Notes: generated from the letters alone by a model not told the origin. Counted from the stretch's first letter, positions 1 to 64,000 are shown. The stretch is 64,000 nucleotides of DNA from an uncultured Alphaproteobacteria bacterium (GCA_944391335.1 CALXTF010000006.1:3296-67295), one strand, 5' to 3'. Translations and numbers: made by a program.

Positions 1-72
1 AAAAAAGAGAGCTGTTTACTTTAGATAAATATTTTATATTAACATTCAAAGAAACATTTTGGAGTGTTGTGA

Positions 73-1401
73 ATGATTAAGGAAAGATATTTATGTATTG
101 GAGTAATGACAGGAAACTCTTTGGATGGTGTCGATGTGGTCTTATCTGAATTTAAGAAAGATCACATCCGCGATATTTGTGTCTTTTCTCAAGAAATTTC
201 TCCTTCTCTGAGCAAAAGGTTTCGCCGATTAAAAAAAACATTGGCGCACAACAATTGTGATATTGCTTCATTAGCGGCAGATAAAGGTAATGATTTTAAA
301 TCCTTACATGACGATTACGTTAATCTTGTGGCTTTATCTGTCAATCAATTGTTAAAAGAAAACAACATTTCACCAAAATCTGTTGACGCCATAGGGTTTC
401 ATGGTCAGACGTGCGGTCATTGTCCCCCCTCTATCGCCCATAGTAAAGAACCAAATAAAGTTTATACCTTACAGATTGGAAGCGGGCAAATGCTCGCCGA
501 TTTAACCGGAATACCCGTCGTTTATGATTTCCGCTCCGATGATATTATGAACTTAGGCGAAGGCGCTCCTTTTGCTCCTGTCCATAATCAACATATCACA
601 CAAGATTTAATCACAAAAGGTGTTTTCCCTGTTGTCTTTTGTAATGCGGGAAATACAGGAAATATCTCCATTATTTCTAAAGATATCAATACAAATAAAA
701 ATGTCGCTTTAGGCTGGGATACAGGACCTTTTAATCATTTTGCCGACGCCTTGATGCAAAAACAGAAAAATTTATCTTGTGATTATAATGGTGAAATTGG
801 AAAAAATGGAAAAATTAATTATACCCTTCTGCATAAATTATTTGAAAATGCGGTTCAAACAAATTCTCATCAAAATTTTATAACCATTAAACCTCCTAAA
901 TCCTCAGATCCTGCATGGTATGTTTTAATACCTGAATTGTTGGATAATAATATCACTTTTGAAGATAGGCTGAGAACTGTGGAATTTTTTAGCGCGTATG
1001 TTATGGTTTATAATTTCCGTTTTATACCTGAAAATATAAAATATCCAAAATATTTTCTGCTTTTTGGCGGCGGATGGAAAAATCCAATTATATTAAATGA
1101 TTTTGAAAATTTATTATATGGTAAGGCAAAAGTTTTACCCGAACATCAAAAAATTTTTGATAAATCTATACTCCCTGATGCCGTTATAAGTTGGTCAGAT
1201 AAATATGGTTATAATGGAAAATATATGGAAGCGCGAATTTTTGCAGATATGGCAAAATGTTATTTAACTAAAGAACCATTTTCATTTCCGGAAACAACAG
1301 GATGCCTTAAACCTACAGTTGGTGGAATTATGGCTTTCCCTAATGGAAAAGATAAACGTTTATGGTCAAGAGCCGCTCCTGGATGGGCAAAAAATACTTA
1401 A
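73..1401 (+). CDS. anmK: Anhydro-N-acetylmuramic acid kinase
   Basis: 442-aa ORF. GVMTGNSLDGVDVV (AnmK GxMSGTSxDGxD), IGFHGQT, LQIGSG, GEGAPFAP, GWDTGPFN and FGGGWKNP occur in the same order as in E. coli AnmK. Confidence 0.85.
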   Translation: MIKERYLCIGVMTGNSLDGVDVVLSEFKKDHIRDICVFSQEISPSLSKRFRRLKKTLAHNNCDIASLAADKGNDFKSLHDDYVNLVALSVNQLLKENNISPKSVDAIGFHGQTCGHCPPSIAHSKEPNKVYTLQIGSGQMLADLTGIPVVYDFRSDDIMNLGEGAPFAPVHNQHITQDLITKGVFPVVFCNAGNTGNISIISKDINTNKNVALGWDTGPFNHFADALMQKQKNLSCDYNGEIGKNGKINYTLLHKLFENAVQTNSHQNFITIKPPKSSDPAWYVLIPELLDNNITFEDRLRTVEFFSAYVMVYNFRFIPENIKYPKYFLLFGGGWKNPIILNDFENLLYGKAKVLPEHQKIFDKSILPDAVISWSDKYGYNGKYMEARIFADMAKCYLTKEPFSFPETTGCLKPTVGGIMAFPNGKDKRLWSRAAPGWAKNT

Positions 1402-1553
1402 TATCGGTTACGGAGTTATTAAAAATAAAATCAAGTTTTAATAACAAAACTTCAATGCTATCTGTATTTTAAAAAATTCTTGACTTAATCTATTCTCGCT
1501 TATATCATTTTTGTAAATCGTAATTAGTATGTTAACCCTTAAAAAATATTATT

Positions 1554-2099
1554 ATGGAAAAATTTATGTTTTTTGTTATTGTTGGATTACTCTTTTTATG
1601 TTTGTTTATGATTCTAATTAATGTTGGCATCAACATTCTCAGACAGAAAGTTGAAAAACAAATCAATCCAGCGTATTGGAAGGATAAAATTCCTAAAAAT
1701 GTCGATGATTACGTCGAACCACGCTATGTCTATGAAAACCTAATGGAAAGTACAAAATATCTTCCCCAAAACGGTCAAATTATCGGTTATCGAATTAGCC
1801 CAAATCTGGTTATTCATAGTCAAATAACACAAAAAGTTAAAAGATCATCAATACTTTTGTGTTTGTTATGCTTTAATGGAAATTTATTGGAAGATGAAGA
1901 CATCGTTTTACTACAGAAAAACTGGGAAAAAATCTCTGATTTGCGTTGTAAATCCGGTAATACCCCTTTGAATGAAAGGTATTTTTGGGCAACCTTAAAA
2001 GATGGCCTTGGTATTGCCCATTATAAAGACATCACACGCCAGAAAATATGGAAAAAATCAGGTGCTTATCCTCTTATCTTAAAACTTTCCAATTCTTGA
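1554..2099 (+). CDS. Hypothetical membrane-anchored protein
   Basis: 181-aa ORF with an N-terminal hydrophobic anchor (FMFFVIVGLLFLCLFMILINVGI). No family recognised. Followed by a hairpin terminator. Confidence 0.5.
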   Translation: MEKFMFFVIVGLLFLCLFMILINVGINILRQKVEKQINPAYWKDKIPKNVDDYVEPRYVYENLMESTKYLPQNGQIIGYRISPNLVIHSQITQKVKRSSILLCLLCFNGNLLEDEDIVLLQKNWEKISDLRCKSGNTPLNERYFWATLKDGLGIAHYKDITRQKIWKKSGAYPLILKLSNS

Positions 2100-2108
2100 A
2101 AAATATTT

Positions 2109-2137
2109 AAACGGTACTCATTAAAAGAGTACCGTTT
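2109..2137. terminator. Bidirectional hairpin terminator between convergent genes
   Basis: aaacggtactc-attaaaa-gagtaccgttt, an 11-bp stem with A/T-rich flanks on both sides. Confidence 0.6.
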
Positions 2138-2159
2138 AATATTTTATAAATAACGTTTT

Positions 2160-3575
2160 TTAATTTTGAAAAAGATATACACTAAAAGTGTTATATAGAG
2201 CTAAAAAAAGTAAAAGTCCCAAACTTAAAGGTGCAAAAATACGCAATGTTAATAAAAAATATCTTGTAAATCTTGAAGTAACAACTGCGGATCGGCGAAT
2301 ATTGTGAATAATTGTTTTCATTGCCGAATAACCGACAAAAAGTGCTATAGTCATAGAAACAATGGCCGCAGTAAAAGTCGACGACAACCAATCAAAAAGT
2401 TCAAAAATATTTTTATCTAAAATTTTTATATCCCAAATACCCGAAAAAGACGCTGTAACAGCCGTAAAACCTAAACAAGTGATAAGCATAACCATTAATA
2501 CAGCCGTAAAACGTTTTAATTTAAGTTTATCCATAAAGAGGTTGGTTAAAGCTTCAAAAATGGAAATGGTTGAAGTTACGGTTGCTAAAGCAAGTAAAAG
2601 ATAAAAAGAAATCGACCAGATTTGTCCTCCGGATAATTGTTGAAATACAATAGGTAGAGAAATAAAAGTTAATCCTGGACCGGAAGTCGGCGGAATATTG
2701 GCGGCAAAAACCGCGGGTATAATAATAACAGCACTTAAAATTGCCGCTAAAGTATCAAAAATTTCAATACTGCGAACAGCGGTAAATAAATTCTCTTTTG
2801 AAGACAAATAAGAACCATAGACCAATAAAATACCAAAACCAAGTGAAAGAGATAAAAAAGCTTGACCTAAAGCAGCCACAAAAGTCCTAAAAAGCATATT
2901 CCAATTAAAGCCTTCATCTGTAAATCCTAAGTATTCCCATTTGGGCGTTAAAAGAAATTGAACACCATTTTCAGCTCCATCAAGGAGTATGGATTGAAAA
3001 GATAAAACCAAGAAAATAATAAATAAAATAGGCATTAAGATAATTCCGGCTTTTTCAATACCTTGTTTAACTCCGGCAATAACAATCATTGCCGTGACGA
3101 ACATAAAAATTAAACCACAAGTGTATTGAGTTGAAAAATTATGGCTTAATGTATCGAATTCATTAGGAAGATTTTCTGTTGGAATATGGAGCAAATTACC
3201 GGATAAAGATTCCAGAAGGTAATAAAGCACCCAACCGGCAACAAGAAAGTAAAAAGAAATAATCATACTAATTCCGATAAAAGCAATCCAGCCACCAAAA
3301 AAAGACCAGAATTGAAGATGTTTCATGCCTAATTTTTGTCCGATAATTTTATATGCATCAACGAAATTACTTTTAGAAGCGCGGCCGAGGGCTATTTCAG
3401 ACACCATTAGAGGGTTGCATATAAATAAAATAATCAAAAGATAAAGAATAATGAAACTTAATCCGCCGTATTGACCGACCAAATATGGAAAACGCCAAAT
3501 ATTTCCTAATCCAATGGCGGATCCTGCTGCGGCTAATATAAACCCCCAACGCGTGTTGAAATTTTCTTTTCTCAT
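2160..3575 (-). CDS. Sodium-dependent neurotransmitter:sodium symporter (NSS/SNF) family transporter
   Basis: 471-aa polytopic ORF. N-terminal RWGFILAAAGSAIGLGNIWRFPY is the NSS family signature. Confidence 0.9.
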   Translation of the reverse strand: MRKENFNTRWGFILAAAGSAIGLGNIWRFPYLVGQYGGLSFIILYLLIILFICNPLMVSEIALGRASKSNFVDAYKIIGQKLGMKHLQFWSFFGGWIAFIGISMIISFYFLVAGWVLYYLLESLSGNLLHIPTENLPNEFDTLSHNFSTQYTCGLIFMFVTAMIVIAGVKQGIEKAGIILMPILFIIFLVLSFQSILLDGAENGVQFLLTPKWEYLGFTDEGFNWNMLFRTFVAALGQAFLSLSLGFGILLVYGSYLSSKENLFTAVRSIEIFDTLAAILSAVIIIPAVFAANIPPTSGPGLTFISLPIVFQQLSGGQIWSISFYLLLALATVTSTISIFEALTNLFMDKLKLKRFTAVLMVMLITCLGFTAVTASFSGIWDIKILDKNIFELFDWLSSTFTAAIVSMTIALFVGYSAMKTIIHNIRRSAVVTSRFTRYFLLTLRIFAPLSLGLLLFLALYNTFSVYLFQN

Positions 3576-3687
3576 ATGTGTAAAGCCCTTTAAAATAAAT
3601 TTTTTATTATAATAACTTTATTTGCCATATTTTATACTCTAAACAAAAAAATATAAACAGAAAATATAGATTAACTTTTGTTTGAAT

Positions 3688-3718
3688 AAAAAAACAGCAT
3701 TATCTAAAGATAATGCTG
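3688..3718 (-). terminator. Intrinsic terminator of the 3734..4213 gene
   Basis: cagcattatc-taaa-gataatgctg, a 10-bp stem. The A7 run on the + strand is a U-run after the hairpin on the - strand. Confidence 0.65.
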
Positions 3719-3733
3719 TTAGAAGAGAGTTTT

Positions 3734-4213
3734 TTAAAAAACAATAACAATACGTGATAGATGTTCAACCGACATATCACACCACGAATATTTCCCATCG
3801 GTTAATGAAAAAGTCAAAGAATATTCGGGAGCTTCATGGAACACTTCCGAACACCAAATAATTCCGCGGTAATCGATATTTTTGATACCGTTATTTTCCA
3901 TCACAAGAATTGTCTTTTTTAAATCCGAACGTTTCTCTTTGTTCCAAATTTTTCCAAGTAATTCAGCAGATGGCAAAGAACCGTATTTTCCCTTAAAAAT
4001 CATGCTTTTAACATATTTTTGCACATCAGCCTTATTTTTTATTGGCGAATCATTGGAGTTTAGCATTTTAGTTAAAGAGAGCAAGCAATTAGGACTTAGA
4101 TCAATTCCCCAAAGTTCATTTTTACGTTCTAAGTTTAAACCATTTAAAACATAAAATTCATTTTTTTTACAATAAACCAACGGTAAGGTTGTTTCTATTA
4201 AATTTGTCTCCAT
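3734..4213 (-). CDS. Hypothetical protein
   Basis: 159-aa ORF with its own terminator. LPSAELLGKIW ... IIWCSEV ... faintly resembles DUF1566/Lcl-C-terminal-type domains (unverified). Confidence 0.5.
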   Translation of the reverse strand: METNLIETTLPLVYCKKNEFYVLNGLNLERKNELWGIDLSPNCLLSLTKMLNSNDSPIKNKADVQKYVKSMIFKGKYGSLPSAELLGKIWNKEKRSDLKKTILVMENNGIKNIDYRGIIWCSEVFHEAPEYSLTFSLTDGKYSWCDMSVEHLSRIVIVF

Positions 4214-4287
4214 AATTATAATTGTTTACAGAATTATATAAATTTTATTTATTATATCTAGATTTAATTTAAAGTAAAGAACTTTAT

Positions 4288-5097
4288 TTATGTTTTATGG
4301 TAAATAGTGAAATATCCTTCTTCATCATCGACTGGTTCATAAGATTTAAGAAATTTATTAAAGCAATTTTCATCTATAAAAAGTTCGTTAGATTGATTAT
4401 TGGTTCTTTGATTTATTCTTTCTCGTGCAATATTGATATCACAAGTAAGGGCATGGAAAATAACATTTGGTGTAATTTTCTTTGCCCAGTTATAATATTG
4501 TTTACGATTTTCTCTTGTCCAAAAGCCATAATCTAAAATAACGTCATAACCTTCTTTAATTTTAATAATTGTTTGTTGACGGATAAATTTATCAACTACT
4601 TTGTATTTTTCTTGAAAATTGTCAGGATTTCGCCCATATCGATTACACATAATTTCATCATGAGTAAAGCGAACCGCCGTTAAATCTTGTTCAAGTTGTT
4701 TGGCATAAGTTGTTTTACCAAAACCAAGATAACCGCATATAAGATGTATTGTTGGATAAAGATGAATAAGTTTATGTGTAAACCATTTTTCTTGAAAGCA
4801 AATTTGTTTTTCAATTTCCTGATGAGATAACAAGAGATTTTGAGGGACAACAATTAATTTATCATCATTATCATTTGTACGATGAATAACAGCTATACAT
4901 TTGCCTGTAAATTCGGTTATAGGTGAATTAATACCCAAAACATAAGCGTCAAGTTCTTCCCCATCACCAGATATTGTGTTAGGAATATAACCATAATTAA
5001 CTTCATAAATAAATCCGTGCTTGGGATGCCTGCTTCCCAAAGGACGATCAATTTGAACATTTACGGCTTTTCCAAGATATTTTTCCCATAGATCCAT
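4288..5097 (-). CDS. Fusion protein: inorganic-pyrophosphatase-like N-terminal domain plus P-loop kinase/ATPase-like C-terminal domain
   Basis: N-terminal half has DRPLGSRHP, NYGYIPNT, DGEELDAYVLG and NDNDDKLIVVP (family I PPase-like pattern). C-terminal half has the Walker A-like GYLGFGKTT, followed by a ~150-aa small-kinase-like region. Confidence 0.6.
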   Translation of the reverse strand: MDLWEKYLGKAVNVQIDRPLGSRHPKHGFIYEVNYGYIPNTISGDGEELDAYVLGINSPITEFTGKCIAVIHRTNDNDDKLIVVPQNLLLSHQEIEKQICFQEKWFTHKLIHLYPTIHLICGYLGFGKTTYAKQLEQDLTAVRFTHDEIMCNRYGRNPDNFQEKYKVVDKFIRQQTIIKIKEGYDVILDYGFWTRENRKQYYNWAKKITPNVIFHALTCDINIARERINQRTNNQSNELFIDENCFNKFLKSYEPVDDEEGYFTIYHKT

Positions 5098-5195
5098 ATA
5101 ATTTTTCCTTATATGCTAATATATGATTGACATTATTATTATGTCTCATAAAATTATTGTAATTCAAAATATATTACTGAAAGAATTGTTTCAAA

Positions 5196-5663
5196 ATGAA
5201 AATAAGAAAATTTGTAAAAGAAGATATAACACAAGTTATAGATATTTGTAAAGAGGTTAGAGATCATCATATAAAGATTTTAGGAGGGTATTTTTTGCCT
5301 TTGGATGATGAAATGGAGAAAATTGGATTTTTAGAAACCTTAATAACGGATAAATCAATCGCATTAGTAGCGGAAGAGCAGGGGATTATCTATGGTTATT
5401 TGTTAGCGGAAGAAAAAAATTCCCCTTATTTAATGTGTCCTCAAGTTGCCCATATTTCTAATTTTGGAGTAAAAGAAAGCTTCCGCCATCAGGGAATAGG
5501 GAAAATGTTGATGGATGCTTTTTATGAATATTGCAATCAAAAAGGAATTAATGAAATTCGTTTAGGTGTGTTTAATCTCAATCAAGACGCTTATTCTTTT
5601 TATCAAAAATATGGTTTTGAGGCTTTTGAACAGCGTATGCATTTGAAATTAAATAGGAAATGA
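5196..5663 (+). CDS. GNAT family N-acetyltransferase
   Basis: 155-aa ORF. Acetyl-CoA binding motif RHQGIGKMLMDAF (R/QxxGxG/A) and the typical GNAT C-terminal YxKxGF (YQKYGFE). Confidence 0.8.
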   Translation: MKIRKFVKEDITQVIDICKEVRDHHIKILGGYFLPLDDEMEKIGFLETLITDKSIALVAEEQGIIYGYLLAEEKNSPYLMCPQVAHISNFGVKESFRHQGIGKMLMDAFYEYCNQKGINEIRLGVFNLNQDAYSFYQKYGFEAFEQRMHLKLNRK

Positions 5664-5676
5664 AAGGATTATAATA

Positions 5677-6006
5677 ATGTTGGAACTAAAGACAAATCCC
5701 ACTTTAAAGGATTATCAGAGATATGTTAAGAAGATGAAACAAGAACGAGGTTTTAACACAACAGATAAATTTTATGAGTGTTGTTTATTTGCAGAGGAAT
5801 GTGGTGAAGTTATTTCGGCGATACGAAAAAATTCTAAACAAGGCAGCATAGGAAGTGGTTCTGTTGTGAGAGATGTGGCAGAAGAATTAGCGGATGTTTT
5901 TATTTATATTTGTTCATTAGCTAATATGCATGACATAGATTTAGAACAAGCTTTTCGCGAGAAAGAAGAAAAGAACAAACAACGTATATGGAAAAGAAAT
6001 CAATAA
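5677..6006 (+). CDS. MazG-like nucleotide pyrophosphohydrolase (all-alpha NTP-PPase)
   Basis: 109-aa ORF, 13 nt after the GNAT gene. EECGEV...AIRK and EELADVFIY...LA...IDLE match the MazG-type metal-binding helices. Confidence 0.7.
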   Translation: MLELKTNPTLKDYQRYVKKMKQERGFNTTDKFYECCLFAEECGEVISAIRKNSKQGSIGSGSVVRDVAEELADVFIYICSLANMHDIDLEQAFREKEEKNKQRIWKRNQ

Positions 6007-6053
6007 CTTGGAATAAATGAATTATAGAAGTTATATAATTTTAATAAGAAGTT

Positions 6054-7160
6054 TTACTCTAAATTACGTTTAAAAGTTCTTGCCGCAAGAGCAAGAGAAA
6101 ATAAAGCAATAGCGGTAAGTATTAATAGATCGATATAAATATCGTTTAATTGCATATTTTTTAAGAACACGCCGTTACCAATATTAATGAAGAAACGTAA
6201 GGGATTAGCATAAGTTAAGTATTGTAAAAGGATAGGCATATCAGCGACCGGAGAAACAAAACCGGATAATAAGACTGCCGGCATAATAAAAGCAAAAGCT
6301 CCTAAAATGGCTTGTTGTTGGTTACGGCAAACAGAAGAAATAAACAGTCCTATTCCGACTAAGGAGAGCATAGCGATAAAAGATGAAAAGAAAAATAACC
6401 CAATAGATCCCACAAATGGAATATCAAAACAAAAAACAGCAACCCATGTCATAACCACTTGCAATACAAGGGCAATAATCAATGGGGGAATAATTTTACC
6501 AATAAGGATTTCAAAAGCAGTATAAGGACTAACGATTAATTGTTCAAAAGTTCCTATTTCTCTTTCTCTAGCCACAGATAATGATGTTAGCATTAACGAG
6601 ATAACAAGTACTAAAATAACAATTAAAGAAATAACTAAATACCATTGATATGTGGCATTAGGATTAAACCAGTTTCTAACGTTGATATTAATTGAAGCAT
6701 TAGGGATTGAAAATTTTTGATTATAAGTATTTGCAATCTGATTAATATAATCGACAATACCGGCAGCGACACTTGGTGTTCGTCCATCGACAAAAAGTTC
6801 TATTTGTGAGATTTGTTCTTTTTTTAACTGTACAGCGAAATGATTATGAATTGTTAAAACAGCTTGTATTTTTTCTTCTTTAAGATTTTGCAAAGCTTGA
6901 TTTCTGTTTTGTGATAAAGATACATTGTTGAACCATGATGAAGCGGCAATTTTATTAATAAATTCGCGTGATTCGAGAGTTTTTGAATAATCGATAATTG
7001 TAATATTGATATTTTTAGTCTCCATGGTGAGAATATTAGCGAAAAGAGCCAATTGAATAAGAGGCGGCGCAAGAATAATGATTCGACTTTTAGGATCGTG
7101 AAGAATGGTAAGAAATTCTTTTTTGATAAGGACCCATAAATGAAAAAAGTAATTAATCAT
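6054..7160 (-). CDS. ABC-2 type transporter permease (YbhR-like)
   Basis: Six-TM ABC-2 permease. I place the start at MINYFFH (ATG 7160), preceded by AGGAGG. The ATGATTAA overlap couples it to the upstream permease stop. The track ORF extends to 7211. Confidence 0.8.
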   Translation of the reverse strand: MINYFFHLWVLIKKEFLTILHDPKSRIIILAPPLIQLALFANILTMETKNINITIIDYSKTLESREFINKIAASSWFNNVSLSQNRNQALQNLKEEKIQAVLTIHNHFAVQLKKEQISQIELFVDGRTPSVAAGIVDYINQIANTYNQKFSIPNASININVRNWFNPNATYQWYLVISLIVILVLVISLMLTSLSVAREREIGTFEQLIVSPYTAFEILIGKIIPPLIIALVLQVVMTWVAVFCFDIPFVGSIGLFFFSSFIAMLSLVGIGLFISSVCRNQQQAILGAFAFIMPAVLLSGFVSPVADMPILLQYLTYANPLRFFINIGNGVFLKNMQLNDIYIDLLILTAIALFSLALAARTFKRNLE

Positions 7161-8259
7161 CAAGCCTCCTAGCAGTTTTTTTATAAACGATAATTGAAAA
7201 TAAAAATCCAAGAATAAATAACAATATCCCGCTTAGAATAGTTGTTTGCGTTATAGAACCCACCATAAATTCATTTTTAATAAAACTAACATAATGAGTA
7301 GGGGGGAGTAGTTGAGTCAACCATCGAAAGAATGTTGGCATAGAAAGTATGGGAAAAACGACGCCGGACATCATTAGCGCCGGCAAGAAGCCAATAATTA
7401 AAGCCGCCATACTTGCCAACATTTGATCATGAAGACAATTTGATATAATTAACCCTATTCCCAAAGAGGCGTAGAAGAATAATGAGCTAATAATAAACAG
7501 CACGAAGAAACTACCATGAAAAGGAATATGAAAGATGAAAATGATAACCGCTAACGAAAATGAAAGAGAAAGCATCCCCACAATAAAATAGGGAATATAT
7601 TTACCAATGACGAATTGAATAGGTTGAATATTAGCGGCCAGAAGGGCTTCCATGGTTCCTCTTTCCCATTCGCGAGAAACCACCAGAGCAGTAAGTAATA
7701 TACCAATCAGAGTCATGGTTACGGCAAGCGAGCTGGGGACAACGGCTCGGCGTCCGTCATTATTTTGATTAAAGAGATATCGAGGTCTTATTTCAACTGC
7801 AGCCTGTTGAAAATCGTGTAAATAAGTTTGATTTAGCCATTCTGAGGTAATTTGTTGAATATAGTTTTGAGCGTAACTGATTTGATTATAATTTGCACCA
7901 TCAATAATGAGTTGTAAAGAAACTTCTTTACCTGCGGAAAGTTGTCGTGAAAAGTCAATAGGAATAGTTAAAGCCGCTTGAATTTTTCCTTGTGTTAAAT
8001 CGTTGAACATTAATTGTCGATTATTGTAAAGGAGCATATTTATATAATTATTTTGTTTAAATTTATCAATTAATTCATTAGATTGTTTTTCATTGTCATT
8101 ATTATTAATTCCTAAACGGATGTGTGTAAAATCGAGATTAATCCCATAAGTATAAATAAAAAGCAGAACAGTCGGCAAAATAAAAGCAATTAATAAACTT
8201 GACGGATCGCGAATGATTTGTAAAAATTCTTTTTTAATAAAAGCTAGAGTTATTTTCAT
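7153..8259 (-). CDS. ABC-2 type transporter permease (YbhS-like)
   Basis: 368-aa paralogue of the downstream permease, with the same architecture (N-terminal TM, large loop, 5 C-terminal TMs). Abuts the ATPase gene stop. Confidence 0.8.
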   Translation of the reverse strand: MKITLAFIKKEFLQIIRDPSSLLIAFILPTVLLFIYTYGINLDFTHIRLGINNNDNEKQSNELIDKFKQNNYINMLLYNNRQLMFNDLTQGKIQAALTIPIDFSRQLSAGKEVSLQLIIDGANYNQISYAQNYIQQITSEWLNQTYLHDFQQAAVEIRPRYLFNQNNDGRRAVVPSSLAVTMTLIGILLTALVVSREWERGTMEALLAANIQPIQFVIGKYIPYFIVGMLSLSFSLAVIIFIFHIPFHGSFFVLFIISSLFFYASLGIGLIISNCLHDQMLASMAALIIGFLPALMMSGVVFPILSMPTFFRWLTQLLPPTHYVSFIKNEFMVGSITQTTILSGILLFILGFLFSIIVYKKTARRLDD

Positions 8260-9762
8260 TTAATCTCTCCTTTTTTGGTCGAGAATAATTTTAATAAAAG
8301 CATCTTCTAGAGTTTGACATTTTGTAGATTTTTTAAGTTCTTGAGGTTTACCGGCAGCAATAGTTTTACCTTGGTAAAACAAACTGATATCATCACAAAA
8401 TTCTGCTTCGTCCATAAAATGAGTTGTAATCAAAACGCTAACCCCTTTTTTGGCAAGAGAAGTAATATGATGCCAAAATTCACGACGCGTAATAACATCG
8501 ACCCCTGACGTTGGTTCATCAAGAAATAAAACGGAAGGATTGTGCATTATGGCACAAGCAAGAGACAGTCTTTGTTTAAATCCGAGAGGTAAATCATTAG
8601 CATTATCATTAAGAAAAGGTTTAAAAGCGAAAATATCAATTATATTTTTAATGGCATCATCGGCTTTATTTTTAGATAGTCCATATGCGCCGGCAAAAAA
8701 ATTCAAATTTTGTTGAACACTTAAATTTGGATAAAGAGAAAATTTTTGTGCCATATAACCGATATTGGCTCGTGCGGCAGAAGGATTTTTGATAATATCA
8801 ATACCCATAATGCGAGCAGTTCCAGAGGTAGGTTTGATTAATCCGCACATCATTTTAAAAGAAGTTGATTTACCTGCGCCATTTGGTCCAAGAAGTCCGA
8901 AAATTTTTCCGGCTTTAATTTTAAAGCTGTTATTTTTAACGGCATAAAATTCTCCGTATTTTTTGGATAAATTATCGGCTTCAACGACATATTCATGATG
9001 ATGAGGTTTAGCAATAAAATTTTTGGCGACTTCGGACGCTTGGAGAGAAAATCCCCCCATTAAAGCGATAATTTTTTCTTCGAATTTTTTTGTATCTGGA
9101 GCCAAATCATAAGGTTTTCCTTGATAAATAATTTTACCTTTATCAATAACAATTACCCGGTCAAATCCATGAGCTTCATCCATATAAGCGGTTGCCCAAA
9201 TAACGGTTGCGTTATTATGAATGGTTTTTTTGACCATTTTCAGTAATTCACGACGTGAAACGGGATCGACACCAACGGAAGGTTCATCTAAAAGTAATAA
9301 ATCAGGATTACCCATTAAAGCGCAAATAAGACCGAGTTTTTGTTTCATACCGCCGGAGAGGTTTCCGACCAGTCGATTTTGAAAAAGGGTTAAGCCGGCA
9401 AAATCAAGTAGGTTATTAAAATTTTTATCAATATTTTTAAGTTTTGCGTAAAAATCAAGATTTTCTTTTATGGTCAAATCTTCATATAAAGCGAATTTCT
9501 GGGGCATGTAACTTATTTTATTAATAAAAAATTTTTTATCATTCCATGGATTTAAACCGTTAATAGATATATATCCTTCATCAGGAAGCAATAATCCGTT
9601 AATCAAACGAAGAAGCGTTGTTTTACCGGCACCATCAGCTCCAATTAATCCAATAGTTTGTCCTTTTTCAATTTTAAGAGATAAGTGATTAATAGCCGTT
9701 ATTTTTCCACTTTTAAAAGTTTTGTGCAGATTTTGAATATCAATTATATATTGTTTGTCCAT
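8260..9762 (-). CDS. ABC transporter ATP-binding protein with two fused NBDs (YbhF-like)
   Basis: Two Walker A sites (GADGAGKTT, GPNGAGKST), the LSGGMKQK signature, and Walker B LLLLDEP / VLFLDEP. ATG at 9762 (MDKQYII) has GGAG 7 nt upstream. The track's TTG at 9780 is less likely. Confidence 0.85.
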   Translation of the reverse strand: MDKQYIIDIQNLHKTFKSGKITAINHLSLKIEKGQTIGLIGADGAGKTTLLRLINGLLLPDEGYISINGLNPWNDKKFFINKISYMPQKFALYEDLTIKENLDFYAKLKNIDKNFNNLLDFAGLTLFQNRLVGNLSGGMKQKLGLICALMGNPDLLLLDEPSVGVDPVSRRELLKMVKKTIHNNATVIWATAYMDEAHGFDRVIVIDKGKIIYQGKPYDLAPDTKKFEEKIIALMGGFSLQASEVAKNFIAKPHHHEYVVEADNLSKKYGEFYAVKNNSFKIKAGKIFGLLGPNGAGKSTSFKMMCGLIKPTSGTARIMGIDIIKNPSAARANIGYMAQKFSLYPNLSVQQNLNFFAGAYGLSKNKADDAIKNIIDIFAFKPFLNDNANDLPLGFKQRLSLACAIMHNPSVLFLDEPTSGVDVITRREFWHHITSLAKKGVSVLITTHFMDEAEFCDDISLFYQGKTIAAGKPQELKKSTKCQTLEDAFIKIILDQKRRD

Positions 9763-10615
9763 CTTGTGTCTCCAAGTCAATAAGATGGAGAATGACAGTA
9801 ACCGGCATTCCTTGTTTTAAAAAACGATTAGCGTCATCTGCGTAAACATTTAGTCGATAGACCAGATTTGCTCGTAATTCTTCAGTTTGCACATTTTTAG
9901 GTGTAAATTCAGCAATAGGGGAAATATAACCGACATATCCGGAATAATTTTTTTTACGACCGGTTTTAGGATCAATCGTATCAGTTATAATTGTTGCTCT
10001 TGTCCCATAGTCAATTAAAGCTAATTTTGTTTCCGGTAAATAAACACGAGCGTATTTAGGGCTGTCTTTGGCAAGAGTATAGATAATTTGCCCAATAGCA
10101 AGAGTTGATCCCGGTTCTTGAACACGATTTGTAATAATTCCATTATCGGGAGCATAAATTTTAGTATATTCCAATTGTTTTTTTTGGTATTGAGCGGCGA
10201 TTTTAGCAGCTTCGACAGCAGCTTCGGCTTCATTTTTCGCATTAGTATAAGAAATACAACTACGTTCGGAGGCGATTTTTTGTTTACATAAAGGCAAGTT
10301 GGTGTTCAATAGGGATTGAGCTTCTGCGAGTTGAGCTTTAGCTCTTTTGAGTTCGGCATTAGCTTTATCATAATTATATTGATAGTCTTGATCATCAAGT
10401 ATAGCCAGTAAATCCCCTTTATTGACATGATCTCCTTCTTCAAACAACATTTCCTTTAATGTTCCGGATACCTTAAAACTGATATCAATTTGTCGAATAT
10501 CGATATTGCCGTAAAGAATAATTTGATTAGTCTGATTTTTTTCAGACTTTAAGAAAAAAATGATAATGCCGATGATAAGAAGAGACATTAAAATATTGAT
10601 TATATATTTTCTCAT
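9740..10615 (-). CDS. HlyD-family membrane fusion (periplasmic adaptor) protein (YbhG-like)
   Basis: 291 aa with an N-terminal TM, a lipoyl-like GDHVNKGDLLAILD, a coiled-coil hairpin and a beta-barrel C-terminus. The 4-nt ATGA overlap links it to the TetR gene. Confidence 0.8.
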   Translation of the reverse strand: MRKYIINILMSLLIIGIIIFFLKSEKNQTNQIILYGNIDIRQIDISFKVSGTLKEMLFEEGDHVNKGDLLAILDDQDYQYNYDKANAELKRAKAQLAEAQSLLNTNLPLCKQKIASERSCISYTNAKNEAEAAVEAAKIAAQYQKKQLEYTKIYAPDNGIITNRVQEPGSTLAIGQIIYTLAKDSPKYARVYLPETKLALIDYGTRATIITDTIDPKTGRKKNYSGYVGYISPIAEFTPKNVQTEELRANLVYRLNVYADDANRFLKQGMPVTVILHLIDLETQDGQTIYN

Positions 10616-11232
10616 ATCTTACTCCTCGCTTGATTAATGATAGCCTCGCAATTTTGATGAATATTTTGTTTTATTTCCATAAGCAGTGAGGGTGTGTATT
10701 TTTTTATCTTCATTCTTCTAAGAAGAGCTTCTTTATGTAAACGAAACATAGCCGCCTGTCCAAATAGAGTATGGGCAAGAATCAAAATTTGTCGATCTGT
10801 TTTGGGTTTATGAAGTTCTTGCGCCAATAAGGCAGAAACTTGTTGATGAAGAGGTTCAATCACTTGTTGGTATAATTTATTGTAAGCACAAGAAGGACTA
10901 ATCATTTCATTAATTAATAGCAGCGCGTTGTCATCAGAAATATTATCACTGCAAAGATAATCAAAGAAATTCAAAATAATCATTTTAATTTGTTGAAGAG
11001 GCGTTTTATTATAAAGAGGCGAGGGGATATTTAAAAGATTTTGACGAAGCGTGAAAATTAAATTGTCAATTACGGCGAGATAGAGCATTTGTTTAGAACC
11101 GAAATAATAATTAATTGCACATAAATTAACGCCGGCTTGTTTTGTCAGTTCACGAGTTGAAACCCCGTCTATTCCTCCGCGAGCAAAAAGTCTGGTAGCA
11201 GTGTTAAGTAATTTATCTTTGGTGTTTTTCAT
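10612..11232 (-). CDS. TetR/AcrR family transcriptional regulator (CecR/YbiH-like position)
   Basis: N-terminal HTH ATRLFARGGIDGVSTRELTKQAGVNLCAINYYFGSK. First gene of the efflux operon. Confidence 0.85.
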   Translation of the reverse strand: MKNTKDKLLNTATRLFARGGIDGVSTRELTKQAGVNLCAINYYFGSKQMLYLAVIDNLIFTLRQNLLNIPSPLYNKTPLQQIKMIILNFFDYLCSDNISDDNALLLINEMISPSCAYNKLYQQVIEPLHQQVSALLAQELHKPKTDRQILILAHTLFGQAAMFRLHKEALLRRMKIKKYTPSLLMEIKQNIHQNCEAIINQARSKI

Positions 11233-11376
11233 TTTTCTTCCTCCGATAAATAATTTTTATTATATCAAAAGAAGATAATTAAGTCAATCGTTTGAAATAA
11301 AATCAATTAATTTTTTGTTGCGGTAGATAAATAAGTAATATATTATATATGATACATAGAAATTTTTAAAAAGGAA

Positions 11377-11700
11377 ATGAAGATGTATACTTTTATGACA
11401 TATATGCTTTTTTGTGTTGGAGGAACAATACCGACATTTTTATTAAGTCGTTTATTTATGTGGCTTAGTAAAAAAATATTTAATCAGAAACGAATAATAA
11501 TCTCCCATGTGATATCATTGATTGTTTGCGGAACGGTTTATTCGTGTTCTAGTGATGTTAATATTTCTTTTGGATTAAGTTTATATGCTTTACCTCAATT
11601 TTTTTGGTTAGCATATGATTTTTATTCTTTTGTTCGAAAAGAAGGTTTATTGAAAAATAAAGAAGAAGATTTAAAATTAAAAGAAATAAAAGGAAAATAA
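11377..11700 (+). CDS. Small hypothetical membrane protein
   Basis: 107-aa ORF with about 3 hydrophobic segments. Abuts the next gene (stop TAA, one base, then ATG). Confidence 0.45.
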   Translation: MKMYTFMTYMLFCVGGTIPTFLLSRLFMWLSKKIFNQKRIIISHVISLIVCGTVYSCSSDVNISFGLSLYALPQFFWLAYDFYSFVRKEGLLKNKEEDLKLKEIKGK

Positions 11701-11701
11701 A

Positions 11702-12328
11702 ATGAAAGTTTTGATGATTAATGGTAGTCCGAATGAAAACGGATGTACGGCCGCGGCATTAAAAATTGTTGGGGAGAGTTTATCACAAGAAGGGATTGTT
11801 TCAGAAATATTATGGCTTGGCAAAGGGGCGCTTCAAGATTGTATAGGTTGTCGAGCGTGTCGAGAGCTTAATAATCGTTGTGTCTTTAAAAATGATATAG
11901 TTAATGAAATAATAGAAAAAGCAGAAACAGCAAATGGATTTATTTTTGGTTCGCCCACATATTATGCACATCCTAATGGACGAATAATATCAGCTCTTAA
12001 TCGTGTATTTTATGCAGGTTCGTCAGTTTTTGCCGGTAAACCGGGAGCATCGGTAGTATCTGCGCGGAGAGCCGGTACGACGGCGAATTTGGATGTTTTG
12101 AACAAATATTTTATGATTAACCGTATGCCTGTTGTCAGCAGCAACTATTGGAATATGGTTCATGGCAATACAGTCGACGAGGTAATACAAGATCATGAAG
12201 GAGTTCAGATAATGCAAACACTTGGTCGTGAAATGGCGTGGCTGTTAAAATCAATTGAAGCCGGTCGTCAGGCGGGAATAAAACGACCACAATCAGAAAA
12301 TAAAATATGGACTAATTTTATACGTTAA
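11702..12328 (+). CDS. Flavodoxin-like fold NAD(P)H-dependent FMN oxidoreductase (iron-sulfur flavoprotein-like)
   Basis: MKVLMINGSPNENGCT start is typical of this family. Cys cluster CIGCRAC...C. FGSPTYY flavin-binding segment. Confidence 0.7.
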   Translation: MKVLMINGSPNENGCTAAALKIVGESLSQEGIVSEILWLGKGALQDCIGCRACRELNNRCVFKNDIVNEIIEKAETANGFIFGSPTYYAHPNGRIISALNRVFYAGSSVFAGKPGASVVSARRAGTTANLDVLNKYFMINRMPVVSSNYWNMVHGNTVDEVIQDHEGVQIMQTLGREMAWLLKSIEAGRQAGIKRPQSENKIWTNFIR

Positions 12329-12363
12329 AAAAAATAGAAGCTTTATCTGTTTGGCAATATTTT

Positions 12364-13368
12364 TTATCTTCCGAAAACAGCATCTTTTAAGCGTTTAAGC
12401 GTGGCTTTGGCGACAGGACGAGCTTTAGCTGCACCATTTTCAAGCATTTCTTCGACTTCATTAAAATGTGCGATATAGTAATTGTATTTTTCGCGCATGT
12501 CTTTAATTTCGTTAAGAACGGCATCAAGCAGCATATTTTTAATATGACCATAACCAAGTTTTCCTTGACGCAATCCATCTCCCATTTCTTGCAGTTGTTC
12601 GGAAGTTGCAATTGATTTATAGATTTCATAAACCAAAATTTCATCAGGATTTTTAGGTTCTTCCATTGGTCGAGAGTCGGTTTTAATTGAGAAAATAGCT
12701 TTTTTAATAGCTTTGTCATCTTCAAACAAAGGGATGACATTTCCATAAGATTTGCTCATTTTTCGACCATCAATTCCGGGAACAACAGCGACGTGTTCAT
12801 CAATAGAGTATTCTGGTAAAACCAATAATTCCTTATTGTAATGTGCATTAATGGCACCGGCGATATCGCGTGCGATTTCAACGTGCTGCACTTGATCTTT
12901 ACCGACAGGAACAATATCTGTATCATAAGCTAAGATATCCGCCGCCATTAAAGTCGGATAAGTGTAGAGTCCCATATTGATACCATCATCATCGGGTTTT
13001 CCTGCGGCTCGATTCTTATCAACCGCGGCTTTATAGGCATGAGCTTTATTCATAAAACCTTTAGGAGTATAAGCATATAGAATAGTTGTAATTTCCGGAA
13101 TTTCGGGAATATCGGATTGGCGATAAAAAACGGATTTATTCGGATCTAAGCCGGCAGCCAAATAAATGCAAGCGATTTCTTTAAGCTTTTGATTTAAAAT
13201 GACAGGGTCTTTTTCGGCGTTAATGGCATGGTAATCGGCAATAAACATATAATGTTCTTTAGCCTTTTTTCCCATTTTGATAGCGGGTTTAATCACTGCA
13301 AGATAATTTCCCAAATGTGGAGTGCCAGTCGGTTTAAGGCCGGTTAAGACTTTTTTGTCAGTAAACAT
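12364..13368 (-). CDS. trpS: Tryptophan--tRNA ligase
   Basis: 334 aa. HIGH-type TGTPHLGNY, KMSKS (GRKMSKSYGN), GKDQVQHVE. Confidence 0.9.
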   Translation of the reverse strand: MFTDKKVLTGLKPTGTPHLGNYLAVIKPAIKMGKKAKEHYMFIADYHAINAEKDPVILNQKLKEIACIYLAAGLDPNKSVFYRQSDIPEIPEITTILYAYTPKGFMNKAHAYKAAVDKNRAAGKPDDDGINMGLYTYPTLMAADILAYDTDIVPVGKDQVQHVEIARDIAGAINAHYNKELLVLPEYSIDEHVAVVPGIDGRKMSKSYGNVIPLFEDDKAIKKAIFSIKTDSRPMEEPKNPDEILVYEIYKSIATSEQLQEMGDGLRQGKLGYGHIKNMLLDAVLNEIKDMREKYNYYIAHFNEVEEMLENGAAKARPVAKATLKRLKDAVFGR

Positions 13369-13474
13369 TTCTTATAATTCCTTGTAAATTTCTATTGTAT
13401 TTATTTACAAAATTGATACTCTATGCAAAAATATAAGTCAATAAAAATTTAAGGATATATAAGGATATAAAAGA

Positions 13475-14752
13475 ATGCTGGATATAAAATTTATTATCGA
13501 GAACCAACAATTGGTGGAAGAAGGAATTGCAAAAAAAGGTTTACAAGTAGATATCAAAGGTTTGATTGCTTTACATAAAGATATCAATAAATTGAAAACG
13601 ACCTCACAGGCTTTGGCTGAAGAAAAAAATCGATTGAGTAACTCGATAAAATCCGCTTCTGCAGAGGAACGTCCGAATATTATTGCTAAAAGTAAGGCTT
13701 TAGGTGAAGAGTTAAAAGTTGAACAAGAAAAATTATCACTTGAACAAGCAAAATTTGATGAAATTATGTGGCGTATGCCCAACCTTCCCAGTCCTGAAAG
13801 TCCGATTGGAAAAGATGACAGCGAAAATGTTGTCAGAAGAAAGGTGGGTGAACCAACAAAATTTGACTTTACACCGCGAGATCATGTGGAATTAATGGAA
13901 TTAAACGGTTGGAGCGAAATGGAACGTATCACGAGAGTTTGCGGTTCAAGGACTTATGCTATAACCAATGAATTGGCTCGTTTGGAGTTGGCGATTCATT
14001 TGATGGTTATGGATAAACTAGCCGAAAATGGTTTTAGAATTATCAACGTTCCTTCCATTTCTAAAGAAAAACCATTATATGGACAAGGTTATTTGCCATT
14101 TTCCCGTGATGAAATTTACTATATGCCTGAAGATGATATTTATTTGTCAGGAACAGCGGAACTTATTCTAAATTCTTTACGCGCTGATGAAATCATTCCC
14201 GAAAACGAGTTGCCCATTTTATACGCCGGTTTTTCCCCTTGTTTTCGTCGTGAAGCAGGTGCCGCAGGAAAAGATACCAGAGGTTTAACTCGTGTTCACC
14301 AGTTTATGAAAACGGAACAATTTGTGATTTGTAAAAATGATATTAACGAGAGTGAAAAATGGCATAAAAAATTGTTGCAAATTTCTGAAGAAGTTTTGCA
14401 AGATTTGGAATTACCTTATCAAGTTTTGGAAGTATGCACAGGAGATATGGGGGCTCCCAAATACCGTCAGTATGACTTGGAAGCTTGGGTTCCGACACAA
14501 AATTGCTATCGCGAAACCCATAGTTGCTCGAACATTACCGAATGGCAGGCGCGTCGCACCAATTTACGTTATCGAGACAATTCGGATGGTAAAGTTAAAT
14601 TTGTTCATACTCTAAATAATACAGGTATTGCAACGCCACGCGCTTTGGTTCCTTTCTTAGAAAATCACCAACAAGCAGATGGTTCGATTCGTATCCCCGA
14701 AAAATTGCAACCCTATATGATGGGTAAAAAGTATATTGGTGGAAAGAAATAA
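13475..14752 (+). CDS. serS: Serine--tRNA ligase
   Basis: 425 aa. N-terminal coiled-coil arm. Class II motifs FRREAGAAGKDTRGLTRVHQF and TLNNTGIATPR. Confidence 0.9.
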   Translation: MLDIKFIIENQQLVEEGIAKKGLQVDIKGLIALHKDINKLKTTSQALAEEKNRLSNSIKSASAEERPNIIAKSKALGEELKVEQEKLSLEQAKFDEIMWRMPNLPSPESPIGKDDSENVVRRKVGEPTKFDFTPRDHVELMELNGWSEMERITRVCGSRTYAITNELARLELAIHLMVMDKLAENGFRIINVPSISKEKPLYGQGYLPFSRDEIYYMPEDDIYLSGTAELILNSLRADEIIPENELPILYAGFSPCFRREAGAAGKDTRGLTRVHQFMKTEQFVICKNDINESEKWHKKLLQISEEVLQDLELPYQVLEVCTGDMGAPKYRQYDLEAWVPTQNCYRETHSCSNITEWQARRTNLRYRDNSDGKVKFVHTLNNTGIATPRALVPFLENHQQADGSIRIPEKLQPYMMGKKYIGGKK

Positions 14753-14771
14753 ATTTGCCAAGATTAAAAGA

Positions 14772-14799
14772 TTGACAAAAAATCTCTTTAGGGTACAAT
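14772..14799 (+). promoter_or_regulatory. Near-consensus sigma70-type promoter of the 1253-aa gene
   Basis: TTGACA (14772-14777), 16-nt spacer, TACAAT (14794-14799). AGGAG RBS at 14814-14818 before ATG 14820. Confidence 0.55.
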
Positions 14800-14819
14800 T
14801 TAATTAAAAAATCAGGAGT

Positions 14820-17800
14820 ATGGCAATGGCTGAAAAAGTTTTGTTAGGAGATGCTCTTAGAACCATTGTTTTAAAGGGTTCACAAGAAACCGCGGCGGAC
14901 TATGAACGTCAATTGCGTGAGGCGGATGATGAACGCAAAAAAACTCAGGCCGAATTTAAGGAAAAAAGTGCCGGCAAAATAAAAGAGCTGAAACAACAAA
15001 TAAAAGAACTAAGTACTGAGATTAAAAACGCACCCTCCGAGAGAAAAAAAGAAATCGGTGAGCAAATCAAAATCCTCAATGGTAAAATTGAACAATACAA
15101 AACGCCTCCCGTCAATCGTTTTGCTTACCTTGACAGTAGTATCAAAGCCTATGCCGGCGCCCAATTATTGTTTAAGCCGATGTTGGGTGAAGAAGTTTTA
15201 AAAAGCAATAATATTGAATTCGGTGTAAACGAGCAAGGGCGGATAGAAGTTGATGCCGAACAATTAAGTAATAGTGTTTTAGGTGACAAAATCAGAGAAG
15301 CTGCCGATTATATTTTCGGTCGCACCCGTGAGTTGAATGAAAAAATAACGCAGGCATCGGATATTAACAATATTATTCGTTCCGATGCCAAAAATTTGTT
15401 GGGCCTTGATAATGTCGAAAAAATTGATTTTGATTTAATTGAACGTTGTCACAAGGCTTATGAAGCAGAAAAAGCCGAAAGAGAACGCAGAAAAAAACAA
15501 ATTGAACAACGTAAGCAAGAAAGTTTGACCGGAATTAAAGTTATTAAGGAATATCCTGACGGCTATTCGATAGTTGAGATGCTGCCAAGTCCTGTGTATG
15601 ATGAAAACGGTAAATTACAGTACCATACTTCGCTTAAATTTGAATCGGACGAAATGGGGCATTGTGTCGGCCGCGGCGGCTACAATCAACATATCGGCAA
15701 AGAAGGGTGGCACTTTTATTCTCTGCGCGGTGCGGACGAAAACGGGGTAATGGTTCCGCACTGTACTATTTCGATAGAAAACGGCAAATTGGCACAAATC
15801 AAAGGTAATTCAAACGGAGCAGTAAAAAATCGGTATATTCCCGATGTCAGGGATTTTGTAAAATCTCTTGATATGCCGATACCGGAATCTGAAAAATCGA
15901 GAATAGGCTATGTTAATGATTCAAACAATAAAGAAGTGGATTTGTTTGCTCTGAAAGAGAATACCCGATTGGATGAGCTGAGTTTGTCTGCCGGCGACTA
16001 TAAAGGGATAAATCTTGCCAATATTTCTTATGTGAAAACATTGAATTTTGAAGGCGGGGTAACCAGAAAAGATTTTGAGGAAATTGCTAAAATCGGCTTA
16101 ATAGAAAATCTGACGCTGTCAAATGAAAATGAGGCTCAATGCTATACGCAAACTCTTCCCAATGTAGAAAGGTTGGTTGTAAAAGGAAATTTTGACTTAC
16201 CCAATATCGGCAAAGCTCGATATATAAAATATACAGGCATAAAGGAATATGATTTTAATCATGATTATAGACGACTGAAGCAGCTGGAATTGGAAGAGGA
16301 CGTACCTCTTAATATTGAAAAAGCTCCGATACTCGAAGAGGGAATCCGTGGGGGAATATGGGGAGACGCCTCTAAACTTTCTACCAAAGAGTTACTTTCC
16401 AAAATGTTTGGCAGTAAGTGGGTGGAAAAATATGTTTTTGAGCAAGAAGGGCGTTTAATCGTTAATACAGATTTGGATTTTAAAAGACGGGGATTATCTC
16501 ATTTTCCGTATGATTTCGGCGATATAAAAATTAATGGAACACTCAATTTACGCGAAAATCAATTGATGGATATTCCTAATCCTATTAAATATCCTGAATG
16601 TCGAAAGATGATAATAAACAATTCCTATCAGAACGAAAATATTAATCGTTTTGATGAGTTGCCTTATTTGCCCGAGGGAATTGATTGCGAAAGTGATTTT
16701 GATTTGGAATTATATAAGGTTTCGTTCAAGGATATTTTAAAAAAAATAAATATAGGGGATAGAAGTAAATTTACGGAAAAAGGAGAAAAAATTTATTACC
16801 AAGGCGATTTGAATTTATCAAACGTTAATGTTTTGAATCAAAGATATTATTTCGATCTCGATATGAGCGAATTAAATGTCGACGGTTCGGTTAAGGTTCT
16901 GCATAACGCAAAATATTTACCCAATGCGAAAAAAATAGAAATCTTTAAAATAGACGGCAATATAACGTTGCCCGATGTAACGGAGCAGGTTGTTGTGTAT
17001 TGTGAAAGACCTTGTAATATCCAAGGAAAAAATCTAAAAACAGTAACATATAGTGATTATGTTCGCCTTAGTGTAAAAGAAGCCGGTAAAATGAATATGC
17101 AGCCGGAATATTATGGAAATTTTATTTTTATACCGACCGGTGATACAGAAAAAAAACAGAATTTGTCAGCCTTAAAAATAAGTGGCACTATAGGAATTTT
17201 TATTGATACGGTTTTTGATGAAATATCCTGTTTACCGCAATGCAAAAAACTTCGGGTTGATTGTCCGTTGACAGAAACGATGTTATCAAAAATAAATTCC
17301 AAAACGGAAACCATCTGTTGCCAAAATTTGTTTGATGTGGATATGTTACCGCCAAACAGCCAATTAAAATATGTTGATTTGAATTATCTACGAGCGGGCG
17401 ATGAAAAAAGTATCGACAAATTTATCCGCAAACTCTCGGAAAGAGGGATAATGATTAAATATTTAGATAATAATGTTGATTATTCCCAAGATTTGTCGGA
17501 TATTTTAGTTAAAAATTTTGAAATGCAATGGGATAGAGATATTAAAAATATTTCTAAATTTCCTAAAGCTGAAAAATTACACATTTTAAGTCCTGACGAT
17601 CATTTTGAAAAAGATTTTTTAAAAGACGCAACGCCGTATTTAAAAGAGTTGGAACTTGGTTACATGAATGAAAAGACGGATTTTTTAGCTTTGCCACCGG
17701 ATGTAAAACTTGAAAGAGTACATATATATGACAGTGCTGTTTCTTCCAATATTTTGAATGAGTTACCGCAATCGATTAAAAATATTGAATTTTTGAGATG

Positions 17801-18581
17801 CCGTAATAGTATTGATTTTGAACCGCTCAACAGACTGCCGAATTTGGAAAAACTTGAAATAAACCAAATGAATGTTCCGGCCAATGCTTTTGATAAAGTC
17901 GATCCGGAGCGCTTGAAGCAAATAAATATAAGCGGTGATACGCGAACGGTTATGCGCGTACAAGAAATTATAGCGATACACCAATTGCCGCCGACAGAAG
18001 AAAATAATAAGATTAAAAAACTTCATCAATGGTTGACGGACGACAAAAACAATATTGATTATAAAACCAAACAAATCGTTTTTTATTTGACGGCCGCAGA
18101 TGTGATGAAAGGTAAACACCCGCAACCGATAACGACGGAAGAGCTGTCGGCTCGGGTAAAAGGTATCGAAAAGTTTAAATTGGACAGCTGTGCTAAAATT
18201 ATAATGGCTAACGAACTCAATCATAAAACAGGCAATAACAAAATCGGCAGAACGGTTTTGGACGATTATAAGGGTAAAAAAGCCGGATATTATACTCATA
18301 TGTTACGCTATTATGACCAAGACAAAGATTTTGGTAAAGTTGGTGAAATCATGAAAGCGGCTGTTACTCGCAACATAAAACATCACCCAGATTTTTGGAG
18401 AGCGGAAAATATAGTCGAAGACAGAATGGATGCCCACCAACGGTCACTTCAGTCTGATTTTAACCGATTGCTGAATGACAGAGTAGAAAGTCTTACGAAG
18501 TATCATGAACAATCAAAAAACAAGACAAATACATACAGCTTTAATCAAGCCGTGCAAAAAATGTGCAAATGTAAAAGCTGA
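14820..18581 (+). CDS. Large multidomain protein: N-terminal coiled coil, PcfJ-like Cys/His motif region, long leucine-rich-repeat-like array
   Basis: 1253-aa uninterrupted ORF. Lys/Glu-rich heptad-like N-terminus. ESDEMGHCVGRGGY...WHFYSLRG...PHCTISIE.GKLAQIKGNSNG resembles the PcfJ-like family signature (from memory, unverified). From about aa 380 there are repeated L-P-x-x-x-x-L modules (LPNVERLVV, LPNAKKIEI, LPQCKKLRV, LNLRENQLMDIP, LPNLEKLEI). Confidence 0.7.
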   Translation: MAMAEKVLLGDALRTIVLKGSQETAADYERQLREADDERKKTQAEFKEKSAGKIKELKQQIKELSTEIKNAPSERKKEIGEQIKILNGKIEQYKTPPVNRFAYLDSSIKAYAGAQLLFKPMLGEEVLKSNNIEFGVNEQGRIEVDAEQLSNSVLGDKIREAADYIFGRTRELNEKITQASDINNIIRSDAKNLLGLDNVEKIDFDLIERCHKAYEAEKAERERRKKQIEQRKQESLTGIKVIKEYPDGYSIVEMLPSPVYDENGKLQYHTSLKFESDEMGHCVGRGGYNQHIGKEGWHFYSLRGADENGVMVPHCTISIENGKLAQIKGNSNGAVKNRYIPDVRDFVKSLDMPIPESEKSRIGYVNDSNNKEVDLFALKENTRLDELSLSAGDYKGINLANISYVKTLNFEGGVTRKDFEEIAKIGLIENLTLSNENEAQCYTQTLPNVERLVVKGNFDLPNIGKARYIKYTGIKEYDFNHDYRRLKQLELEEDVPLNIEKAPILEEGIRGGIWGDASKLSTKELLSKMFGSKWVEKYVFEQEGRLIVNTDLDFKRRGLSHFPYDFGDIKINGTLNLRENQLMDIPNPIKYPECRKMIINNSYQNENINRFDELPYLPEGIDCESDFDLELYKVSFKDILKKINIGDRSKFTEKGEKIYYQGDLNLSNVNVLNQRYYFDLDMSELNVDGSVKVLHNAKYLPNAKKIEIFKIDGNITLPDVTEQVVVYCERPCNIQGKNLKTVTYSDYVRLSVKEAGKMNMQPEYYGNFIFIPTGDTEKKQNLSALKISGTIGIFIDTVFDEISCLPQCKKLRVDCPLTETMLSKINSKTETICCQNLFDVDMLPPNSQLKYVDLNYLRAGDEKSIDKFIRKLSERGIMIKYLDNNVDYSQDLSDILVKNFEMQWDRDIKNISKFPKAEKLHILSPDDHFEKDFLKDATPYLKELELGYMNEKTDFLALPPDVKLERVHIYDSAVSSNILNELPQSIKNIEFLRCRNSIDFEPLNRLPNLEKLEINQMNVPANAFDKVDPERLKQINISGDTRTVMRVQEIIAIHQLPPTEENNKIKKLHQWLTDDKNNIDYKTKQIVFYLTAADVMKGKHPQPITTEELSARVKGIEKFKLDSCAKIIMANELNHKTGNNKIGRTVLDDYKGKKAGYYTHMLRYYDQDKDFGKVGEIMKAAVTRNIKHHPDFWRAENIVEDRMDAHQRSLQSDFNRLLNDRVESLTKYHEQSKNKTNTYSFNQAVQKMCKCKS

Positions 18582-18588
18582 CACATAG

Positions 18589-18613
18589 CCGCTCGTAATT
18601 ATGAGCGGTTTTT
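18589..18613 (+). terminator. Intrinsic terminator of the 1253-aa gene
   Basis: ccgctc-gtaattat-gagcgg followed by TTTTT, 8 nt after the stop codon. Confidence 0.65.
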
Positions 18614-18630
18614 AAAAAATATGCTTAAAA

Positions 18631-19059
18631 TTAAAGCGGCGTTGTATCTTCCGCAGCCCAAAAAGCGATAGGATTTTCTTTGCTCATTCCATAAAAAGAG
18701 TAAGTAAAATTACCGATTGCAATCCATAGGAGAAGCATGGCAAAAGAAAGAGCATAGGCGACAATATATTTTTTAAAGTTTTTATTTGCCGCAAACATCA
18801 ATGGTAAAGTGCGATAAAAAATATATCCACCGATAACCAGCGAAACAACATTCTCGAAGGTATAAAGATAGATATTGTCTTTACACTCAGTTTGTCCGGG
18901 GATGACAATGGTTATAAAATCTTTAATTAATAAATAGAAATATAGTCCCCATGCCCACAAGAAAAAAATTTGCAGGATGAGGATAAAAGAGGAAACAACA
19001 GGCCTTTGTTTAAAGTCTTGCAAGTAGTGGTTAAGGTAAGTAAAATTTTTATTATTCAT
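18631..19059 (-). CDS. Small three/four-TM membrane protein (candidate partner/immunity protein of the upstream toxin-like gene)
   Basis: 142-aa ORF with hydrophobic segments VVSSFILILQIFFLWAWGLYFYLLI, VVSLVIGGYIFY and IVAYALSFAMLLLWIAIG. AAGGA RBS about 9 nt upstream. No family recognised. Confidence 0.6.
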   Translation of the reverse strand: MNNKNFTYLNHYLQDFKQRPVVSSFILILQIFFLWAWGLYFYLLIKDFITIVIPGQTECKDNIYLYTFENVVSLVIGGYIFYRTLPLMFAANKNFKKYIVAYALSFAMLLLWIAIGNFTYSFYGMSKENPIAFWAAEDTTPL

Positions 19060-19096
19060 GTCAGTTATCCTTAAAAAAAATCGGAAACAGGTGTGT

Positions 19097-19303
19097 TTAA
19101 TATCTCAGAAACGACAGGTCTGGGTTCTTTTGCCCAAAAGGTATAGGCAATTTCTTTATATGTTCCGAACAAAATACTGCGAGGAGTTGTTCGTATAAAA
19201 AAAACGGCAAATAAATTCGATAAAAGAAAGAGCATAAGCCGTCGCGTATTTTTTTTAATCCGTGTCTATTATCTTGAGAAGAAGTTTCAATTTTGTTTTT
19301 CAT
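19097..19303 (-). pseudogene. Frameshifted 3' fragment paralogous to the 18631..19059 membrane-protein gene
   Basis: DNA similarity to the last ~55 codons of the neighbour. gcccaaaaggtataggcaatttcttt matches gcccaaaaagcgataggattttcttt, and aaaagaaagagcataagcc matches aaaagaaagagcataggcg. Spacing is 90 vs 86 nt. Translation gives KKYATAYALSF (vs KKYIVAYALSF) in one frame and LPIPFGQKNPD (vs NPIAFWAAED) in another. Confidence 0.6.
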
Positions 19304-19614
19304 AAAAGCCTCATATTTTATGGAGAAAACACATTCTTATTTATGTTTTAAATATAAATAAGAAAAAATCTAATATAAAGACTACAACATAAAAGAGAGG
19401 GTGTCAACTAAAAATTATTATTTTATCTACTTTGCAACCTTAAATTGAAATTTAATTGCTAAATTAAAGTATTCTAAATATATGACATAAATTTGATAAA
19501 GAATCAATATGCAAAAAAAATATATATATAATATTTTAGAGAGACACATAATAATAGGAATAAAAATATATTACATACTGTTAAAATTTTAGTTTAAAAA
19601 CAGGAAACAATAGT

Positions 19615-20286
19615 TTAGAAATTTTCGCTGTTATATTTAACTTTAACCTTGATTGGTTGTTTACCGTTTTTAATATAAGATGTAAATTTATCCATATTAG
19701 GACCTAAATCTATACATCCTGCGGAGCCGAGTTCGTCACCGCCGTGAATATACATATGATTACGTCCGAAAGTTTCTGTATTTTCTGCGGGTTCAAGAGG
19801 AACACGATAATTTCCCCAAGATCTTTGCTTATCCATCCAACCGTATTTCCCTTTAGCCGTTGCAAGAGCAGCCCGTTCCTCTAAAGATAAATTAGGCTCG
19901 GAAACCGCTTTTTTCATTCTATTGAGGAAAGACTGACGTTCTTCTAATTTATTGGGATCAATATAGTATGTTCCCTCGGGAGTCGGTCCTTTATTGGCAA
20001 TTGAAGTGCTTGCTTTATTTTGATAGCCTTCTTGTCCGGACATAGACGGCCATTGAGCTTGTTTAATATTATTTCTTTTGACATATAGATTATTTCCATC
20101 AAATTCGACTTCTGGTTCGGGCATTGGCGTCATCAATTCCATATCATCATTATAGTTTGAAAGGCGATGTTCCAAGATTTCCCTTGTTGTCATATTTTTT
20201 TTGGGCAATGGACTCATATTTAATTGTAATCCGGACATTCCGAGTAGTGAAGTTGCCAGATCGTCATTTTTTTTATTTTTTTTCAT
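19615..20286 (-). CDS. DUF2778 / Tlde1-like (L,D-transpeptidase-fold) putative peptidoglycan-targeting toxin
   Basis: 223 aa. SGQEGYQNKASTSIANKGPTPEGTYYI and HMYIHGGDELGSAGCIDLG match the DUF2778/Tlde1 pattern (GPIPxGxYxI ... IHGG...GSxGCI, with catalytic His/Cys). No signal peptide is visible. Confidence 0.7.
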   Translation of the reverse strand: MKKNKKNDDLATSLLGMSGLQLNMSPLPKKNMTTREILEHRLSNYNDDMELMTPMPEPEVEFDGNNLYVKRNNIKQAQWPSMSGQEGYQNKASTSIANKGPTPEGTYYIDPNKLEERQSFLNRMKKAVSEPNLSLEERAALATAKGKYGWMDKQRSWGNYRVPLEPAENTETFGRNHMYIHGGDELGSAGCIDLGPNMDKFTSYIKNGKQPIKVKVKYNSENF

Positions 20287-20301
20287 GTTCTTTTCCTTTA
20301 T

Positions 20302-20327
20302 AAAAAAAGCCGGATAAGTTATCCGGC
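20302..20327 (-). terminator. Intrinsic terminator 1 of 3, immediately 5' of the toxin-like gene RBS
   Basis: gccgga-taagtta-tccggc hairpin. The A7 run on the + strand is a U7 run after the hairpin on the - strand. It ends 2 nt before the AAGGAAAAG RBS. Confidence 0.6.
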
Positions 20328-20333
20328 AAGATT

Positions 20334-20361
20334 AAAAAAAAGCACGAAAGTTAATTCGTGC
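20334..20361 (-). terminator. Intrinsic terminator 2 of 3
   Basis: gcacgaa-agttaa-ttcgtgc hairpin followed on the - strand by U8. Confidence 0.6.
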
Positions 20362-20375
20362 CGACTTAAAATATT

Positions 20376-20402
20376 AAAAAAAAAGAGGTGAAAATCCACC
20401 TC
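20376..20402 (-). terminator. Intrinsic terminator 3 of 3
   Basis: gaggtg-aaaatc-cacctc hairpin followed on the - strand by U9. Confidence 0.55.
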
Positions 20403-20616
20403 GCACAATATAGATATAAAAATCCACATTATAGAAAAAAGCATAGCACATTTTATCACAAAATACAATATTTTTCTTTACGGGTTGTGGATAACTTTTA
20501 AAGACAACTATTTATTTTATTAAGCAATAACGTAAAATATAAATAAAAATTCTGTTTCACTTGCTATTTTAGGAGAATATGTATATCTTAAAAAAAATAT
20601 ATAAAGGTGGAAAAAT

Positions 20617-21285
20617 ATGAATAAACTTGATATTAGCCAATTAAAAACAGTAATTTTTGATTGGGATGGAACGTTGGCTGAAACACGCACGCCGAGATTA
20701 TGGGCAATTAACCAAATTATGGCAAAATATGGGTTGCCGGATTGGCAAAATACAAAACAGCAACAAAATCCCATGCTTTCCTTTATGGATAATTTCCCTC
20801 TTGTTTTTGGTGAAAAAGCAAATCAAGCTTATAATGAATATTTCCATTTATATAAAGATAATATTGCTCAAATGATAAAACCTTTCCCCGGGGTTAAAGA
20901 ACTCCTTTCTTTTTTTTATAAACAAGGCGTTTTAATATCAATTATGACAAATAAAGATAGACGACTATTGGATTATGAATTACCTTTACTTTTTTCACCT
21001 TCAATCTTTACGCGTATTGTATGCGGACATGAAGCTCAACATGATAAACCAAATGCCGATCATGCGTTGGCCGTACTTGATGGTTTAATCGAAAGAAAAG
21101 ATATTTCCGACAGGACGGTCTGGGTTGTTGGAGATAGTCAATTAGATACGATGACGGCACAAGCAATCAAAGCTTTACCTATAAGAATAAGTCAAAGACA
21201 TGAGGAGGAAATAAATTCTGAAGTTGTCTGTTTTGATGATTTCCAACAATTTTATCAGGCGGTTGTTGAAGAAAATAGGAGATAA
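20617..21285 (+). CDS. HAD-superfamily hydrolase (phosphoglycolate-phosphatase-like)
   Basis: 222 aa. Motif I VIFDWDGTLAET, motif II SIMTNK, motif IV VGDSQLD. Confidence 0.75.
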   Translation: MNKLDISQLKTVIFDWDGTLAETRTPRLWAINQIMAKYGLPDWQNTKQQQNPMLSFMDNFPLVFGEKANQAYNEYFHLYKDNIAQMIKPFPGVKELLSFFYKQGVLISIMTNKDRRLLDYELPLLFSPSIFTRIVCGHEAQHDKPNADHALAVLDGLIERKDISDRTVWVVGDSQLDTMTAQAIKALPIRISQRHEEEINSEVVCFDDFQQFYQAVVEENRR

Positions 21286-21291
21286 ATTTTT

Positions 21292-22845
21292 ATGAAACAA
21301 AATAATGATGATAAAAAATCCGGTTATCTGCAAAAAGGATTTCTCATTGCGGTAATTGTTGCTTTAATACTCTTTAATTATTTTTATTTTCATAATAAAA
21401 TATCTGCTAATAATGAATTAATTATACATTATAGTGTAAAGGATGATCCTATGGAACAATATCGAGATCCGGCAGTGGCAGGATTTTTTTATGCTTTAGA
21501 TCCACAAACTCTCAAAAGTGAAATTCACTCATATTTGCAAACGGAGTGGCGGCCTTTTAGAGGATTACCCAAAATTTTAATTGTTCCTCATGCCGGTTAC
21601 CAATATAGTGGATCGGCCGCCGCTAAAGCTTATCGTCCTTTAGAAGATTTTGCAGAAAAGATTGAAACAGTTATTTTGCTCGGCCCCTCGCATCAGATGG
21701 CAATAAATGAAGCGGCTCTTTCTTCTGCGGATTATTTTAATACACCATTAGGAAAAATTCCGCTTGATAAAAAGAAGGTTGAACAATTAGCTCTAAAATC
21801 AGGATTTAGTATAAATAATGCGGCTCACAAAAAAGAACATTCCTTGGAAGTGCAATTACCTTTTTTACAAACGGTGATTAAAAATTTTAAAATTGTGCCA
21901 ATCGTATATGGTGTTGATACAAACCCACAAGAAATAGCGCAGGCTCTTAAACCGATGTTAGAGGACGCCCAAACAATATTGGTCGTTTCCGCCGATTTAT
22001 CGCATTATTATTCTTATGAAACGGCTCAAAAAATAGATAAAAAAACAGCTCAAAAAATTATTAATGGAAAAGCAAATATTAATCATCATGAGTCATGTGG
22101 AGCCAATGGTATCAATACGGCGTTAATTCTGGCTCAGATGATGTATTTGCATCCACAAACTTTATCTTTGATTAATTCCGGCGATACCTCCGGCGAAAAA
22201 GAAAAAGTTGTTGGTTATGGCGCGTGGGCTTTTGAAAAGACAAGTAATAAATTAGATGAAGAACAAAAATCACTAGCGGATTATGTCGCCGCATATAAAG
22301 AAAAACTTTTAAAAATCGCACGTTTATCCATAGAAAAAGCTGTTATGCAAGGACAAACTTATGTACCTAATCGTGATGACTATGATGATGCTTTATTTGA
22401 TAGAGGAGCATCTTTTGTAACACTAGAAAAAAATAAAAATTTAAGAGGTTGTATCGGTTCTGTTTTACCTCGCCGCGCAATAGCCCTTGATATTGCGGAA
22501 AATGCATATGCGGCGGCTCTTGAAGATACGCGCTTTCAACCAGTTTCTGAAAATGAATTGAAGCAAATAAAAATTACCATATCCTTATTAACAGGACTTG
22601 AAGAGATAAAATATCAAGATGAAGAAGATTTATTATCACAAATAAAACCATATAAAGATGGTTTGGTTATTCTTGACGGTCATCGTCAGGGATTGTTTTT
22701 ACCATCAGTCTGGGAACAACTCCCTGATAAAAAAGAATTTTTAAATAATTTAAAATTAAAAGTGGGAATGAGTCCGAGTTATTGGTCTAATGCAATTAAG
22801 GTTTATCGATTTACAACAGTGGAGATAAAAGAAAATGAAAATTAA
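21292..22845 (+). CDS. Fused AmmeMemoRadiSam system protein B (Memo-like) + protein A (AMMECR1) with N-terminal TM anchor
   Basis: Memo motifs VPHAGYQYSG, LGPSH, EHSLEVQLPFL and SADLSHY. C-terminal AMMECR1 motif NLRGCIGSV. TM segment GFLIAVIVALILFNYFYF. Confidence 0.8.
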   Translation: MKQNNDDKKSGYLQKGFLIAVIVALILFNYFYFHNKISANNELIIHYSVKDDPMEQYRDPAVAGFFYALDPQTLKSEIHSYLQTEWRPFRGLPKILIVPHAGYQYSGSAAAKAYRPLEDFAEKIETVILLGPSHQMAINEAALSSADYFNTPLGKIPLDKKKVEQLALKSGFSINNAAHKKEHSLEVQLPFLQTVIKNFKIVPIVYGVDTNPQEIAQALKPMLEDAQTILVVSADLSHYYSYETAQKIDKKTAQKIINGKANINHHESCGANGINTALILAQMMYLHPQTLSLINSGDTSGEKEKVVGYGAWAFEKTSNKLDEEQKSLADYVAAYKEKLLKIARLSIEKAVMQGQTYVPNRDDYDDALFDRGASFVTLEKNKNLRGCIGSVLPRRAIALDIAENAYAAALEDTRFQPVSENELKQIKITISLLTGLEEIKYQDEEDLLSQIKPYKDGLVILDGHRQGLFLPSVWEQLPDKKEFLNNLKLKVGMSPSYWSNAIKVYRFTTVEIKENEN

Positions 22846-24550
22846 AGATTATGAAATTAATTACACAGAAGAAGAATTAAAGCGTAAAATAGAAAGAGAA
22901 ACGCTCGATATTGAATTAATTTCAAAAGATTTTGCCGGTTATAAAAATCTAAGCGATGGCAATAAAAAAGCTATAGACCATCTTGTTAGAGCAGGTAAAA
23001 TAATTAATGATGTGGCTCTTGAACAAGATCATCCCTTAAATCGAGATATGAAAAGTAAATTAGAGGAAGCAGCGGTAGAAAATCATTATGCCTCTTTAGC
23101 GTTGAGTTTATTTAATTCATTAAACGGGGTTGCCGGTTATAATGGAATTGATAAAGATCCGATAGAAATTTTTAAGGGAATACATTTGTTGGCAGGTCAT
23201 AATTTTTATCCATCAGATATGTCGATGGAAGAATTTCATCAGATACTGATAAACATGTTGCAATCTAATGAAATTGAAGAAGTTCGTCGTATATTAAGTG
23301 CGCGGACAATGGTTCGCCGTGAGAAAAATAAATTAAAAGCCATAGACTATACACAATATTTTGCTGCAGAATTTTCAAAAATTGCGAATGAATTGGAAGC
23401 TGCGGCTTTTTATACAGATGATGAGATGTTTAAGGATTATTTGGGATGGCAGGCTCAAGCATTATTGCAAAATAATCCTGAAATGGATATGTTGGCAGAT
23501 AAGCATTGGGCAATTATGCAAAATACTCCCATAGAATTTACGTTAAGTCGTGAAAATTATGATGATGCCGTAACTTCATCAGTATTTGAAAACGAAGAAT
23601 TAAAAAATATGCTTGTTCAACATGGCATTGAAGTTGTTTCCAAAGACACTTTGGGTGTTCGTGTCGGAATAGTAAATCCCCAAGGAACAGAACTTATTTT
23701 ACAATTTAGAAAGCATATGTCCTATTTAGCTTCTAAAATGCCATATGCCGATAGATATCATCAAAATATATTAAACGGTGAAGAATTAAAACAAACAATG
23801 GTTGATGTAGACTTAATAGATTTACAAGGAGATTACGCACAATGTCGAGGAGGTATTACAACAGCACAAAATCTACCGAATAATGATAAATTATCAATTA
23901 AAATGGGCGGAGGACGAAGAAATGTTTATCATCGGCAGGTTCGTATGAGTAAAGATGCTCAAAAAGAAAAAGAAATGTTGGAAAAATTAGTGGATCCATC
24001 ATTACATCAATATTATGATAGCGAAGTTGATCATTTGTTTGTCATTGGTCATGAAAATGGTCATTCATTAGGTCCGGATAGTTCTTATCAAAATGCTTTG
24101 GGTGCATATAAACATATTATAGAAGAACATAAAGCGGATACCATATCTTTGGCGTTTATGCCCGAATATGTAAAATCAGGTGTAATAGATGAAGAAACAT
24201 TAAAAAAAGTCTATGTCAGTTATATATGCGGTCGTATGCTCTTAAATGCTCGTCCGCATATGATGCTTCCGCATCGAATGGGTGAATTAATTCAATTTAA
24301 TTACCTTTGCCAAAATGGAATTATAAAAGAAACGGAAAACGGAAAAATAACCATAGATTTGGAAAATATAAACAGAGTTTTAAATCAATTATTAAAAGAA
24401 ACAATAGAAATACAATTATCCCGCTCGGTAAAAACAGCAGCGGATTTTGTTGAGAAATATGCAAATTGGTCCGCTTTATCAGCAAAAATAGCGGCTATAA
24501 AACAAGAAATAGGCGTAAAACCCTATAAAAGAATTATCCGCCGCTTTTAA
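22835..24550 (+). CDS. Putative Zn-metallopeptidase, M49 (DPP III)-like with pentapeptide HExxH motif
   Basis: 571 aa. VIGHENGHSLG (HExxH) is followed by EEHKAD (compare the M49 EExxAE/D second motif). Overlaps the upstream gene by 11 nt. Confidence 0.55.
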   Translation: MKIKDYEINYTEEELKRKIERETLDIELISKDFAGYKNLSDGNKKAIDHLVRAGKIINDVALEQDHPLNRDMKSKLEEAAVENHYASLALSLFNSLNGVAGYNGIDKDPIEIFKGIHLLAGHNFYPSDMSMEEFHQILINMLQSNEIEEVRRILSARTMVRREKNKLKAIDYTQYFAAEFSKIANELEAAAFYTDDEMFKDYLGWQAQALLQNNPEMDMLADKHWAIMQNTPIEFTLSRENYDDAVTSSVFENEELKNMLVQHGIEVVSKDTLGVRVGIVNPQGTELILQFRKHMSYLASKMPYADRYHQNILNGEELKQTMVDVDLIDLQGDYAQCRGGITTAQNLPNNDKLSIKMGGGRRNVYHRQVRMSKDAQKEKEMLEKLVDPSLHQYYDSEVDHLFVIGHENGHSLGPDSSYQNALGAYKHIIEEHKADTISLAFMPEYVKSGVIDEETLKKVYVSYICGRMLLNARPHMMLPHRMGELIQFNYLCQNGIIKETENGKITIDLENINRVLNQLLKETIEIQLSRSVKTAADFVEKYANWSALSAKIAAIKQEIGVKPYKRIIRRF

Positions 24551-24631
24551 TCATGGAAAACTGTTTAAAATAGCTTGAAACTATAAAAACAATGTCTCAT
24601 TATAGAAACAGCGGAAAAAAGGAAAAGAAAT

Positions 24632-25000
24632 ATGCTGAAAAAAATACTTGATGGAGAACTTAGCCTCAAAGACACTTTTTGGAAATTCGGTGTCCTTGGC
24701 ATATTATCCGTGCATCTTGTTGTCAGAATTTTAGGCATTATGCTTTATCACAAATTATATGGATTAACAGTTTATGCATATTATTTTACAAAAGGTATAG
24801 CCGTGGAAATGTCAACAGTCATTTTGACGATTTTATATTTTGCTTCTTTTTGCTTTTTATTTTTTTATTCAATCATAATAGTAGTCGGTACATGGCGCAG
24901 TTCAGCAGAATATAACCGAAGTTTATGGTTTCGCCATTTGGCTCGTTGTATTATAATATTGCTCGTATTGATAATATTGAAACGTAATTTAAATTTATAA
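24632..25000 (+). CDS. Hypothetical membrane protein
   Basis: 122-aa ORF with about 4 hydrophobic segments. No family recognised. Confidence 0.45.
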   Translation: MLKKILDGELSLKDTFWKFGVLGILSVHLVVRILGIMLYHKLYGLTVYAYYFTKGIAVEMSTVILTILYFASFCFLFFYSIIIVVGTWRSSAEYNRSLWFRHLARCIIILLVLIILKRNLNL

Positions 25001-25009
25001 GGAATAACA

Positions 25010-25168
25010 ATGAAAAAGGTATTAATGTTTTTTTGTTTGATATCATTATGCAGCTGTGTAGCTGGCGATTTAACTCCGGATAGAAAAAGATTACATGAAA
25101 TGAACAGTGATAAAGAAATTTGTGAAAAATATCCGGAACGTTGTATAAGCGGAATAGCTGTAAAATAA
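25010..25168 (+). CDS. Putative small lipoprotein (not in the ORF track, 52 aa)
   Basis: ATG at 25010. MKKVLMFFCLISLCSCVAGD has a signal peptide plus a lipobox-like ISLC/CSC. GGAATAA precedes the start. Ends 16 nt before dnaE. Confidence 0.35.
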   Translation: MKKVLMFFCLISLCSCVAGDLTPDRKRLHEMNSDKEICEKYPERCISGIAVK

Positions 25169-25184
25169 TAATGAAAGGTAACCC

Positions 25185-28100
25185 ATGGAGCCGCAATTTA
25201 TCCATCTGCGAGTGCATTCGGCCTATTCTCTTCTTGAAGGGGCAATGAAAATCCCCGACTTAATGCATCGTGCGTCCTCAATGGGCTTTCCGGCCATAGC
25301 CGTTACCGATACGGCAAATATGTTTGGGGCAAAAGCCTTTTCCGATTACGCTCCTAAAAATGGAATTAAACCGATTTTAGGTACGCAAATGTATATTCGC
25401 AATACAGATGCTGATGACGCCCTAAAATCCAAAGGAAAAGTAATAGAACCGGATAAAATTGTCTTATTGGTTAAAAATGCCCAAGGATATGCTAATATTA
25501 TCAAATTGATGGAGATAGCCTATCTTGGAGAAAAAGGATTTTCTGAAAAACCGCAAATACGCTTTCCGGATTTACAAAAATATGGAAACGGATTAATTGC
25601 TTTAACGGCAGGAGCAGATGGAACAATAGGACGCTTATTGCTTGAAAATAGAAAAAAAGAGGCGGAAGATTTTTTGCTGGCGTTAAAAGAAATTTTTAAG
25701 GATCGATTATATATAGAAATTTCACGGATAGGTTTGGAAAAAGAAGCGAAAACTGAAAATGATTTTATAGATTTGGCTTACAAACATAATATTCCATTAG
25801 TAGCAACAAACGAGGCTTTTTTCTTTGATGCAGATATGTATGAAGCACATGATGCTTTGGTTTGCATAGCAAAAGGAGAATATGTAGCCAATGAAAACAG
25901 AGAACATTTTTCCCCGAATAATCGATTAAAAAGTGCGGCAGAAATGACGGCCTTGTTTGCCGATATACCGGAAGCCGTAATTAATACCGTTAATATAGCG
26001 AAACGATGCAATTTTGTTTTGGATTATATAGATCCTTTACTTCCTATTTTTGAATGCCCAAACGGAAAAAGCCAAAATGAATATCTAAGAGAAGAAGCTT
26101 ATAAAGGTTTGGCGGAAAAAATGGAAAAACACGTTTATTTTCCCTCAATGACACAAGAGCAAAAAGAAGCTTTGGATAAAAAATATTATGAACGATTAGA
26201 ATATGAACTTAGCGTTATTGAAAAGATGGGATTTGCGGGATATTTTTTAATTGTTTCGGATTTTATTCGTTGGTCAAAAAATAATGGTGTTCCGGTTGGT
26301 CCGGGGAGAGGATCAGGAGCCGGTTCAATAGTCGCATGGTCATTACAAATAACAGAACTTGATCCCTTGAAACTCGATTTATTGTTTGAACGCTTTTTAA
26401 ATCCGGAACGTATTAATATGCCGGATTTTGATGTCGACTTTTGTCAAGAAAACCGCTATAAGACCATAGAATATGTGCAAAATAAATATGGTTTTGATCA
26501 TGTGGCTCAAATCATAACTTACGGTAAATTACAATCCAAAGCGGTTATTCGAGATGTGGCGCGTGTATTGCAAATGCCATATTCTCAAGCAGATAAAATC
26601 AGTAAAATGATTCCGCCACCGGTTCAGGGAAAACAACCAAGTTTAAAAGAAGCGTTGGAACAAGTTAATGAACTAGAGGAAATGCGTCAGGCGGATCCTC
26701 AAATTAATAAATTGTTTGATATAGCCATGAAGTTGGAGGGATTATATCGAAATCCAGGAGTACATGCGGCAGGCGTTGTTATAGGAGATCGACCGCTTAA
26801 TCAACTTGTTCCGTTATATAAAGATGCCAAAGCAGATATGCCGGTGACGCAATATGATATGAAATATATTGAGTCGACAGGTTTAATAAAATTTGATTTT
26901 TTAGGACTTAAAACTTTAACAACAATAAAGAAAGCAGTTGATTTAGTCAAAGCAGATTATGGAATTGATCTTGATATCGGTTCCATCCCTCTTGACGATA
27001 AACAGACCTATGAACTTTTACAAAGAGGAGATACGGCCGGTGTCTTTCAATTTGAATCGGCGGGAATGAAAGATGTTCATAAACAAATAAAACCGGACCG
27101 TTTTGAAGATTTAATAGCAATTGTTTCGTTATATCGTCCCGGTCCGATGGACAATATTCCAAGCTACATACGCCGCAAACATGGAGAAGAAGAAATCACC
27201 TATTTGCATCCTAAATTAGAACCAATATTAAAAAACACATATGGCATTATGATATACCAAGAGCAGGTTATGAAAATAGCTCAGGAATTAGCCGGCTATA
27301 CACTTGGCGGAGCCGATAAACTGCGTAAGGCGATGGGAAAGAAAATTAAAGAAGAAATGGTAAAACATCGTAGTATTTTTGTTGAAGGAGCCGTAGAAAG
27401 AGGAATTGAACGTGACACAGCTACCAGTATTTTTGATCAAATGGAAAAATTCGCTTCTTACGGTTTTAATAAATCTCACGCAGCGGCATATTCTCTAATT
27501 TCTTATCAAACGGCCTATTTGAAAGCGCATTATCCGGTTGAATTTATGAGTGCCACAATGAGCCTTGATATTACCAATACGGATAAATTGCAGTTTTTTA
27601 AAGATGAATGTTGTAAAATGGGAATTACGGTATTACCTCCGGATATCAATCATTCTAAGGCGGATTTTATTGTTGAAGACGGCAAAATACGTTATGCATT
27701 AGCTGCCATAAAAGGTGTCGGTGATGCTAACATGAAGGCAATTGTTTCTGAGCGTGAAAAACATGGTTTGTTTAAGGATATATCTGATTTTATACACCGA
27801 ATTGATATTAAACAAATAAATCGCAAGCAATTGGAACAATTAATAAAGTCCGGTGCTTTTGATAGTTTGGATAAGAACAGAGGACGTTTATTTGCAAATA
27901 TCGATAATATAATTCAACATATTTTTTCTTCTAGCGAATTAAAAACCAGTAATCAAACATCTTTATTTGGAGCCGAAGAAATGCAAGCTCAAATAAAATT
28001 AAAAGATACGCCTAATTGGGTTGAATTAGAAAAATTGAATTTAGAAGCAGAAGCAATAGGATTTTATCTTTCCGCCCATCCTCTTGACAGTTATCGTAGT

Positions 28101-28655
28101 GGTATGGAAAAACTAGGTGTTAAAAATAGCAGTGAAGTTTTCCGCAATATTCAAACAGGAGATGTGATAAGAGCTAAAATGGCAGGCTGTGTTAATAGTT
28201 TTAAGAAAAAAATCTCTCAAAAAGGGAATCGTTTTGCTTTTCTAGAATTATCTGACGCATCGGGAGCTTTTGAAGGAATATTATTTTCAGAAACTTTGCA
28301 ACGATCAGAAGATATTATTGCTTCAGGATTGCCGCTTCTTGCCAGTGTCAGTATAGAAAAACAAACACAAGACGGCACCCCGCGTATTCTTATAAGTAAT
28401 ATAGAAACATTAGATAAAGCCATTGCCAATATCTCTAGCGCATTAGTAATTAGTATAGATAATATAATAGCCATAAAAAAAATTAAAGATATTTTATCTC
28501 ATGATAATAAGGGTTTAAATAAAATATATTTAAAACCGGATAACGATGAATGGGATATTACGATAGAACTTCCGGGCGGTTACGCATTTAGCGATGGAAG
28601 CCTAATATCACAAATAAAATCAGTTCCAGGTGTTTCACAAGTAAAGGAAATATAG
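25185..28655 (+). CDS. dnaE: DNA polymerase III subunit alpha
   Basis: 1156 aa. PHP domain start FIHLRVHSAYSLLEGA. Polymerase core GRGSGAGSIVAWSLQITELDP and DFDVDF. OB fold near the C-terminus. Confidence 0.95.
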   Translation: MEPQFIHLRVHSAYSLLEGAMKIPDLMHRASSMGFPAIAVTDTANMFGAKAFSDYAPKNGIKPILGTQMYIRNTDADDALKSKGKVIEPDKIVLLVKNAQGYANIIKLMEIAYLGEKGFSEKPQIRFPDLQKYGNGLIALTAGADGTIGRLLLENRKKEAEDFLLALKEIFKDRLYIEISRIGLEKEAKTENDFIDLAYKHNIPLVATNEAFFFDADMYEAHDALVCIAKGEYVANENREHFSPNNRLKSAAEMTALFADIPEAVINTVNIAKRCNFVLDYIDPLLPIFECPNGKSQNEYLREEAYKGLAEKMEKHVYFPSMTQEQKEALDKKYYERLEYELSVIEKMGFAGYFLIVSDFIRWSKNNGVPVGPGRGSGAGSIVAWSLQITELDPLKLDLLFERFLNPERINMPDFDVDFCQENRYKTIEYVQNKYGFDHVAQIITYGKLQSKAVIRDVARVLQMPYSQADKISKMIPPPVQGKQPSLKEALEQVNELEEMRQADPQINKLFDIAMKLEGLYRNPGVHAAGVVIGDRPLNQLVPLYKDAKADMPVTQYDMKYIESTGLIKFDFLGLKTLTTIKKAVDLVKADYGIDLDIGSIPLDDKQTYELLQRGDTAGVFQFESAGMKDVHKQIKPDRFEDLIAIVSLYRPGPMDNIPSYIRRKHGEEEITYLHPKLEPILKNTYGIMIYQEQVMKIAQELAGYTLGGADKLRKAMGKKIKEEMVKHRSIFVEGAVERGIERDTATSIFDQMEKFASYGFNKSHAAAYSLISYQTAYLKAHYPVEFMSATMSLDITNTDKLQFFKDECCKMGITVLPPDINHSKADFIVEDGKIRYALAAIKGVGDANMKAIVSEREKHGLFKDISDFIHRIDIKQINRKQLEQLIKSGAFDSLDKNRGRLFANIDNIIQHIFSSSELKTSNQTSLFGAEEMQAQIKLKDTPNWVELEKLNLEAEAIGFYLSAHPLDSYRSGMEKLGVKNSSEVFRNIQTGDVIRAKMAGCVNSFKKKISQKGNRFAFLELSDASGAFEGILFSETLQRSEDIIASGLPLLASVSIEKQTQDGTPRILISNIETLDKAIANISSALVISIDNIIAIKKIKDILSHDNKGLNKIYLKPDNDEWDITIELPGGYAFSDGSLISQIKSVPGVSQVKEI

Positions 28656-28657
28656 TT

Positions 28658-29548
28658 ATGATGGAAAAAATGAAAGATAAAATTACCGCAAAAATAAAAA
28701 ACATTATGAATATGGAATTTTTAAGTAATAATCCTATTCATGCAGCCAATTTTTCTTTTTATGATTTATCGTTATTGCCAATAGGAATAGTATTTATGGG
28801 TTTTCGCCACTTTATACAAAATGCCGTGATATATGGTTTGTTGATAAGCATACTTGCATTTGCCACAGGTCAAAGTTATGTCTGCAATTTTGGTTTTGAA
28901 AATAAATATTTTAGCTGTTCACACACAATAGATATATATGTAACTTTTTTTCTTTTTCGGTTATTGATTGTTGCTGTTTTTCTTAGAAATTGGTATAAAG
29001 CTGCGATTTGCGGAGAGAAAATAAGTTTTAAAAATATGTTGACGATCACATTTCAAGACTGGAAGGTTTTAATATATATTTTGATTGTTCTTCTATTTCT
29101 TATATTGCCTTTTATTTCGGTAATTATTTTATCATATAGAGATCCCAACCCCAACTGGATTATAGAGAGTATATTTTTTGCATTTGTGTCAATAGGTATG
29201 TGGCTTCCATTTGTTGCGCTGCGTTTTTGCGGATTATTTTCTTACGCTTTTAATGATAAAAAATGTCCCTCATTTAAAACAATATGGCAATATACGAGCG
29301 GTAATATGTTAAAAATTATTATGAGTACGTTTATTGTTTGTGTGTTTAATATTCTATTGTTTTTCTATTTTAATTCATTAATTGATAAAATTATAGAATA
29401 TGATACAACGATTAGCGTCATAATTAGCGAATTTCTTTATAATATATTATTTTTGCTAATGGTTTTGATTTTTAGCGGCATAAGTTTTGTTCATGGCGAA
29501 GCGTTATCCCATTGGGATATAAAAGAACAAACATCAAAAGTAGATTAA
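28658..29548 (+). CDS. Hypothetical polytopic membrane protein
   Basis: 296-aa ORF starting 3 nt after the dnaE stop. At least 6 hydrophobic segments. No family recognised. Confidence 0.5.
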   Translation: MMEKMKDKITAKIKNIMNMEFLSNNPIHAANFSFYDLSLLPIGIVFMGFRHFIQNAVIYGLLISILAFATGQSYVCNFGFENKYFSCSHTIDIYVTFFLFRLLIVAVFLRNWYKAAICGEKISFKNMLTITFQDWKVLIYILIVLLFLILPFISVIILSYRDPNPNWIIESIFFAFVSIGMWLPFVALRFCGLFSYAFNDKKCPSFKTIWQYTSGNMLKIIMSTFIVCVFNILLFFYFNSLIDKIIEYDTTISVIISEFLYNILFLLMVLIFSGISFVHGEALSHWDIKEQTSKVD

Positions 29549-29555
29549 AAGAATA

Positions 29556-29580
29556 ATTAGCCCGTTGTTTTAACGGGCTA
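29556..29580. terminator. Bidirectional hairpin terminator between convergent genes
   Basis: ttagcccgtt-gtttt-aacgggctaa, a 10-bp stem. Confidence 0.6.
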
Positions 29581-29586
29581 AAGATT

Positions 29587-30366
29587 TTATCTAAAGAATA
29601 ATTCTTTTGTTATTCTCTTTGATTCTTCCATATAGTGTTGAGATTCGTTAGGGATACCGAGATAGGAAAGTGAAAAATCGGTAATTAGAAAACCAAAAGG
29701 GTTTTTGAGTGCGTCATTATGGTTTCTATTAGGAAAACGAACGAAGCGTAAGCGCATAATTGCCCGCCATATATTAATATCAGGAGTCGGCGAATTCGGC
29801 ATATAATCGAGAGTTCTAAATTGAGTTTGCCATAACCCCTTACTGAGAGGACGAATCCAGTCGATTTCAACATCTCGCATCATATTTTTGTTTCGGAATT
29901 GCAGCATATTAAATTTAGCGTCATTACGAACAAAATCATCGAAGATCGGAGCCATTGAATACCAATAGACAGCGGAACCTTTTCCCCAACGTCTGATAAG
30001 TTCATCATAATCATTTGAAATTAAATAACGCAACATAATATAATTAGTAATATTTTCTTCAATGATAAGGTTGTTGAGAGGATAACTAATTTCCATAGGT
30101 TGAGCGCGTTCAATTTGACTAAAATAATGATCAATATAAAACAATTGAGGAGCGCTTGATCTTTGAGGAAGCATAATATAAAGAGCGCAAGCCAACATTA
30201 TATTAAAACAAATAGACATAGAAGCTAAAATGACCAAGAATCGCGATGTCCACAAATATCTGCGTTCAGGCATTGCATCGACGTGAACACGTTCAGGGAA
30301 AAGCCCAAGTTGATCTGGACTTTGTTTTTCTTTATATTTAAAAATGGTGTTAAAAATACTAAACAT
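29587..30366 (-). CDS. VirB8-family (type IV secretion VirB8/TrbF-like) protein, orphan
   Basis: 259 aa. Cytoplasmic N-terminus, a single TM (FLVILASMSICFNIMLACALYIML), then a periplasmic domain with ITNYIMLRYLISNDYD (compare VirB8 YV..RE.Y). The C-terminal NPFGFLITDF matches the VirB8 hallmark NPLGFxVxxY. Confidence 0.6.
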   Translation of the reverse strand: MFSIFNTIFKYKEKQSPDQLGLFPERVHVDAMPERRYLWTSRFLVILASMSICFNIMLACALYIMLPQRSSAPQLFYIDHYFSQIERAQPMEISYPLNNLIIEENITNYIMLRYLISNDYDELIRRWGKGSAVYWYSMAPIFDDFVRNDAKFNMLQFRNKNMMRDVEIDWIRPLSKGLWQTQFRTLDYMPNSPTPDINIWRAIMRLRFVRFPNRNHNDALKNPFGFLITDFSLSYLGIPNESQHYMEESKRITKELFFR

Positions 30367-30529
30367 AGGAATTTGTAATCCTTTACAATACAGTTAATTA
30401 GTTATATTGTATAATCAAAGCTATTTAAAATCAAATAAATATGACGAAAATATAAAAAAATACTACCAAGTTGAAAAATATTAGTGTAAATATATAAAAG
30501 TATCTTTTGTGCATAAAGGGTTTTAACTG

Positions 30530-32437
30530 ATGAAAAAACTATTAATATCTTTGATTATTCCATTAATGTTCGCAGTAAGCTGCGTGCAACATAATACAGA
30601 TGTCACACCAACTTATGAAACGACATATAATCCCGAATCAGTTTTATATAATGACTGGGATCGAGCCGTGAGAGTGGATGTTGATTTACAAAACATGTAT
30701 GTAAGTACGCCAACCAAAATAGAAAAACCAATAGATTTATATATGGCCATGGCCTTGGCTCTAAAATATAATTACACTCGTCGTTTGATTTCTTATGAAG
30801 ACAGCATTATCAGAGCAGGGAAATCTCCAGTTAATAGACTCCCCGAAATTGTTAGTCATGCGGGCTATATAAACGATACCAACTCAGAAATGAGTCCTGA
30901 TTTAAAAGTTGCATGGAATATGCTTGATATTTCAATGGTTTATTGCCTAAGTAGGGATAATGATTATAAAGCCAGCGTCGCTTTTGAAGAGAGCCGTAAA
31001 GTTATTCATAATATTTTACAAGAAACCCGTACACTTTATTGGAAAACATTAACGGCGCAACGCTTATTGCCGGTTATTGACGATATGAGCGAATATATGA
31101 CTTTGGAAGTGGATGAAATGAATGTTCGCGCTAAAGAACTCGCCCAAAAAGGCGAAAGTCCAAGTGTCGAAGAATTAGTTAAAAAAAGACAGTATATGGA
31201 AGCTATTAAAAATTTAGCGTCACTTAAACGCGATATGGAAACAGCCCAGACAAGACTGGCCAGTCTTATGGGGTTGCATCCCTCCACAGAGTTCAAATTA
31301 GTTGGATCGGAATATGGTAATTTTGATTTACCGCGAATAAAAAATTCTCTGGCAGAGTTGGAATGGTTAGCTCTAAGCAATCGTCCTGAATTAAGAGAAC
31401 ACGATTTGGCGGTTAACGCCGAAAGAATGAAACTTGTTATTAAAGATTTTAAGGATCCCGGTTTAAAACAATATAAAAACGATCCTGAATTTTATAACAG
31501 TTTATGGTCTAAACAAGCTCGAGAAATAGGTATGAGCGTATTTGAAGATACCGCCAGTCCTAATGCCTTAGATATGGAACATTTAAGACGCCAACGGATG
31601 AGTGCTTTAATTTTAAGTCAGGTATATGTCGCTTGGGCGCAGTATATGTCGGCAGTTGAAGACTATCAACTTAATATGGAGATAGCATCCACGTCAGAAA
31701 ATATAGCCGAAGATTTTACAATCAGTATCGGCAGCGGTGCGGAAAAAAGTCAATTAGAAGCTTCACGCGCTATTGAAGATGAAGTTAAGGCCTTTAAATC
31801 ATACGCAGATTTACAAGAAGCCTTAGGAAATCTATATGCAACTATAGGACTTGATGCCATACCATATTATATGCTAAATGAAAAACCTTCCAAAATAGCT
31901 GTTTATCTGCATAATACATTAGAAAAATGGGCTAAAGGAGATTTTATGCCGGATAATCGTCCTTATTTACTGAATGTTCCGGCTAAACGTCCTCCGGTTA
32001 ATTTAAGTTCTGGAGAGTTTCTAGCTGATACCACTATAGAGACGGGGCAATCATTGGAAGTGAAAGTTCCCGATTCGGCACTTTCTAGGATGGATTTTGA
32101 AGGAAAAATTATTAGTCGGGCCGGTACAATTGATGATAAGCCTTTGCCCAAATGGTTGACTTATAATGAAGAAAACTGGACTTTTTATGGAACACCTATG
32201 CCTGGAGATAAAGGCGATTATAATTTAAAAGTATATTTTAGTGATGAAAAAGGGAATATTGCTTATATGACATTTAAGGTTTCGGTTAAAGAAGTATTTG
32301 TTCCTTCAATAACCTTAAAAGGTCAAGTTGACGGAAGTACAGCCACAGTTTTAAAACGTTGCGTGGGAAGTTCCTGCAAAGATGATTATATCATTGAGGA
32401 AGAATTAGGTAAAGATATACGCACTTCCGCTCAATAA
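30530..32437 (+). CDS. TolC/OEP-family outer-membrane lipoprotein with C-terminal Ig-like (dystroglycan/He_PIG-type) domain
   Basis: Lipoprotein signal MKKLLISLIIPLMFAVSC. Two OEP-like repeats (DLYMAMALALKYNYT; LEWLALSNRPELREHD). C-terminal LPKWLTYNEENWTFYGTPMPGDKGDYNLKVYFSDEKGN fits the putative Ig-domain pattern LPxWL...G.P....G.Y. Confidence 0.6.
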   Translation: MKKLLISLIIPLMFAVSCVQHNTDVTPTYETTYNPESVLYNDWDRAVRVDVDLQNMYVSTPTKIEKPIDLYMAMALALKYNYTRRLISYEDSIIRAGKSPVNRLPEIVSHAGYINDTNSEMSPDLKVAWNMLDISMVYCLSRDNDYKASVAFEESRKVIHNILQETRTLYWKTLTAQRLLPVIDDMSEYMTLEVDEMNVRAKELAQKGESPSVEELVKKRQYMEAIKNLASLKRDMETAQTRLASLMGLHPSTEFKLVGSEYGNFDLPRIKNSLAELEWLALSNRPELREHDLAVNAERMKLVIKDFKDPGLKQYKNDPEFYNSLWSKQAREIGMSVFEDTASPNALDMEHLRRQRMSALILSQVYVAWAQYMSAVEDYQLNMEIASTSENIAEDFTISIGSGAEKSQLEASRAIEDEVKAFKSYADLQEALGNLYATIGLDAIPYYMLNEKPSKIAVYLHNTLEKWAKGDFMPDNRPYLLNVPAKRPPVNLSSGEFLADTTIETGQSLEVKVPDSALSRMDFEGKIISRAGTIDDKPLPKWLTYNEENWTFYGTPMPGDKGDYNLKVYFSDEKGNIAYMTFKVSVKEVFVPSITLKGQVDGSTATVLKRCVGSSCKDDYIIEEELGKDIRTSAQ

Positions 32438-32453
32438 TAAAATTATCAAAAAT

Positions 32454-32485
32454 AAAAAGAGTTGTGTTAAAGCACAGCTCTTTTT
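32454..32485. terminator. Bidirectional intrinsic terminator
   Basis: aaaa-agagttgtg-ttaaag-cacagctct-tttt, a 9-bp stem (one G-U) flanked by A- and T-runs. Confidence 0.65.
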
Positions 32486-32487
32486 AT

Positions 32488-32625
32488 GATTCGAACGTAA
32501 CACTACCTGCGTAAGCAGGTAGATGTAGATATACCTGCACAGCCGTTAGGCTTGCGAAGCCTTTGGGCAGGGCGAACGTAGTTCGGAACAGGTAATACCA
32601 CTTGCGTTAGCTAGTGGAAGTTTAT
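32488..32625. other. GC-rich multi-hairpin intergenic element (candidate structured RNA or REP-like element)
   Basis: Three related hairpins share the core YTGCG..AGC: ctacctgc-gtaa-gcaggtag (8-bp stem, GNRA loop), aggctt-gcg-aagcct (nested inside cctgc...gcagg) and ccacttgc-gtta-gctagtgg. cgaacgta occurs twice. The G+C content is far above the surrounding sequence. Confidence 0.4.
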
Positions 32626-32638
32626 TATATATATATTA

Positions 32639-35113
32639 TTATTCAGGAACAGGTTTAATATTCCAAATTTTATCAGCATATTCAATTACCGCACGATCAC
32701 TAGAGAAACGTCCAATACGCGCAATATTTAAGATAGCCATATTAGCCCATTTGAGATGATCAAGATAATCATGTTCAGCTTGATGTAAAGCTTGATTGAA
32801 TTCCGCTAAATCGGCTAACACCATATAATAATCACGAGAAAGTAATTCTTCATATATCATTTTAAATAGTAAAATATAATCTTTTTCACAAAACATATTT
32901 GAGTTTAATGTGTTCATGATTCTTTTAATATAGTCGGAATGTTCGTAGATTTCGCGTGGATGATAAGAATTATTACGGTGCATTTCGGCGATTTGTTCTT
33001 CTTTTAAGCCAAATAAATAGAAATTTTCAGCACCGACAGCTTCTCTAATTTCGATATTAGCACCATCATATGTGCCAACAGTTAAGGCACCGTTAAGAGC
33101 GAATTTCATATTACCAGTACCAGAAGCTTCGAAACCAGCGGTAGAATTTTGAATACTGATATCTGCTGCCGGAATTAAAATTTCTGCAAGAGAAACTTTA
33201 TAATCAGGAATAAAGACGACCTTAATTTTATCATTAACGCGCGGATCGTTATTAACAACATCAGCGACATTATTAATAAGTTTGATAATTTGTTTGGCAA
33301 AATTATAAGATGGAGCAGCTTTACCGGCGAAGATATAAGTTTTAGGACAAGGAGGAATAGCATTATCTTTAATAATAGCAAGGTAATCGCCGATAACTTG
33401 TAAAATAGTCATTAATTGACGTTTGTATTCATGAATGCGTTTTGCTTGAACAATAAAGATACTATCAATATTAATAGCCACACCAGTTGTTTTAAATATT
33501 TTTTTAGCCAATCGTTTTTTATTTTCTTTTTTAATTTCCATAAAACGAGAAACAAAATCAGGTTCTTGAGCAAATTTTTCAATATTTTCGAGTTGATTAA
33601 GATCGGTAATCCATTCATCGCCGATTTTAGATGAAATCAAATCAGCAAGAGGAATATTTGCGTGATAGAGCCAACGTCGAGGAGTAACACCATTTGTAAT
33701 ATTAATAAATTTTTGAGGCCACAATTCGTAGAATTCAGGAACTAAACGAGTTTTAAGCAATTCAGAATGAATTTTGGCAACACCGTTTACTTTAAAAGAA
33801 CCGACAATAGAAAGATTTGCCATACGGATGATTTGATTATCACCATCACCGGAGACAATAGATAATTTAGCTAATTTTTCAGATTGGTTTCCAAGTTTTG
33901 TTTTAGCAAATTCAATAAACCGTCGATTAATTTCATAAATAATTTGCAGGTGTCGAGGTAGAAGTTTACCCATCATTCGTGCCGGCCATACTTCTAGGGC
34001 TTCGGGAAGGAGTGTATGGTTTGTATAAGCGAAAATTCTTGTAGTTATATCCCAAGATGTATTCCAAGATTGACCGTAAATATCAATTAATTGATGCATT
34101 AATTCTGGAATTGCGAGTGCTGGGTGAGTGTCATTTAGTTGAATACTGATATATTCAGGCATTTTATGAAAATCATTGCTTTTCTCCATAAACCGTCGAA
34201 TAATATCTTGAATAGCGCAAGAAACAAAGAAATATTGTTGTTTTAAACGTAATTCTTTTCCCGATTCGATACTATCGGAAGGGTAAAGAACTTTAGATAT
34301 AGTTTCATTTTCTATTTTATCTTTAACGGCATCAATATATCCGCCTTTATTAAAGATATTAATATCGAGTTGCTCATCACCTTCGGCAGAAAACAGACGT
34401 AAATAATTCACAGATTTTCCATTATAACCGACAATGGGGAAATCATAAGGAATACCATAAATATGTTCGGAATTTTTCCAAATAAACATAGGTTCGCCAT
34501 TAGCTGCATATTGAGTTTCGACAGTACCGTACATTGGAATAGAGATTTTACGATCAGGTCGAGCAAATTGCCACGGAGAATCTACTCCTTGCCAACTATC
34601 GGCTAATTCGATTTGATAACCATTTTCAAATTTTTGTTTAAATAAACCATATTCATAATTAATTCCATAACCAAAACCGGGAATACCCAAAGAGGCCATA
34701 GAATCAAGGTAGCAAGCGGCTAATCGACCTAAACCGCCATTACCTAAAGCCGGATCATATTCTGTATCAAAAATTTCCTCAAGAGATTCCCAAGGCCAAC
34801 CATCAATTTTAATATTTTTTAAAATATCAAACAATCCAAGATTTCGTAAATTATTTTCAAGTGATCGTCCAATAAGATATTCAATAGAGAGGTAATAAAC
34901 TCGTTTAGAGTTGGCTTTATTATAACGAGCGATTGTTTGGTACATACGATCCATGGCAAATTCGCGTACAGCAAGAGAAATAACTTTAAACGCTTCTTCT
35001 TTTGTTATTTCGCAAGTACGTTTGCCGATAAAATATTTAATATAATGTTCAATAGAAAGTTTTAATCGAGCTTTGTCAATTTCATTAAGGACGACAGAAT
35101 TATCTTTAACCAT
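32639..35113 (-). CDS. glgP: Glycogen/maltodextrin phosphorylase
   Basis: 824 aa. GNGGLGRLAACYLDS and the PLP-site EASGTGNMKFALNGALTVGTYDGANIE. Confidence 0.95.
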   Translation of the reverse strand: MVKDNSVVLNEIDKARLKLSIEHYIKYFIGKRTCEITKEEAFKVISLAVREFAMDRMYQTIARYNKANSKRVYYLSIEYLIGRSLENNLRNLGLFDILKNIKIDGWPWESLEEIFDTEYDPALGNGGLGRLAACYLDSMASLGIPGFGYGINYEYGLFKQKFENGYQIELADSWQGVDSPWQFARPDRKISIPMYGTVETQYAANGEPMFIWKNSEHIYGIPYDFPIVGYNGKSVNYLRLFSAEGDEQLDINIFNKGGYIDAVKDKIENETISKVLYPSDSIESGKELRLKQQYFFVSCAIQDIIRRFMEKSNDFHKMPEYISIQLNDTHPALAIPELMHQLIDIYGQSWNTSWDITTRIFAYTNHTLLPEALEVWPARMMGKLLPRHLQIIYEINRRFIEFAKTKLGNQSEKLAKLSIVSGDGDNQIIRMANLSIVGSFKVNGVAKIHSELLKTRLVPEFYELWPQKFINITNGVTPRRWLYHANIPLADLISSKIGDEWITDLNQLENIEKFAQEPDFVSRFMEIKKENKKRLAKKIFKTTGVAINIDSIFIVQAKRIHEYKRQLMTILQVIGDYLAIIKDNAIPPCPKTYIFAGKAAPSYNFAKQIIKLINNVADVVNNDPRVNDKIKVVFIPDYKVSLAEILIPAADISIQNSTAGFEASGTGNMKFALNGALTVGTYDGANIEIREAVGAENFYLFGLKEEQIAEMHRNNSYHPREIYEHSDYIKRIMNTLNSNMFCEKDYILLFKMIYEELLSRDYYMVLADLAEFNQALHQAEHDYLDHLKWANMAILNIARIGRFSSDRAVIEYADKIWNIKPVPE

Positions 35114-35251
35114 TTTCTCTCCTGTATAATATAAAACTTCTTTAAAATATAGATCAAAATTGTTTGAAATATAGTTAATAAATAAAGATAGATAAAAAAT
35201 AATTATTTATCAAAAAGAAAATTTTCTTTGCTTTAAATGAGTAATATTTTA

Positions 35252-35279
35252 TTGCAATCCCCAAAAAATAGAATATAAT
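35252..35279 (+). promoter_or_regulatory. Putative sigma70-type promoter of tolC
   Basis: TTGCAA (35252-35257), 16-nt spacer, TATAAT (35274-35279). Confidence 0.5.
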
Positions 35280-35310
35280 CATCAAAGAAAAAGTTAAAAG
35301 AGGTAAAATA

Positions 35311-36672
35311 ATGAATAAATATTTTGTAACAGCTTTATTATGTGGTGCATTTATCTGCTCGCCGGTTCGCGCAGAAACGATTTTTGAAGCTCTTGGCGAA
35401 GCTTACAAAAGCAACCCCGATTTGCAAGCCCAAAGAGCATATCTCCGTTCGGTTGATGAAAATGTGGCAATTGCACAATCAGGCTATCGTCCATCGATAG
35501 ATTTAGTTGGAAGTTATGGTGAAACTCACAATAATAACGATCAAGATAATACTGATAGAGGATATGATACCAGTGTAATAGGTGCGCAAATAACTCAACC
35601 GATATTTAATGGTTTATCAACATATCATTCGGTTAAAGCTGCAGATAGCAATGTTCGCGCCGAACAATATAATCTATCAAATTATGAACAAATGATTTTT
35701 TTAAATGCTTCGGAAGCTTATTTGAATGTTGTTCGTGACGCGGCAATTGTCGACTTACAAAAAAGTAATGAAAAATTATTACAGAAACAATTAGATGAAA
35801 CAATTGAACGTTTTAATGTCGGAGAATTAACTCGTACAGATGTCGCTCAGTCTAAAGCGAGCCTCTCTCAAGCGACAGCCAATCGCATTAGTGCGGAAGG
35901 AAATTTACAGGTTTCCCGCGCAATCTATCAACAGGTTATAGGTAAACAACCCGAAAATTTAACTGAACCGGATAATATTCACGAATTCTTACCGGCAACT
36001 TTTGAACAAGCCCTTAATTATACTTTAAATAATAACTATGAAATCTTATCAGCTAAAAAAGCCTTAGAAGCTAGTGAATATAAAGTTAAAGCAAACTATG
36101 GAGCTTTAATGCCGCAAATAGCAGCCGTCGGTGAGGTTGCTAAAACTAAAAATGATCCTCGATACAAGGGATTAGATGATGGTACCGTTGATGGTGTTGA
36201 ATTTAGCATTAATATGACTATTCCACTATATGATGCCGGAGAAGATCGTGCTAAAATCCGTCAAAGTAAATATAATAAATGGCAAGCATATGAACAAGTT
36301 TTAAGTGCTGAACGTGGAGCTGTTTCGGATATTACAAGTTATTGGGAATCCATGGTGGCTAATGATGCGATGATTAAAGCTTTGCAAGATCAAGTCAAAG
36401 CTAATGAAATTGCCTTGGACGGCGTCAGAAAAGAAGAAGCATTGGGAAATAGAACAATTCTCGATGTCCTAAACGCATTTCAAACACTTCTTGATTCAAA
36501 AGTGGAAGTCGTAACAGTTCGTCGTGAATACTATCTTTCAGCAATGCAAATTATGCAGGCTATGGGAAAATTAACCGCCGAGAACCTAAAGCTTAATGTC
36601 GGATTATATCATCCTAAAGAATATTATAAAGAAACAAAAGGCAAATGGCTCTCATTGTCGACAGATGATTAA
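35311..36672 (+). CDS. tolC: TolC-family outer membrane channel protein
   Basis: 453 aa. Signal peptide. ETIFEALGEAYKSNPDLQAQRA start and a second repeat (FEQALNYTLNNNYEILSAKKALE), typical of alphaproteobacterial TolC. Confidence 0.85.
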   Translation: MNKYFVTALLCGAFICSPVRAETIFEALGEAYKSNPDLQAQRAYLRSVDENVAIAQSGYRPSIDLVGSYGETHNNNDQDNTDRGYDTSVIGAQITQPIFNGLSTYHSVKAADSNVRAEQYNLSNYEQMIFLNASEAYLNVVRDAAIVDLQKSNEKLLQKQLDETIERFNVGELTRTDVAQSKASLSQATANRISAEGNLQVSRAIYQQVIGKQPENLTEPDNIHEFLPATFEQALNYTLNNNYEILSAKKALEASEYKVKANYGALMPQIAAVGEVAKTKNDPRYKGLDDGTVDGVEFSINMTIPLYDAGEDRAKIRQSKYNKWQAYEQVLSAERGAVSDITSYWESMVANDAMIKALQDQVKANEIALDGVRKEEALGNRTILDVLNAFQTLLDSKVEVVTVRREYYLSAMQIMQAMGKLTAENLKLNVGLYHPKEYYKETKGKWLSLSTDD

Positions 36673-36686
36673 TATAGGAAAATAAG

Positions 36687-37268
36687 ATGGCAATAGAACA
36701 GGAAAATAAAGAACCTTCAATGGCGGAAATACTTTCCTCAATCCGCCAGATATTGGAAGAAACAAATTTTTCCAATAATGAAAAAAACATTAATGATGAT
36801 ATTTTGGATTTAACTCCGGCAATGATGGTTAATACAAACGAAAATTATCAAATAAAGGGTTCTATTCCTGTTCAACCAACAGATTTTGTTAATGAAACGG
36901 TAAAAAAAACTTCTGATGAAGAAGAAATTATCAAATATCAAACATCCCTACAAGATGTAAACGATATAAATGATAAACAAAAAACGGATTTAACAACTGA
37001 TGTTTCTAAAGAAATTATTAATAGTTTTACTCATTTATTTGAACAAACAGATTATCGCCGCCGTACAGAAAAACCTATCTATGATGCAGATGCACTTTTG
37101 CGTCAAATAGTAGAAAAAGTCATTAGCGAAAAGTTGGATAATCATATGTTGCAAAACGTTATTAAAGAAAATATCGTTCCCGTGTTAGAAGAATGGCTTT
37201 CCCATTATTTACCAAGATTAGTGGCCCAGGAAGTTGAGCGAGTGATAGTAAAGACCGGCAGACGCTAA
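36687..37268 (+). CDS. popZ: PopZ-like polar organizing protein (DUF2497)
   Basis: N-terminal EPSMAEILSSIRQILEE matches Caulobacter PopZ EPTMEEILASIRRIISED. C-terminal VLEEWLSHYLPRLVAQEVERVI matches LLKEWLDQNLPRIVETKVEEEVQRI. Acidic linker. Sits between tolC and valS. Confidence 0.75.
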   Translation: MAIEQENKEPSMAEILSSIRQILEETNFSNNEKNINDDILDLTPAMMVNTNENYQIKGSIPVQPTDFVNETVKKTSDEEEIIKYQTSLQDVNDINDKQKTDLTTDVSKEIINSFTHLFEQTDYRRRTEKPIYDADALLRQIVEKVISEKLDNHMLQNVIKENIVPVLEEWLSHYLPRLVAQEVERVIVKTGRR

Positions 37269-37364
37269 AATTTAGTGCCGGTCTAAAGACATATACTGCC
37301 CGAAGAGTAAGACTTTGCGGCGGTTTTAACTTTTTTTGATAAAATGTAATAAAAGGGAAAAAAG

Positions 37365-40001
37365 ATGTTAGATAAAACTTACAATCCGAAAAATTTTGAA
37401 GAAAAAATTTATGCCGAATGGGAAACAACAGGTGATTTTAAGCCAAATATGAATAAAAATAAAGAAGCATACGCTGTTGTTATTCCACCGCCGAATGTAA
37501 CCGGTGTTTTGCATATGGGACACGCTTTGAACAATACATTGCAGGATATTCTGATTCGTTACAACCGAATGCTTGGTAAAAATGTATTGTGGCAACCGGG
37601 AATGGACCACGCCGGTATTGCAACCCAGATGGTGGTAGAACGCAATCTGGCAGCCGAAGGAATTACTCGTCATGATTTAGGTAGAGAAAAGTTTATTGAA
37701 ACGGTATGGCAATGGAAAGAAAAATCCGGCGGAACGATTTGTAAGCAATTGCGTCGTTTAGGCGCGTCATGTGATTGGTCGCGTACTCGCTTTACTATGG
37801 ATGAAGGATTATCTAAAGCTGTTCGAAAAATTTTCGTAAGATTATATAAAGATGGATTAATTTATAAAGCAAAAAGATTAGTCAATTGGGATTCCAAATT
37901 CATGACAGCCGTCTCCGATTTGGAAGTTATTCAAAAAGAAACAGTCGGTAAAATGTATTACTATAAATATCCGATTAAAGGCGAAGAAGGTGAGTTTGTA
38001 CATATCGCCACCACCAGACCGGAAACAATGTTTGGAGATACAGCCGTTGCTATTTCTAAAGACAACGAAAAGTTAAAACACTTAATCGGTAAAGAATGCA
38101 TTATTCCGATAATCAACCGTATTATTCCGATTGTTGCCGATGATCACGCCGATCCTGAAAAAGGAACCGGTGCCGTAAAAATTACACCGGCACATGATTT
38201 TAACGACTTTGAAGTCGGCAAACGTCATAATTTGCCCCTGATTAACATTCTTAATCCCGATGCAACTTTAAACGAAAATACACCCTTTGCAGGCATGGAC
38301 ACACAAACAGCCCGAAAAGCCACCATTGAAAAATTGGAAGAATTGGGATTTATGGAAAAAATTGAAGATCACCCGATGGTTATCCCTTATGGTGAACGTT
38401 CAAACGTCGTTATTGAACCGATGTTGACTGATCAATGGTTTGTAGATGCACCTGTTTTAGCAAAAGAAGCCATTCGCGCGGTAGAAGACGGTCAAATGCA
38501 ATTTGTTTCAAAGTCTTATGAAAAGACTTATTTTGAATGGATGCACAACATTCAACCTTGGTGTATTTCTCGTCAACTGTGGTGGGGACACCAAATGCCA
38601 ATTTGGTACGGTCCTGACGGCGAAATTTTTTGCGAAGAAAATGAAGAAGAAGCTCAAGCCGCAGCCGACAAACACTATGGTAAAAAGGTTGAATTAACCA
38701 GAGAAACCGATGTTTTGGATACTTGGTTCTCCTCAGGATTATGGGCGTTTTCGACTTTAGGCTGGCCGGATAAAAGTGAATATCTAGATACTTTCTACCC
38801 GACTTCGGTTTTGGTTACCGGTTTTGATATTATTTTCTTCTGGGTTGCTCGTATGATGATGATGAGTATGTACATTATGAAAAAAGCTCCATTCAAAAAA
38901 GTCTATATTCATGGACTTGTTCGTGACGAACAGGGACGCAAAATGTCAAAGTCCAAAGGTAACACGGTTGATCCGATGGAATTGATTGAAAAATATGGAG
39001 CAGATGCATTGCGTTTCTTTATGGCTGCAATGGAAACTCAAGGACGCGATATCAACGTTTCCGAAGCTCGTATCCAAGGTTATCGCAATTTTGCAACAAA
39101 ACTATGGAATTCGGCTCGTTTCGGAGAAATGAACGAATGTCTGTCTGTTGAAGGTTTTGATGAAACACAAGTCCAACATCCGCTTAACCGTTGGATTATT
39201 GCTAAAGTTAAGGCTATAAGCAAAGAGCTGACTGAAAATTTGAATAATTTCCGTTTTTCGGATTCTGCCAATACAGTTTATCAATTTGTTTGGGGATCAT
39301 TCTGCGATTGGTATATTGAGATGATTAAGCCGATTTTATATGGTGAAAACGAGGAAGAAAAAGCCGAAACCAGAGCAACTTTTGCTTGGGTGCTGAATAG
39401 AATTTTGATTATTTTACATCCTTTTATGCCTTTTATCACCAGTGAGTTGTGGAAAAACATCGGGACGCATAGCCAACATTTGATAAACGCGCCTTGGCCG
39501 CAAAACGAAAGCTATGACGAAAAAGCTATCAGCGAAATTGATAGTGTTATTGATTTGATCAGCAATATTCGTTCTCTTCGTGCCGAAATGGATTTACCGG
39601 CCGGTGCCAGACTCAAAGTTTACTTAAAAAGTGTAAACAAAGCTACCCTTGCACAGGTTGAGCGCTTTAAAACCATTATTTGTTCTTTGGCCCGTTTAGA
39701 AGAAATCACGGCTTATGACGGAGAAGTAACTTCCGATATGATTCAAAGCGTTTTCCGTGAAGCAAGTTTGTTAATTCCGCTCAAAGGAGTGGTGGATTTT
39801 GCCGCCGAAAGAGAAAGATTGCAAAAAGAACTTGTCGGGTTAGAACAAAATTTAGCAAGCTATGAGCGTAAACTTTCCAACCCGAACTTTGTTGAAAAAG
39901 CTCCGGCAGCCGTTGTCGCCGAGGAAAGACGCCGCCAAACTGAAGCATTGGAAAATAAAGCAAAAGTTGAAGAAGCCTTGGCAAGAATTGTCGGTTTATA
40001 A
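37365..40001 (+). CDS. valS: Valine--tRNA ligase
   Basis: 878 aa. PPPNVTGVLHMGHAL, KMSKSKGN, C-terminal coiled coil. Confidence 0.95.
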   Translation: MLDKTYNPKNFEEKIYAEWETTGDFKPNMNKNKEAYAVVIPPPNVTGVLHMGHALNNTLQDILIRYNRMLGKNVLWQPGMDHAGIATQMVVERNLAAEGITRHDLGREKFIETVWQWKEKSGGTICKQLRRLGASCDWSRTRFTMDEGLSKAVRKIFVRLYKDGLIYKAKRLVNWDSKFMTAVSDLEVIQKETVGKMYYYKYPIKGEEGEFVHIATTRPETMFGDTAVAISKDNEKLKHLIGKECIIPIINRIIPIVADDHADPEKGTGAVKITPAHDFNDFEVGKRHNLPLINILNPDATLNENTPFAGMDTQTARKATIEKLEELGFMEKIEDHPMVIPYGERSNVVIEPMLTDQWFVDAPVLAKEAIRAVEDGQMQFVSKSYEKTYFEWMHNIQPWCISRQLWWGHQMPIWYGPDGEIFCEENEEEAQAAADKHYGKKVELTRETDVLDTWFSSGLWAFSTLGWPDKSEYLDTFYPTSVLVTGFDIIFFWVARMMMMSMYIMKKAPFKKVYIHGLVRDEQGRKMSKSKGNTVDPMELIEKYGADALRFFMAAMETQGRDINVSEARIQGYRNFATKLWNSARFGEMNECLSVEGFDETQVQHPLNRWIIAKVKAISKELTENLNNFRFSDSANTVYQFVWGSFCDWYIEMIKPILYGENEEEKAETRATFAWVLNRILIILHPFMPFITSELWKNIGTHSQHLINAPWPQNESYDEKAISEIDSVIDLISNIRSLRAEMDLPAGARLKVYLKSVNKATLAQVERFKTIICSLARLEEITAYDGEVTSDMIQSVFREASLLIPLKGVVDFAAERERLQKELVGLEQNLASYERKLSNPNFVEKAPAAVVAEERRRQTEALENKAKVEEALARIVGL

Positions 40002-40011
40002 ATATCAACAT

Positions 40012-40053
40012 AAAACCTTGCATAATAATAAAATGCAAGGTTTTATGCTTTTT
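40012..40053 (+). terminator. Intrinsic terminator of valS
   Basis: aaaaccttgcat-aataataaa-atgcaaggtttt, a 12-bp stem followed by a T-rich tail. Confidence 0.7.
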
Positions 40054-40140
40054 AAATAATACTAAATGCAAACTGCCGTAAATACGTCGGGTAAATAGCA
40101 TAATTGGATCAAAATTTATTTTTACAGGGAATATTTTTAA

Positions 40141-40797
40141 GTGAAAATATACAATAAAATATATGTCGTTAATGTCTTTATATTTATCGGAATATTGTTT
40201 TTATCCATAATTTTTTATTTAAATCGCTACTATTTTTATCAATATTTACCTGCGGCAGATGGTCGTAATTTCTTAATTTACAAAGAGAGATTGGTTGATA
40301 AAGAAAAACGCCCCTTTAGTGGACGTGTTTTGGAAAAAGGAGATCATTTTGTTAATATAGGTTATTATAAAAATGGTTTACCAGATGGTTTACACGTTCT
40401 TTATCAAAATAACAAAGTGAAAGAAGTTAGTCATTGGCGTCATGGATTGCCGGAAGGTTCTTTTTTATTGTTTAATGATAAAGGAATTTTAGTGGAAGAA
40501 AATAATTATGTGAAGGGACAAAAAGATGGTGTGCGTAAGCAATATGATAATTTGGGTAAAATAATATTAACGCAGACATATGAACAGGGAAAACTTAATG
40601 GTATTTCTCGTCAGTATTATCCTAATGGTAAAGTTTATATTCAAATTAAATATAAACAAAATATTCCTAATGGATACTATGCTCTCTATGAAGAAGACGG
40701 TTCTTTAATTCTTGAGGCTTATTTTAAAAACGGCAATATAGAAAATGTTAAAGAATATAATCCGAAATATCATCTTGAAGTAAATATATCTCAATAA
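40141..40797 (+). CDS. MORN-repeat (YwqK-like) protein with N-terminal TM anchor
   Basis: GTG start. TM VVNVFIFIGILFLSIIFYL. Repeated YxNGxxxG units (YYKNGLPDG, HWRHGLPEG, NYVKGQKDG, YEQGKLNG, YYPNGKV, YFKNGNI). Confidence 0.65.
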   Translation: MKIYNKIYVVNVFIFIGILFLSIIFYLNRYYFYQYLPAADGRNFLIYKERLVDKEKRPFSGRVLEKGDHFVNIGYYKNGLPDGLHVLYQNNKVKEVSHWRHGLPEGSFLLFNDKGILVEENNYVKGQKDGVRKQYDNLGKIILTQTYEQGKLNGISRQYYPNGKVYIQIKYKQNIPNGYYALYEEDGSLILEAYFKNGNIENVKEYNPKYHLEVNISQ

Positions 40798-40877
40798 ACA
40801 TTAGTTTCTATGACTGTTACAAACTTTCCTGTTTCTGCCAACGGTATTAAACGCTTAGATAGATAAATGATAGAAAA

Positions 40878-40907
40878 CAACCGACATTTTTATGTCGGTT
40901 GCTTTTT
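40878..40907. terminator. Hairpin terminator between convergent genes
   Basis: caaccgacat-tttt-atgtcggttg, a 10-bp stem, then cTTTTT. Confidence 0.7.
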
Positions 40908-40915
40908 AAGGTATT

Positions 40916-42991
40916 CTATCGTTGTTGCTGAGCAAGATTTTTCATATTTTGTAAATTTTTTGAACGACTTAAGTTTCGTTTTATTTCAGTAAAATCATGC
41001 TTTGGATTACCAATTCGGCTAATTAAGATAGGAGGTAAACCATAATCTTTTAAATCTTCGGCAACATTATTTGCATGAACAATGGCATCATTTAAGAAAG
41101 TAGACACCGCATCTCTTTCGGCATTTCCTTTATAAAATTCATTATTTACCAGTCGTGTAAATTCTTCTTCAATATTTGTTTTTGCTGTTTTTTCTTCTGA
41201 TTTTTGTAAAACATGATATATATTTTTAGCTATTTCAGGAGGTAAATTACGAATAGATGCGTCTTCAACGCCATTAATCATACTTCTGATTTGTGTTTTT
41301 TCCTCATTTGTTAAGGTTTGACAATAGTCAGAAACGATAAATCCGACTGTTCCTTGCATATGAGATGGTATAGCTTGATTGCCGTTACTGTTTAGAGCTT
41401 CGTTGTAAACATTATAAAGCTTAGCGATAGCCTCCGCTGCGCCGATGGTTGCCGCCGCACCGTTTGCATGGTTGGCACCGGAGATATTGTTTTTAATGAT
41501 ATTTTCATATTCGCCGCGAAGTCCAAAGTCCTCCCACCAATCACGGAAAGGAGAAATATTATACGCACCGATAGCGCTACGAATACAACGGCAATCTGTA
41601 TTATTTTTATTATTTGGGTCTTGCCAGTTGATACCTTTTTGTTTTAATTGGCTGGCAAATTCAAGAGCAAGATTGTATCTGTATTCCGTTACTTTAGGGT
41701 TGTTTTTACCTTGTTTAGCTTCGGCGGCATCTATCATTTTATCAAATTTAACCTGACTTAATTTTAACCCGATTGGTAAAATTAATTCACGAGCGCAAGC
41801 TGCGCGCATAACACCTTCATTTGCATCTGTTAAAGTTCCAAATTTTATACGACGTATCCCTGCATCTTTATATGCGTTAATAATGATATCGGCATGAGAA
41901 TCATTTAAAGGTTTGTCGTGGGGGGTGGAAAATGAAATTTCCAATTTCCCGTTTTTATGTCTTTTAACATAAATTTTACATTCATTTTTTAAGGTTAAAT
42001 TTCCTTTTTTATCAATTGCACCATCATCTTTCATATTGTTTGGATTATCGGTTGGAAAGATGGTGAATACTTCATATCCGTTCACAAAACGCGTAAAATA
42101 GCTTAAATCTTTAGATTTATTTTTATTCATCCATTTAGTGATAGATTTTATGGCTTTATCATAAGAATCGGAGGATGTGTTATTTTCCTGCGGTTGAGGC
42201 GCAGATGCTGTTTTATTTTCCTGTGGTTGAGGCGCAGGTGTGGCCGTTTGTTGATTTAAAGATTGTTGAGAAGCAGGTTGGTTATTTAGCATCTCTGAAG
42301 AGTTATCAACTGTTTGAGAATCGTCTTCTTCTTGAGTTGTATAGAAATCTTCTTTTTGATTTAGCTCAGTTTCTGTTTCACTTTTAAGAAGATTAAACAT
42401 TTCTTCGGTTTTTTGATCTGCGTTTTCGAGTTTTAGCGCATCTAAATTAACGAGAGAAATAAGACCTCTTCGATCAAGCCAGGCCAACATATCTTTTAAT
42501 TGTTCCGGACTCATACCTGTGGGATCAAAGACTAATTTACCATTATAAATTTTAAATGACATATTTGTTGGTTGCAAGGATTCAATAGCCAAAAACAAGG
42601 ATCCATCTTTATCTTCGTTGATTTGTGCGTGAGCTTTATCTATGGTTCGTTCTTTGTCTGTTCCTTCATTAAGAACAAAAGTCTCACCTTTAGCGGCTTC
42701 TTTTAAAGAAAACAAATTTGTGTAGAGTTCCGGATCTTTTTCGAAAAGTTCCATATTTTTCATAGCCGCTTCACGGATAACATTTTCTTTATATTTGCGA
42801 ATAGCTTCGGCTTTATCTTCGCTGTTATTTTGTGTATTATCATCAATTGTTGTATTGTTGTTAGGAATGCGTTTACTTAGCAATTCACGAACTTCATCTA
42901 CAGAAAACATTCTGATATTAGTATATCTCTGAAAATCGAGATTAAAAGAAGGATATTTATTTTCTGTTGTTTCAGTTGGATTTTCGGCCAT
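40916..42991 (-). CDS. Large hypothetical protein (about 691 aa) with Gln/Asn/Pro-rich low-complexity linker
   Basis: Long ORF. I place the start at MAENPTE (ATG 42991), preceded by AAGGAG. The track start at 43021 would sit at the predicted transcription start. No family recognised. Confidence 0.6.
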   Translation of the reverse strand: MAENPTETTENKYPSFNLDFQRYTNIRMFSVDEVRELLSKRIPNNNTTIDDNTQNNSEDKAEAIRKYKENVIREAAMKNMELFEKDPELYTNLFSLKEAAKGETFVLNEGTDKERTIDKAHAQINEDKDGSLFLAIESLQPTNMSFKIYNGKLVFDPTGMSPEQLKDMLAWLDRRGLISLVNLDALKLENADQKTEEMFNLLKSETETELNQKEDFYTTQEEDDSQTVDNSSEMLNNQPASQQSLNQQTATPAPQPQENKTASAPQPQENNTSSDSYDKAIKSITKWMNKNKSKDLSYFTRFVNGYEVFTIFPTDNPNNMKDDGAIDKKGNLTLKNECKIYVKRHKNGKLEISFSTPHDKPLNDSHADIIINAYKDAGIRRIKFGTLTDANEGVMRAACARELILPIGLKLSQVKFDKMIDAAEAKQGKNNPKVTEYRYNLALEFASQLKQKGINWQDPNNKNNTDCRCIRSAIGAYNISPFRDWWEDFGLRGEYENIIKNNISGANHANGAAATIGAAEAIAKLYNVYNEALNSNGNQAIPSHMQGTVGFIVSDYCQTLTNEEKTQIRSMINGVEDASIRNLPPEIAKNIYHVLQKSEEKTAKTNIEEEFTRLVNNEFYKGNAERDAVSTFLNDAIVHANNVAEDLKDYGLPPILISRIGNPKHDFTEIKRNLSRSKNLQNMKNLAQQQR
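42181..42246 (-). repeat. In-frame 33-nt tandem duplication (2 copies) inside the large hypothetical gene
   Basis: tattttcctgCggttgaggcgcagAtg... and tattttcctgTggttgaggcgcagGtg... encode APQPQENKTAS / APQPQENNTSS. Confidence 0.8.
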
Positions 42992-43028
42992 TATTTTTCT
43001 CCTTGAACAAACTTGTGGCATTAGCTAT

Positions 43029-43057
43029 AATATACAAAAAATAAAATATTTTGTCAA
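43029..43057 (-). promoter_or_regulatory. Putative sigma70-type promoter of the large hypothetical gene
   Basis: On the - strand: TTGACA, 17 nt, TATATT. Lies 15 nt after the lexA stop. Confidence 0.5.
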
Positions 43058-43071
43058 TCTAAAAAAGTGAG

Positions 43072-43728
43072 TTAAATATATTTTCTTATAATACCGCTTA
43101 AAATACCTTGTACTTTAACTCTTGAGGGATGAAATTTTCTAATTTCATAGGATTTATTTCGCGGCAATAGGCAAATTTCATCTTTATTTTTCTGCCATAC
43201 TTTAAGAGTGGCTTCGGCATTGTCAATTAAGGCGACGACGATTTGTCCATTTTCGGCGGTATCGGCTTTACGAATAAGGGCGATATCGTTATTAAGAATT
43301 CCGGCTTCAATCATCGATTCGCCTTCTACCGTCAGGGCGTAATAATTGCCGGAAGCTGCCATTTCATATGGTATAGTGATATATTCATTTTCATGACAAA
43401 TAGCTTCTATGGGAGTACCGGCAGCGATTTTTCCACAAAGAGGTATTTTCAAGGCGGCATCATGTAAAGCTGATTTAATTTTTTTTTCTTCCTCAATAAT
43501 ATCTTTAGGTTTAAAACGAGGTAGTCTGAGAACTTCAAGTGCGCGAGCCTTATGAGGAAGTTTTTTAATAAAGTCGCGTTCGATTAATTCTTCAATAAGG
43601 GAATGGATACCTGATTTTGATTTAATGCCGACAGCCTGTTTCATTTCTTCAAAAGAAGGGCAGCAACCGTTTTCTTTGATTGAATTATCAATAAACATTA
43701 AAAGTTTATATTGTTTAGGTGTTAACAT
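43072..43728 (-). CDS. lexA: LexA repressor
   Basis: 218 aa. LTPKQYKLLMFI winged-helix N-terminus. S24 peptidase domain with VEGESMIEAGI and the Lys dyad region. Confidence 0.9.
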   Translation of the reverse strand: MLTPKQYKLLMFIDNSIKENGCCPSFEEMKQAVGIKSKSGIHSLIEELIERDFIKKLPHKARALEVLRLPRFKPKDIIEEEKKIKSALHDAALKIPLCGKIAAGTPIEAICHENEYITIPYEMAASGNYYALTVEGESMIEAGILNNDIALIRKADTAENGQIVVALIDNAEATLKVWQKNKDEICLLPRNKSYEIRKFHPSRVKVQGILSGIIRKYI

Positions 43729-43766
43729 AGAGCATGACCTTAATTGAAAAGAGATTTATAATATAT

Positions 43767-43781
43767 GTTCTACTTTAGTTC
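43767..43781. promoter_or_regulatory. Alphaproteobacterial-type SOS box (LexA operator)
   Basis: gttc-tacttta-gttc = GTTC-N7-GTTC (GAAC-N7-GAAC on the lexA strand), 39-53 nt upstream of the lexA start in the lexA/lysS divergent region. Confidence 0.7.
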
Positions 43782-43871
43782 TTTGTTGACGTCAAGTAAA
43801 TAATAGGTTAAAAACTGTAAATAGTTTTATTTTATAATCAAAAATGTAATTTTGAAAAATAGGAAATAATC

Positions 43872-45338
43872 ATGGCAGAAAATAATATTCACAGAGAATC
43901 ACGTTTGGTAAAATATAACAATTTAGTGCAAAAAGGTTATAATCCATATCCTTATTGTTTTAAGCCTAATGCCTTTGCACAAGATTTACAGGAAAAATAT
44001 AAAGATCTTCCCGCAGGAGAAAATACAGAAGATAGAGTAACTGTTGCAGGTCGAGCAATGGCGGTACGCAATAATGGTATGTTTATAGATTTGAAAGATA
44101 TAAGCGGAAAGATACAAGTTTTTTGTCATAAAAATCATCTAAATGAAGATGCGTTAGAACTTTTAAAATGTTTAGATGTTGGTGATTTAGTCGGAATCAC
44201 AGGATTTGTGCGTCGTACGCCAAGAGGTGAATTATCTGTTGCCGCAGAAAGTTTTGATATTATTGGCAAATCCTTACAACCGTTGCCGGAAAAGTTTCAT
44301 GGATTAACCGATATTGAAGCCAGATACCGTCAAAGATACATTGATTTTATTATGAATGACGATAGTCGAGAAATTTTTAAAAAACGTTGTCAAATTACAT
44401 CGGCTATCCGCCGTTATTTTGAAAATCACGGGTTCTTGGAAGTCGAAACACCAATGCTCCATCCGATTATGGGCGGAGCAAATGCTAAACCATTTACAAC
44501 ACATCATAATGCTCTGGATATGGATTTGTATTTACGCATTGCACCGGAACTTTATCTAAAAAGACTAGTCGTCGGCGGTTTAGATAAAGTATTTGAAATA
44601 GGTCGTAATTTCCGTAATGAAGGTGTGGATAAAAAACATAATCCGGAATTTACAGGATTAGAGGCATATCAGGCTTATGCTGATTATAACGATATGGCTA
44701 ATTTGATACCTGATTTAATACGTTATGTCTGTGAACAAGTCTTGGGAAAACCTTCATTTACATATAATGGTGTAGAAATTGATGTTTCCAAACCTTTCGA
44801 ACGTAAATCAATTGTCGATTTGATTAAGGAATACACAGGTATTGATTTAATGGAAGCGCAAACAGTCGAAGAAGCTCAAGAAATGGCAAAATCCATAGGA
44901 GTGGATGCTTCTGATTGTTCAAATTGGGGAAAAGTCGTTCAATTGGTTTTTGATGAAAAAGTTGAGTCCAACCTTGTTCAACCTATTTTAGTGATGGATA
45001 TGCCGCGTGATGTTTCTCCTTTGGCTAAAACACATCGCTCTAATCCCCGCTTGGTTGAACATTTTGATGCTTATGCGTGTGGAATGGAATTAGGTTGTGC
45101 TTATTCTGAACTTTCAAATCCTCTGGAACAAAGGGAACGTTTTGATATTCAAGCTCTTCAACGGGAGGCCGGTGATGATGAAGCACAGATGCTGGATGAG
45201 GATTTTATTAATGCTCTCGAACACGCTTTACCACCAACAGGGGGAATGGGAATGGGAATAGACCGCTTGGCGATTCTTTTAACCGGAGCAGATACTATTC
45301 GTGATGTTATAGCTTTTCCGACTTTGCGTAATAAATAG
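43872..45338 (+). CDS. lysS: Lysine--tRNA ligase (class II)
   Basis: 488 aa. [21 protein letters not shown], and class II motif 3 [14 protein letters not shown]. Confidence 0.95.
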
Positions 45339-45341
45339 ACG

Positions 45342-46511
45342 ATGAAATCTAAATATACTAAAAAAACTTCATTAATTATATCAAGTTTTAAACGTCGTTT
45401 ATTATTGGTTATTAATAGCGTATTGCTGCTTTTTTTGTTGGTATGGCCGATTGTTCACGATAGTGATGCTTGTGAAGAGGAAGAGGTGAAAATCTATACG
45501 CCTCTTCCTATACAAAATAAAGAAGAAAATTCTCTAAATGTGTCTGAAAATGAATATTTACAAAAAGCTCTATCTCAAGATGAATTGAATAAAGAAAATC
45601 TGTTTCAAATAGAAAATCTTATATATCAAGGAACAGATGATATGCCTATGGAGCCGATTCAAAGTTGGGAAAAAAAAGTCGACTACATTAACGAAACGGA
45701 TTTACCGGCGGAATTAATCTATAATTTTTATGAAGAAAAATTACCGGAAAATATTATTGAACCACAATCAACATCTATATCACATCCTAAAATCAACGGT
45801 ATAAAAATAGACTTAAGTCGTAAACCTCCTTATTTCGGCAAAAAACCCGTGATCGCCATCGTTGTTGATGATATGGGCGTTAGTCACAAAAGAACAGCTC
45901 AAATTAGTTCATTGGAATATCCTTTAACATCTTCTTTTCTCACCTATGCCACAAACTTGAAAACTCAGATTTATAAAGCTAAAGAAGCAGGACATGAAAT
46001 TATGGCTCATTTACCAATGGAACCTAAAGCAAGTATAAATGTTTCTCCGGATGTTCTGACAACAAGTATGTCTATGGAAGATGTTGAAACACAACTAGAG
46101 CAAATGTTGGATAAATTTGATGCATTATGCGGTGTGAATAATCATATGGGAAGCCGCTTTACCGAAGATGATAAAAGAATGAATGTTGTTATGCAAAAAT
46201 TAGCGCAAAAGAATTTATTTTTTCTTGACTCTAAAACAACAGCTCATTCTGTAGCCCAAGAAGCCGCTAAAAAAAATAATGTGCGTTATGTGTCGCGAAA
46301 TGTGTTTTTAGATAATGAGGATAAATTTGATTATATTATCAGGCAGTTGCAAAAAACAGAAATAATTGCTCGAAAAAAAGGTTATGCCGTGGCAATAGGC
46401 CACCCTAAGGAACAAACTTTTAAAGCGTTAAAGGTTTGGCTGCCCACATTAAAAAGTCGAGGAATTCGTCTTGTCCCTTTAAGCGAAATTGTTGATGGAT
46501 TATACAATTAA
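45342..46511 (+). CDS. Divergent polysaccharide deacetylase family protein (YibQ-like)
   Basis: N-terminal TM. KPVIAIVVDDMGVS, HLPMEP, NNHMGSRFT. Confidence 0.7.
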   Translation: MKSKYTKKTSLIISSFKRRLLLVINSVLLLFLLVWPIVHDSDACEEEEVKIYTPLPIQNKEENSLNVSENEYLQKALSQDELNKENLFQIENLIYQGTDDMPMEPIQSWEKKVDYINETDLPAELIYNFYEEKLPENIIEPQSTSISHPKINGIKIDLSRKPPYFGKKPVIAIVVDDMGVSHKRTAQISSLEYPLTSSFLTYATNLKTQIYKAKEAGHEIMAHLPMEPKASINVSPDVLTTSMSMEDVETQLEQMLDKFDALCGVNNHMGSRFTEDDKRMNVVMQKLAQKNLFFLDSKTTAHSVAQEAAKKNNVRYVSRNVFLDNEDKFDYIIRQLQKTEIIARKKGYAVAIGHPKEQTFKALKVWLPTLKSRGIRLVPLSEIVDGLYN

Positions 46512-46626
46512 CATGGTTTGTTTCATAAATATTTGTATTATATATCATAAATCTCTTTAATAATTCTAAAATATATATTATACCTATTCTTTAGTATAGA
46601 TTGTAATATATTTTGGTTGAATAAAG

Positions 46627-47406
46627 ATGAAGAAAAATATTAAATATGATACCATTATCCCTATTGGTTGTTCTTGTGTCGCAGCTCAAGCTTTAAGAGA
46701 AAATAAAAAGAGAAGTCGGTCTTTTCCTTTAGATTGGATAAAACCGACCCATATAACATCAGCCGTTGATTTTTTAGAAAATCATTTTAGAGATTTTTTT
46801 AATAAAGAGGACTTACAAAGAAAACAAGAATGTGATAATCGAAAAAATATAGGCTATATAAATGCGCGAACAAATTTGTTGTTTGTTCATGATTTTAAAA
46901 GTGAAAATACCTTTGATGAAGAATATGAACTTGTAAAAGAAAAATACAATCGTCGAATAGAACGTATATATCAAACCGTAAACGAGAAACAAAATATTTT
47001 ATTTTTTTATGTTCATGTTCCTTTATTTTTTAAAGAAAAAATTTTAGAAAAAGAAATTATATCAGCCTATCATCATCTTTTAAAAATTTTTCCGCATAAG
47101 AATATTCATTTGTTATGTGTTTCACTAGATGGAAGCGGTGATGGATATATTAAGAAAGAACTTGCAGATAACATAGATTATGTAAGTTGTTTTGAATGTC
47201 AAACAGATGAAACGGATGAAAATTTTCTTGATTATTGCAAATATCGTCCGAATATGAATAAATTGTTAAAAGCATATCAAGTTAAGAAAAGTTATAAAGA
47301 TTATATGTATAAATTTTTTTATAAAGCGCTTGATGCTTTATGTAAGTTATTGCCGGCTAAAAAAATAAAAGAAAAAGTGCGTATGATGTATAAGGAATAT
47401 AAATAA
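46627..47406 (+). CDS. DUF1796-like (putative papain-fold) protein
   Basis: 259 aa. The N-terminal PIGCSCVAAQALRENKKRSRSFPLDWI resembles the DUF1796 start (LG..C..A..L....R....PFDW). Confidence 0.5.
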   Translation: MKKNIKYDTIIPIGCSCVAAQALRENKKRSRSFPLDWIKPTHITSAVDFLENHFRDFFNKEDLQRKQECDNRKNIGYINARTNLLFVHDFKSENTFDEEYELVKEKYNRRIERIYQTVNEKQNILFFYVHVPLFFKEKILEKEIISAYHHLLKIFPHKNIHLLCVSLDGSGDGYIKKELADNIDYVSCFECQTDETDENFLDYCKYRPNMNKLLKAYQVKKSYKDYMYKFFYKALDALCKLLPAKKIKEKVRMMYKEYK

Positions 47407-47410
47407 AAGC

Positions 47411-47438
47411 CTTGCAACATATTGATTTGCAAGACTTT
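47411..47438. terminator. Bidirectional hairpin terminator (DUF1796-like gene / tRNA-Leu)
   Basis: cttgcaa-catattgat-ttgcaag with T-rich tails on both strands. Confidence 0.55.
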
Positions 47439-47442
47439 TGAT

Positions 47443-47528
47443 TGGTAGGGGTAGTCAGACTTGAACTGACACTCTCAGAGAGAACAAGATTTTGAGTCTA
47501 GCGCGTCTACCAATTCCGCCATACCCCC
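47443..47528 (-). tRNA. tRNA-Leu (anticodon CAA), 86 nt with encoded CCA
   Basis: The reverse complement GGGGGTATGGCGGAATTGGTAGACGCGCTAGACTCAAAATCTTGTTCTCTCTGAGAGTGTCAGTTCAAGTCTGACTACCCCTACCA folds as a cloverleaf. It has a 7-bp acceptor stem (G1-U72), anticodon loop CTCAAAA, a long variable arm (CTCT/AGAG) and a T arm GTCAG-TTCAAGT-CTGAC. Confidence 0.9.
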
Positions 47529-47618
47529 GTTGATGAAAAGAATAAATAACGTATATTTTATATATCGTCAATAGTTTTTTTACTAAAATTTGATATTTAA
47601 TAAATAAAAAGTTTCCTG

Positions 47619-49139
47619 TTGGAGGAGCAATTGAAAGATATAGAGAAAAAAGCAACAGTTTATTATCAGGAAAAAAACTATGCAGCGGCATTGCGTACTT
47701 TTTTGCAGCTTTTGACAATATATCCCAAACGTGAGGATTTGTTGATATGCATAGCTAATTGTTATGATGGATTACAACAAAAAGAAGAAGCTGTCGAATA
47801 TTATCAAAGAGCTTTGAAAATAAATAAAAAATCAGATATTTCAGCAGCCAATTTATCTATTATTTATTATGAAATGCAAAATTACGCACAAGCTAAAAAA
47901 TATGCGGCTAAAGCCTTGAAGTTGAATTCTAAAAATACGGCGGCCTTATCTGTTATGGGTAATTTGTATTATACTAAAAAAAATAATGAGAAAGCCTTAA
48001 AATTTTATTTGCAAGCTTTGGATGTCACACGTGATTATTATACGGCATTAATTAACACAATTACCATATATATGGAACGTAAAGATTATACGACAGCCTA
48101 TTTTTATGCAAAACGAGCAATACAATCTTATCCTGATTCGGCTGAAATTAAAAATCTATTAGCCAATATATGTATGGAAAAAGGCTTTTACGATGAAGCT
48201 ATAGTCTTGTTAGCTTCTCTTTATAAACAGCATCCTGAAGATTTTTGGTTATGTAATATGCTTTCACAAGTTTTTCAACAAAAGAAACAATATGATCAAG
48301 CATTGGAAATGGGTTGGCGTGCCGTTGTTCTTTCTAAAGGAAATAATGATCAACAAATAAATTTTGGTTATTTATTATATGAAATAGCCGTAGAAAGTCC
48401 AACAGCAGATGTTTTATCATATGTTCGTCGTTGGCAGGAAGAGTATCCGGAAAATCCAATAGCCAAGCATATGTCTTCGGCTATGCTTAACGTTGACCAC
48501 GTCAGTCAAATCAGTAATGGTTATGTGCAGAATATTTTTAACGCGTTTGCCGATGATTTTGAAGAAGTTTTAGGCGATTTAGATTATGCGGTTCCCAGTC
48601 AAATGGAGATGGCGTTAGAGGTATTGTCGCAAAATGTCAAATTAAAAAAGATGAAGATATTAGATGTTGGTTGTGGGACCGGATTATGTGGTGTTTATTT
48701 AAAAAAATACGCTAAATTTAAAGGATTAGACGGTGTTGATATATCAGAGAAAATGCTTGCGATAGCCAAAAGTAAAAAAATATATAATCATCTTTATAAC
48801 CAAGATTTATGTAAGTTCTTGTCCGAACACCAAAATAGCTATGATTTAATTAATGCGGCAGATGTCTTTACATATTTTGGTGAGTTAGGAGGCGTTTTCG
48901 TTTTATTATATGAATCCCTAAAGCCCGAAGGGCGAGTGCTGTTTAGTATAAGTGAAAATTCATATAATAACGAAGATTATTTTTTACATCTTTCCGGTCG
49001 TTTTCTTCATAATCGAAAATATGTTGAAGAAGGATTAGAAAAAAGAGGTTTTATGATAGAAAAAATAAACCGTATAAAATTAAGGAATGAAGGAGAGAAA
49101 GAAGTATGGGGTTGGATTGTTATGGCTAAAAAAATTTAA
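47619..49139 (+). CDS. TPR-repeat protein fused to class I SAM-dependent methyltransferase
   Basis: About 8 TPR-like units in the N-terminal 270 aa. C-terminal ILDVGCGTGLCG (SAM motif I). The start is uncertain (TTG 47619 or TTG 47631). Confidence 0.75.
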   Translation: MEEQLKDIEKKATVYYQEKNYAAALRTFLQLLTIYPKREDLLICIANCYDGLQQKEEAVEYYQRALKINKKSDISAANLSIIYYEMQNYAQAKKYAAKALKLNSKNTAALSVMGNLYYTKKNNEKALKFYLQALDVTRDYYTALINTITIYMERKDYTTAYFYAKRAIQSYPDSAEIKNLLANICMEKGFYDEAIVLLASLYKQHPEDFWLCNMLSQVFQQKKQYDQALEMGWRAVVLSKGNNDQQINFGYLLYEIAVESPTADVLSYVRRWQEEYPENPIAKHMSSAMLNVDHVSQISNGYVQNIFNAFADDFEEVLGDLDYAVPSQMEMALEVLSQNVKLKKMKILDVGCGTGLCGVYLKKYAKFKGLDGVDISEKMLAIAKSKKIYNHLYNQDLCKFLSEHQNSYDLINAADVFTYFGELGGVFVLLYESLKPEGRVLFSISENSYNNEDYFLHLSGRFLHNRKYVEEGLEKRGFMIEKINRIKLRNEGEKEVWGWIVMAKKI

Positions 49140-49213
49140 TTCATCCATGAAAGGTTAGAAAGGAACATTGTTTTTTATAAGAGATTAAGCAAAATTGTCA
49201 TAAAAAGAAAAAT

Positions 49214-49239
49214 AAAAACCTCCTGTACAGGAGGTTTTT
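49214..49239. terminator. Bidirectional intrinsic terminator
   Basis: aaaaa-cctcctg-tac... the palindrome aaaaacctcctgtacaggaggttttt, flanked by A5/T5. Confidence 0.7.
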
Positions 49240-49261
49240 ATTTGCAAATTTTATAAAAAAA

Positions 49262-49474
49262 TTACTTTTTGGTAGTTTTTTTAGGAGCTGCTTTTTTTGC
49301 GCAAGTAGATTTTGAGGAAGACTTAGAGGAAGATTTTGAGCAACATTTGCAACCATTTAGTTGTTCAATTGCCATCATCCAAAATTTTTCATCTTGTCCT
49401 TGAGGGCATCCGGCGTTTTGCCAAATATAGTAAGCAGCTTCTTTAATTGCGTTTTCATTATAATTTACCATCAC
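49262..49474 (-). CDS. DUF2934-like small protein with Cys/Ser/Lys-rich basic tail
   Basis: 70 aa. IKEAAYYIWQNAGCPQGQDEKFWMMAIEQL fits the DUF2934 pattern (A..iW...G.P.G.d...W..Ae..l). Tail CKCCSKSSSKSSSKSTCAKKAAPKKTTKK. Confidence 0.55.
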   Translation of the reverse strand: MMVNYNENAIKEAAYYIWQNAGCPQGQDEKFWMMAIEQLNGCKCCSKSSSKSSSKSTCAKKAAPKKTTKK

Positions 49475-49699
49475 TTACTCCAAATAAAAAAGTTTGGTTT
49501 ACACATAATTTAATATACATACAAAATTTTATCAGTCAATAACTATTATTAAAGAAAATCAATAATTAAACGAATAAGATGTTTTTTAACGAAATAGAAA
49601 TGTATTTGTGCTGTAATTTACTTGCAATTTACTAGATAAGAAATTATAGATAAAAGAGAAAGAAATTCATTTTAAAATACAAATTTTAGAGGTTATTTT

Positions 49700-51898
49700 A
49701 TGGAAAATTTATTGTCAGATGCTGAAATAAACGCCATTGTCGAAGGTAATCACGGAAATGTCTTTTCCGTATTGGGTATTCATAGAGATAAAGGAAGTAA
49801 AAATGTATTTATTCGCGCTTTTCGACCACATGCAAAATCAATAGAAGTCATTGGTCGTGACGGAAAACAATATGGTATGATGAGCAAAATTGATAAGAGA
49901 GGATTTTTCCAAATTAATCTCGGTGTCAAAGAAAATTTTTCTTATTATTTTAGAATTGAAAATGATCGCGGTGAAATATATGAAGCAGATGATACTTATC
50001 GTTTTCAACCAACGTTAGGAGATATCGATGTATATTTGTTGGGCGAAGGCAATCACTTGGAAATGTATAAAAAACTCGGTGCCCATGTTTGTGTTCAAGA
50101 TGGTGTTAAAGGTGTCAGTTTTGCTGTTTGGGCACCAAATGCCAAACGTGTTTCGGTTGTAGGCAATTTTAATAATTGGGACGGTCGTGCATGCGTTATG
50201 AGAAAATATCCGACTTGTGGCGTATGGGATATTTTTATTCCCGGATTAGGGGAGGGTGAAGTTTATAAGTATGAAATAAAAACACAACAAGATTATATCT
50301 TAACTAAATCCGATCCTGTTGGTTTCTATGCCGAAAAAAGACCCAATAATGCATCTATTGTTTATGATTTAAATCATTATCAATGGCATGATGAAGAATG
50401 GATGATAAACCCCGATAAACACAATCGTTTAGATGGTCCAATGTCAATTTATGAAGTCCACGCCGGATCATGGCGGCGTAAAGGTGAAAACGGTGAAGAA
50501 TATCTGACATATAGAGAATTAGCAGATACCTTGGTTCCATATGTTATGAATATGGGATTTACACATGTTGAATTTCTCCCTTTAGCCGAACATCCCTTAG
50601 ATGAATCATGGGGTTATCAAGTTGTGGGAATGTTCGCTCCCACAAGCCGTTTTGGAACACCGGACGACTTACGCTATTTAATAGATAAATTTCATCAAGC
50701 CGGAATAAGCGTTATTATGGATTGGGTTCCCGCGCATTTCCCTAAAGACGGACATGGATTGTGTGAATTTGACGGAACACATTTATATGAACACGCCGAT
50801 CCCAGAAAAGGAGAACATAAAGATTGGGGTACTAAAATATATAATTATGGACGAACGGAAGTTTTTAATTATTTATGTTCTAATGCTCTTTATTGGTTAA
50901 AGGAATATCATATTGACGGATTGCGCGTTGATGCTGTGGCTTCGATGCTCTATCTGGATTATTCACGCAATCCCGGAGAATGGATACCTAATATATACGG
51001 TGGTAATGAAAATTTAGAAGCAATAGCCTTTTTGCGCCGAATGAATGAGTTAGTTTACGGGTTAAATCGAGGTGTATGCACTTGCGCCGAAGAGTCAACA
51101 GCATGGCCTATGGTTTCACGTCCAACTTCAATGGGCGGGTTAGGTTTTGGTTATAAATGGAATATGGGTTGGATGAATGATACCTTACAATATATCAGTA
51201 AAGATCCTATATACCGCCAATATCATCATGGAATGCTGACTTTTGGTTTACTCTATGCTTTTAACGAAAATTTTATATTGCCGATTTCTCATGATGAAGT
51301 TGTTCATGGTAAAGGTTCCATGCTTTGTAAAATGCCAGGAGATGAATGGCAAAAATTTGCTAATTTGCGCGCTTATTACGGCTTTATGTACACACATCCG
51401 GGAAAAAAATTATTGTTTATGGGATGTGAATTCGGACAGGATTGGGAGTGGAATTGTGATGAAAGTTTGCGTTGGCATTTATTGCAATATCCAATGTATA
51501 AAGGTATGCAAAATTGCGTTCGTGATTTGAATTTGATGTATAAAGGAAATCCTCCGTTGTATGAAATTGATTTTGATTATCACGGTTTTGAATGGTTGGA
51601 TCACGCAAATGCCGCGGATAGCGTTATTTCCTATATTCGTAAGGGTAAAATTCCCGGTGATTATTTGATTGTTATATGCAATTTTACACCTGTCGTTCGT
51701 AAAAATTATCGAATAGGCGTTCCGGAAGATTGCGGGTATCAGGAAATTTTCAATAGTGATGATAAAAATTACTGGGGAAGCGGTGTTAAAAATGACGGCA
51801 TACGCTACGCGCAACATCAAGACTGGAATGGAAAAGGATATTCAATACAATTAGATCTGCCGGCTTTATCAACTATTGTCATAAAACCTATGCGATAA
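49700..51898 (+). CDS. glgB: 1,4-alpha-glucan branching enzyme
   Basis: 732 aa. GH13 motifs DWVPAHF, GLRVDAVASMLY and SHDEVVHGK. Confidence 0.95.
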   Translation: MENLLSDAEINAIVEGNHGNVFSVLGIHRDKGSKNVFIRAFRPHAKSIEVIGRDGKQYGMMSKIDKRGFFQINLGVKENFSYYFRIENDRGEIYEADDTYRFQPTLGDIDVYLLGEGNHLEMYKKLGAHVCVQDGVKGVSFAVWAPNAKRVSVVGNFNNWDGRACVMRKYPTCGVWDIFIPGLGEGEVYKYEIKTQQDYILTKSDPVGFYAEKRPNNASIVYDLNHYQWHDEEWMINPDKHNRLDGPMSIYEVHAGSWRRKGENGEEYLTYRELADTLVPYVMNMGFTHVEFLPLAEHPLDESWGYQVVGMFAPTSRFGTPDDLRYLIDKFHQAGISVIMDWVPAHFPKDGHGLCEFDGTHLYEHADPRKGEHKDWGTKIYNYGRTEVFNYLCSNALYWLKEYHIDGLRVDAVASMLYLDYSRNPGEWIPNIYGGNENLEAIAFLRRMNELVYGLNRGVCTCAEESTAWPMVSRPTSMGGLGFGYKWNMGWMNDTLQYISKDPIYRQYHHGMLTFGLLYAFNENFILPISHDEVVHGKGSMLCKMPGDEWQKFANLRAYYGFMYTHPGKKLLFMGCEFGQDWEWNCDESLRWHLLQYPMYKGMQNCVRDLNLMYKGNPPLYEIDFDYHGFEWLDHANAADSVISYIRKGKIPGDYLIVICNFTPVVRKNYRIGVPEDCGYQEIFNSDDKNYWGSGVKNDGIRYAQHQDWNGKGYSIQLDLPALSTIVIKPMR

Positions 51899-51917
51899 AA
51901 TCTAAAGGAGATGATAA

Positions 51918-54002
51918 ATGAGCAATAATATAACCATAAAACCAGGAAAAACTTATCCTTTAGGTTCCTATTATGATGGAGAAGGTGTTAATTTTGCTCT
52001 TTTTTCAGCTCACGCAACTAAAGTTGAGTTATGTCTGTTTAATAAGAATGGAACAGAAGAAGTATCGCGTATTGAAATTAAAAATCATGATAATAATATT
52101 TGGCATATTTATATATCAGGAATAAAAGTTGGACAAATATATGGTTATCGCGTTTATGGTCCATATAAACCTGAAGAAGGACATCGCTTTAATCCTAATA
52201 AACTCTTGTTTGATCCTTATGGGAAAAAACTCGTTGGTCGTTTAATATGGCATAAAGCTATTTTCGGATATAATCCAGATAGTCCGGATAAAGATCTTTC
52301 ATTTAGTGAATTAGATAGCGCGCCTTATGTGCCTAAATCCGTTGTCGTTGATGATGCATATAATTGGGAAGATGATAAAAATCCCGATTATGATTTTAAT
52401 CAAAGCATCATTTATGAAACTCATGTTCGTGGTTATACCAAATTACATCCACAAATACCGGATCATTATCGCGGTACGTTTATGGGACTTTCCATGCCTT
52501 CAATTATAGGATATTTGCATAAATTGGGCATAACAGCAGTTGAGTTGCTTCCTGTTCATGCATTTTTAGGGAACCGATATAAAAAAGGATTTTCGCATAA
52601 CAATTATTGGGGATATGAAAGTTGTAGTTTTTTTGCTCTTGAACAATCTTATCTTGTTGATAATGATATTAATGAATTTAAGGAAATGGTGAAAAGATTT
52701 CACCAAAATGGATTAGAAGTGATACTTGATGTGGTTTATAATCACACGGCAGAAGGCAATCAGATGGGACCGACATTATGTTATCGCGGAATAGATAATG
52801 CCTCGTATTATGTATTGAATAAGGAAAATAAACGGTATTATTATGACAGTACGGGTTGTGGCGCTTCATTTAACGCGGAAAATCCTTACGTTTTACAATT
52901 AATTATGGATTCATTAAGATATTTTGTAGAACAAATGCATGTTGATGGTTTTCGTTTTGATTTAGCTTCGACACTTTGCCGTCGGAAAAATAATTTTAGT
53001 GTAGAAAGTGGGTTTTTATATGCGGTTCGTCAAGATCCGGTCTTAAAAAAAGTTAAGTTAATAGCTGAACCATGGGATATAGGTGATGGCGGGTATCAAT
53101 TGGGAGCCTTTCCTGCCGGTTGGGGAGAATGGAATGATCGTTATCGAGATGTCGTTCGTCGTTTTTGGAAAGGAGATCAATATCAAACAGCAGAATTTGC
53201 CAGTCGTATTTCTGGTTCCAGCGATATATTTAATTATCATAACCGAGATATATCAAGCAGTATCAATTTTATAACAGCACATGATGGATTTAGTCTTTAT
53301 GATTTGGTAAGTTACAATAATAAGCACAATCAGGCTAACGGTGAAGATAACCGTGACGGAAGTAACGCCAATTGGAGTTGGAATTCCGGTGAAGAAGGGG
53401 AAAGTTATGATGAAGATGTTTTAACTAATCGCTATCTTCGCGCGCGTGCTATTATGACAACATTGCTGTTATCATTTGGAACACCCATGATAGTGGCAGG
53501 AGATGAGTTTTTACATACTCAATTTGGAAATAATAATCCATATTGTCAAGATAATGTATTAACTTGGTTGGTATGGGAAAGTATTAATAAAAAGGAACAA
53601 GAATTTATTGAATATGTCAGTCGTGTTATTAAACTTCGTCGAAAGTTAAAAGTCTTTGATAAAAAGCACTTTTTTACCGGTAAATATGGAATAGAAAATA
53701 TTAAAGATTTAACATGGTATACAGAACAAGGTCGAGAATTTATGGATTCTAATTGGTATGACGGCAATCGTAAAGCTCTTTCATATAGTATTCATTATGA
53801 AGATAAATTTATTTTGTGTATATTTAATGCAAATGACGCAGAAATAAAATGGAAATTGCCGCCATTAGGAAAAGACACAGAATGGAAATTGCTTTTAGAT
53901 TCATCTGATCAATTTTCCCATCAACAAAAAGTAATTTCAGGAAAAAATATAATAGTACCGGCGTGGAGCGTTATATTATTTGAAATCAAAAACAGGAGGT
54001 AG
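51918..54002 (+). CDS. glgX: Glycogen debranching enzyme
   Basis: 694 aa. LDVVYNHT, GFRFDLAS, AEPWD and FITAHDGF. Confidence 0.9.
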   Translation: MSNNITIKPGKTYPLGSYYDGEGVNFALFSAHATKVELCLFNKNGTEEVSRIEIKNHDNNIWHIYISGIKVGQIYGYRVYGPYKPEEGHRFNPNKLLFDPYGKKLVGRLIWHKAIFGYNPDSPDKDLSFSELDSAPYVPKSVVVDDAYNWEDDKNPDYDFNQSIIYETHVRGYTKLHPQIPDHYRGTFMGLSMPSIIGYLHKLGITAVELLPVHAFLGNRYKKGFSHNNYWGYESCSFFALEQSYLVDNDINEFKEMVKRFHQNGLEVILDVVYNHTAEGNQMGPTLCYRGIDNASYYVLNKENKRYYYDSTGCGASFNAENPYVLQLIMDSLRYFVEQMHVDGFRFDLASTLCRRKNNFSVESGFLYAVRQDPVLKKVKLIAEPWDIGDGGYQLGAFPAGWGEWNDRYRDVVRRFWKGDQYQTAEFASRISGSSDIFNYHNRDISSSINFITAHDGFSLYDLVSYNNKHNQANGEDNRDGSNANWSWNSGEEGESYDEDVLTNRYLRARAIMTTLLLSFGTPMIVAGDEFLHTQFGNNNPYCQDNVLTWLVWESINKKEQEFIEYVSRVIKLRRKLKVFDKKHFFTGKYGIENIKDLTWYTEQGREFMDSNWYDGNRKALSYSIHYEDKFILCIFNANDAEIKWKLPPLGKDTEWKLLLDSSDQFSHQQKVISGKNIIVPAWSVILFEIKNRR

Positions 54003-54005
54003 GAT

Positions 54006-56153
54006 ATGGATGAAAAATTAGAAGAACTGGCAAAGAAATTAGGTATTCTAACATATTATGCAGATTCTAACCTAATACAACAATATCATCATGTTAGCGA
54101 TAATACAATACGTTTTTTTGCGGGTATTTTAGGTTTTAAGGCCGATACACCGACAGATGTCGATAAAAGTTTGCGAAAATTGGAAAAACGCCGTTGGCAA
54201 TATGTATTAGAACCTATATATATTTTTAAACAAGATCATCAAATTTTTGATGCCGTTTTGCCTTTTTCGGATTTAGAAGGTGATTTCCGCGTTGTTTTAA
54301 AAAGTAAACAAAATGGAGAAAAAGTAGAAGTTTCCTATATAGTTACAACAATGGAAGAACACTGCAAAATTGCTCGAAAAGAATATGGAAAAGTTCAAAT
54401 AGAAATAACTTCAAAATTAGATATAGGGTATTATGATACGGAAGTTTCAACTTCTTCAGGAAAATGGCAGACAATATTAGCCGTGGCTCCCCAAAAATGT
54501 TATTGTCCTGCAATAATAGAAAAAAAACGTTTGTGGGGATATGCCGTACAACTATATTCATTACGCAGTCGACGCAATTGGGGTATAGGAGATTTTACGG
54601 ATTTATATAATTTTGTGGATATATGCCATCGAAGCGGAGCAGATATCATAGGGGTTAATCCGGTTAATGTTCTTAATCACTGTTTCCCTCAAGAGGCTAG
54701 TCCGTATATGTCAATTAGCCGGCTGTTTTTAAATCCGATATATATAGATGTAGAACAAGTTCCCGAATTTCAAGCAGAAGATCGTTATCAAATACAAGCA
54801 AAGATTGCTGATTTAAATGCAGCCGAAATGATAGATTATGAACAAGTCTATTCGCTTAAAATTAAGGTTTTGCAAAAACTTTATCAACGAATGAAAAAAG
54901 ATATGGATAGAGTGGAAGAATTTGAAAAATTTTGTATGGAGCAGGGGAGTGATTTAGAGAATTTGGCTGTATTTCAAGCATTATATGAAGATCAATGGCA
55001 AGATCATTGGGGAGGTTGGCGAGCATGGGAAAAACAATACCGCCATTCTTATTCTTTAGCGGTAAAAAAATACAGTCAAGAACATATTGAAAAATTGGAA
55101 TTTTTTAAATTTTTACAGTTTGAAGCGTCTAGGCAGCTTAAACGAGTATCTGATCATGTGCGCAGCCTCGGTTTACAAATAGGGATATATCGTGATTTAC
55201 CGGTTGGTGTTGATCGAGACAGCGCGGAAACATGGAGCGATGAAAAATTGTTTCTTCAAGAAAGCGGCTCAGGTTCTCCTCCGGATGCTTTTTTCCCTAA
55301 CGGGCAGAAATGGAATCTTGGTGCTTTTAATCCTTTTGAATTAAAAGCAAGAGGATATGAACCGTTTATAAAAATTATTCGAACGGCGGCCAAAGGAGCA
55401 GGAGCTTTAAGACTTGATCATGTAATGAGTTTGATGCGTCTTTTTATTATTCCGGAAAAAGAAGGAGAAGAAGGAACATATTTATTATATAATTTTGATG
55501 ATATGTTAAATATTGTCGCTATCGAAAGCCACTTAAATCAATGCTTAATTATTGGAGAAAGTATCGGTAATGTTCCGGAAGGATTTTTAACTAAAATAGC
55601 GTCGCAAAACATTATGTCGATGAGTATATTATGGGGTGAACGTTGGGATGCCGGTTGGGGAGAATTCAAATCCCCTTATCAATATCCCGAAAATGTCATT
55701 GCGTCAGTCGGTACACATGATATGCCGCCGCTTAAAATGTGGTGGTATGGATATGATATCGCTTTATCGCGAAAATTAAATATCATTACTTCGGATGATG
55801 ATATGTATAATAATTATCATAAAAGAGAAGCGGATAGATGGAAATTATTAAAAGCAATGGATGAAAATCAAGTTTGGCCAGAAGATAACAGACGTCGCGG
55901 AGATTATCTGTTCGGTGAAGGATATCCTGAAGGTCTGGAAGAAGCGGTACATCGATATATAGCAAGAAGTAATGCTAAAATCTTTTTGATTCAACCCGAA
56001 GATATTTTCCAAGTGGATCAACAACAAAATGTTCCTGGTACAGATAGAGATAAATATCCTAATTGGCGTCATAAACTTCCTGTTAATATCGAAGATATGG
56101 AAAATACATTGGCTTATTATCGTAATATAGCCGGCATAAAAAAAGAACGATAG
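54006..56153 (+). CDS. malQ: 4-alpha-glucanotransferase (amylomaltase, long MalQ type)
   Basis: 715 aa. GH77 motifs GIGDFTD, LRLDHVMSL, GESIG and GTHDMPP. Confidence 0.9.
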   Translation: MDEKLEELAKKLGILTYYADSNLIQQYHHVSDNTIRFFAGILGFKADTPTDVDKSLRKLEKRRWQYVLEPIYIFKQDHQIFDAVLPFSDLEGDFRVVLKSKQNGEKVEVSYIVTTMEEHCKIARKEYGKVQIEITSKLDIGYYDTEVSTSSGKWQTILAVAPQKCYCPAIIEKKRLWGYAVQLYSLRSRRNWGIGDFTDLYNFVDICHRSGADIIGVNPVNVLNHCFPQEASPYMSISRLFLNPIYIDVEQVPEFQAEDRYQIQAKIADLNAAEMIDYEQVYSLKIKVLQKLYQRMKKDMDRVEEFEKFCMEQGSDLENLAVFQALYEDQWQDHWGGWRAWEKQYRHSYSLAVKKYSQEHIEKLEFFKFLQFEASRQLKRVSDHVRSLGLQIGIYRDLPVGVDRDSAETWSDEKLFLQESGSGSPPDAFFPNGQKWNLGAFNPFELKARGYEPFIKIIRTAAKGAGALRLDHVMSLMRLFIIPEKEGEEGTYLLYNFDDMLNIVAIESHLNQCLIIGESIGNVPEGFLTKIASQNIMSMSILWGERWDAGWGEFKSPYQYPENVIASVGTHDMPPLKMWWYGYDIALSRKLNIITSDDDMYNNYHKREADRWKLLKAMDENQVWPEDNRRRGDYLFGEGYPEGLEEAVHRYIARSNAKIFLIQPEDIFQVDQQQNVPGTDRDKYPNWRHKLPVNIEDMENTLAYYRNIAGIKKER

Positions 56154-56229
56154 AAAAAATGAAATATGGCTTTACGAGTAAAAAAAAATGATATAAAATT
56201 ATAAAATAATTTTTGATTGAGGGATAAAA

Positions 56230-57141
56230 ATGAACTTAAACAGGCTGAAAATACTGCTTTGCTGCCTTTTTACTATAATTTTTCTCAATAGTTGTGAAAC
56301 AGCATCACCAGTCGTAACAGATCCACCGGTGAAACAAGCATCGGCCATTAAAAGTCAAGGAGGTACCTATAAAATAGGTACTCCTTATAAAATTCTTGGA
56401 CGTTGGTACTATCCTAAAGAAGATTATACTTATTCGGAAGTCGGTATTGCTTCATGGTATGGTCCCGATTTTCATGCAAAACGTACGGCGAATGGCGAAA
56501 AATACGATATGCACGCCTTAACGGCAGCGCATCGTACCTTGCCGCTTCCATCAATCGTTCGTATTACTAATTTAGAAAATGGACGTTCTTTAATTGTTCG
56601 TGTTAATGATCGAGGACCTTACGCTCGTAATCGTATTATAGATGTTTCTAAAAAAGTAGCTCAACTTCTTGGCTTTATGGATAAAGGAACAGCTAAAGTG
56701 CGCGTCGAAATTATGGAAAAAGAAAGTAAAAATTTAAAGGCCGCGCTAACGGGAGAAGGAGAAATTGAAGAAGTCTCATCAGCTCCCACAACAGCAATAA
56801 TGCGTACCGAAATAGGAGAAAATGCAGATAATTTGGCCGCCGCGCCTTCAATCAGTCCGGTAATGTCATCATCATATATAACATCAGATGATAAAATAAC
56901 GACATCTCTGGCAGATGGTTATTATGTTCAAGTCGGAGCTTTTTCGGATTACCAAACAGCAACTCGGTTGGCTGCCAGATTGGCAGAATTTGGTCAAACC
57001 CATATTCAAAAAGCTAAAGTCGGAAATCGTCTGTTTTATCGCGTGCGAATAGGTCCATATCAACATCATGAAGAAGCAGTCGTTATGCAAGCAAAAATTA
57101 GAAATTACGGCATTCCCGCCGCCCACGTTATAGAAAATTAA
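56230..57141 (+). CDS. rlpA: Septal ring lytic transglycosylase RlpA family lipoprotein with SPOR domain
   Basis: Lipobox FLNSC. DPBB domain GIASWYGPDFHAKRTANGEKYD...VNDRGPY. C-terminal SPOR (YYVQVGAFSDYQTA...YRVRIGPY). Confidence 0.9.
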   Translation: MNLNRLKILLCCLFTIIFLNSCETASPVVTDPPVKQASAIKSQGGTYKIGTPYKILGRWYYPKEDYTYSEVGIASWYGPDFHAKRTANGEKYDMHALTAAHRTLPLPSIVRITNLENGRSLIVRVNDRGPYARNRIIDVSKKVAQLLGFMDKGTAKVRVEIMEKESKNLKAALTGEGEIEEVSSAPTTAIMRTEIGENADNLAAAPSISPVMSSSYITSDDKITTSLADGYYVQVGAFSDYQTATRLAARLAEFGQTHIQKAKVGNRLFYRVRIGPYQHHEEAVVMQAKIRNYGIPAAHVIEN

Positions 57142-57151
57142 AGGAAGAAAA

Positions 57152-58297
57152 ATGAAAATCTATTTAAAATTCTTATTAACAACTTTGTTGATAATAAATA
57201 TTGCTTTTCCGGCAAGTTCCTTGGAAACAAAAGCAAAAAATGCGATATTGATGGATTATGATACAGGCGAATATCTTTATACAGAAAATGCTTTTGTTCC
57301 TGTTCCGCCGGCTTCAATGAGCAAATTAATGACAATCTATGTTATTTTTAGTAAAATAAAAGATGGTTCTTTATCGTTAGAAGATGTTTTTACTGTAAGT
57401 GAAAATGCATGGAAGACAGGTGGAGCGGCTAGTGGAAGCTCAACCATGTTTCTCCCCGTTGGTGATAAAGTTACAGTGGAAAACTTAATTAAAGGAATAA
57501 TTGTTCAATCGGGAAATGATGCTTGTATTGTTGCCGCAGAAAATATTAGTGGTTCAGAAGAAAATTTTGTTGATTTAATGAATGAAAAAGCAAAAGAACT
57601 TGGATTAAAAAATTCGCATTTTGTTAATTCAACAGGATTACCTCATCCCGATCATCGGATGTCGGTTGAAGATTTAGCTAAATTGGCGCAAGCAATCATC
57701 CGCGATTTTCCGGAATATTATCCTATATTTTCACAGAAAAATTTTACCTATAATAATATTTTACAAGGTAACCGTAATCCGCTTTTATATACAATGCCGG
57801 ATGCCGATGGTTTAAAAACAGGGCATACCGAAGAAGCGGGTCATTGTCTTGCAGCATCAGTAAAACGAGATAATAGACGCTTGATAGGGGTTATGACAGG
57901 ACTAAAAAGCAATAAGGAACGTTCGGAAGAAGCCGAAAAATTGATGAATTGGGGTTTCCGTGAGTTTGATAATTATACCTTATTTAAACAATATCAAAGA
58001 ATTGTTTCAGTTCCGGTGTATATGGGAGTTGAAAAAAATATAGATTTGGTCGTTAATAATAATGTGATAATGACCATAGCCCGCAATAAAGCACGAGATG
58101 TTAAAATAACGGCAGTTTATGAAAAACCGGTGAAAGCACCTATAGAGCAAGGTCAAAAACTTGGTGAATTGCACATTCAAATTCCCGAAGAAGAAGTTAA
58201 AATTATTCCGCTATACGCAGATCATAGTGTACACAAACTTGGTTTTTGGGGAAGAATTTTAAGTAATATTAAATATATCTTATTTGGAGCAGAATAA
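57152..58297 (+). CDS. D-alanyl-D-alanine carboxypeptidase (PBP5/6 family)
   Basis: Signal peptide. SxxK (ASMSKLMT), SGN (QSGND), KTG (LKTGHT). Confidence 0.9.
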   Translation: MKIYLKFLLTTLLIINIAFPASSLETKAKNAILMDYDTGEYLYTENAFVPVPPASMSKLMTIYVIFSKIKDGSLSLEDVFTVSENAWKTGGAASGSSTMFLPVGDKVTVENLIKGIIVQSGNDACIVAAENISGSEENFVDLMNEKAKELGLKNSHFVNSTGLPHPDHRMSVEDLAKLAQAIIRDFPEYYPIFSQKNFTYNNILQGNRNPLLYTMPDADGLKTGHTEEAGHCLAASVKRDNRRLIGVMTGLKSNKERSEEAEKLMNWGFREFDNYTLFKQYQRIVSVPVYMGVEKNIDLVVNNNVIMTIARNKARDVKITAVYEKPVKAPIEQGQKLGELHIQIPEEEVKIIPLYADHSVHKLGFWGRILSNIKYILFGAE

Positions 58298-58945
58298 ATG
58301 CCTCAAGGTCGTTTTATCACTTTTGAAGGGGGAGAAGGTTGCGGTAAAACAACGCAATTGAAATATCTAGGTGATTATTTGCAAGCGCAGGGAATAAATG
58401 TTTTATTAACAAAAGAACCGGGAGGAACAGAAGTCGGAATAGAGTTAAGAAAAATTCTTTGCTCCGGTGATGTGGATAAACTTGATCCCATAGCAGAAGC
58501 ACTTCTCTATTATGCAGATAGACGACTTCATATGCAGCAGAAAATTCTTCCCGCTCTTGCTCAAGGGACATGGGTCTTAAGTGATCGTTTTGCAGATTCG
58601 ACATTAGCTTATCAATATTATGGATATAATAAGAAAATATCAAAAGAAATCCTTAAACAACTTTATACAATTGTTGTTGGCGATTTCTGTCCGGATTTGA
58701 CTATTATCTTGGATATAAATCCTATAGTTGGTTTATCACGGTCTATTCAACGAAATAAAATTATGGCAGCAAAAGAAGTTCGTTTTGAAAATAAAGAATT
58801 GAATTTTCATAGAAATTTACGCAGCGGTTTTTTGGAAATCGCTCAAACTTCTTCACGTTATGTTGTTTTAGACGCACAGAAAAGTATAGAAGAATTACAT
58901 CAAGATATTATAAAAACCGTAAAAGAAAGGTTGATAAATAAATAA
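58298..58945 (+). CDS. tmk: dTMP kinase
   Basis: FITFEGGEGCGKTTQ P-loop and the DRF motif (LSDRFADS). Starts at the base following the upstream stop. Confidence 0.9.
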   Translation: MPQGRFITFEGGEGCGKTTQLKYLGDYLQAQGINVLLTKEPGGTEVGIELRKILCSGDVDKLDPIAEALLYYADRRLHMQQKILPALAQGTWVLSDRFADSTLAYQYYGYNKKISKEILKQLYTIVVGDFCPDLTIILDINPIVGLSRSIQRNKIMAAKEVRFENKELNFHRNLRSGFLEIAQTSSRYVVLDAQKSIEELHQDIIKTVKERLINK

Positions 58946-59994
58946 TGGCCGTTGGCGAACAAAATACACCACAAAATAATACAATTCTTTTAGGACAAGA
59001 AGAAGCAGAAAAAATTCTTCTAAACGCGTATAATGCCCATAAATTACATAATTCATGGTTGATATGCGGGGTGAAAGGAATAGGCAAAGCAACATTAGCA
59101 TATCGTTTCGCACGATTTTTATTATCCGAAAGTGATACAAAAAAAGAAGCAAAAACATTAGCCACTTCTCCGTTAAGTCCTGTAAATAATTTAATATCGG
59201 CCGGAGCGCATCCCGATTTTAAGGTTATCCAGCGAGATTATATTGATACAGATCGCAAAAAAATCATAAAAGCTCTCAAAGAAGGTTCTTCAATTGATGA
59301 AAGTGAACTTAAAAATTTAAAGAAATCAACTTTTATTCGAATTGATGATGTACGGACAGTTCATGAGTTTTTAGCGAAAAAATCATCAAATGATGGTTGG
59401 CGTGTGGTTATTATAGATAGTATTGATGATATGAATATGGCTTCGGCTAATGCCATATTAAAGATTTTAGAAGAACCGCCGATTAAAAGTATTTTACTTC
59501 TTATAAGCCATCATCCGGAACAATTATTACCCACGATCCGATCTCGTTGTGCCAAACTTATGCTAAAACCTTTAGCCGATAATGTTGTATCAAGTCTTAT
59601 ACGTCGTTATCGTCCCGAGATAGATGAACAAAAAGTCAAAACAATTACCTCTATTTCATCAGGCAGTATAGGTAAAGCTCTAAATTATGCGGATTGCGGA
59701 GCTGTGGAATTATATCAAGATTTATGTCAATTGGTTAAATCTAATGTTTCACCCAAAATAAGCGATATATTGGAATGGGTGGATAATGCTTGTGCTAATG
59801 AAGATCGTTTTACTTTAGCCGTGGAATTAATATTAAAATTTTATTCGGATAATATTCTGTCTTCCCCCAGAATAGAAGAAACAGTTTATGCTTGGGAAAA
59901 TACCGTAAAAATTTTGCGTCAGACAGAAAGTTTAAATATGGATAAAAAAGAAACCTTAATTAATATTATCAATAACTTATGTAAAGTTATGTAG
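58945..59994 (+). CDS. holB: DNA polymerase III subunit delta'
   Basis: GVKGIGKATLAYRFARFLL, ANAILKILEEPP and TIRSRC. 1-nt overlap with tmk. Confidence 0.85.
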   Translation: MAVGEQNTPQNNTILLGQEEAEKILLNAYNAHKLHNSWLICGVKGIGKATLAYRFARFLLSESDTKKEAKTLATSPLSPVNNLISAGAHPDFKVIQRDYIDTDRKKIIKALKEGSSIDESELKNLKKSTFIRIDDVRTVHEFLAKKSSNDGWRVVIIDSIDDMNMASANAILKILEEPPIKSILLLISHHPEQLLPTIRSRCAKLMLKPLADNVVSSLIRRYRPEIDEQKVKTITSISSGSIGKALNYADCGAVELYQDLCQLVKSNVSPKISDILEWVDNACANEDRFTLAVELILKFYSDNILSSPRIEETVYAWENTVKILRQTESLNMDKKETLINIINNLCKVM

Positions 59995-60005
59995 GAGAGG
60001 AAAAA

Positions 60006-60800
60006 ATGCTTGTCGACAGTCATTGCCATTTAGATTATAATGATTTTGAAGAAGATATGGATGATGTTATTGCCAATATGAAAGAAAATGGCGTTACGGC
60101 AGCTCTTAATGCCGGTAATTGCATCAACACACTTGATGCTCAATTACAATTATCGGAAAAATATCCTTTTATATATACGGCAGTTGGCGTTCACCCTCAT
60201 AATGCGGATGAATTTAAGACAATAACCTCTCAAGAAATAATAGAAAAAAGTATACATAAAAAAATCGTTGGTATCGGAGAATGTGGACTAGATTATTATT
60301 ACGATTATAGTAGTAAAGAAAACCAACGTCAGGTTTTTATAGAACATATAAAAGCAGCTCAAGCAACAGGTTTGCCATTGATTATTCATACCAGAGACGC
60401 AGATGATGATATGATAGATATACTTTCTCAATATTATCAAAAGAAACCTTTTTTAGGTGAAATACACTGCTTTTCGGGAAGTTTGAAATTAGCGGAGTTT
60501 GCCCTTTCCATAGGGTTTTATATTTCAGCTTCCGGTATGATAACATTTAATAAAAGCGGAGAGTTAAGAGAAATTTTTGCCAATACGCCTCTTGAAAAAT
60601 TATTAATAGAAACAGATTCTCCGTTTTTAGCTCCAGTACCACATCGAGGTCATCGTAATGAACCGGCTAATGTTCGTTATGTAGCGGAAAAATTAGCGCA
60701 AATAAAAAACATTTCATTTGAGGAAATAGCTAAAGCGACATCTGAGAATTTTTACCATTTGTTTCGTAAAGCCAGTGATAAAGGGAGATATGATTTTTAA
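60006..60800 (+). CDS. tatD: TatD family metal-dependent DNase/hydrolase
   Basis: LVDSHCHLDY, GECGLDYYY, IIHTRDA and ETDSPFLAPVPHRG. Confidence 0.9.
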   Translation: MLVDSHCHLDYNDFEEDMDDVIANMKENGVTAALNAGNCINTLDAQLQLSEKYPFIYTAVGVHPHNADEFKTITSQEIIEKSIHKKIVGIGECGLDYYYDYSSKENQRQVFIEHIKAAQATGLPLIIHTRDADDDMIDILSQYYQKKPFLGEIHCFSGSLKLAEFALSIGFYISASGMITFNKSGELREIFANTPLEKLLIETDSPFLAPVPHRGHRNEPANVRYVAEKLAQIKNISFEEIAKATSENFYHLFRKASDKGRYDF

Positions 60801-61585
60801 TGTATAAAATAACTATTTTAGGTAGTGGTGCCGCACCGGGAGTTCCTTCTATAGCTGGAGGTTGGGGAAATTGTAATCCTGATAATCCCAAAAATCGCCG
60901 GCTTCGAACAAGTGTTTGCATAGAATATGAAAATATAAGAATTTTAGTCGATACATCACCAGATTTGCGCGAACAACTTTTAACATCAAATATCCAACAC
61001 ATAGACAGTATTATTTATACGCACGCTCATGCCGACCATTTACATGGAATAGATGAATTAAGAGAAATTAATCGAGCGGAATTATCCAGTATAAATTTTT
61101 ATGCTTCAGCCGAAACGACAGAAGTTATTAATAGCCGCTTTCCTTACCTTTTAGTTTCGAAAGAGCATATGAATAATGTTATTACACGTCCCAGTTTAGT
61201 TGCAAATATTATAAAACCATATCAGTCATTTTTCATAAGAAACCTTAAAATTACCCCAATTCAATTACTCGGACATAATATGCCGACCACAGGGTATTTG
61301 TTTAATGATGGAGAAATAGTATATATTTCCGATTATCGCGCAATTGAAGAACAAGCTTTTAGTTATATCCATCAACCGGTAAAATTAATGATTGTTCCAT
61401 TAACGACACCGGAAGGAAGCAAATATCATGCCTCGTTAAAAGAAATTATATCGGATATTGACCAAATAAAACCACAACACGTTATCATTAATCATATGGC
61501 AATAGAATGTGATTATGATCAAATAAATCAAATAACCCCCCATTATGTTGAACCCGCTTATGATGGTATGAGTTATTGCTTTTAA
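60800..61585 (+). CDS. MBL-fold metallo-hydrolase (PhnP-like)
   Basis: ITILGSGAAPGVP and THAHADHLHG (HxHxDH). Conserved tatD neighbour in Alphaproteobacteria. Confidence 0.8.
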   Translation: MYKITILGSGAAPGVPSIAGGWGNCNPDNPKNRRLRTSVCIEYENIRILVDTSPDLREQLLTSNIQHIDSIIYTHAHADHLHGIDELREINRAELSSINFYASAETTEVINSRFPYLLVSKEHMNNVITRPSLVANIIKPYQSFFIRNLKITPIQLLGHNMPTTGYLFNDGEIVYISDYRAIEEQAFSYIHQPVKLMIVPLTTPEGSKYHASLKEIISDIDQIKPQHVIINHMAIECDYDQINQITPHYVEPAYDGMSYCF

Positions 61586-61596
61586 GGAGAAAAGAT

Positions 61597-62457
61597 ATGT
61601 TATGTATTTATCATATTGCCGATCATGACGGAAAAGCTTCAGGAGCAATTGTTAAACGTATATATCCTCAAATTGAACTGATAGGATTAAATCACGATAT
61701 GGAAATACCCTATCAAAAAATACAAAATCATGATAAAGTTATTATTTGTGATTTTTGTTTACCAATGGAATATATGTTTGAATTAAATAAAAAAGTTGAT
61801 TTAACATGGATAGATCATCACGCCTCGGTTATTGAAGAATATGATAAAAAGATATTAGAAGGTTATAATGCCATAAAAGGTCTTCGCCAAATAGGAACAG
61901 CAGCTTGTGTACTTACTTGGAAATATTACTATCCTCAAGAAAGTATACCGGTAGGTTTAGATTTGTTAGGACGATACGATATTTTTAATTTACAAGATGC
62001 AAGAGTAGAACCTTTTGAATATGCCATGCAGTCCTATGGTCAAAATTTTCCGTCATCATCTATATGGGAAGAATTATTAAACAATCGACTTGATATAGAT
62101 AAAATGATTTCAGAAGGCAAAAGGATATTGGATTGGATAAATTCTCGCAATCATCATTTGGTGCGGAGTATGGCTTTTGAAGCGGAGATTGATGGTCTGA
62201 GATGTATATGCTCAAATATGGCGCAAGGTCGATCCTCTTTTTTTAATTCATTAGATAATATTAAAGATTATGATGTAATGATAAATTTTTATATGAATAA
62301 AAAACGGCGTTGGAATCTTTCATTTTATTCATCGAAAAAAGATATAGACGTATCTAAAATAGCGTCTCGTTATGGAGGCGGAGGGCATAAAGGAGCGGCA
62401 GGGGCATCTTCATTAAGTGAATTACCGGATTTTATAATTAAAAGCGGATGTTTATGA
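61597..62457 (+). CDS. DHH-superfamily phosphoesterase (NrnB/COG2404-like)
   Basis: Start at MLCIYH (ATG 61597), with AAGGAG 7 nt upstream. YHIADHDGKASGAI, WIDHH, and the DHHA1 motif GGGGHKGAAG. Confidence 0.65.
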   Translation: MLCIYHIADHDGKASGAIVKRIYPQIELIGLNHDMEIPYQKIQNHDKVIICDFCLPMEYMFELNKKVDLTWIDHHASVIEEYDKKILEGYNAIKGLRQIGTAACVLTWKYYYPQESIPVGLDLLGRYDIFNLQDARVEPFEYAMQSYGQNFPSSSIWEELLNNRLDIDKMISEGKRILDWINSRNHHLVRSMAFEAEIDGLRCICSNMAQGRSSFFNSLDNIKDYDVMINFYMNKKRRWNLSFYSSKKDIDVSKIASRYGGGGHKGAAGASSLSELPDFIIKSGCL

Positions 62458-62526
62458 AAATTTTTATACTTGAAAAATATTTGTTTCGCATTAAGCTAAA
62501 TATTAAACATAAAGAAGGTAAAAAAA

Positions 62527-63399
62527 ATGTTTTTTAGAACAAGAAAAAAAGATGATGATATAACATCTCCGAGTGGTTTAGGAGCAATATGTCATAAAGT
62601 GGTAATGTTTATAACATATCCTTTTCGAAAGCCGCTTTATTTATTAGGATTTGTATTCTTATTTATCGGAGCGTTATATGGGGTTCCGATGTATAAAGGA
62701 GTAAAGATTACAGAAGTTCATTTATGGTATTTAAATAAAATAGAACGAATAAAAGGAGCGGATTTAAGCAGGGTTAGCGGAGAGATTACTAATATAATTA
62801 ATAAATTACCCATAAAATCTTCAGACCATAGGCAAGGTATAGATAAATTAGTTGATGTTAAACCGGATTATAGAGAAATACGGCGTCAAATGTTTTCAGC
62901 GGCCTCAAGTTCCGAACCGCAAAAAGTAGATATTTTGGCAAAAGAATCCGATAATATTGTTACGCTTCCCAGCCCTTTGGCCTATATAGAGGAGGAGACG
63001 AAGCCTTTAGAAGATAAATCGGCAGATATTGTTAATGAAACGGTTCAACATTTAACTACAAATGAAACAGCAATTATAAAGGAAACAGAAGATAATGTTT
63101 TGCGTTATCTTGATGAGCCGGAAGAAATATCTGGAACAGTAAAAGTATATAACGCCAATGAACTTGAAGTTGGAGGCATTTATCTATTTCTTTATGGAAT
63201 ATACTCTAATCCTGATACAGTCAGAGGAGCGAAAGCAACGTCATTTTTACAAGATTCATTATCCGGATTAGAAATTTTGTGTAAAATTATAGCATATACA
63301 GCAGATAACATAGCGACAGCAGAATGTTATGTTGATGATATTAGCATTAATCAGGTATTAGTTGACCGAGGTTTTTCAGATAAAGTTGTTCTACAATAG
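62527..63399 (+). CDS. Hypothetical membrane-anchored protein (possible degenerate SNase-like C-terminal domain)
   Basis: 290 aa. TM LYLLGFVFLFIGALYGVPMY. The C-terminal YNANELEVGGIYLFLYGIYSN...AECYVDDISINQVLVDRGFS loosely resembles the thermonuclease OB-fold pattern without obvious catalytic residues. Confidence 0.45.
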   Translation: MFFRTRKKDDDITSPSGLGAICHKVVMFITYPFRKPLYLLGFVFLFIGALYGVPMYKGVKITEVHLWYLNKIERIKGADLSRVSGEITNIINKLPIKSSDHRQGIDKLVDVKPDYREIRRQMFSAASSSEPQKVDILAKESDNIVTLPSPLAYIEEETKPLEDKSADIVNETVQHLTTNETAIIKETEDNVLRYLDEPEEISGTVKVYNANELEVGGIYLFLYGIYSNPDTVRGAKATSFLQDSLSGLEILCKIIAYTADNIATAECYVDDISINQVLVDRGFSDKVVLQ

Positions 63400-63418
63400 A
63401 TAGTTAAGAGTAGAGAAG

Positions 63419-64000
63419 ATGTGGCAACTTGTTTTAATGATCAATGGCTATTTTATAAGCATATTAGGAATGGCAATGTTATTTGTTGCCGGTTATGATA
63501 TTTATATAACATCTGCTTCTTGGTCGCCATTTTTAAGTTCGGCGTTATTTTGCCTATTTATAGGTTTATCATTATATTTATCGAACAGAGCATCGGTAGA
63601 TAATATAAGTGTTCGTCAAGGATATTTATTAACGACGAGCAGTTGGGTAATTATTTCTTTATTAGGGGCAATACCATTTATGTTGTACGGGAGTACGGAT
63701 AATTTTCATGATGCGATATTTGAAACGGTATCAGGTTTATCGACGACAGGAGCGACGATTTTAGATGACATAGAATCGCAACCGCGGGCGATATTGTTGT
63801 GGCGTTCGATGTTAGCGGCGATGGGTGGAATAGGAATAGTTATGTTTGCGGTAGCGTTATTGCCTTTTTTAGGTATAGGCGGGATGCAAATGTTTCAACG
63901 AGAGAATTCGGATATTAATGATAAGTTTATGCCGAAATTTCATTATATAGCCAAGAGGATATTTTTGGTTTACTTTTTTTTATGTGGTTTATGTACCGTA
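63419..64000 (+). CDS. trkH: TrkH-family potassium uptake protein (5' part; runs off the window)
   Basis: ATG 63419, open to the end of the window (194 codons). FETVSGLSTTGATIL and LLWRSMLAAMGGIGIVMF are typical TrkH pore-loop segments. Confidence 0.8.
   Translation, partial: MWQLVLMINGYFISILGMAMLFVAGYDIYITSASWSPFLSSALFCLFIGLSLYLSNRASVDNISVRQGYLLTTSSWVIISLLGAIPFMLYGSTDNFHDAIFETVSGLSTTGATILDDIESQPRAILLWRSMLAAMGGIGIVMFAVALLPFLGIGGMQMFQRENSDINDKFMPKFHYIAKRIFLVYFFLCGLCTV

Follow-up and report, generated by a model that had tools for sequence, protein, structure and literature searches.

Why does a gene for a Tlde1-type toxin stand beside a small membrane-protein gene in an uncultured gut alphaproteobacterium, with no delivery genes in view? 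Tlde1 toxins have so far been studied as type VI secretion system (T6SS) weapons of Salmonella and other Proteobacteria, and uncultured gut Alphaproteobacteria, which are common in human and animal guts, are almost unstudied. We analyzed a 64-kb stretch of DNA from one such bacterium (here called the window) together with related loci from other genomes; the features of the locus are collected in Table 1. From these comparisons, the locus is probably the most reduced form of a fixed-site chromosomal polymorphic toxin-immunity island carried by a clade of uncultured low-GC gut Alphaproteobacteria.

Table 1. Features of the toxin-partner locus, with positions counted from the first nucleotide of the window
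Feature	Position	Strand	Basis or details
Conserved upstream block	20404-20500	minus	Box, promoter-like element, and first leader hairpin (9-leader alignment)
Box AAGTTATCCACAA	20485-20497	minus	Contains DnaA-box consensus TTATCCACA
Three stacked intrinsic-terminator-like hairpins with T-runs	20309-20403	minus	20402-20385, 20362-20341, 20327-20309
Tlde1-type toxin gene, 223 aa	19615-20286	minus	Pfam, PDB profile match, AF2/Foldseek
Clade-specific N-terminal domain of toxin	20122-20286	minus	Residues 1-55, core NMTTREILExxLxxYxDDME
L,D-transpeptidase-like Tlde1 domain	toxin residues ~61-223		R174, H180, S187, G189, C190
Stub of partner-family paralogue	19268-19331	minus	Upstream region and first ~12 codons (MKNKIETSSQDN)
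Pseudogene remnant, 3' third of partner-family paralogue	19089-19267	minus	In-frame stop and frameshift
142-aa three-TM inner-membrane protein, candidate immunity	18631-19059	minus	AF2, positive-inside analysis, family HMM

We found both genes of the preliminary description, the 223-amino-acid (aa) and the 142-aa open reading frames (ORFs), on the minus strand, and the motifs quoted for the locus (GPTPEGTYYI, HMYIHGGDELGSAGCID, and KKYATAYALSF versus KKYIVAYALSF) are all present in the translations. The larger protein had been assigned to the DUF2778/Tlde1 family, and both the profile search and the structural superposition proposed as checks bore this out. It scored 39.3 bits against Pfam Tlde1_dom (gathering cutoff, 30.1) and 30.3 bits against Pfam YkuD (cutoff, 23.4), and a clade profile matched the PDB chains of Tlde1a (7UMA and 7UO8; E = 2e-6), with 7UMA aligned over toxin residues 61 to 218. 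The AF2 model of the toxin (pLDDT 82, pTM 0.71) had Tlde1a as its top three Foldseek matches in the PDB (E = 1.3e-8 to 4.8e-8; target-normalized TM, 0.58 to 0.60), with YkuD and the mycobacterial LdtMt enzymes, which are YkuD-type L,D-transpeptidases, next in rank. Searches of PADLOC and NCBIfam with the toxin gave no match. A reading of the locus as a defense system was rejected, as were the holin and housekeeping-enzyme readings discussed below.

In the profile alignment, Tlde1a residues R115, H121, S128, G130, and C131, whose roles have been described (PMC9638812), correspond to R174, H180, S187, G189, and C190 of the toxin. The L,D-transpeptidase motif, H-x(n)-(S/T)HGCh, keeps its catalytic pair as H180 and C190; these two residues, S187, G189, and the hydrophobic I191 are invariant among 15 homologues. 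The second His of the (S/T)HGC motif, H129 in Tlde1a, is absent, and Ala188 stands at this position in the toxins of the whole clade; 14 of the 15 aligned homologues have GSAGC, and one (P0013) has GSNGC. [quoted passage not shown] Thus, the chemistry of the toxin may differ from that of Tlde1a, since the equivalent of H129 is Ala188, but judged from the alignment this is a deviation inside the Tlde1 family and not an exclusion from it. On its profile matches, modeled fold, and aligned catalytic residues, we classify the protein as a Tlde1-type effector. Its L,D-transpeptidase-like domain would use Cys190 and His180, and by analogy with Salmonella Tlde1a, the toxin would act in the periplasm of a neighboring Gram-negative cell, where it would trim or exchange D-Ala4 of the peptidoglycan tetrapeptide stems and so block wall growth.

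The second gene had been described as encoding a multi-transmembrane (TM) protein downstream of the toxin gene on the same strand, and the AF2 model agrees, with three long helices (pLDDT 71). No meaningful PDB fold match was found for this model by Foldseek, and the protein has no match in Pfam, NCBIfam, PADLOC, or PHROG. Positive-inside analysis of 31 unique paralogues predicts an N-in/C-out topology, which places a conserved loop (G55/Y64) and the tail (W134) on the periplasmic face, where Tlde1 acts. Further copies of the gene had been called for, and the family HMM identified 54 ORFs, all of them in the syntenic island of the window and of the related loci L001 to L010; a word-indexed search with the family alignment returned 6 proteins. 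The members are highly divergent, with identities of 16 to 67%, and at the sequence level the partner represents a new family. It has neither the DUF2195 domain (Pfam and NCBIfam) nor, from its topology, the Sec signal peptide that mark Tldi1a/Tai5, and it has the arrangement of the Tai7/Tldi1c type, a small TM protein encoded on the same strand by the next intact gene downstream of the toxin. These small membrane proteins most likely serve as protection against the toxin; the periplasm-facing loop and C-terminal tail would bind and block toxin arriving at the inner membrane's outer face.

Between the two genes, the preliminary description had noticed a decayed duplicate of the partner gene. 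The relic is real and frameshifted, but it derives from a neighboring diverged paralogue, intact as a 160-aa gene in the relative L001, and from the stub of a third paralogue. Positions 19089 to 19267 are 81% identical over 179 nt to L001:5791-5968, the 3' third of this 160-aa tandem paralogue (blastn E = 2e-43; z = 73), and tblastn matched the remnant in two different frames (69% identity over 42 aa, E = 4e-20, and 54% over 28 aa). Positions 19267 to 19331 match L001 5065-5129, where a 125/146-aa partner-family gene begins (89% identity over 65 nt), and the segment from 19267 to 18500 is colinear with L001 5791-6576 (76% over 787 nt). Compared with the adjacent 142-aa gene, the relic has one 18-nt block of 94% identity and an overall identity of 62% to the 3' third (z = 3.7 versus shuffles), and with permissive gap penalties the score falls inside the shuffle range; the partner-family HMM had no match in the three frames of the relic. 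We therefore dropped the adjacent gene as its source, this match being marginal beside the 81% to the L001 paralogue. From the L001 alignments, a deletion of ~660 bp brought the opening ~12 codons of one paralogue up against the final third of its neighbor, and on this sequence evidence we regard the relic as a fusion of paralogues. The deletion destroyed both paralogues nearest the toxin gene in this genome.

Comparison with related genomes showed that the island occupies a fixed place. In 10 of 10 related places (L001, L004, L006 to L009, L086 to L088, and L090), it lies between a HAD-hydrolase gene and serS, with SerS 92 to 95% and DnaE 86 to 88% identical, and it is the only hypervariable spot in an otherwise conserved region. 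It holds zero, one, or two toxin genes and one to nine partner paralogues arrayed on the toxin's strand, and in L004 also a truncated piece of a toxin gene (4286-4549); where the toxin gene is duplicated, the variants are 40% identical, and L001 has a partner array and no toxin gene. The related toxins combine one N-terminal domain and leader with at least three C-terminal types. A p2-type partner lies upstream of the toxin's promoter region in every relative and is missing from the window, whose island, with one toxin gene, one intact partner, and the deletion scar, is the smallest among the relatives compared. Thus, the locus has the marks by which polymorphic toxins are recognized, namely a shared N terminus, alternative C termini, variable linked immunity genes, and orphan or truncated modules; the earlier reading as a polymorphic toxin-immunity locus is upheld by profile, fold, and comparative genomics, while its account of the relic, of a different pairing, and of an orphan toxin needed correction. 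The partner arrays, up to nine genes long and sometimes toxin-less, would be immunity stockpiled against the toxin variants of neighbors. A 1253-aa neighbor has at most weak LRR-like matches. Outside the clade, the nearest relative found (P0017) has the domain behind an Rhs core-end motif, read by eye from the sequence, and in other relatives the Tlde1 domain stands behind MuF-like, Dit-like, PG-binding, or RHS domains.

We also surveyed distant Tlde1 loci for membrane-protein neighbors. An unrelated small ORF that carries two or more TM segments starts directly downstream of the toxin (-60 to +300 nt) in 59 of 71 loci, whereas among 517 control genes this holds for 22 (Fisher p = 3e-50), figures drawn from phylogenetically non-independent loci and ORFs from a naive caller. 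At least three unrelated small multi-TM families occupy this position, often overlapping the toxin stop codon. Profile-profile comparison found no relation between the partner family and the downstream three-TM families, among which a relation was seen only between clusters 1 and 29. TM-containing immunity proteins have been reported for the Tae7/Tlde1c subfamily (bioRxiv 10.1101/2020.02.18.954545). The proposal that a membrane partner makes this a different kind of pairing is weakened by that report and by the survey; since the preprint already describes immunity proteins with TM domains, the pairing is not new in kind.

The region upstream of the toxin gene is conserved as well. The AAGTTATCCACAA 13-mer is found upstream of a toxin gene in 10 of 103 fetched loci, once in each except L009, which has two toxin genes and two copies; it occurs nowhere else in those loci and is absent from the toxin-less L001, and L088 has the box with one mismatch (this comparison did not include L089). 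Downstream of the box lies a promoter-like TTGxxx-N16/17-(C/A)TATxx element, and the last of the terminator-like hairpins ends 21 nt upstream of the toxin ATG. Six terminator-like sites were found in the region versus 1.2 expected, the folding z score of the leader is -7.6, and the leader holds the only triple terminator cluster in the 64-kb window. Stacks of two to four hairpins precede the toxin gene in 8 of 8 other loci (L004, L006, L007, L008, L009, L086, L088, and L090), and terminator 1 shows compensatory changes. An Rfam search with the leader gave nothing above threshold. A likeness of terminator 1 to the RfaH ops element (GGCGGTGA in L004) was dropped, as it is not conserved across loci. 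The toxin would be transcribed from the promoter-like block behind the AAGTTATCCACAA box and through the three stacked terminators; with three terminators in its path, toxin output would be low or conditional, by read-through or antitermination, and the immunity genes would be expressed separately.

The absence of a signal peptide and of any visible delivery route had also been pointed out. The toxin's N terminus lacks a hydrophobic signal-peptide core, and no T6SS, PAAR, VgrG, Hcp, or Rhs domain was found by Pfam among the 44 larger ORFs scanned in the 64-kb window. The four other ORFs of at least 120 aa encode a class I aminoacyl-tRNA synthetase (12364-13368) and SerS (13475-14752), assigned by orthology and the Pfam annotation of the orthologues, and a HAD hydrolase (20617-21285) and a Memo plus AMMECR1 protein (21292-22845), assigned from the orthologues' Pfam annotation. 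A VirB8-like gene at 29587-30366 of the window is an orphan. No T6SS-type gene recurs in the neighborhoods of the related loci, and a literature search for secretion systems of RF32-type gut Alphaproteobacteria brought up nothing. The description as an orphan toxin with no delivery route holds for the 64-kb window, and the toxin has a conserved, clade-specific N-terminal domain with the look of a trafficking module. This domain is kept across toxins whose C-terminal domains are merely ~40 to 48% identical, and its profile matched 14 of 1.84 billion representative proteins; the 8 matches that were inspected or aligned are all Tlde1-type proteins, whole or in fragments. The AF2 model shows disorder over residues 1 to 22 and a helix over residues 33 to 41. 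Residues 1 to 60 have no Pfam match, and neither Pfam nor the 1.84-billion-protein profile search, whose matches came only from this clade, revealed a recognizable trafficking domain (PAAR, Rhs, MIX, LXG, MuF, TPS, etc.) at the N terminus. The domain is a candidate trafficking or loading module, and we propose that it most likely loads the toxin onto delivery machinery whose genes lie elsewhere in the genome.

A bolder combination of these elements seems to us unlikely as a whole. In these small-genome bacteria, it would join delivery of a Tlde1 toxin outside the T6SS to a dedicated expression switch and to neutralization at the membrane surface by three-TM proteins. The N-terminal domain would be a loading signal for an undescribed or unexpected carrier, such as a phage- or gene transfer agent (GTA)-like particle, a type IV secretion system (T4SS), or vesicles. 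A AAGTTATCCACAA operator and a cascade of three or four terminators requiring antitermination would together gate production of the toxin, and the immunity proteins would act at the membrane surface and not as soluble periplasmic binders.

We weighed several other explanations against the toxin-immunity island. The one that survives best, though we judge it improbable, is that the locus is a decaying, silent remnant of a once-active toxin-immunity locus, its partners mostly deleted and its toxin no longer expressed or delivered. The small size of the island, its deletion scar, the missing p2-type partner, and the lack of delivery genes nearby in the window all fit decay, and with three terminator-like hairpins separating the promoter-like block from the ATG, the toxin gene may be effectively silent. 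But the terminator stack is kept in species with large, intact islands and hence is no sign of decay, the toxin ORF is of full length and retains every invariant and catalytic residue, and the 142-aa partner is intact as well, with a protein 99% identical to it recorded from another sample.

It is very unlikely that the locus is a phage-derived lysis module, in which the enzyme would be of the endolysin type and the three-TM proteins holin- or antiholin-like, letting the enzyme reach the wall; lysis of a subpopulation could, for example, release particles or other toxins. An enzyme without a signal peptide, small three-TM partners of holin-like size, Tlde1-like domains in 13 viral contigs, and the fusion of the domain to MuF minor-head and Dit-like tail domains in related gut Alphaproteobacteria point this way, and gating by terminators would make sense for a lethal lysis gene. 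Against this, four partner-family members and four distant downstream three-TM proteins had no PHROG match and so no holin match, and arrays of up to nine diverged paralogues, or arrays without the enzyme as in L001, are not how holins behave. The predicted N-in/C-out topology, with a noncharged, Trp-containing periplasmic tail, is unlike that of class I holins. No phage structural, integrase, or lysis-regulation genes were found in or beside the island, which has housekeeping flanks in every genome examined. The MuF fusions themselves belong to known polymorphic toxins: in 2017, Jamet and colleagues reportedly described MuF-toxin fusions as a class of polymorphic toxins of temperate phages.

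We give equally little credence to the idea that the membrane proteins are not immunity to Tlde1 at all but protect from a membrane-acting toxin or serve toxin export or maturation, with the real immunity lying elsewhere or not being needed. The classical counterparts of polytopic immunity proteins are toxins that damage membranes, pore-forming colicins among them. The intact partner in the window belongs to subgroup p3, otherwise present only in the toxin-less L001, and it may not be the cognate immunity protein for the window's toxin. The p2-type partners upstream of the toxin's promoter region could also be read this way, as could the lack of translational coupling: the gap from the toxin to the first partner is ~190 to 350 bp in the clade and 555 bp in the window, and the two are never coupled. 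Yet no further ORF in the island is a candidate for immunity, the partner family is confined to Tlde1 islands, at least three unrelated multi-TM families hold the same downstream position in distant Tlde1 loci, and one Tlde1 subfamily has TM-containing immunity proteins (bioRxiv 10.1101/2020.02.18.954545). The least probable proposal, a cytoplasmic L,D-carboxypeptidase for recycling or remodeling the cell's own peptidoglycan with the membrane proteins as unrelated neighbors, would suit a protein without an export signal, the L,D-carboxypeptidase chemistry of cytoplasmic muropeptide recycling, and a window in which AnmK, a PBP5-type carboxypeptidase, and a lytic transglycosylase are encoded too, but it was rejected for a gene that is missing from the close relative L001, duplicated as 40%-identical variants or truncated in other relatives, confined to the sole hypervariable spot, shuffled as a domain behind Rhs, MuF, and Dit modules elsewhere, and associated with downstream small membrane ORFs far above background.

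Read as a toxin-immunity island, the locus has the Tlde1 enzyme domain for a variable warhead in a compact system at a fixed site. The comparisons show the family membership, fold, and catalytic residues of the toxin, the synteny and arrays, the origin of the pseudogene, and the conservation of the leader, while toxicity, immunity function, topology, delivery, and regulation are predictions from them. The island offers a new three-TM candidate immunity family, cases from nature in which immunity arrays are orphaned or an island decays, a short N-terminal domain with a possible bearing on the delivery route, and an unusual regulatory leader, an operator-like box with stacked terminators, before the toxin gene. 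Constructs from the island could be used to ask how membrane-embedded immunity to a cell wall toxin works. Current ideas are not overturned, and the known range of Tlde1 systems is extended.

Among known systems, Tlde1a and Tldi1a (Tae5 and Tai5) of Salmonella Typhimurium are a T6SS effector-immunity pair (PDB 7UMA; PMC9638812; bioRxiv 10.1101/2020.02.18.954545). The window toxin shares with Tlde1a the PF10908 domain, the fold, the Arg/His/Ser/Gly/Cys active site, and a His-to-Cys spacing of 10 residues, and both are small, single-domain proteins without a signal peptide and with an adjoining small partner gene. In contrast, sequence identity is ~20%, His129 of the SHGC motif is Ala in the window protein, an extra conserved 55-aa N-terminal domain is present, and no T6SS cluster lies in the 64-kb window. 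The partners differ too, with a three-TM protein encoded downstream, and in arrays within the clade, compared with the Sec-exported periplasmic DUF2195 protein Tldi1a encoded upstream. The Tae7/Tlde1c domain also occurs as an Rhs C-terminal cassette, and Tae7 was described from T6SS-bearing Enterobacterales, Burkholderiaceae, and Pseudomonas (bioRxiv 10.1101/2020.02.18.954545). Compared by description and not by reference sequences, the Tae7/Tlde1c systems resemble the window locus in their TM-containing Tai7 partner and in the Rhs link seen in P0017, whereas the window's clade consists of gut Alphaproteobacteria and has its own N-terminal domain and no T6SS context.

Displaced toxin tips and orphan immunity arrays are known from Rhs and CDI orphan modules and from the acquired interbacterial defense clusters of gut Bacteroidales. 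The island resembles such loci in its shared N terminus and swappable C termini, truncated toxins, tandem and toxin-less immunity arrays, fixed hotspot, and gut habitat. It differs from Rhs/CDI-type loci in lacking recombinase and mobile-element genes as well as any large Rhs, CdiA, or other filament or shell protein, in the small size of its toxin, and in a repeated unit that includes a structured, terminator-rich leader. The window protein likewise has no MuF domain, and its island has no phage genes, but the likeness to MuF-type toxins extends to gene order, as in related gut Alphaproteobacteria a small three-TM ORF comes after a gene in which a MuF minor-head domain precedes the Tlde1 domain.

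We found that the 223-aa protein scores above the Pfam thresholds for both Tlde1_dom (39.3 bits; curated threshold, 30.1) and YkuD (30.3 bits; threshold, 23.4). A profile of the toxin and its homologues had Salmonella Tlde1a, a type VI secretion system (T6SS) effector, as its sole match in the PDB sequence set (7UMA, 7UO3, and 7UO8; E = 2e-6), with toxin residues 61-218 aligned to nearly the complete crystallised protein. In this alignment, Tlde1a residues R115, H121, S128, G130, and C131 correspond to toxin residues R174, H180, S187, G189, and C190, so that the catalytic His and Cys are aligned, while H129 is replaced by Ala188, giving SAGC instead of SHGC throughout the clade. The structural study of Tlde1a (PMC9638812) links all six positions to catalysis and D-amino-acid exchange. 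With 15 sequences as input, AlphaFold2 gave a confident domain (mean pLDDT, 82; pTM, 0.71) behind a disordered segment at residues 1-22, and a Foldseek search of the PDB with this model placed Tlde1a structures in the top three positions (target-normalised TM, 0.58-0.60; E = 1.3e-8 to 4.8e-8), ahead of Bacillus subtilis YkuD and many L,D-transpeptidases. The alignment is most variable at about residues 110-150, where the model places three short helices and where Tlde1a carries its capping-subdomain insert. The profile, motif, and fold matches therefore establish the toxin as a member of the Tlde1/DUF2778 family, as the preliminary description had proposed, and the peptide motifs quoted there for the toxin, the partner, and the relic were all found in the sequence.

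The toxin and the partner, a membrane protein and candidate immunity protein, are separated by an AT-rich spacer of 555 bp in a window of about 33% GC, which otherwise holds a housekeeping run (dnaE, serS, valS, lysS, lexA, glycogen metabolism, cell-wall enzymes, and others). As noted earlier, no delivery route is visible: the toxin has neither a signal peptide nor a recognisable trafficking domain, and a Pfam scan of the 44 larger ORFs of the window found no T6SS, PAAR, VgrG, or Hcp domain. The only secretion-related genes among these ORFs are an ABC/HlyD-type set, a TolC-like gene, and a lone VirB8-like gene. The last has no further type IV secretion system (T4SS) genes nearby; its neighbours encode 296 aa that match no family and 635 aa that include a He_PIG Ig-like domain. 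Such isolation is a hint of possibly scattered T4SS components in this genome.

Features of the window and of loci fetched from other genomes (L numbers); P with a number is a partner paralogue and its length in amino acids
Locus	Position	Strand	Feature
Window	19615-20286	-	Toxin ORF, 223 aa
Window	18631-19059	-	Partner ORF, 142 aa
Window	20309-20403	-	Hairpin stack (20402-20385, 20362-20341, 20327-20309)
Window	20485-20497	-	13-mer AAGTTATCCACAA
Window	6054-10615		ABC/HlyD-type transporter set
Window	35311-36672		TolC-like OEP gene
Window	29587-30366	-	VirB8-like gene (Pfam VirB8, 55 bits)
Window	14820-18581	+	1253-aa protein
Window	21292-22845	+	Flanking gene
L001	2060-3604		Orthologue of flanking gene
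L004	5743-5966		Hairpin stack
L006	9872-9971		Hairpin stack
L009			Hairpin stacks, one per toxin (two)
L004	4286-4549		C-terminal Tlde1 fragment, 87 aa
L009	7837-8475		Intact counterpart, 212 aa
L088	8700-9641		Partner-family ORF, 313 aa
P0017			Tlde1 domain behind Rhs core end (our sequence reading)
L069	6629-8284		Tlde1 domain behind RHS repeats
L021	9299-10429		Tlde1 domain behind MuF minor-head domain
L022	9395-10408		Tlde1 domain behind MuF minor-head domain (weaker) and peptidoglycan-binding domain (PG_binding_1)
L067	9101-10462		Tlde1 domain behind Dit-like tail domain
Window			Island: Tlde1(223), relic, P142
L001			Island: P173, P146, P160, P143; no toxin
L006 / L086			Island: P157, Tlde1, then 5 (L006) or 4 (L086) paralogues
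L004 / L010			Island: P119, Tlde1 fragment (87 aa), P172, P154, Tlde1(232), then 6 paralogues
L009			Island: P154, Tlde1'(212), P181, P154, Tlde1(234), then 5 paralogues

The decayed DNA between the two genes had been taken for a duplicate of the partner, to which its similarity is marginal (one 18-nt block; overall identity, 62%; z = 3.7). A locus from MAG GCA_944390315.1 (L001), whose SerS is 95% identical to that of the window, carries four intact partner paralogues at the same place (173, 146/125, 160, and 143 aa). Window positions 19089-19267 match the last third of its 160-aa gene (81% identity, E = 2e-43; 54% and 69% protein identity in the two reading frames), positions 19267-19331 match the start of its 125/146-aa gene (89% identity), and positions 19267-18500 are colinear with L001 5791-6576. 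Thus, the relic is a deletion scar: with the loss of about 660 bp, the opening ~12 codons of one paralogue came to lie directly before the 3' third of its neighbour, and a stop codon and a frameshift arose afterwards. The original observation of a decayed partner-family gene is confirmed, while its origin is corrected, as it is not a copy of the surviving 142-aa gene.

Homologues are rare, with only 17 for the toxin and 3 for the partner in a collection of 5.8 billion sequences. All close toxin homologues with readable context lie at the identical site, between a flank of HAD hydrolase, Memo-AMMECR1, and dnaE genes and one of serS and a class I tRNA-synthetase gene, in human and animal gut MAGs recorded as uncultured gut Alphaproteobacteria or "uncultured Azospirillum sp." A partner-family HMM matched 54 ORFs, every one within this island, which is at its most reduced in the window. 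Among the island toxins the leader is nearly identical and the 55-aa N-terminal domain is conserved, and the enzyme domains are of at least three types (40-64% identical); the partner paralogues share 16-67% identity. Such a combination typifies a polymorphic toxin-immunity hotspot in which immunity genes are both stockpiled and orphaned, and the comparative sequence evidence makes a Tlde1-type toxin-immunity island, as originally suggested, the well-supported reading.

Several further features of this site were seen. In L004, L005, and L010, a second Tlde1 type is represented by a C-terminal fragment, and L009 has the intact counterpart at the same position, with its own leader and N-terminal domain; this pair suggests that recombination between the repeated leader/N-terminal segments reshuffles or deletes toxin modules. 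The 313-aa ORF of L088, about twice the usual length, may be two fused paralogues. This variable spot also encodes, convergently with the partner gene, a 1253-aa protein that has a coiled-coil at its N-terminus and whose only matches are weak and LRR-like; the window and L001/L002 share it (74% identical), and it is missing from the L004, L006, L009, and L086 islands. The conserved flanking gene and its orthologues encode a single 514-520-aa protein with a hydrophobic N-terminal segment, in which both Memo and AMMECR1 Pfam domains were read from orthologues.

Three terminator-like hairpins with T-runs precede the toxin gene, the third ending 21 nt before the ATG, and no comparable cluster was found elsewhere in the 64-kb window. 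Stacks of two to four hairpins precede the toxin gene in eight of eight other loci (L004, L006, L007, L008, L009, L086, L088, and L090), conserved in position across species and differing in sequence. The leader folds much more stably than its shuffles (z = -7.6 in the window and -7.0 in L004), and terminator 1 shows compensatory changes; no Rfam family matched the leader. A conserved block 5' of the hairpins contains a promoter-like TTGxxx-N16/17-(C/A)TATxx element, preceded by the 13-mer AAGTTATCCACAA, which includes the DnaA-box consensus TTATCCACA. Of 103 fetched loci, 10 (L004-L010, L086, L087, and L090) have this 13-mer before the toxin gene, once in each except L009, which has two copies and two toxin genes; these loci contain no further copy, the toxin-less L001 has none, and L088 carries it with one mismatch. 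A role as an operator, bound by DnaA or by a dedicated regulator, is possible. On the simplest reading, transcription of the toxin gene would have to traverse the terminator cascade, and toxin output would then be low or conditional on read-through or antitermination.

The partner had no match in Pfam, NCBIfam, PADLOC, or PHROGs, and its AlphaFold2 model (pLDDT, 71), in which three long helices come after a short N-terminal one, resembled nothing among solved structures in a fold search. Among 31 unique family members, the N-terminus (3.7 K+R per 21 residues) and the short helix 2-3 loop (2.5 K+R per 9 residues) are Lys/Arg-rich, while acidic residues outnumber basic ones in the helix 1-2 loop and the C-terminal tail. 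The positive-inside rule predicts a cytoplasmic N-terminus, which would place the most conserved residues outside the membrane segments, G55 and Y64 in loop 1 and W134 in the tail, on the periplasmic side, the compartment of Tlde1 action.

A profile of the toxin's N-terminal 55 residues had 14 matches among 1.84 billion representative proteins, and all eight of those inspected or previously aligned are Tlde1-type proteins of the clade or their fragments. Elsewhere, in other gut Alphaproteobacteria and unrelated phyla, Tlde1 domains are fused to the Rhs, MuF, Dit-like, and peptidoglycan-binding domains listed in the table, and 13 viral contigs carry distant relatives. The domain clearly serves as a cassette in several delivery systems. 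L073 and L082, which include P0017, a homologue from outside the clade, and its neighbours, hold arrays of Rhs-tip-like ORFs with one N-terminal segment in common.

More distantly related Tlde1 domains (<40% identity) came from the genome scan as well, in about 75 loci that belong mostly to other gut Alphaproteobacteria, Ca. Enterousia and Ca. Scatocola among them. When neighbours were clustered, the sole recurrent ones were 105-125-aa proteins with three transmembrane segments, from several sequence-unrelated families, encoded on the same strand and starting -51 to about +100 nt from the toxin stop codon. In L013-L080, at least four unrelated families (clusters 1/29, 2, 3, and 7, none with a PHROG match) lie directly 3' of the toxin gene, often overlapping its stop codon and sometimes in tandem. 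Directly downstream of 59 of 71 distant Tlde1 genes, and of 22 of 517 control genes from the same loci, lies a small ORF with two or more transmembrane segments (odds ratio, 111; Fisher P = 3e-50, for mutually related loci and a naive ORF caller). New here are the lineage, the partner sequence family, the toxin N-terminal domain, and the terminator-stacked leader with its operator-like box. The preliminary description had also regarded a membrane partner as a new kind of pairing, which these distant loci do not support; a preprint already reports transmembrane-domain immunity proteins for the Tae7/Tlde1c subfamily, as well as DUF2778 on Rhs proteins and near T1SS, T2SS, T4SS, and T5SS genes (bioRxiv 10.1101/2020.02.18.954545). 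Therefore, the partner family is new at the sequence level, while the pairing of Tlde1 with a membrane protein is known in kind.
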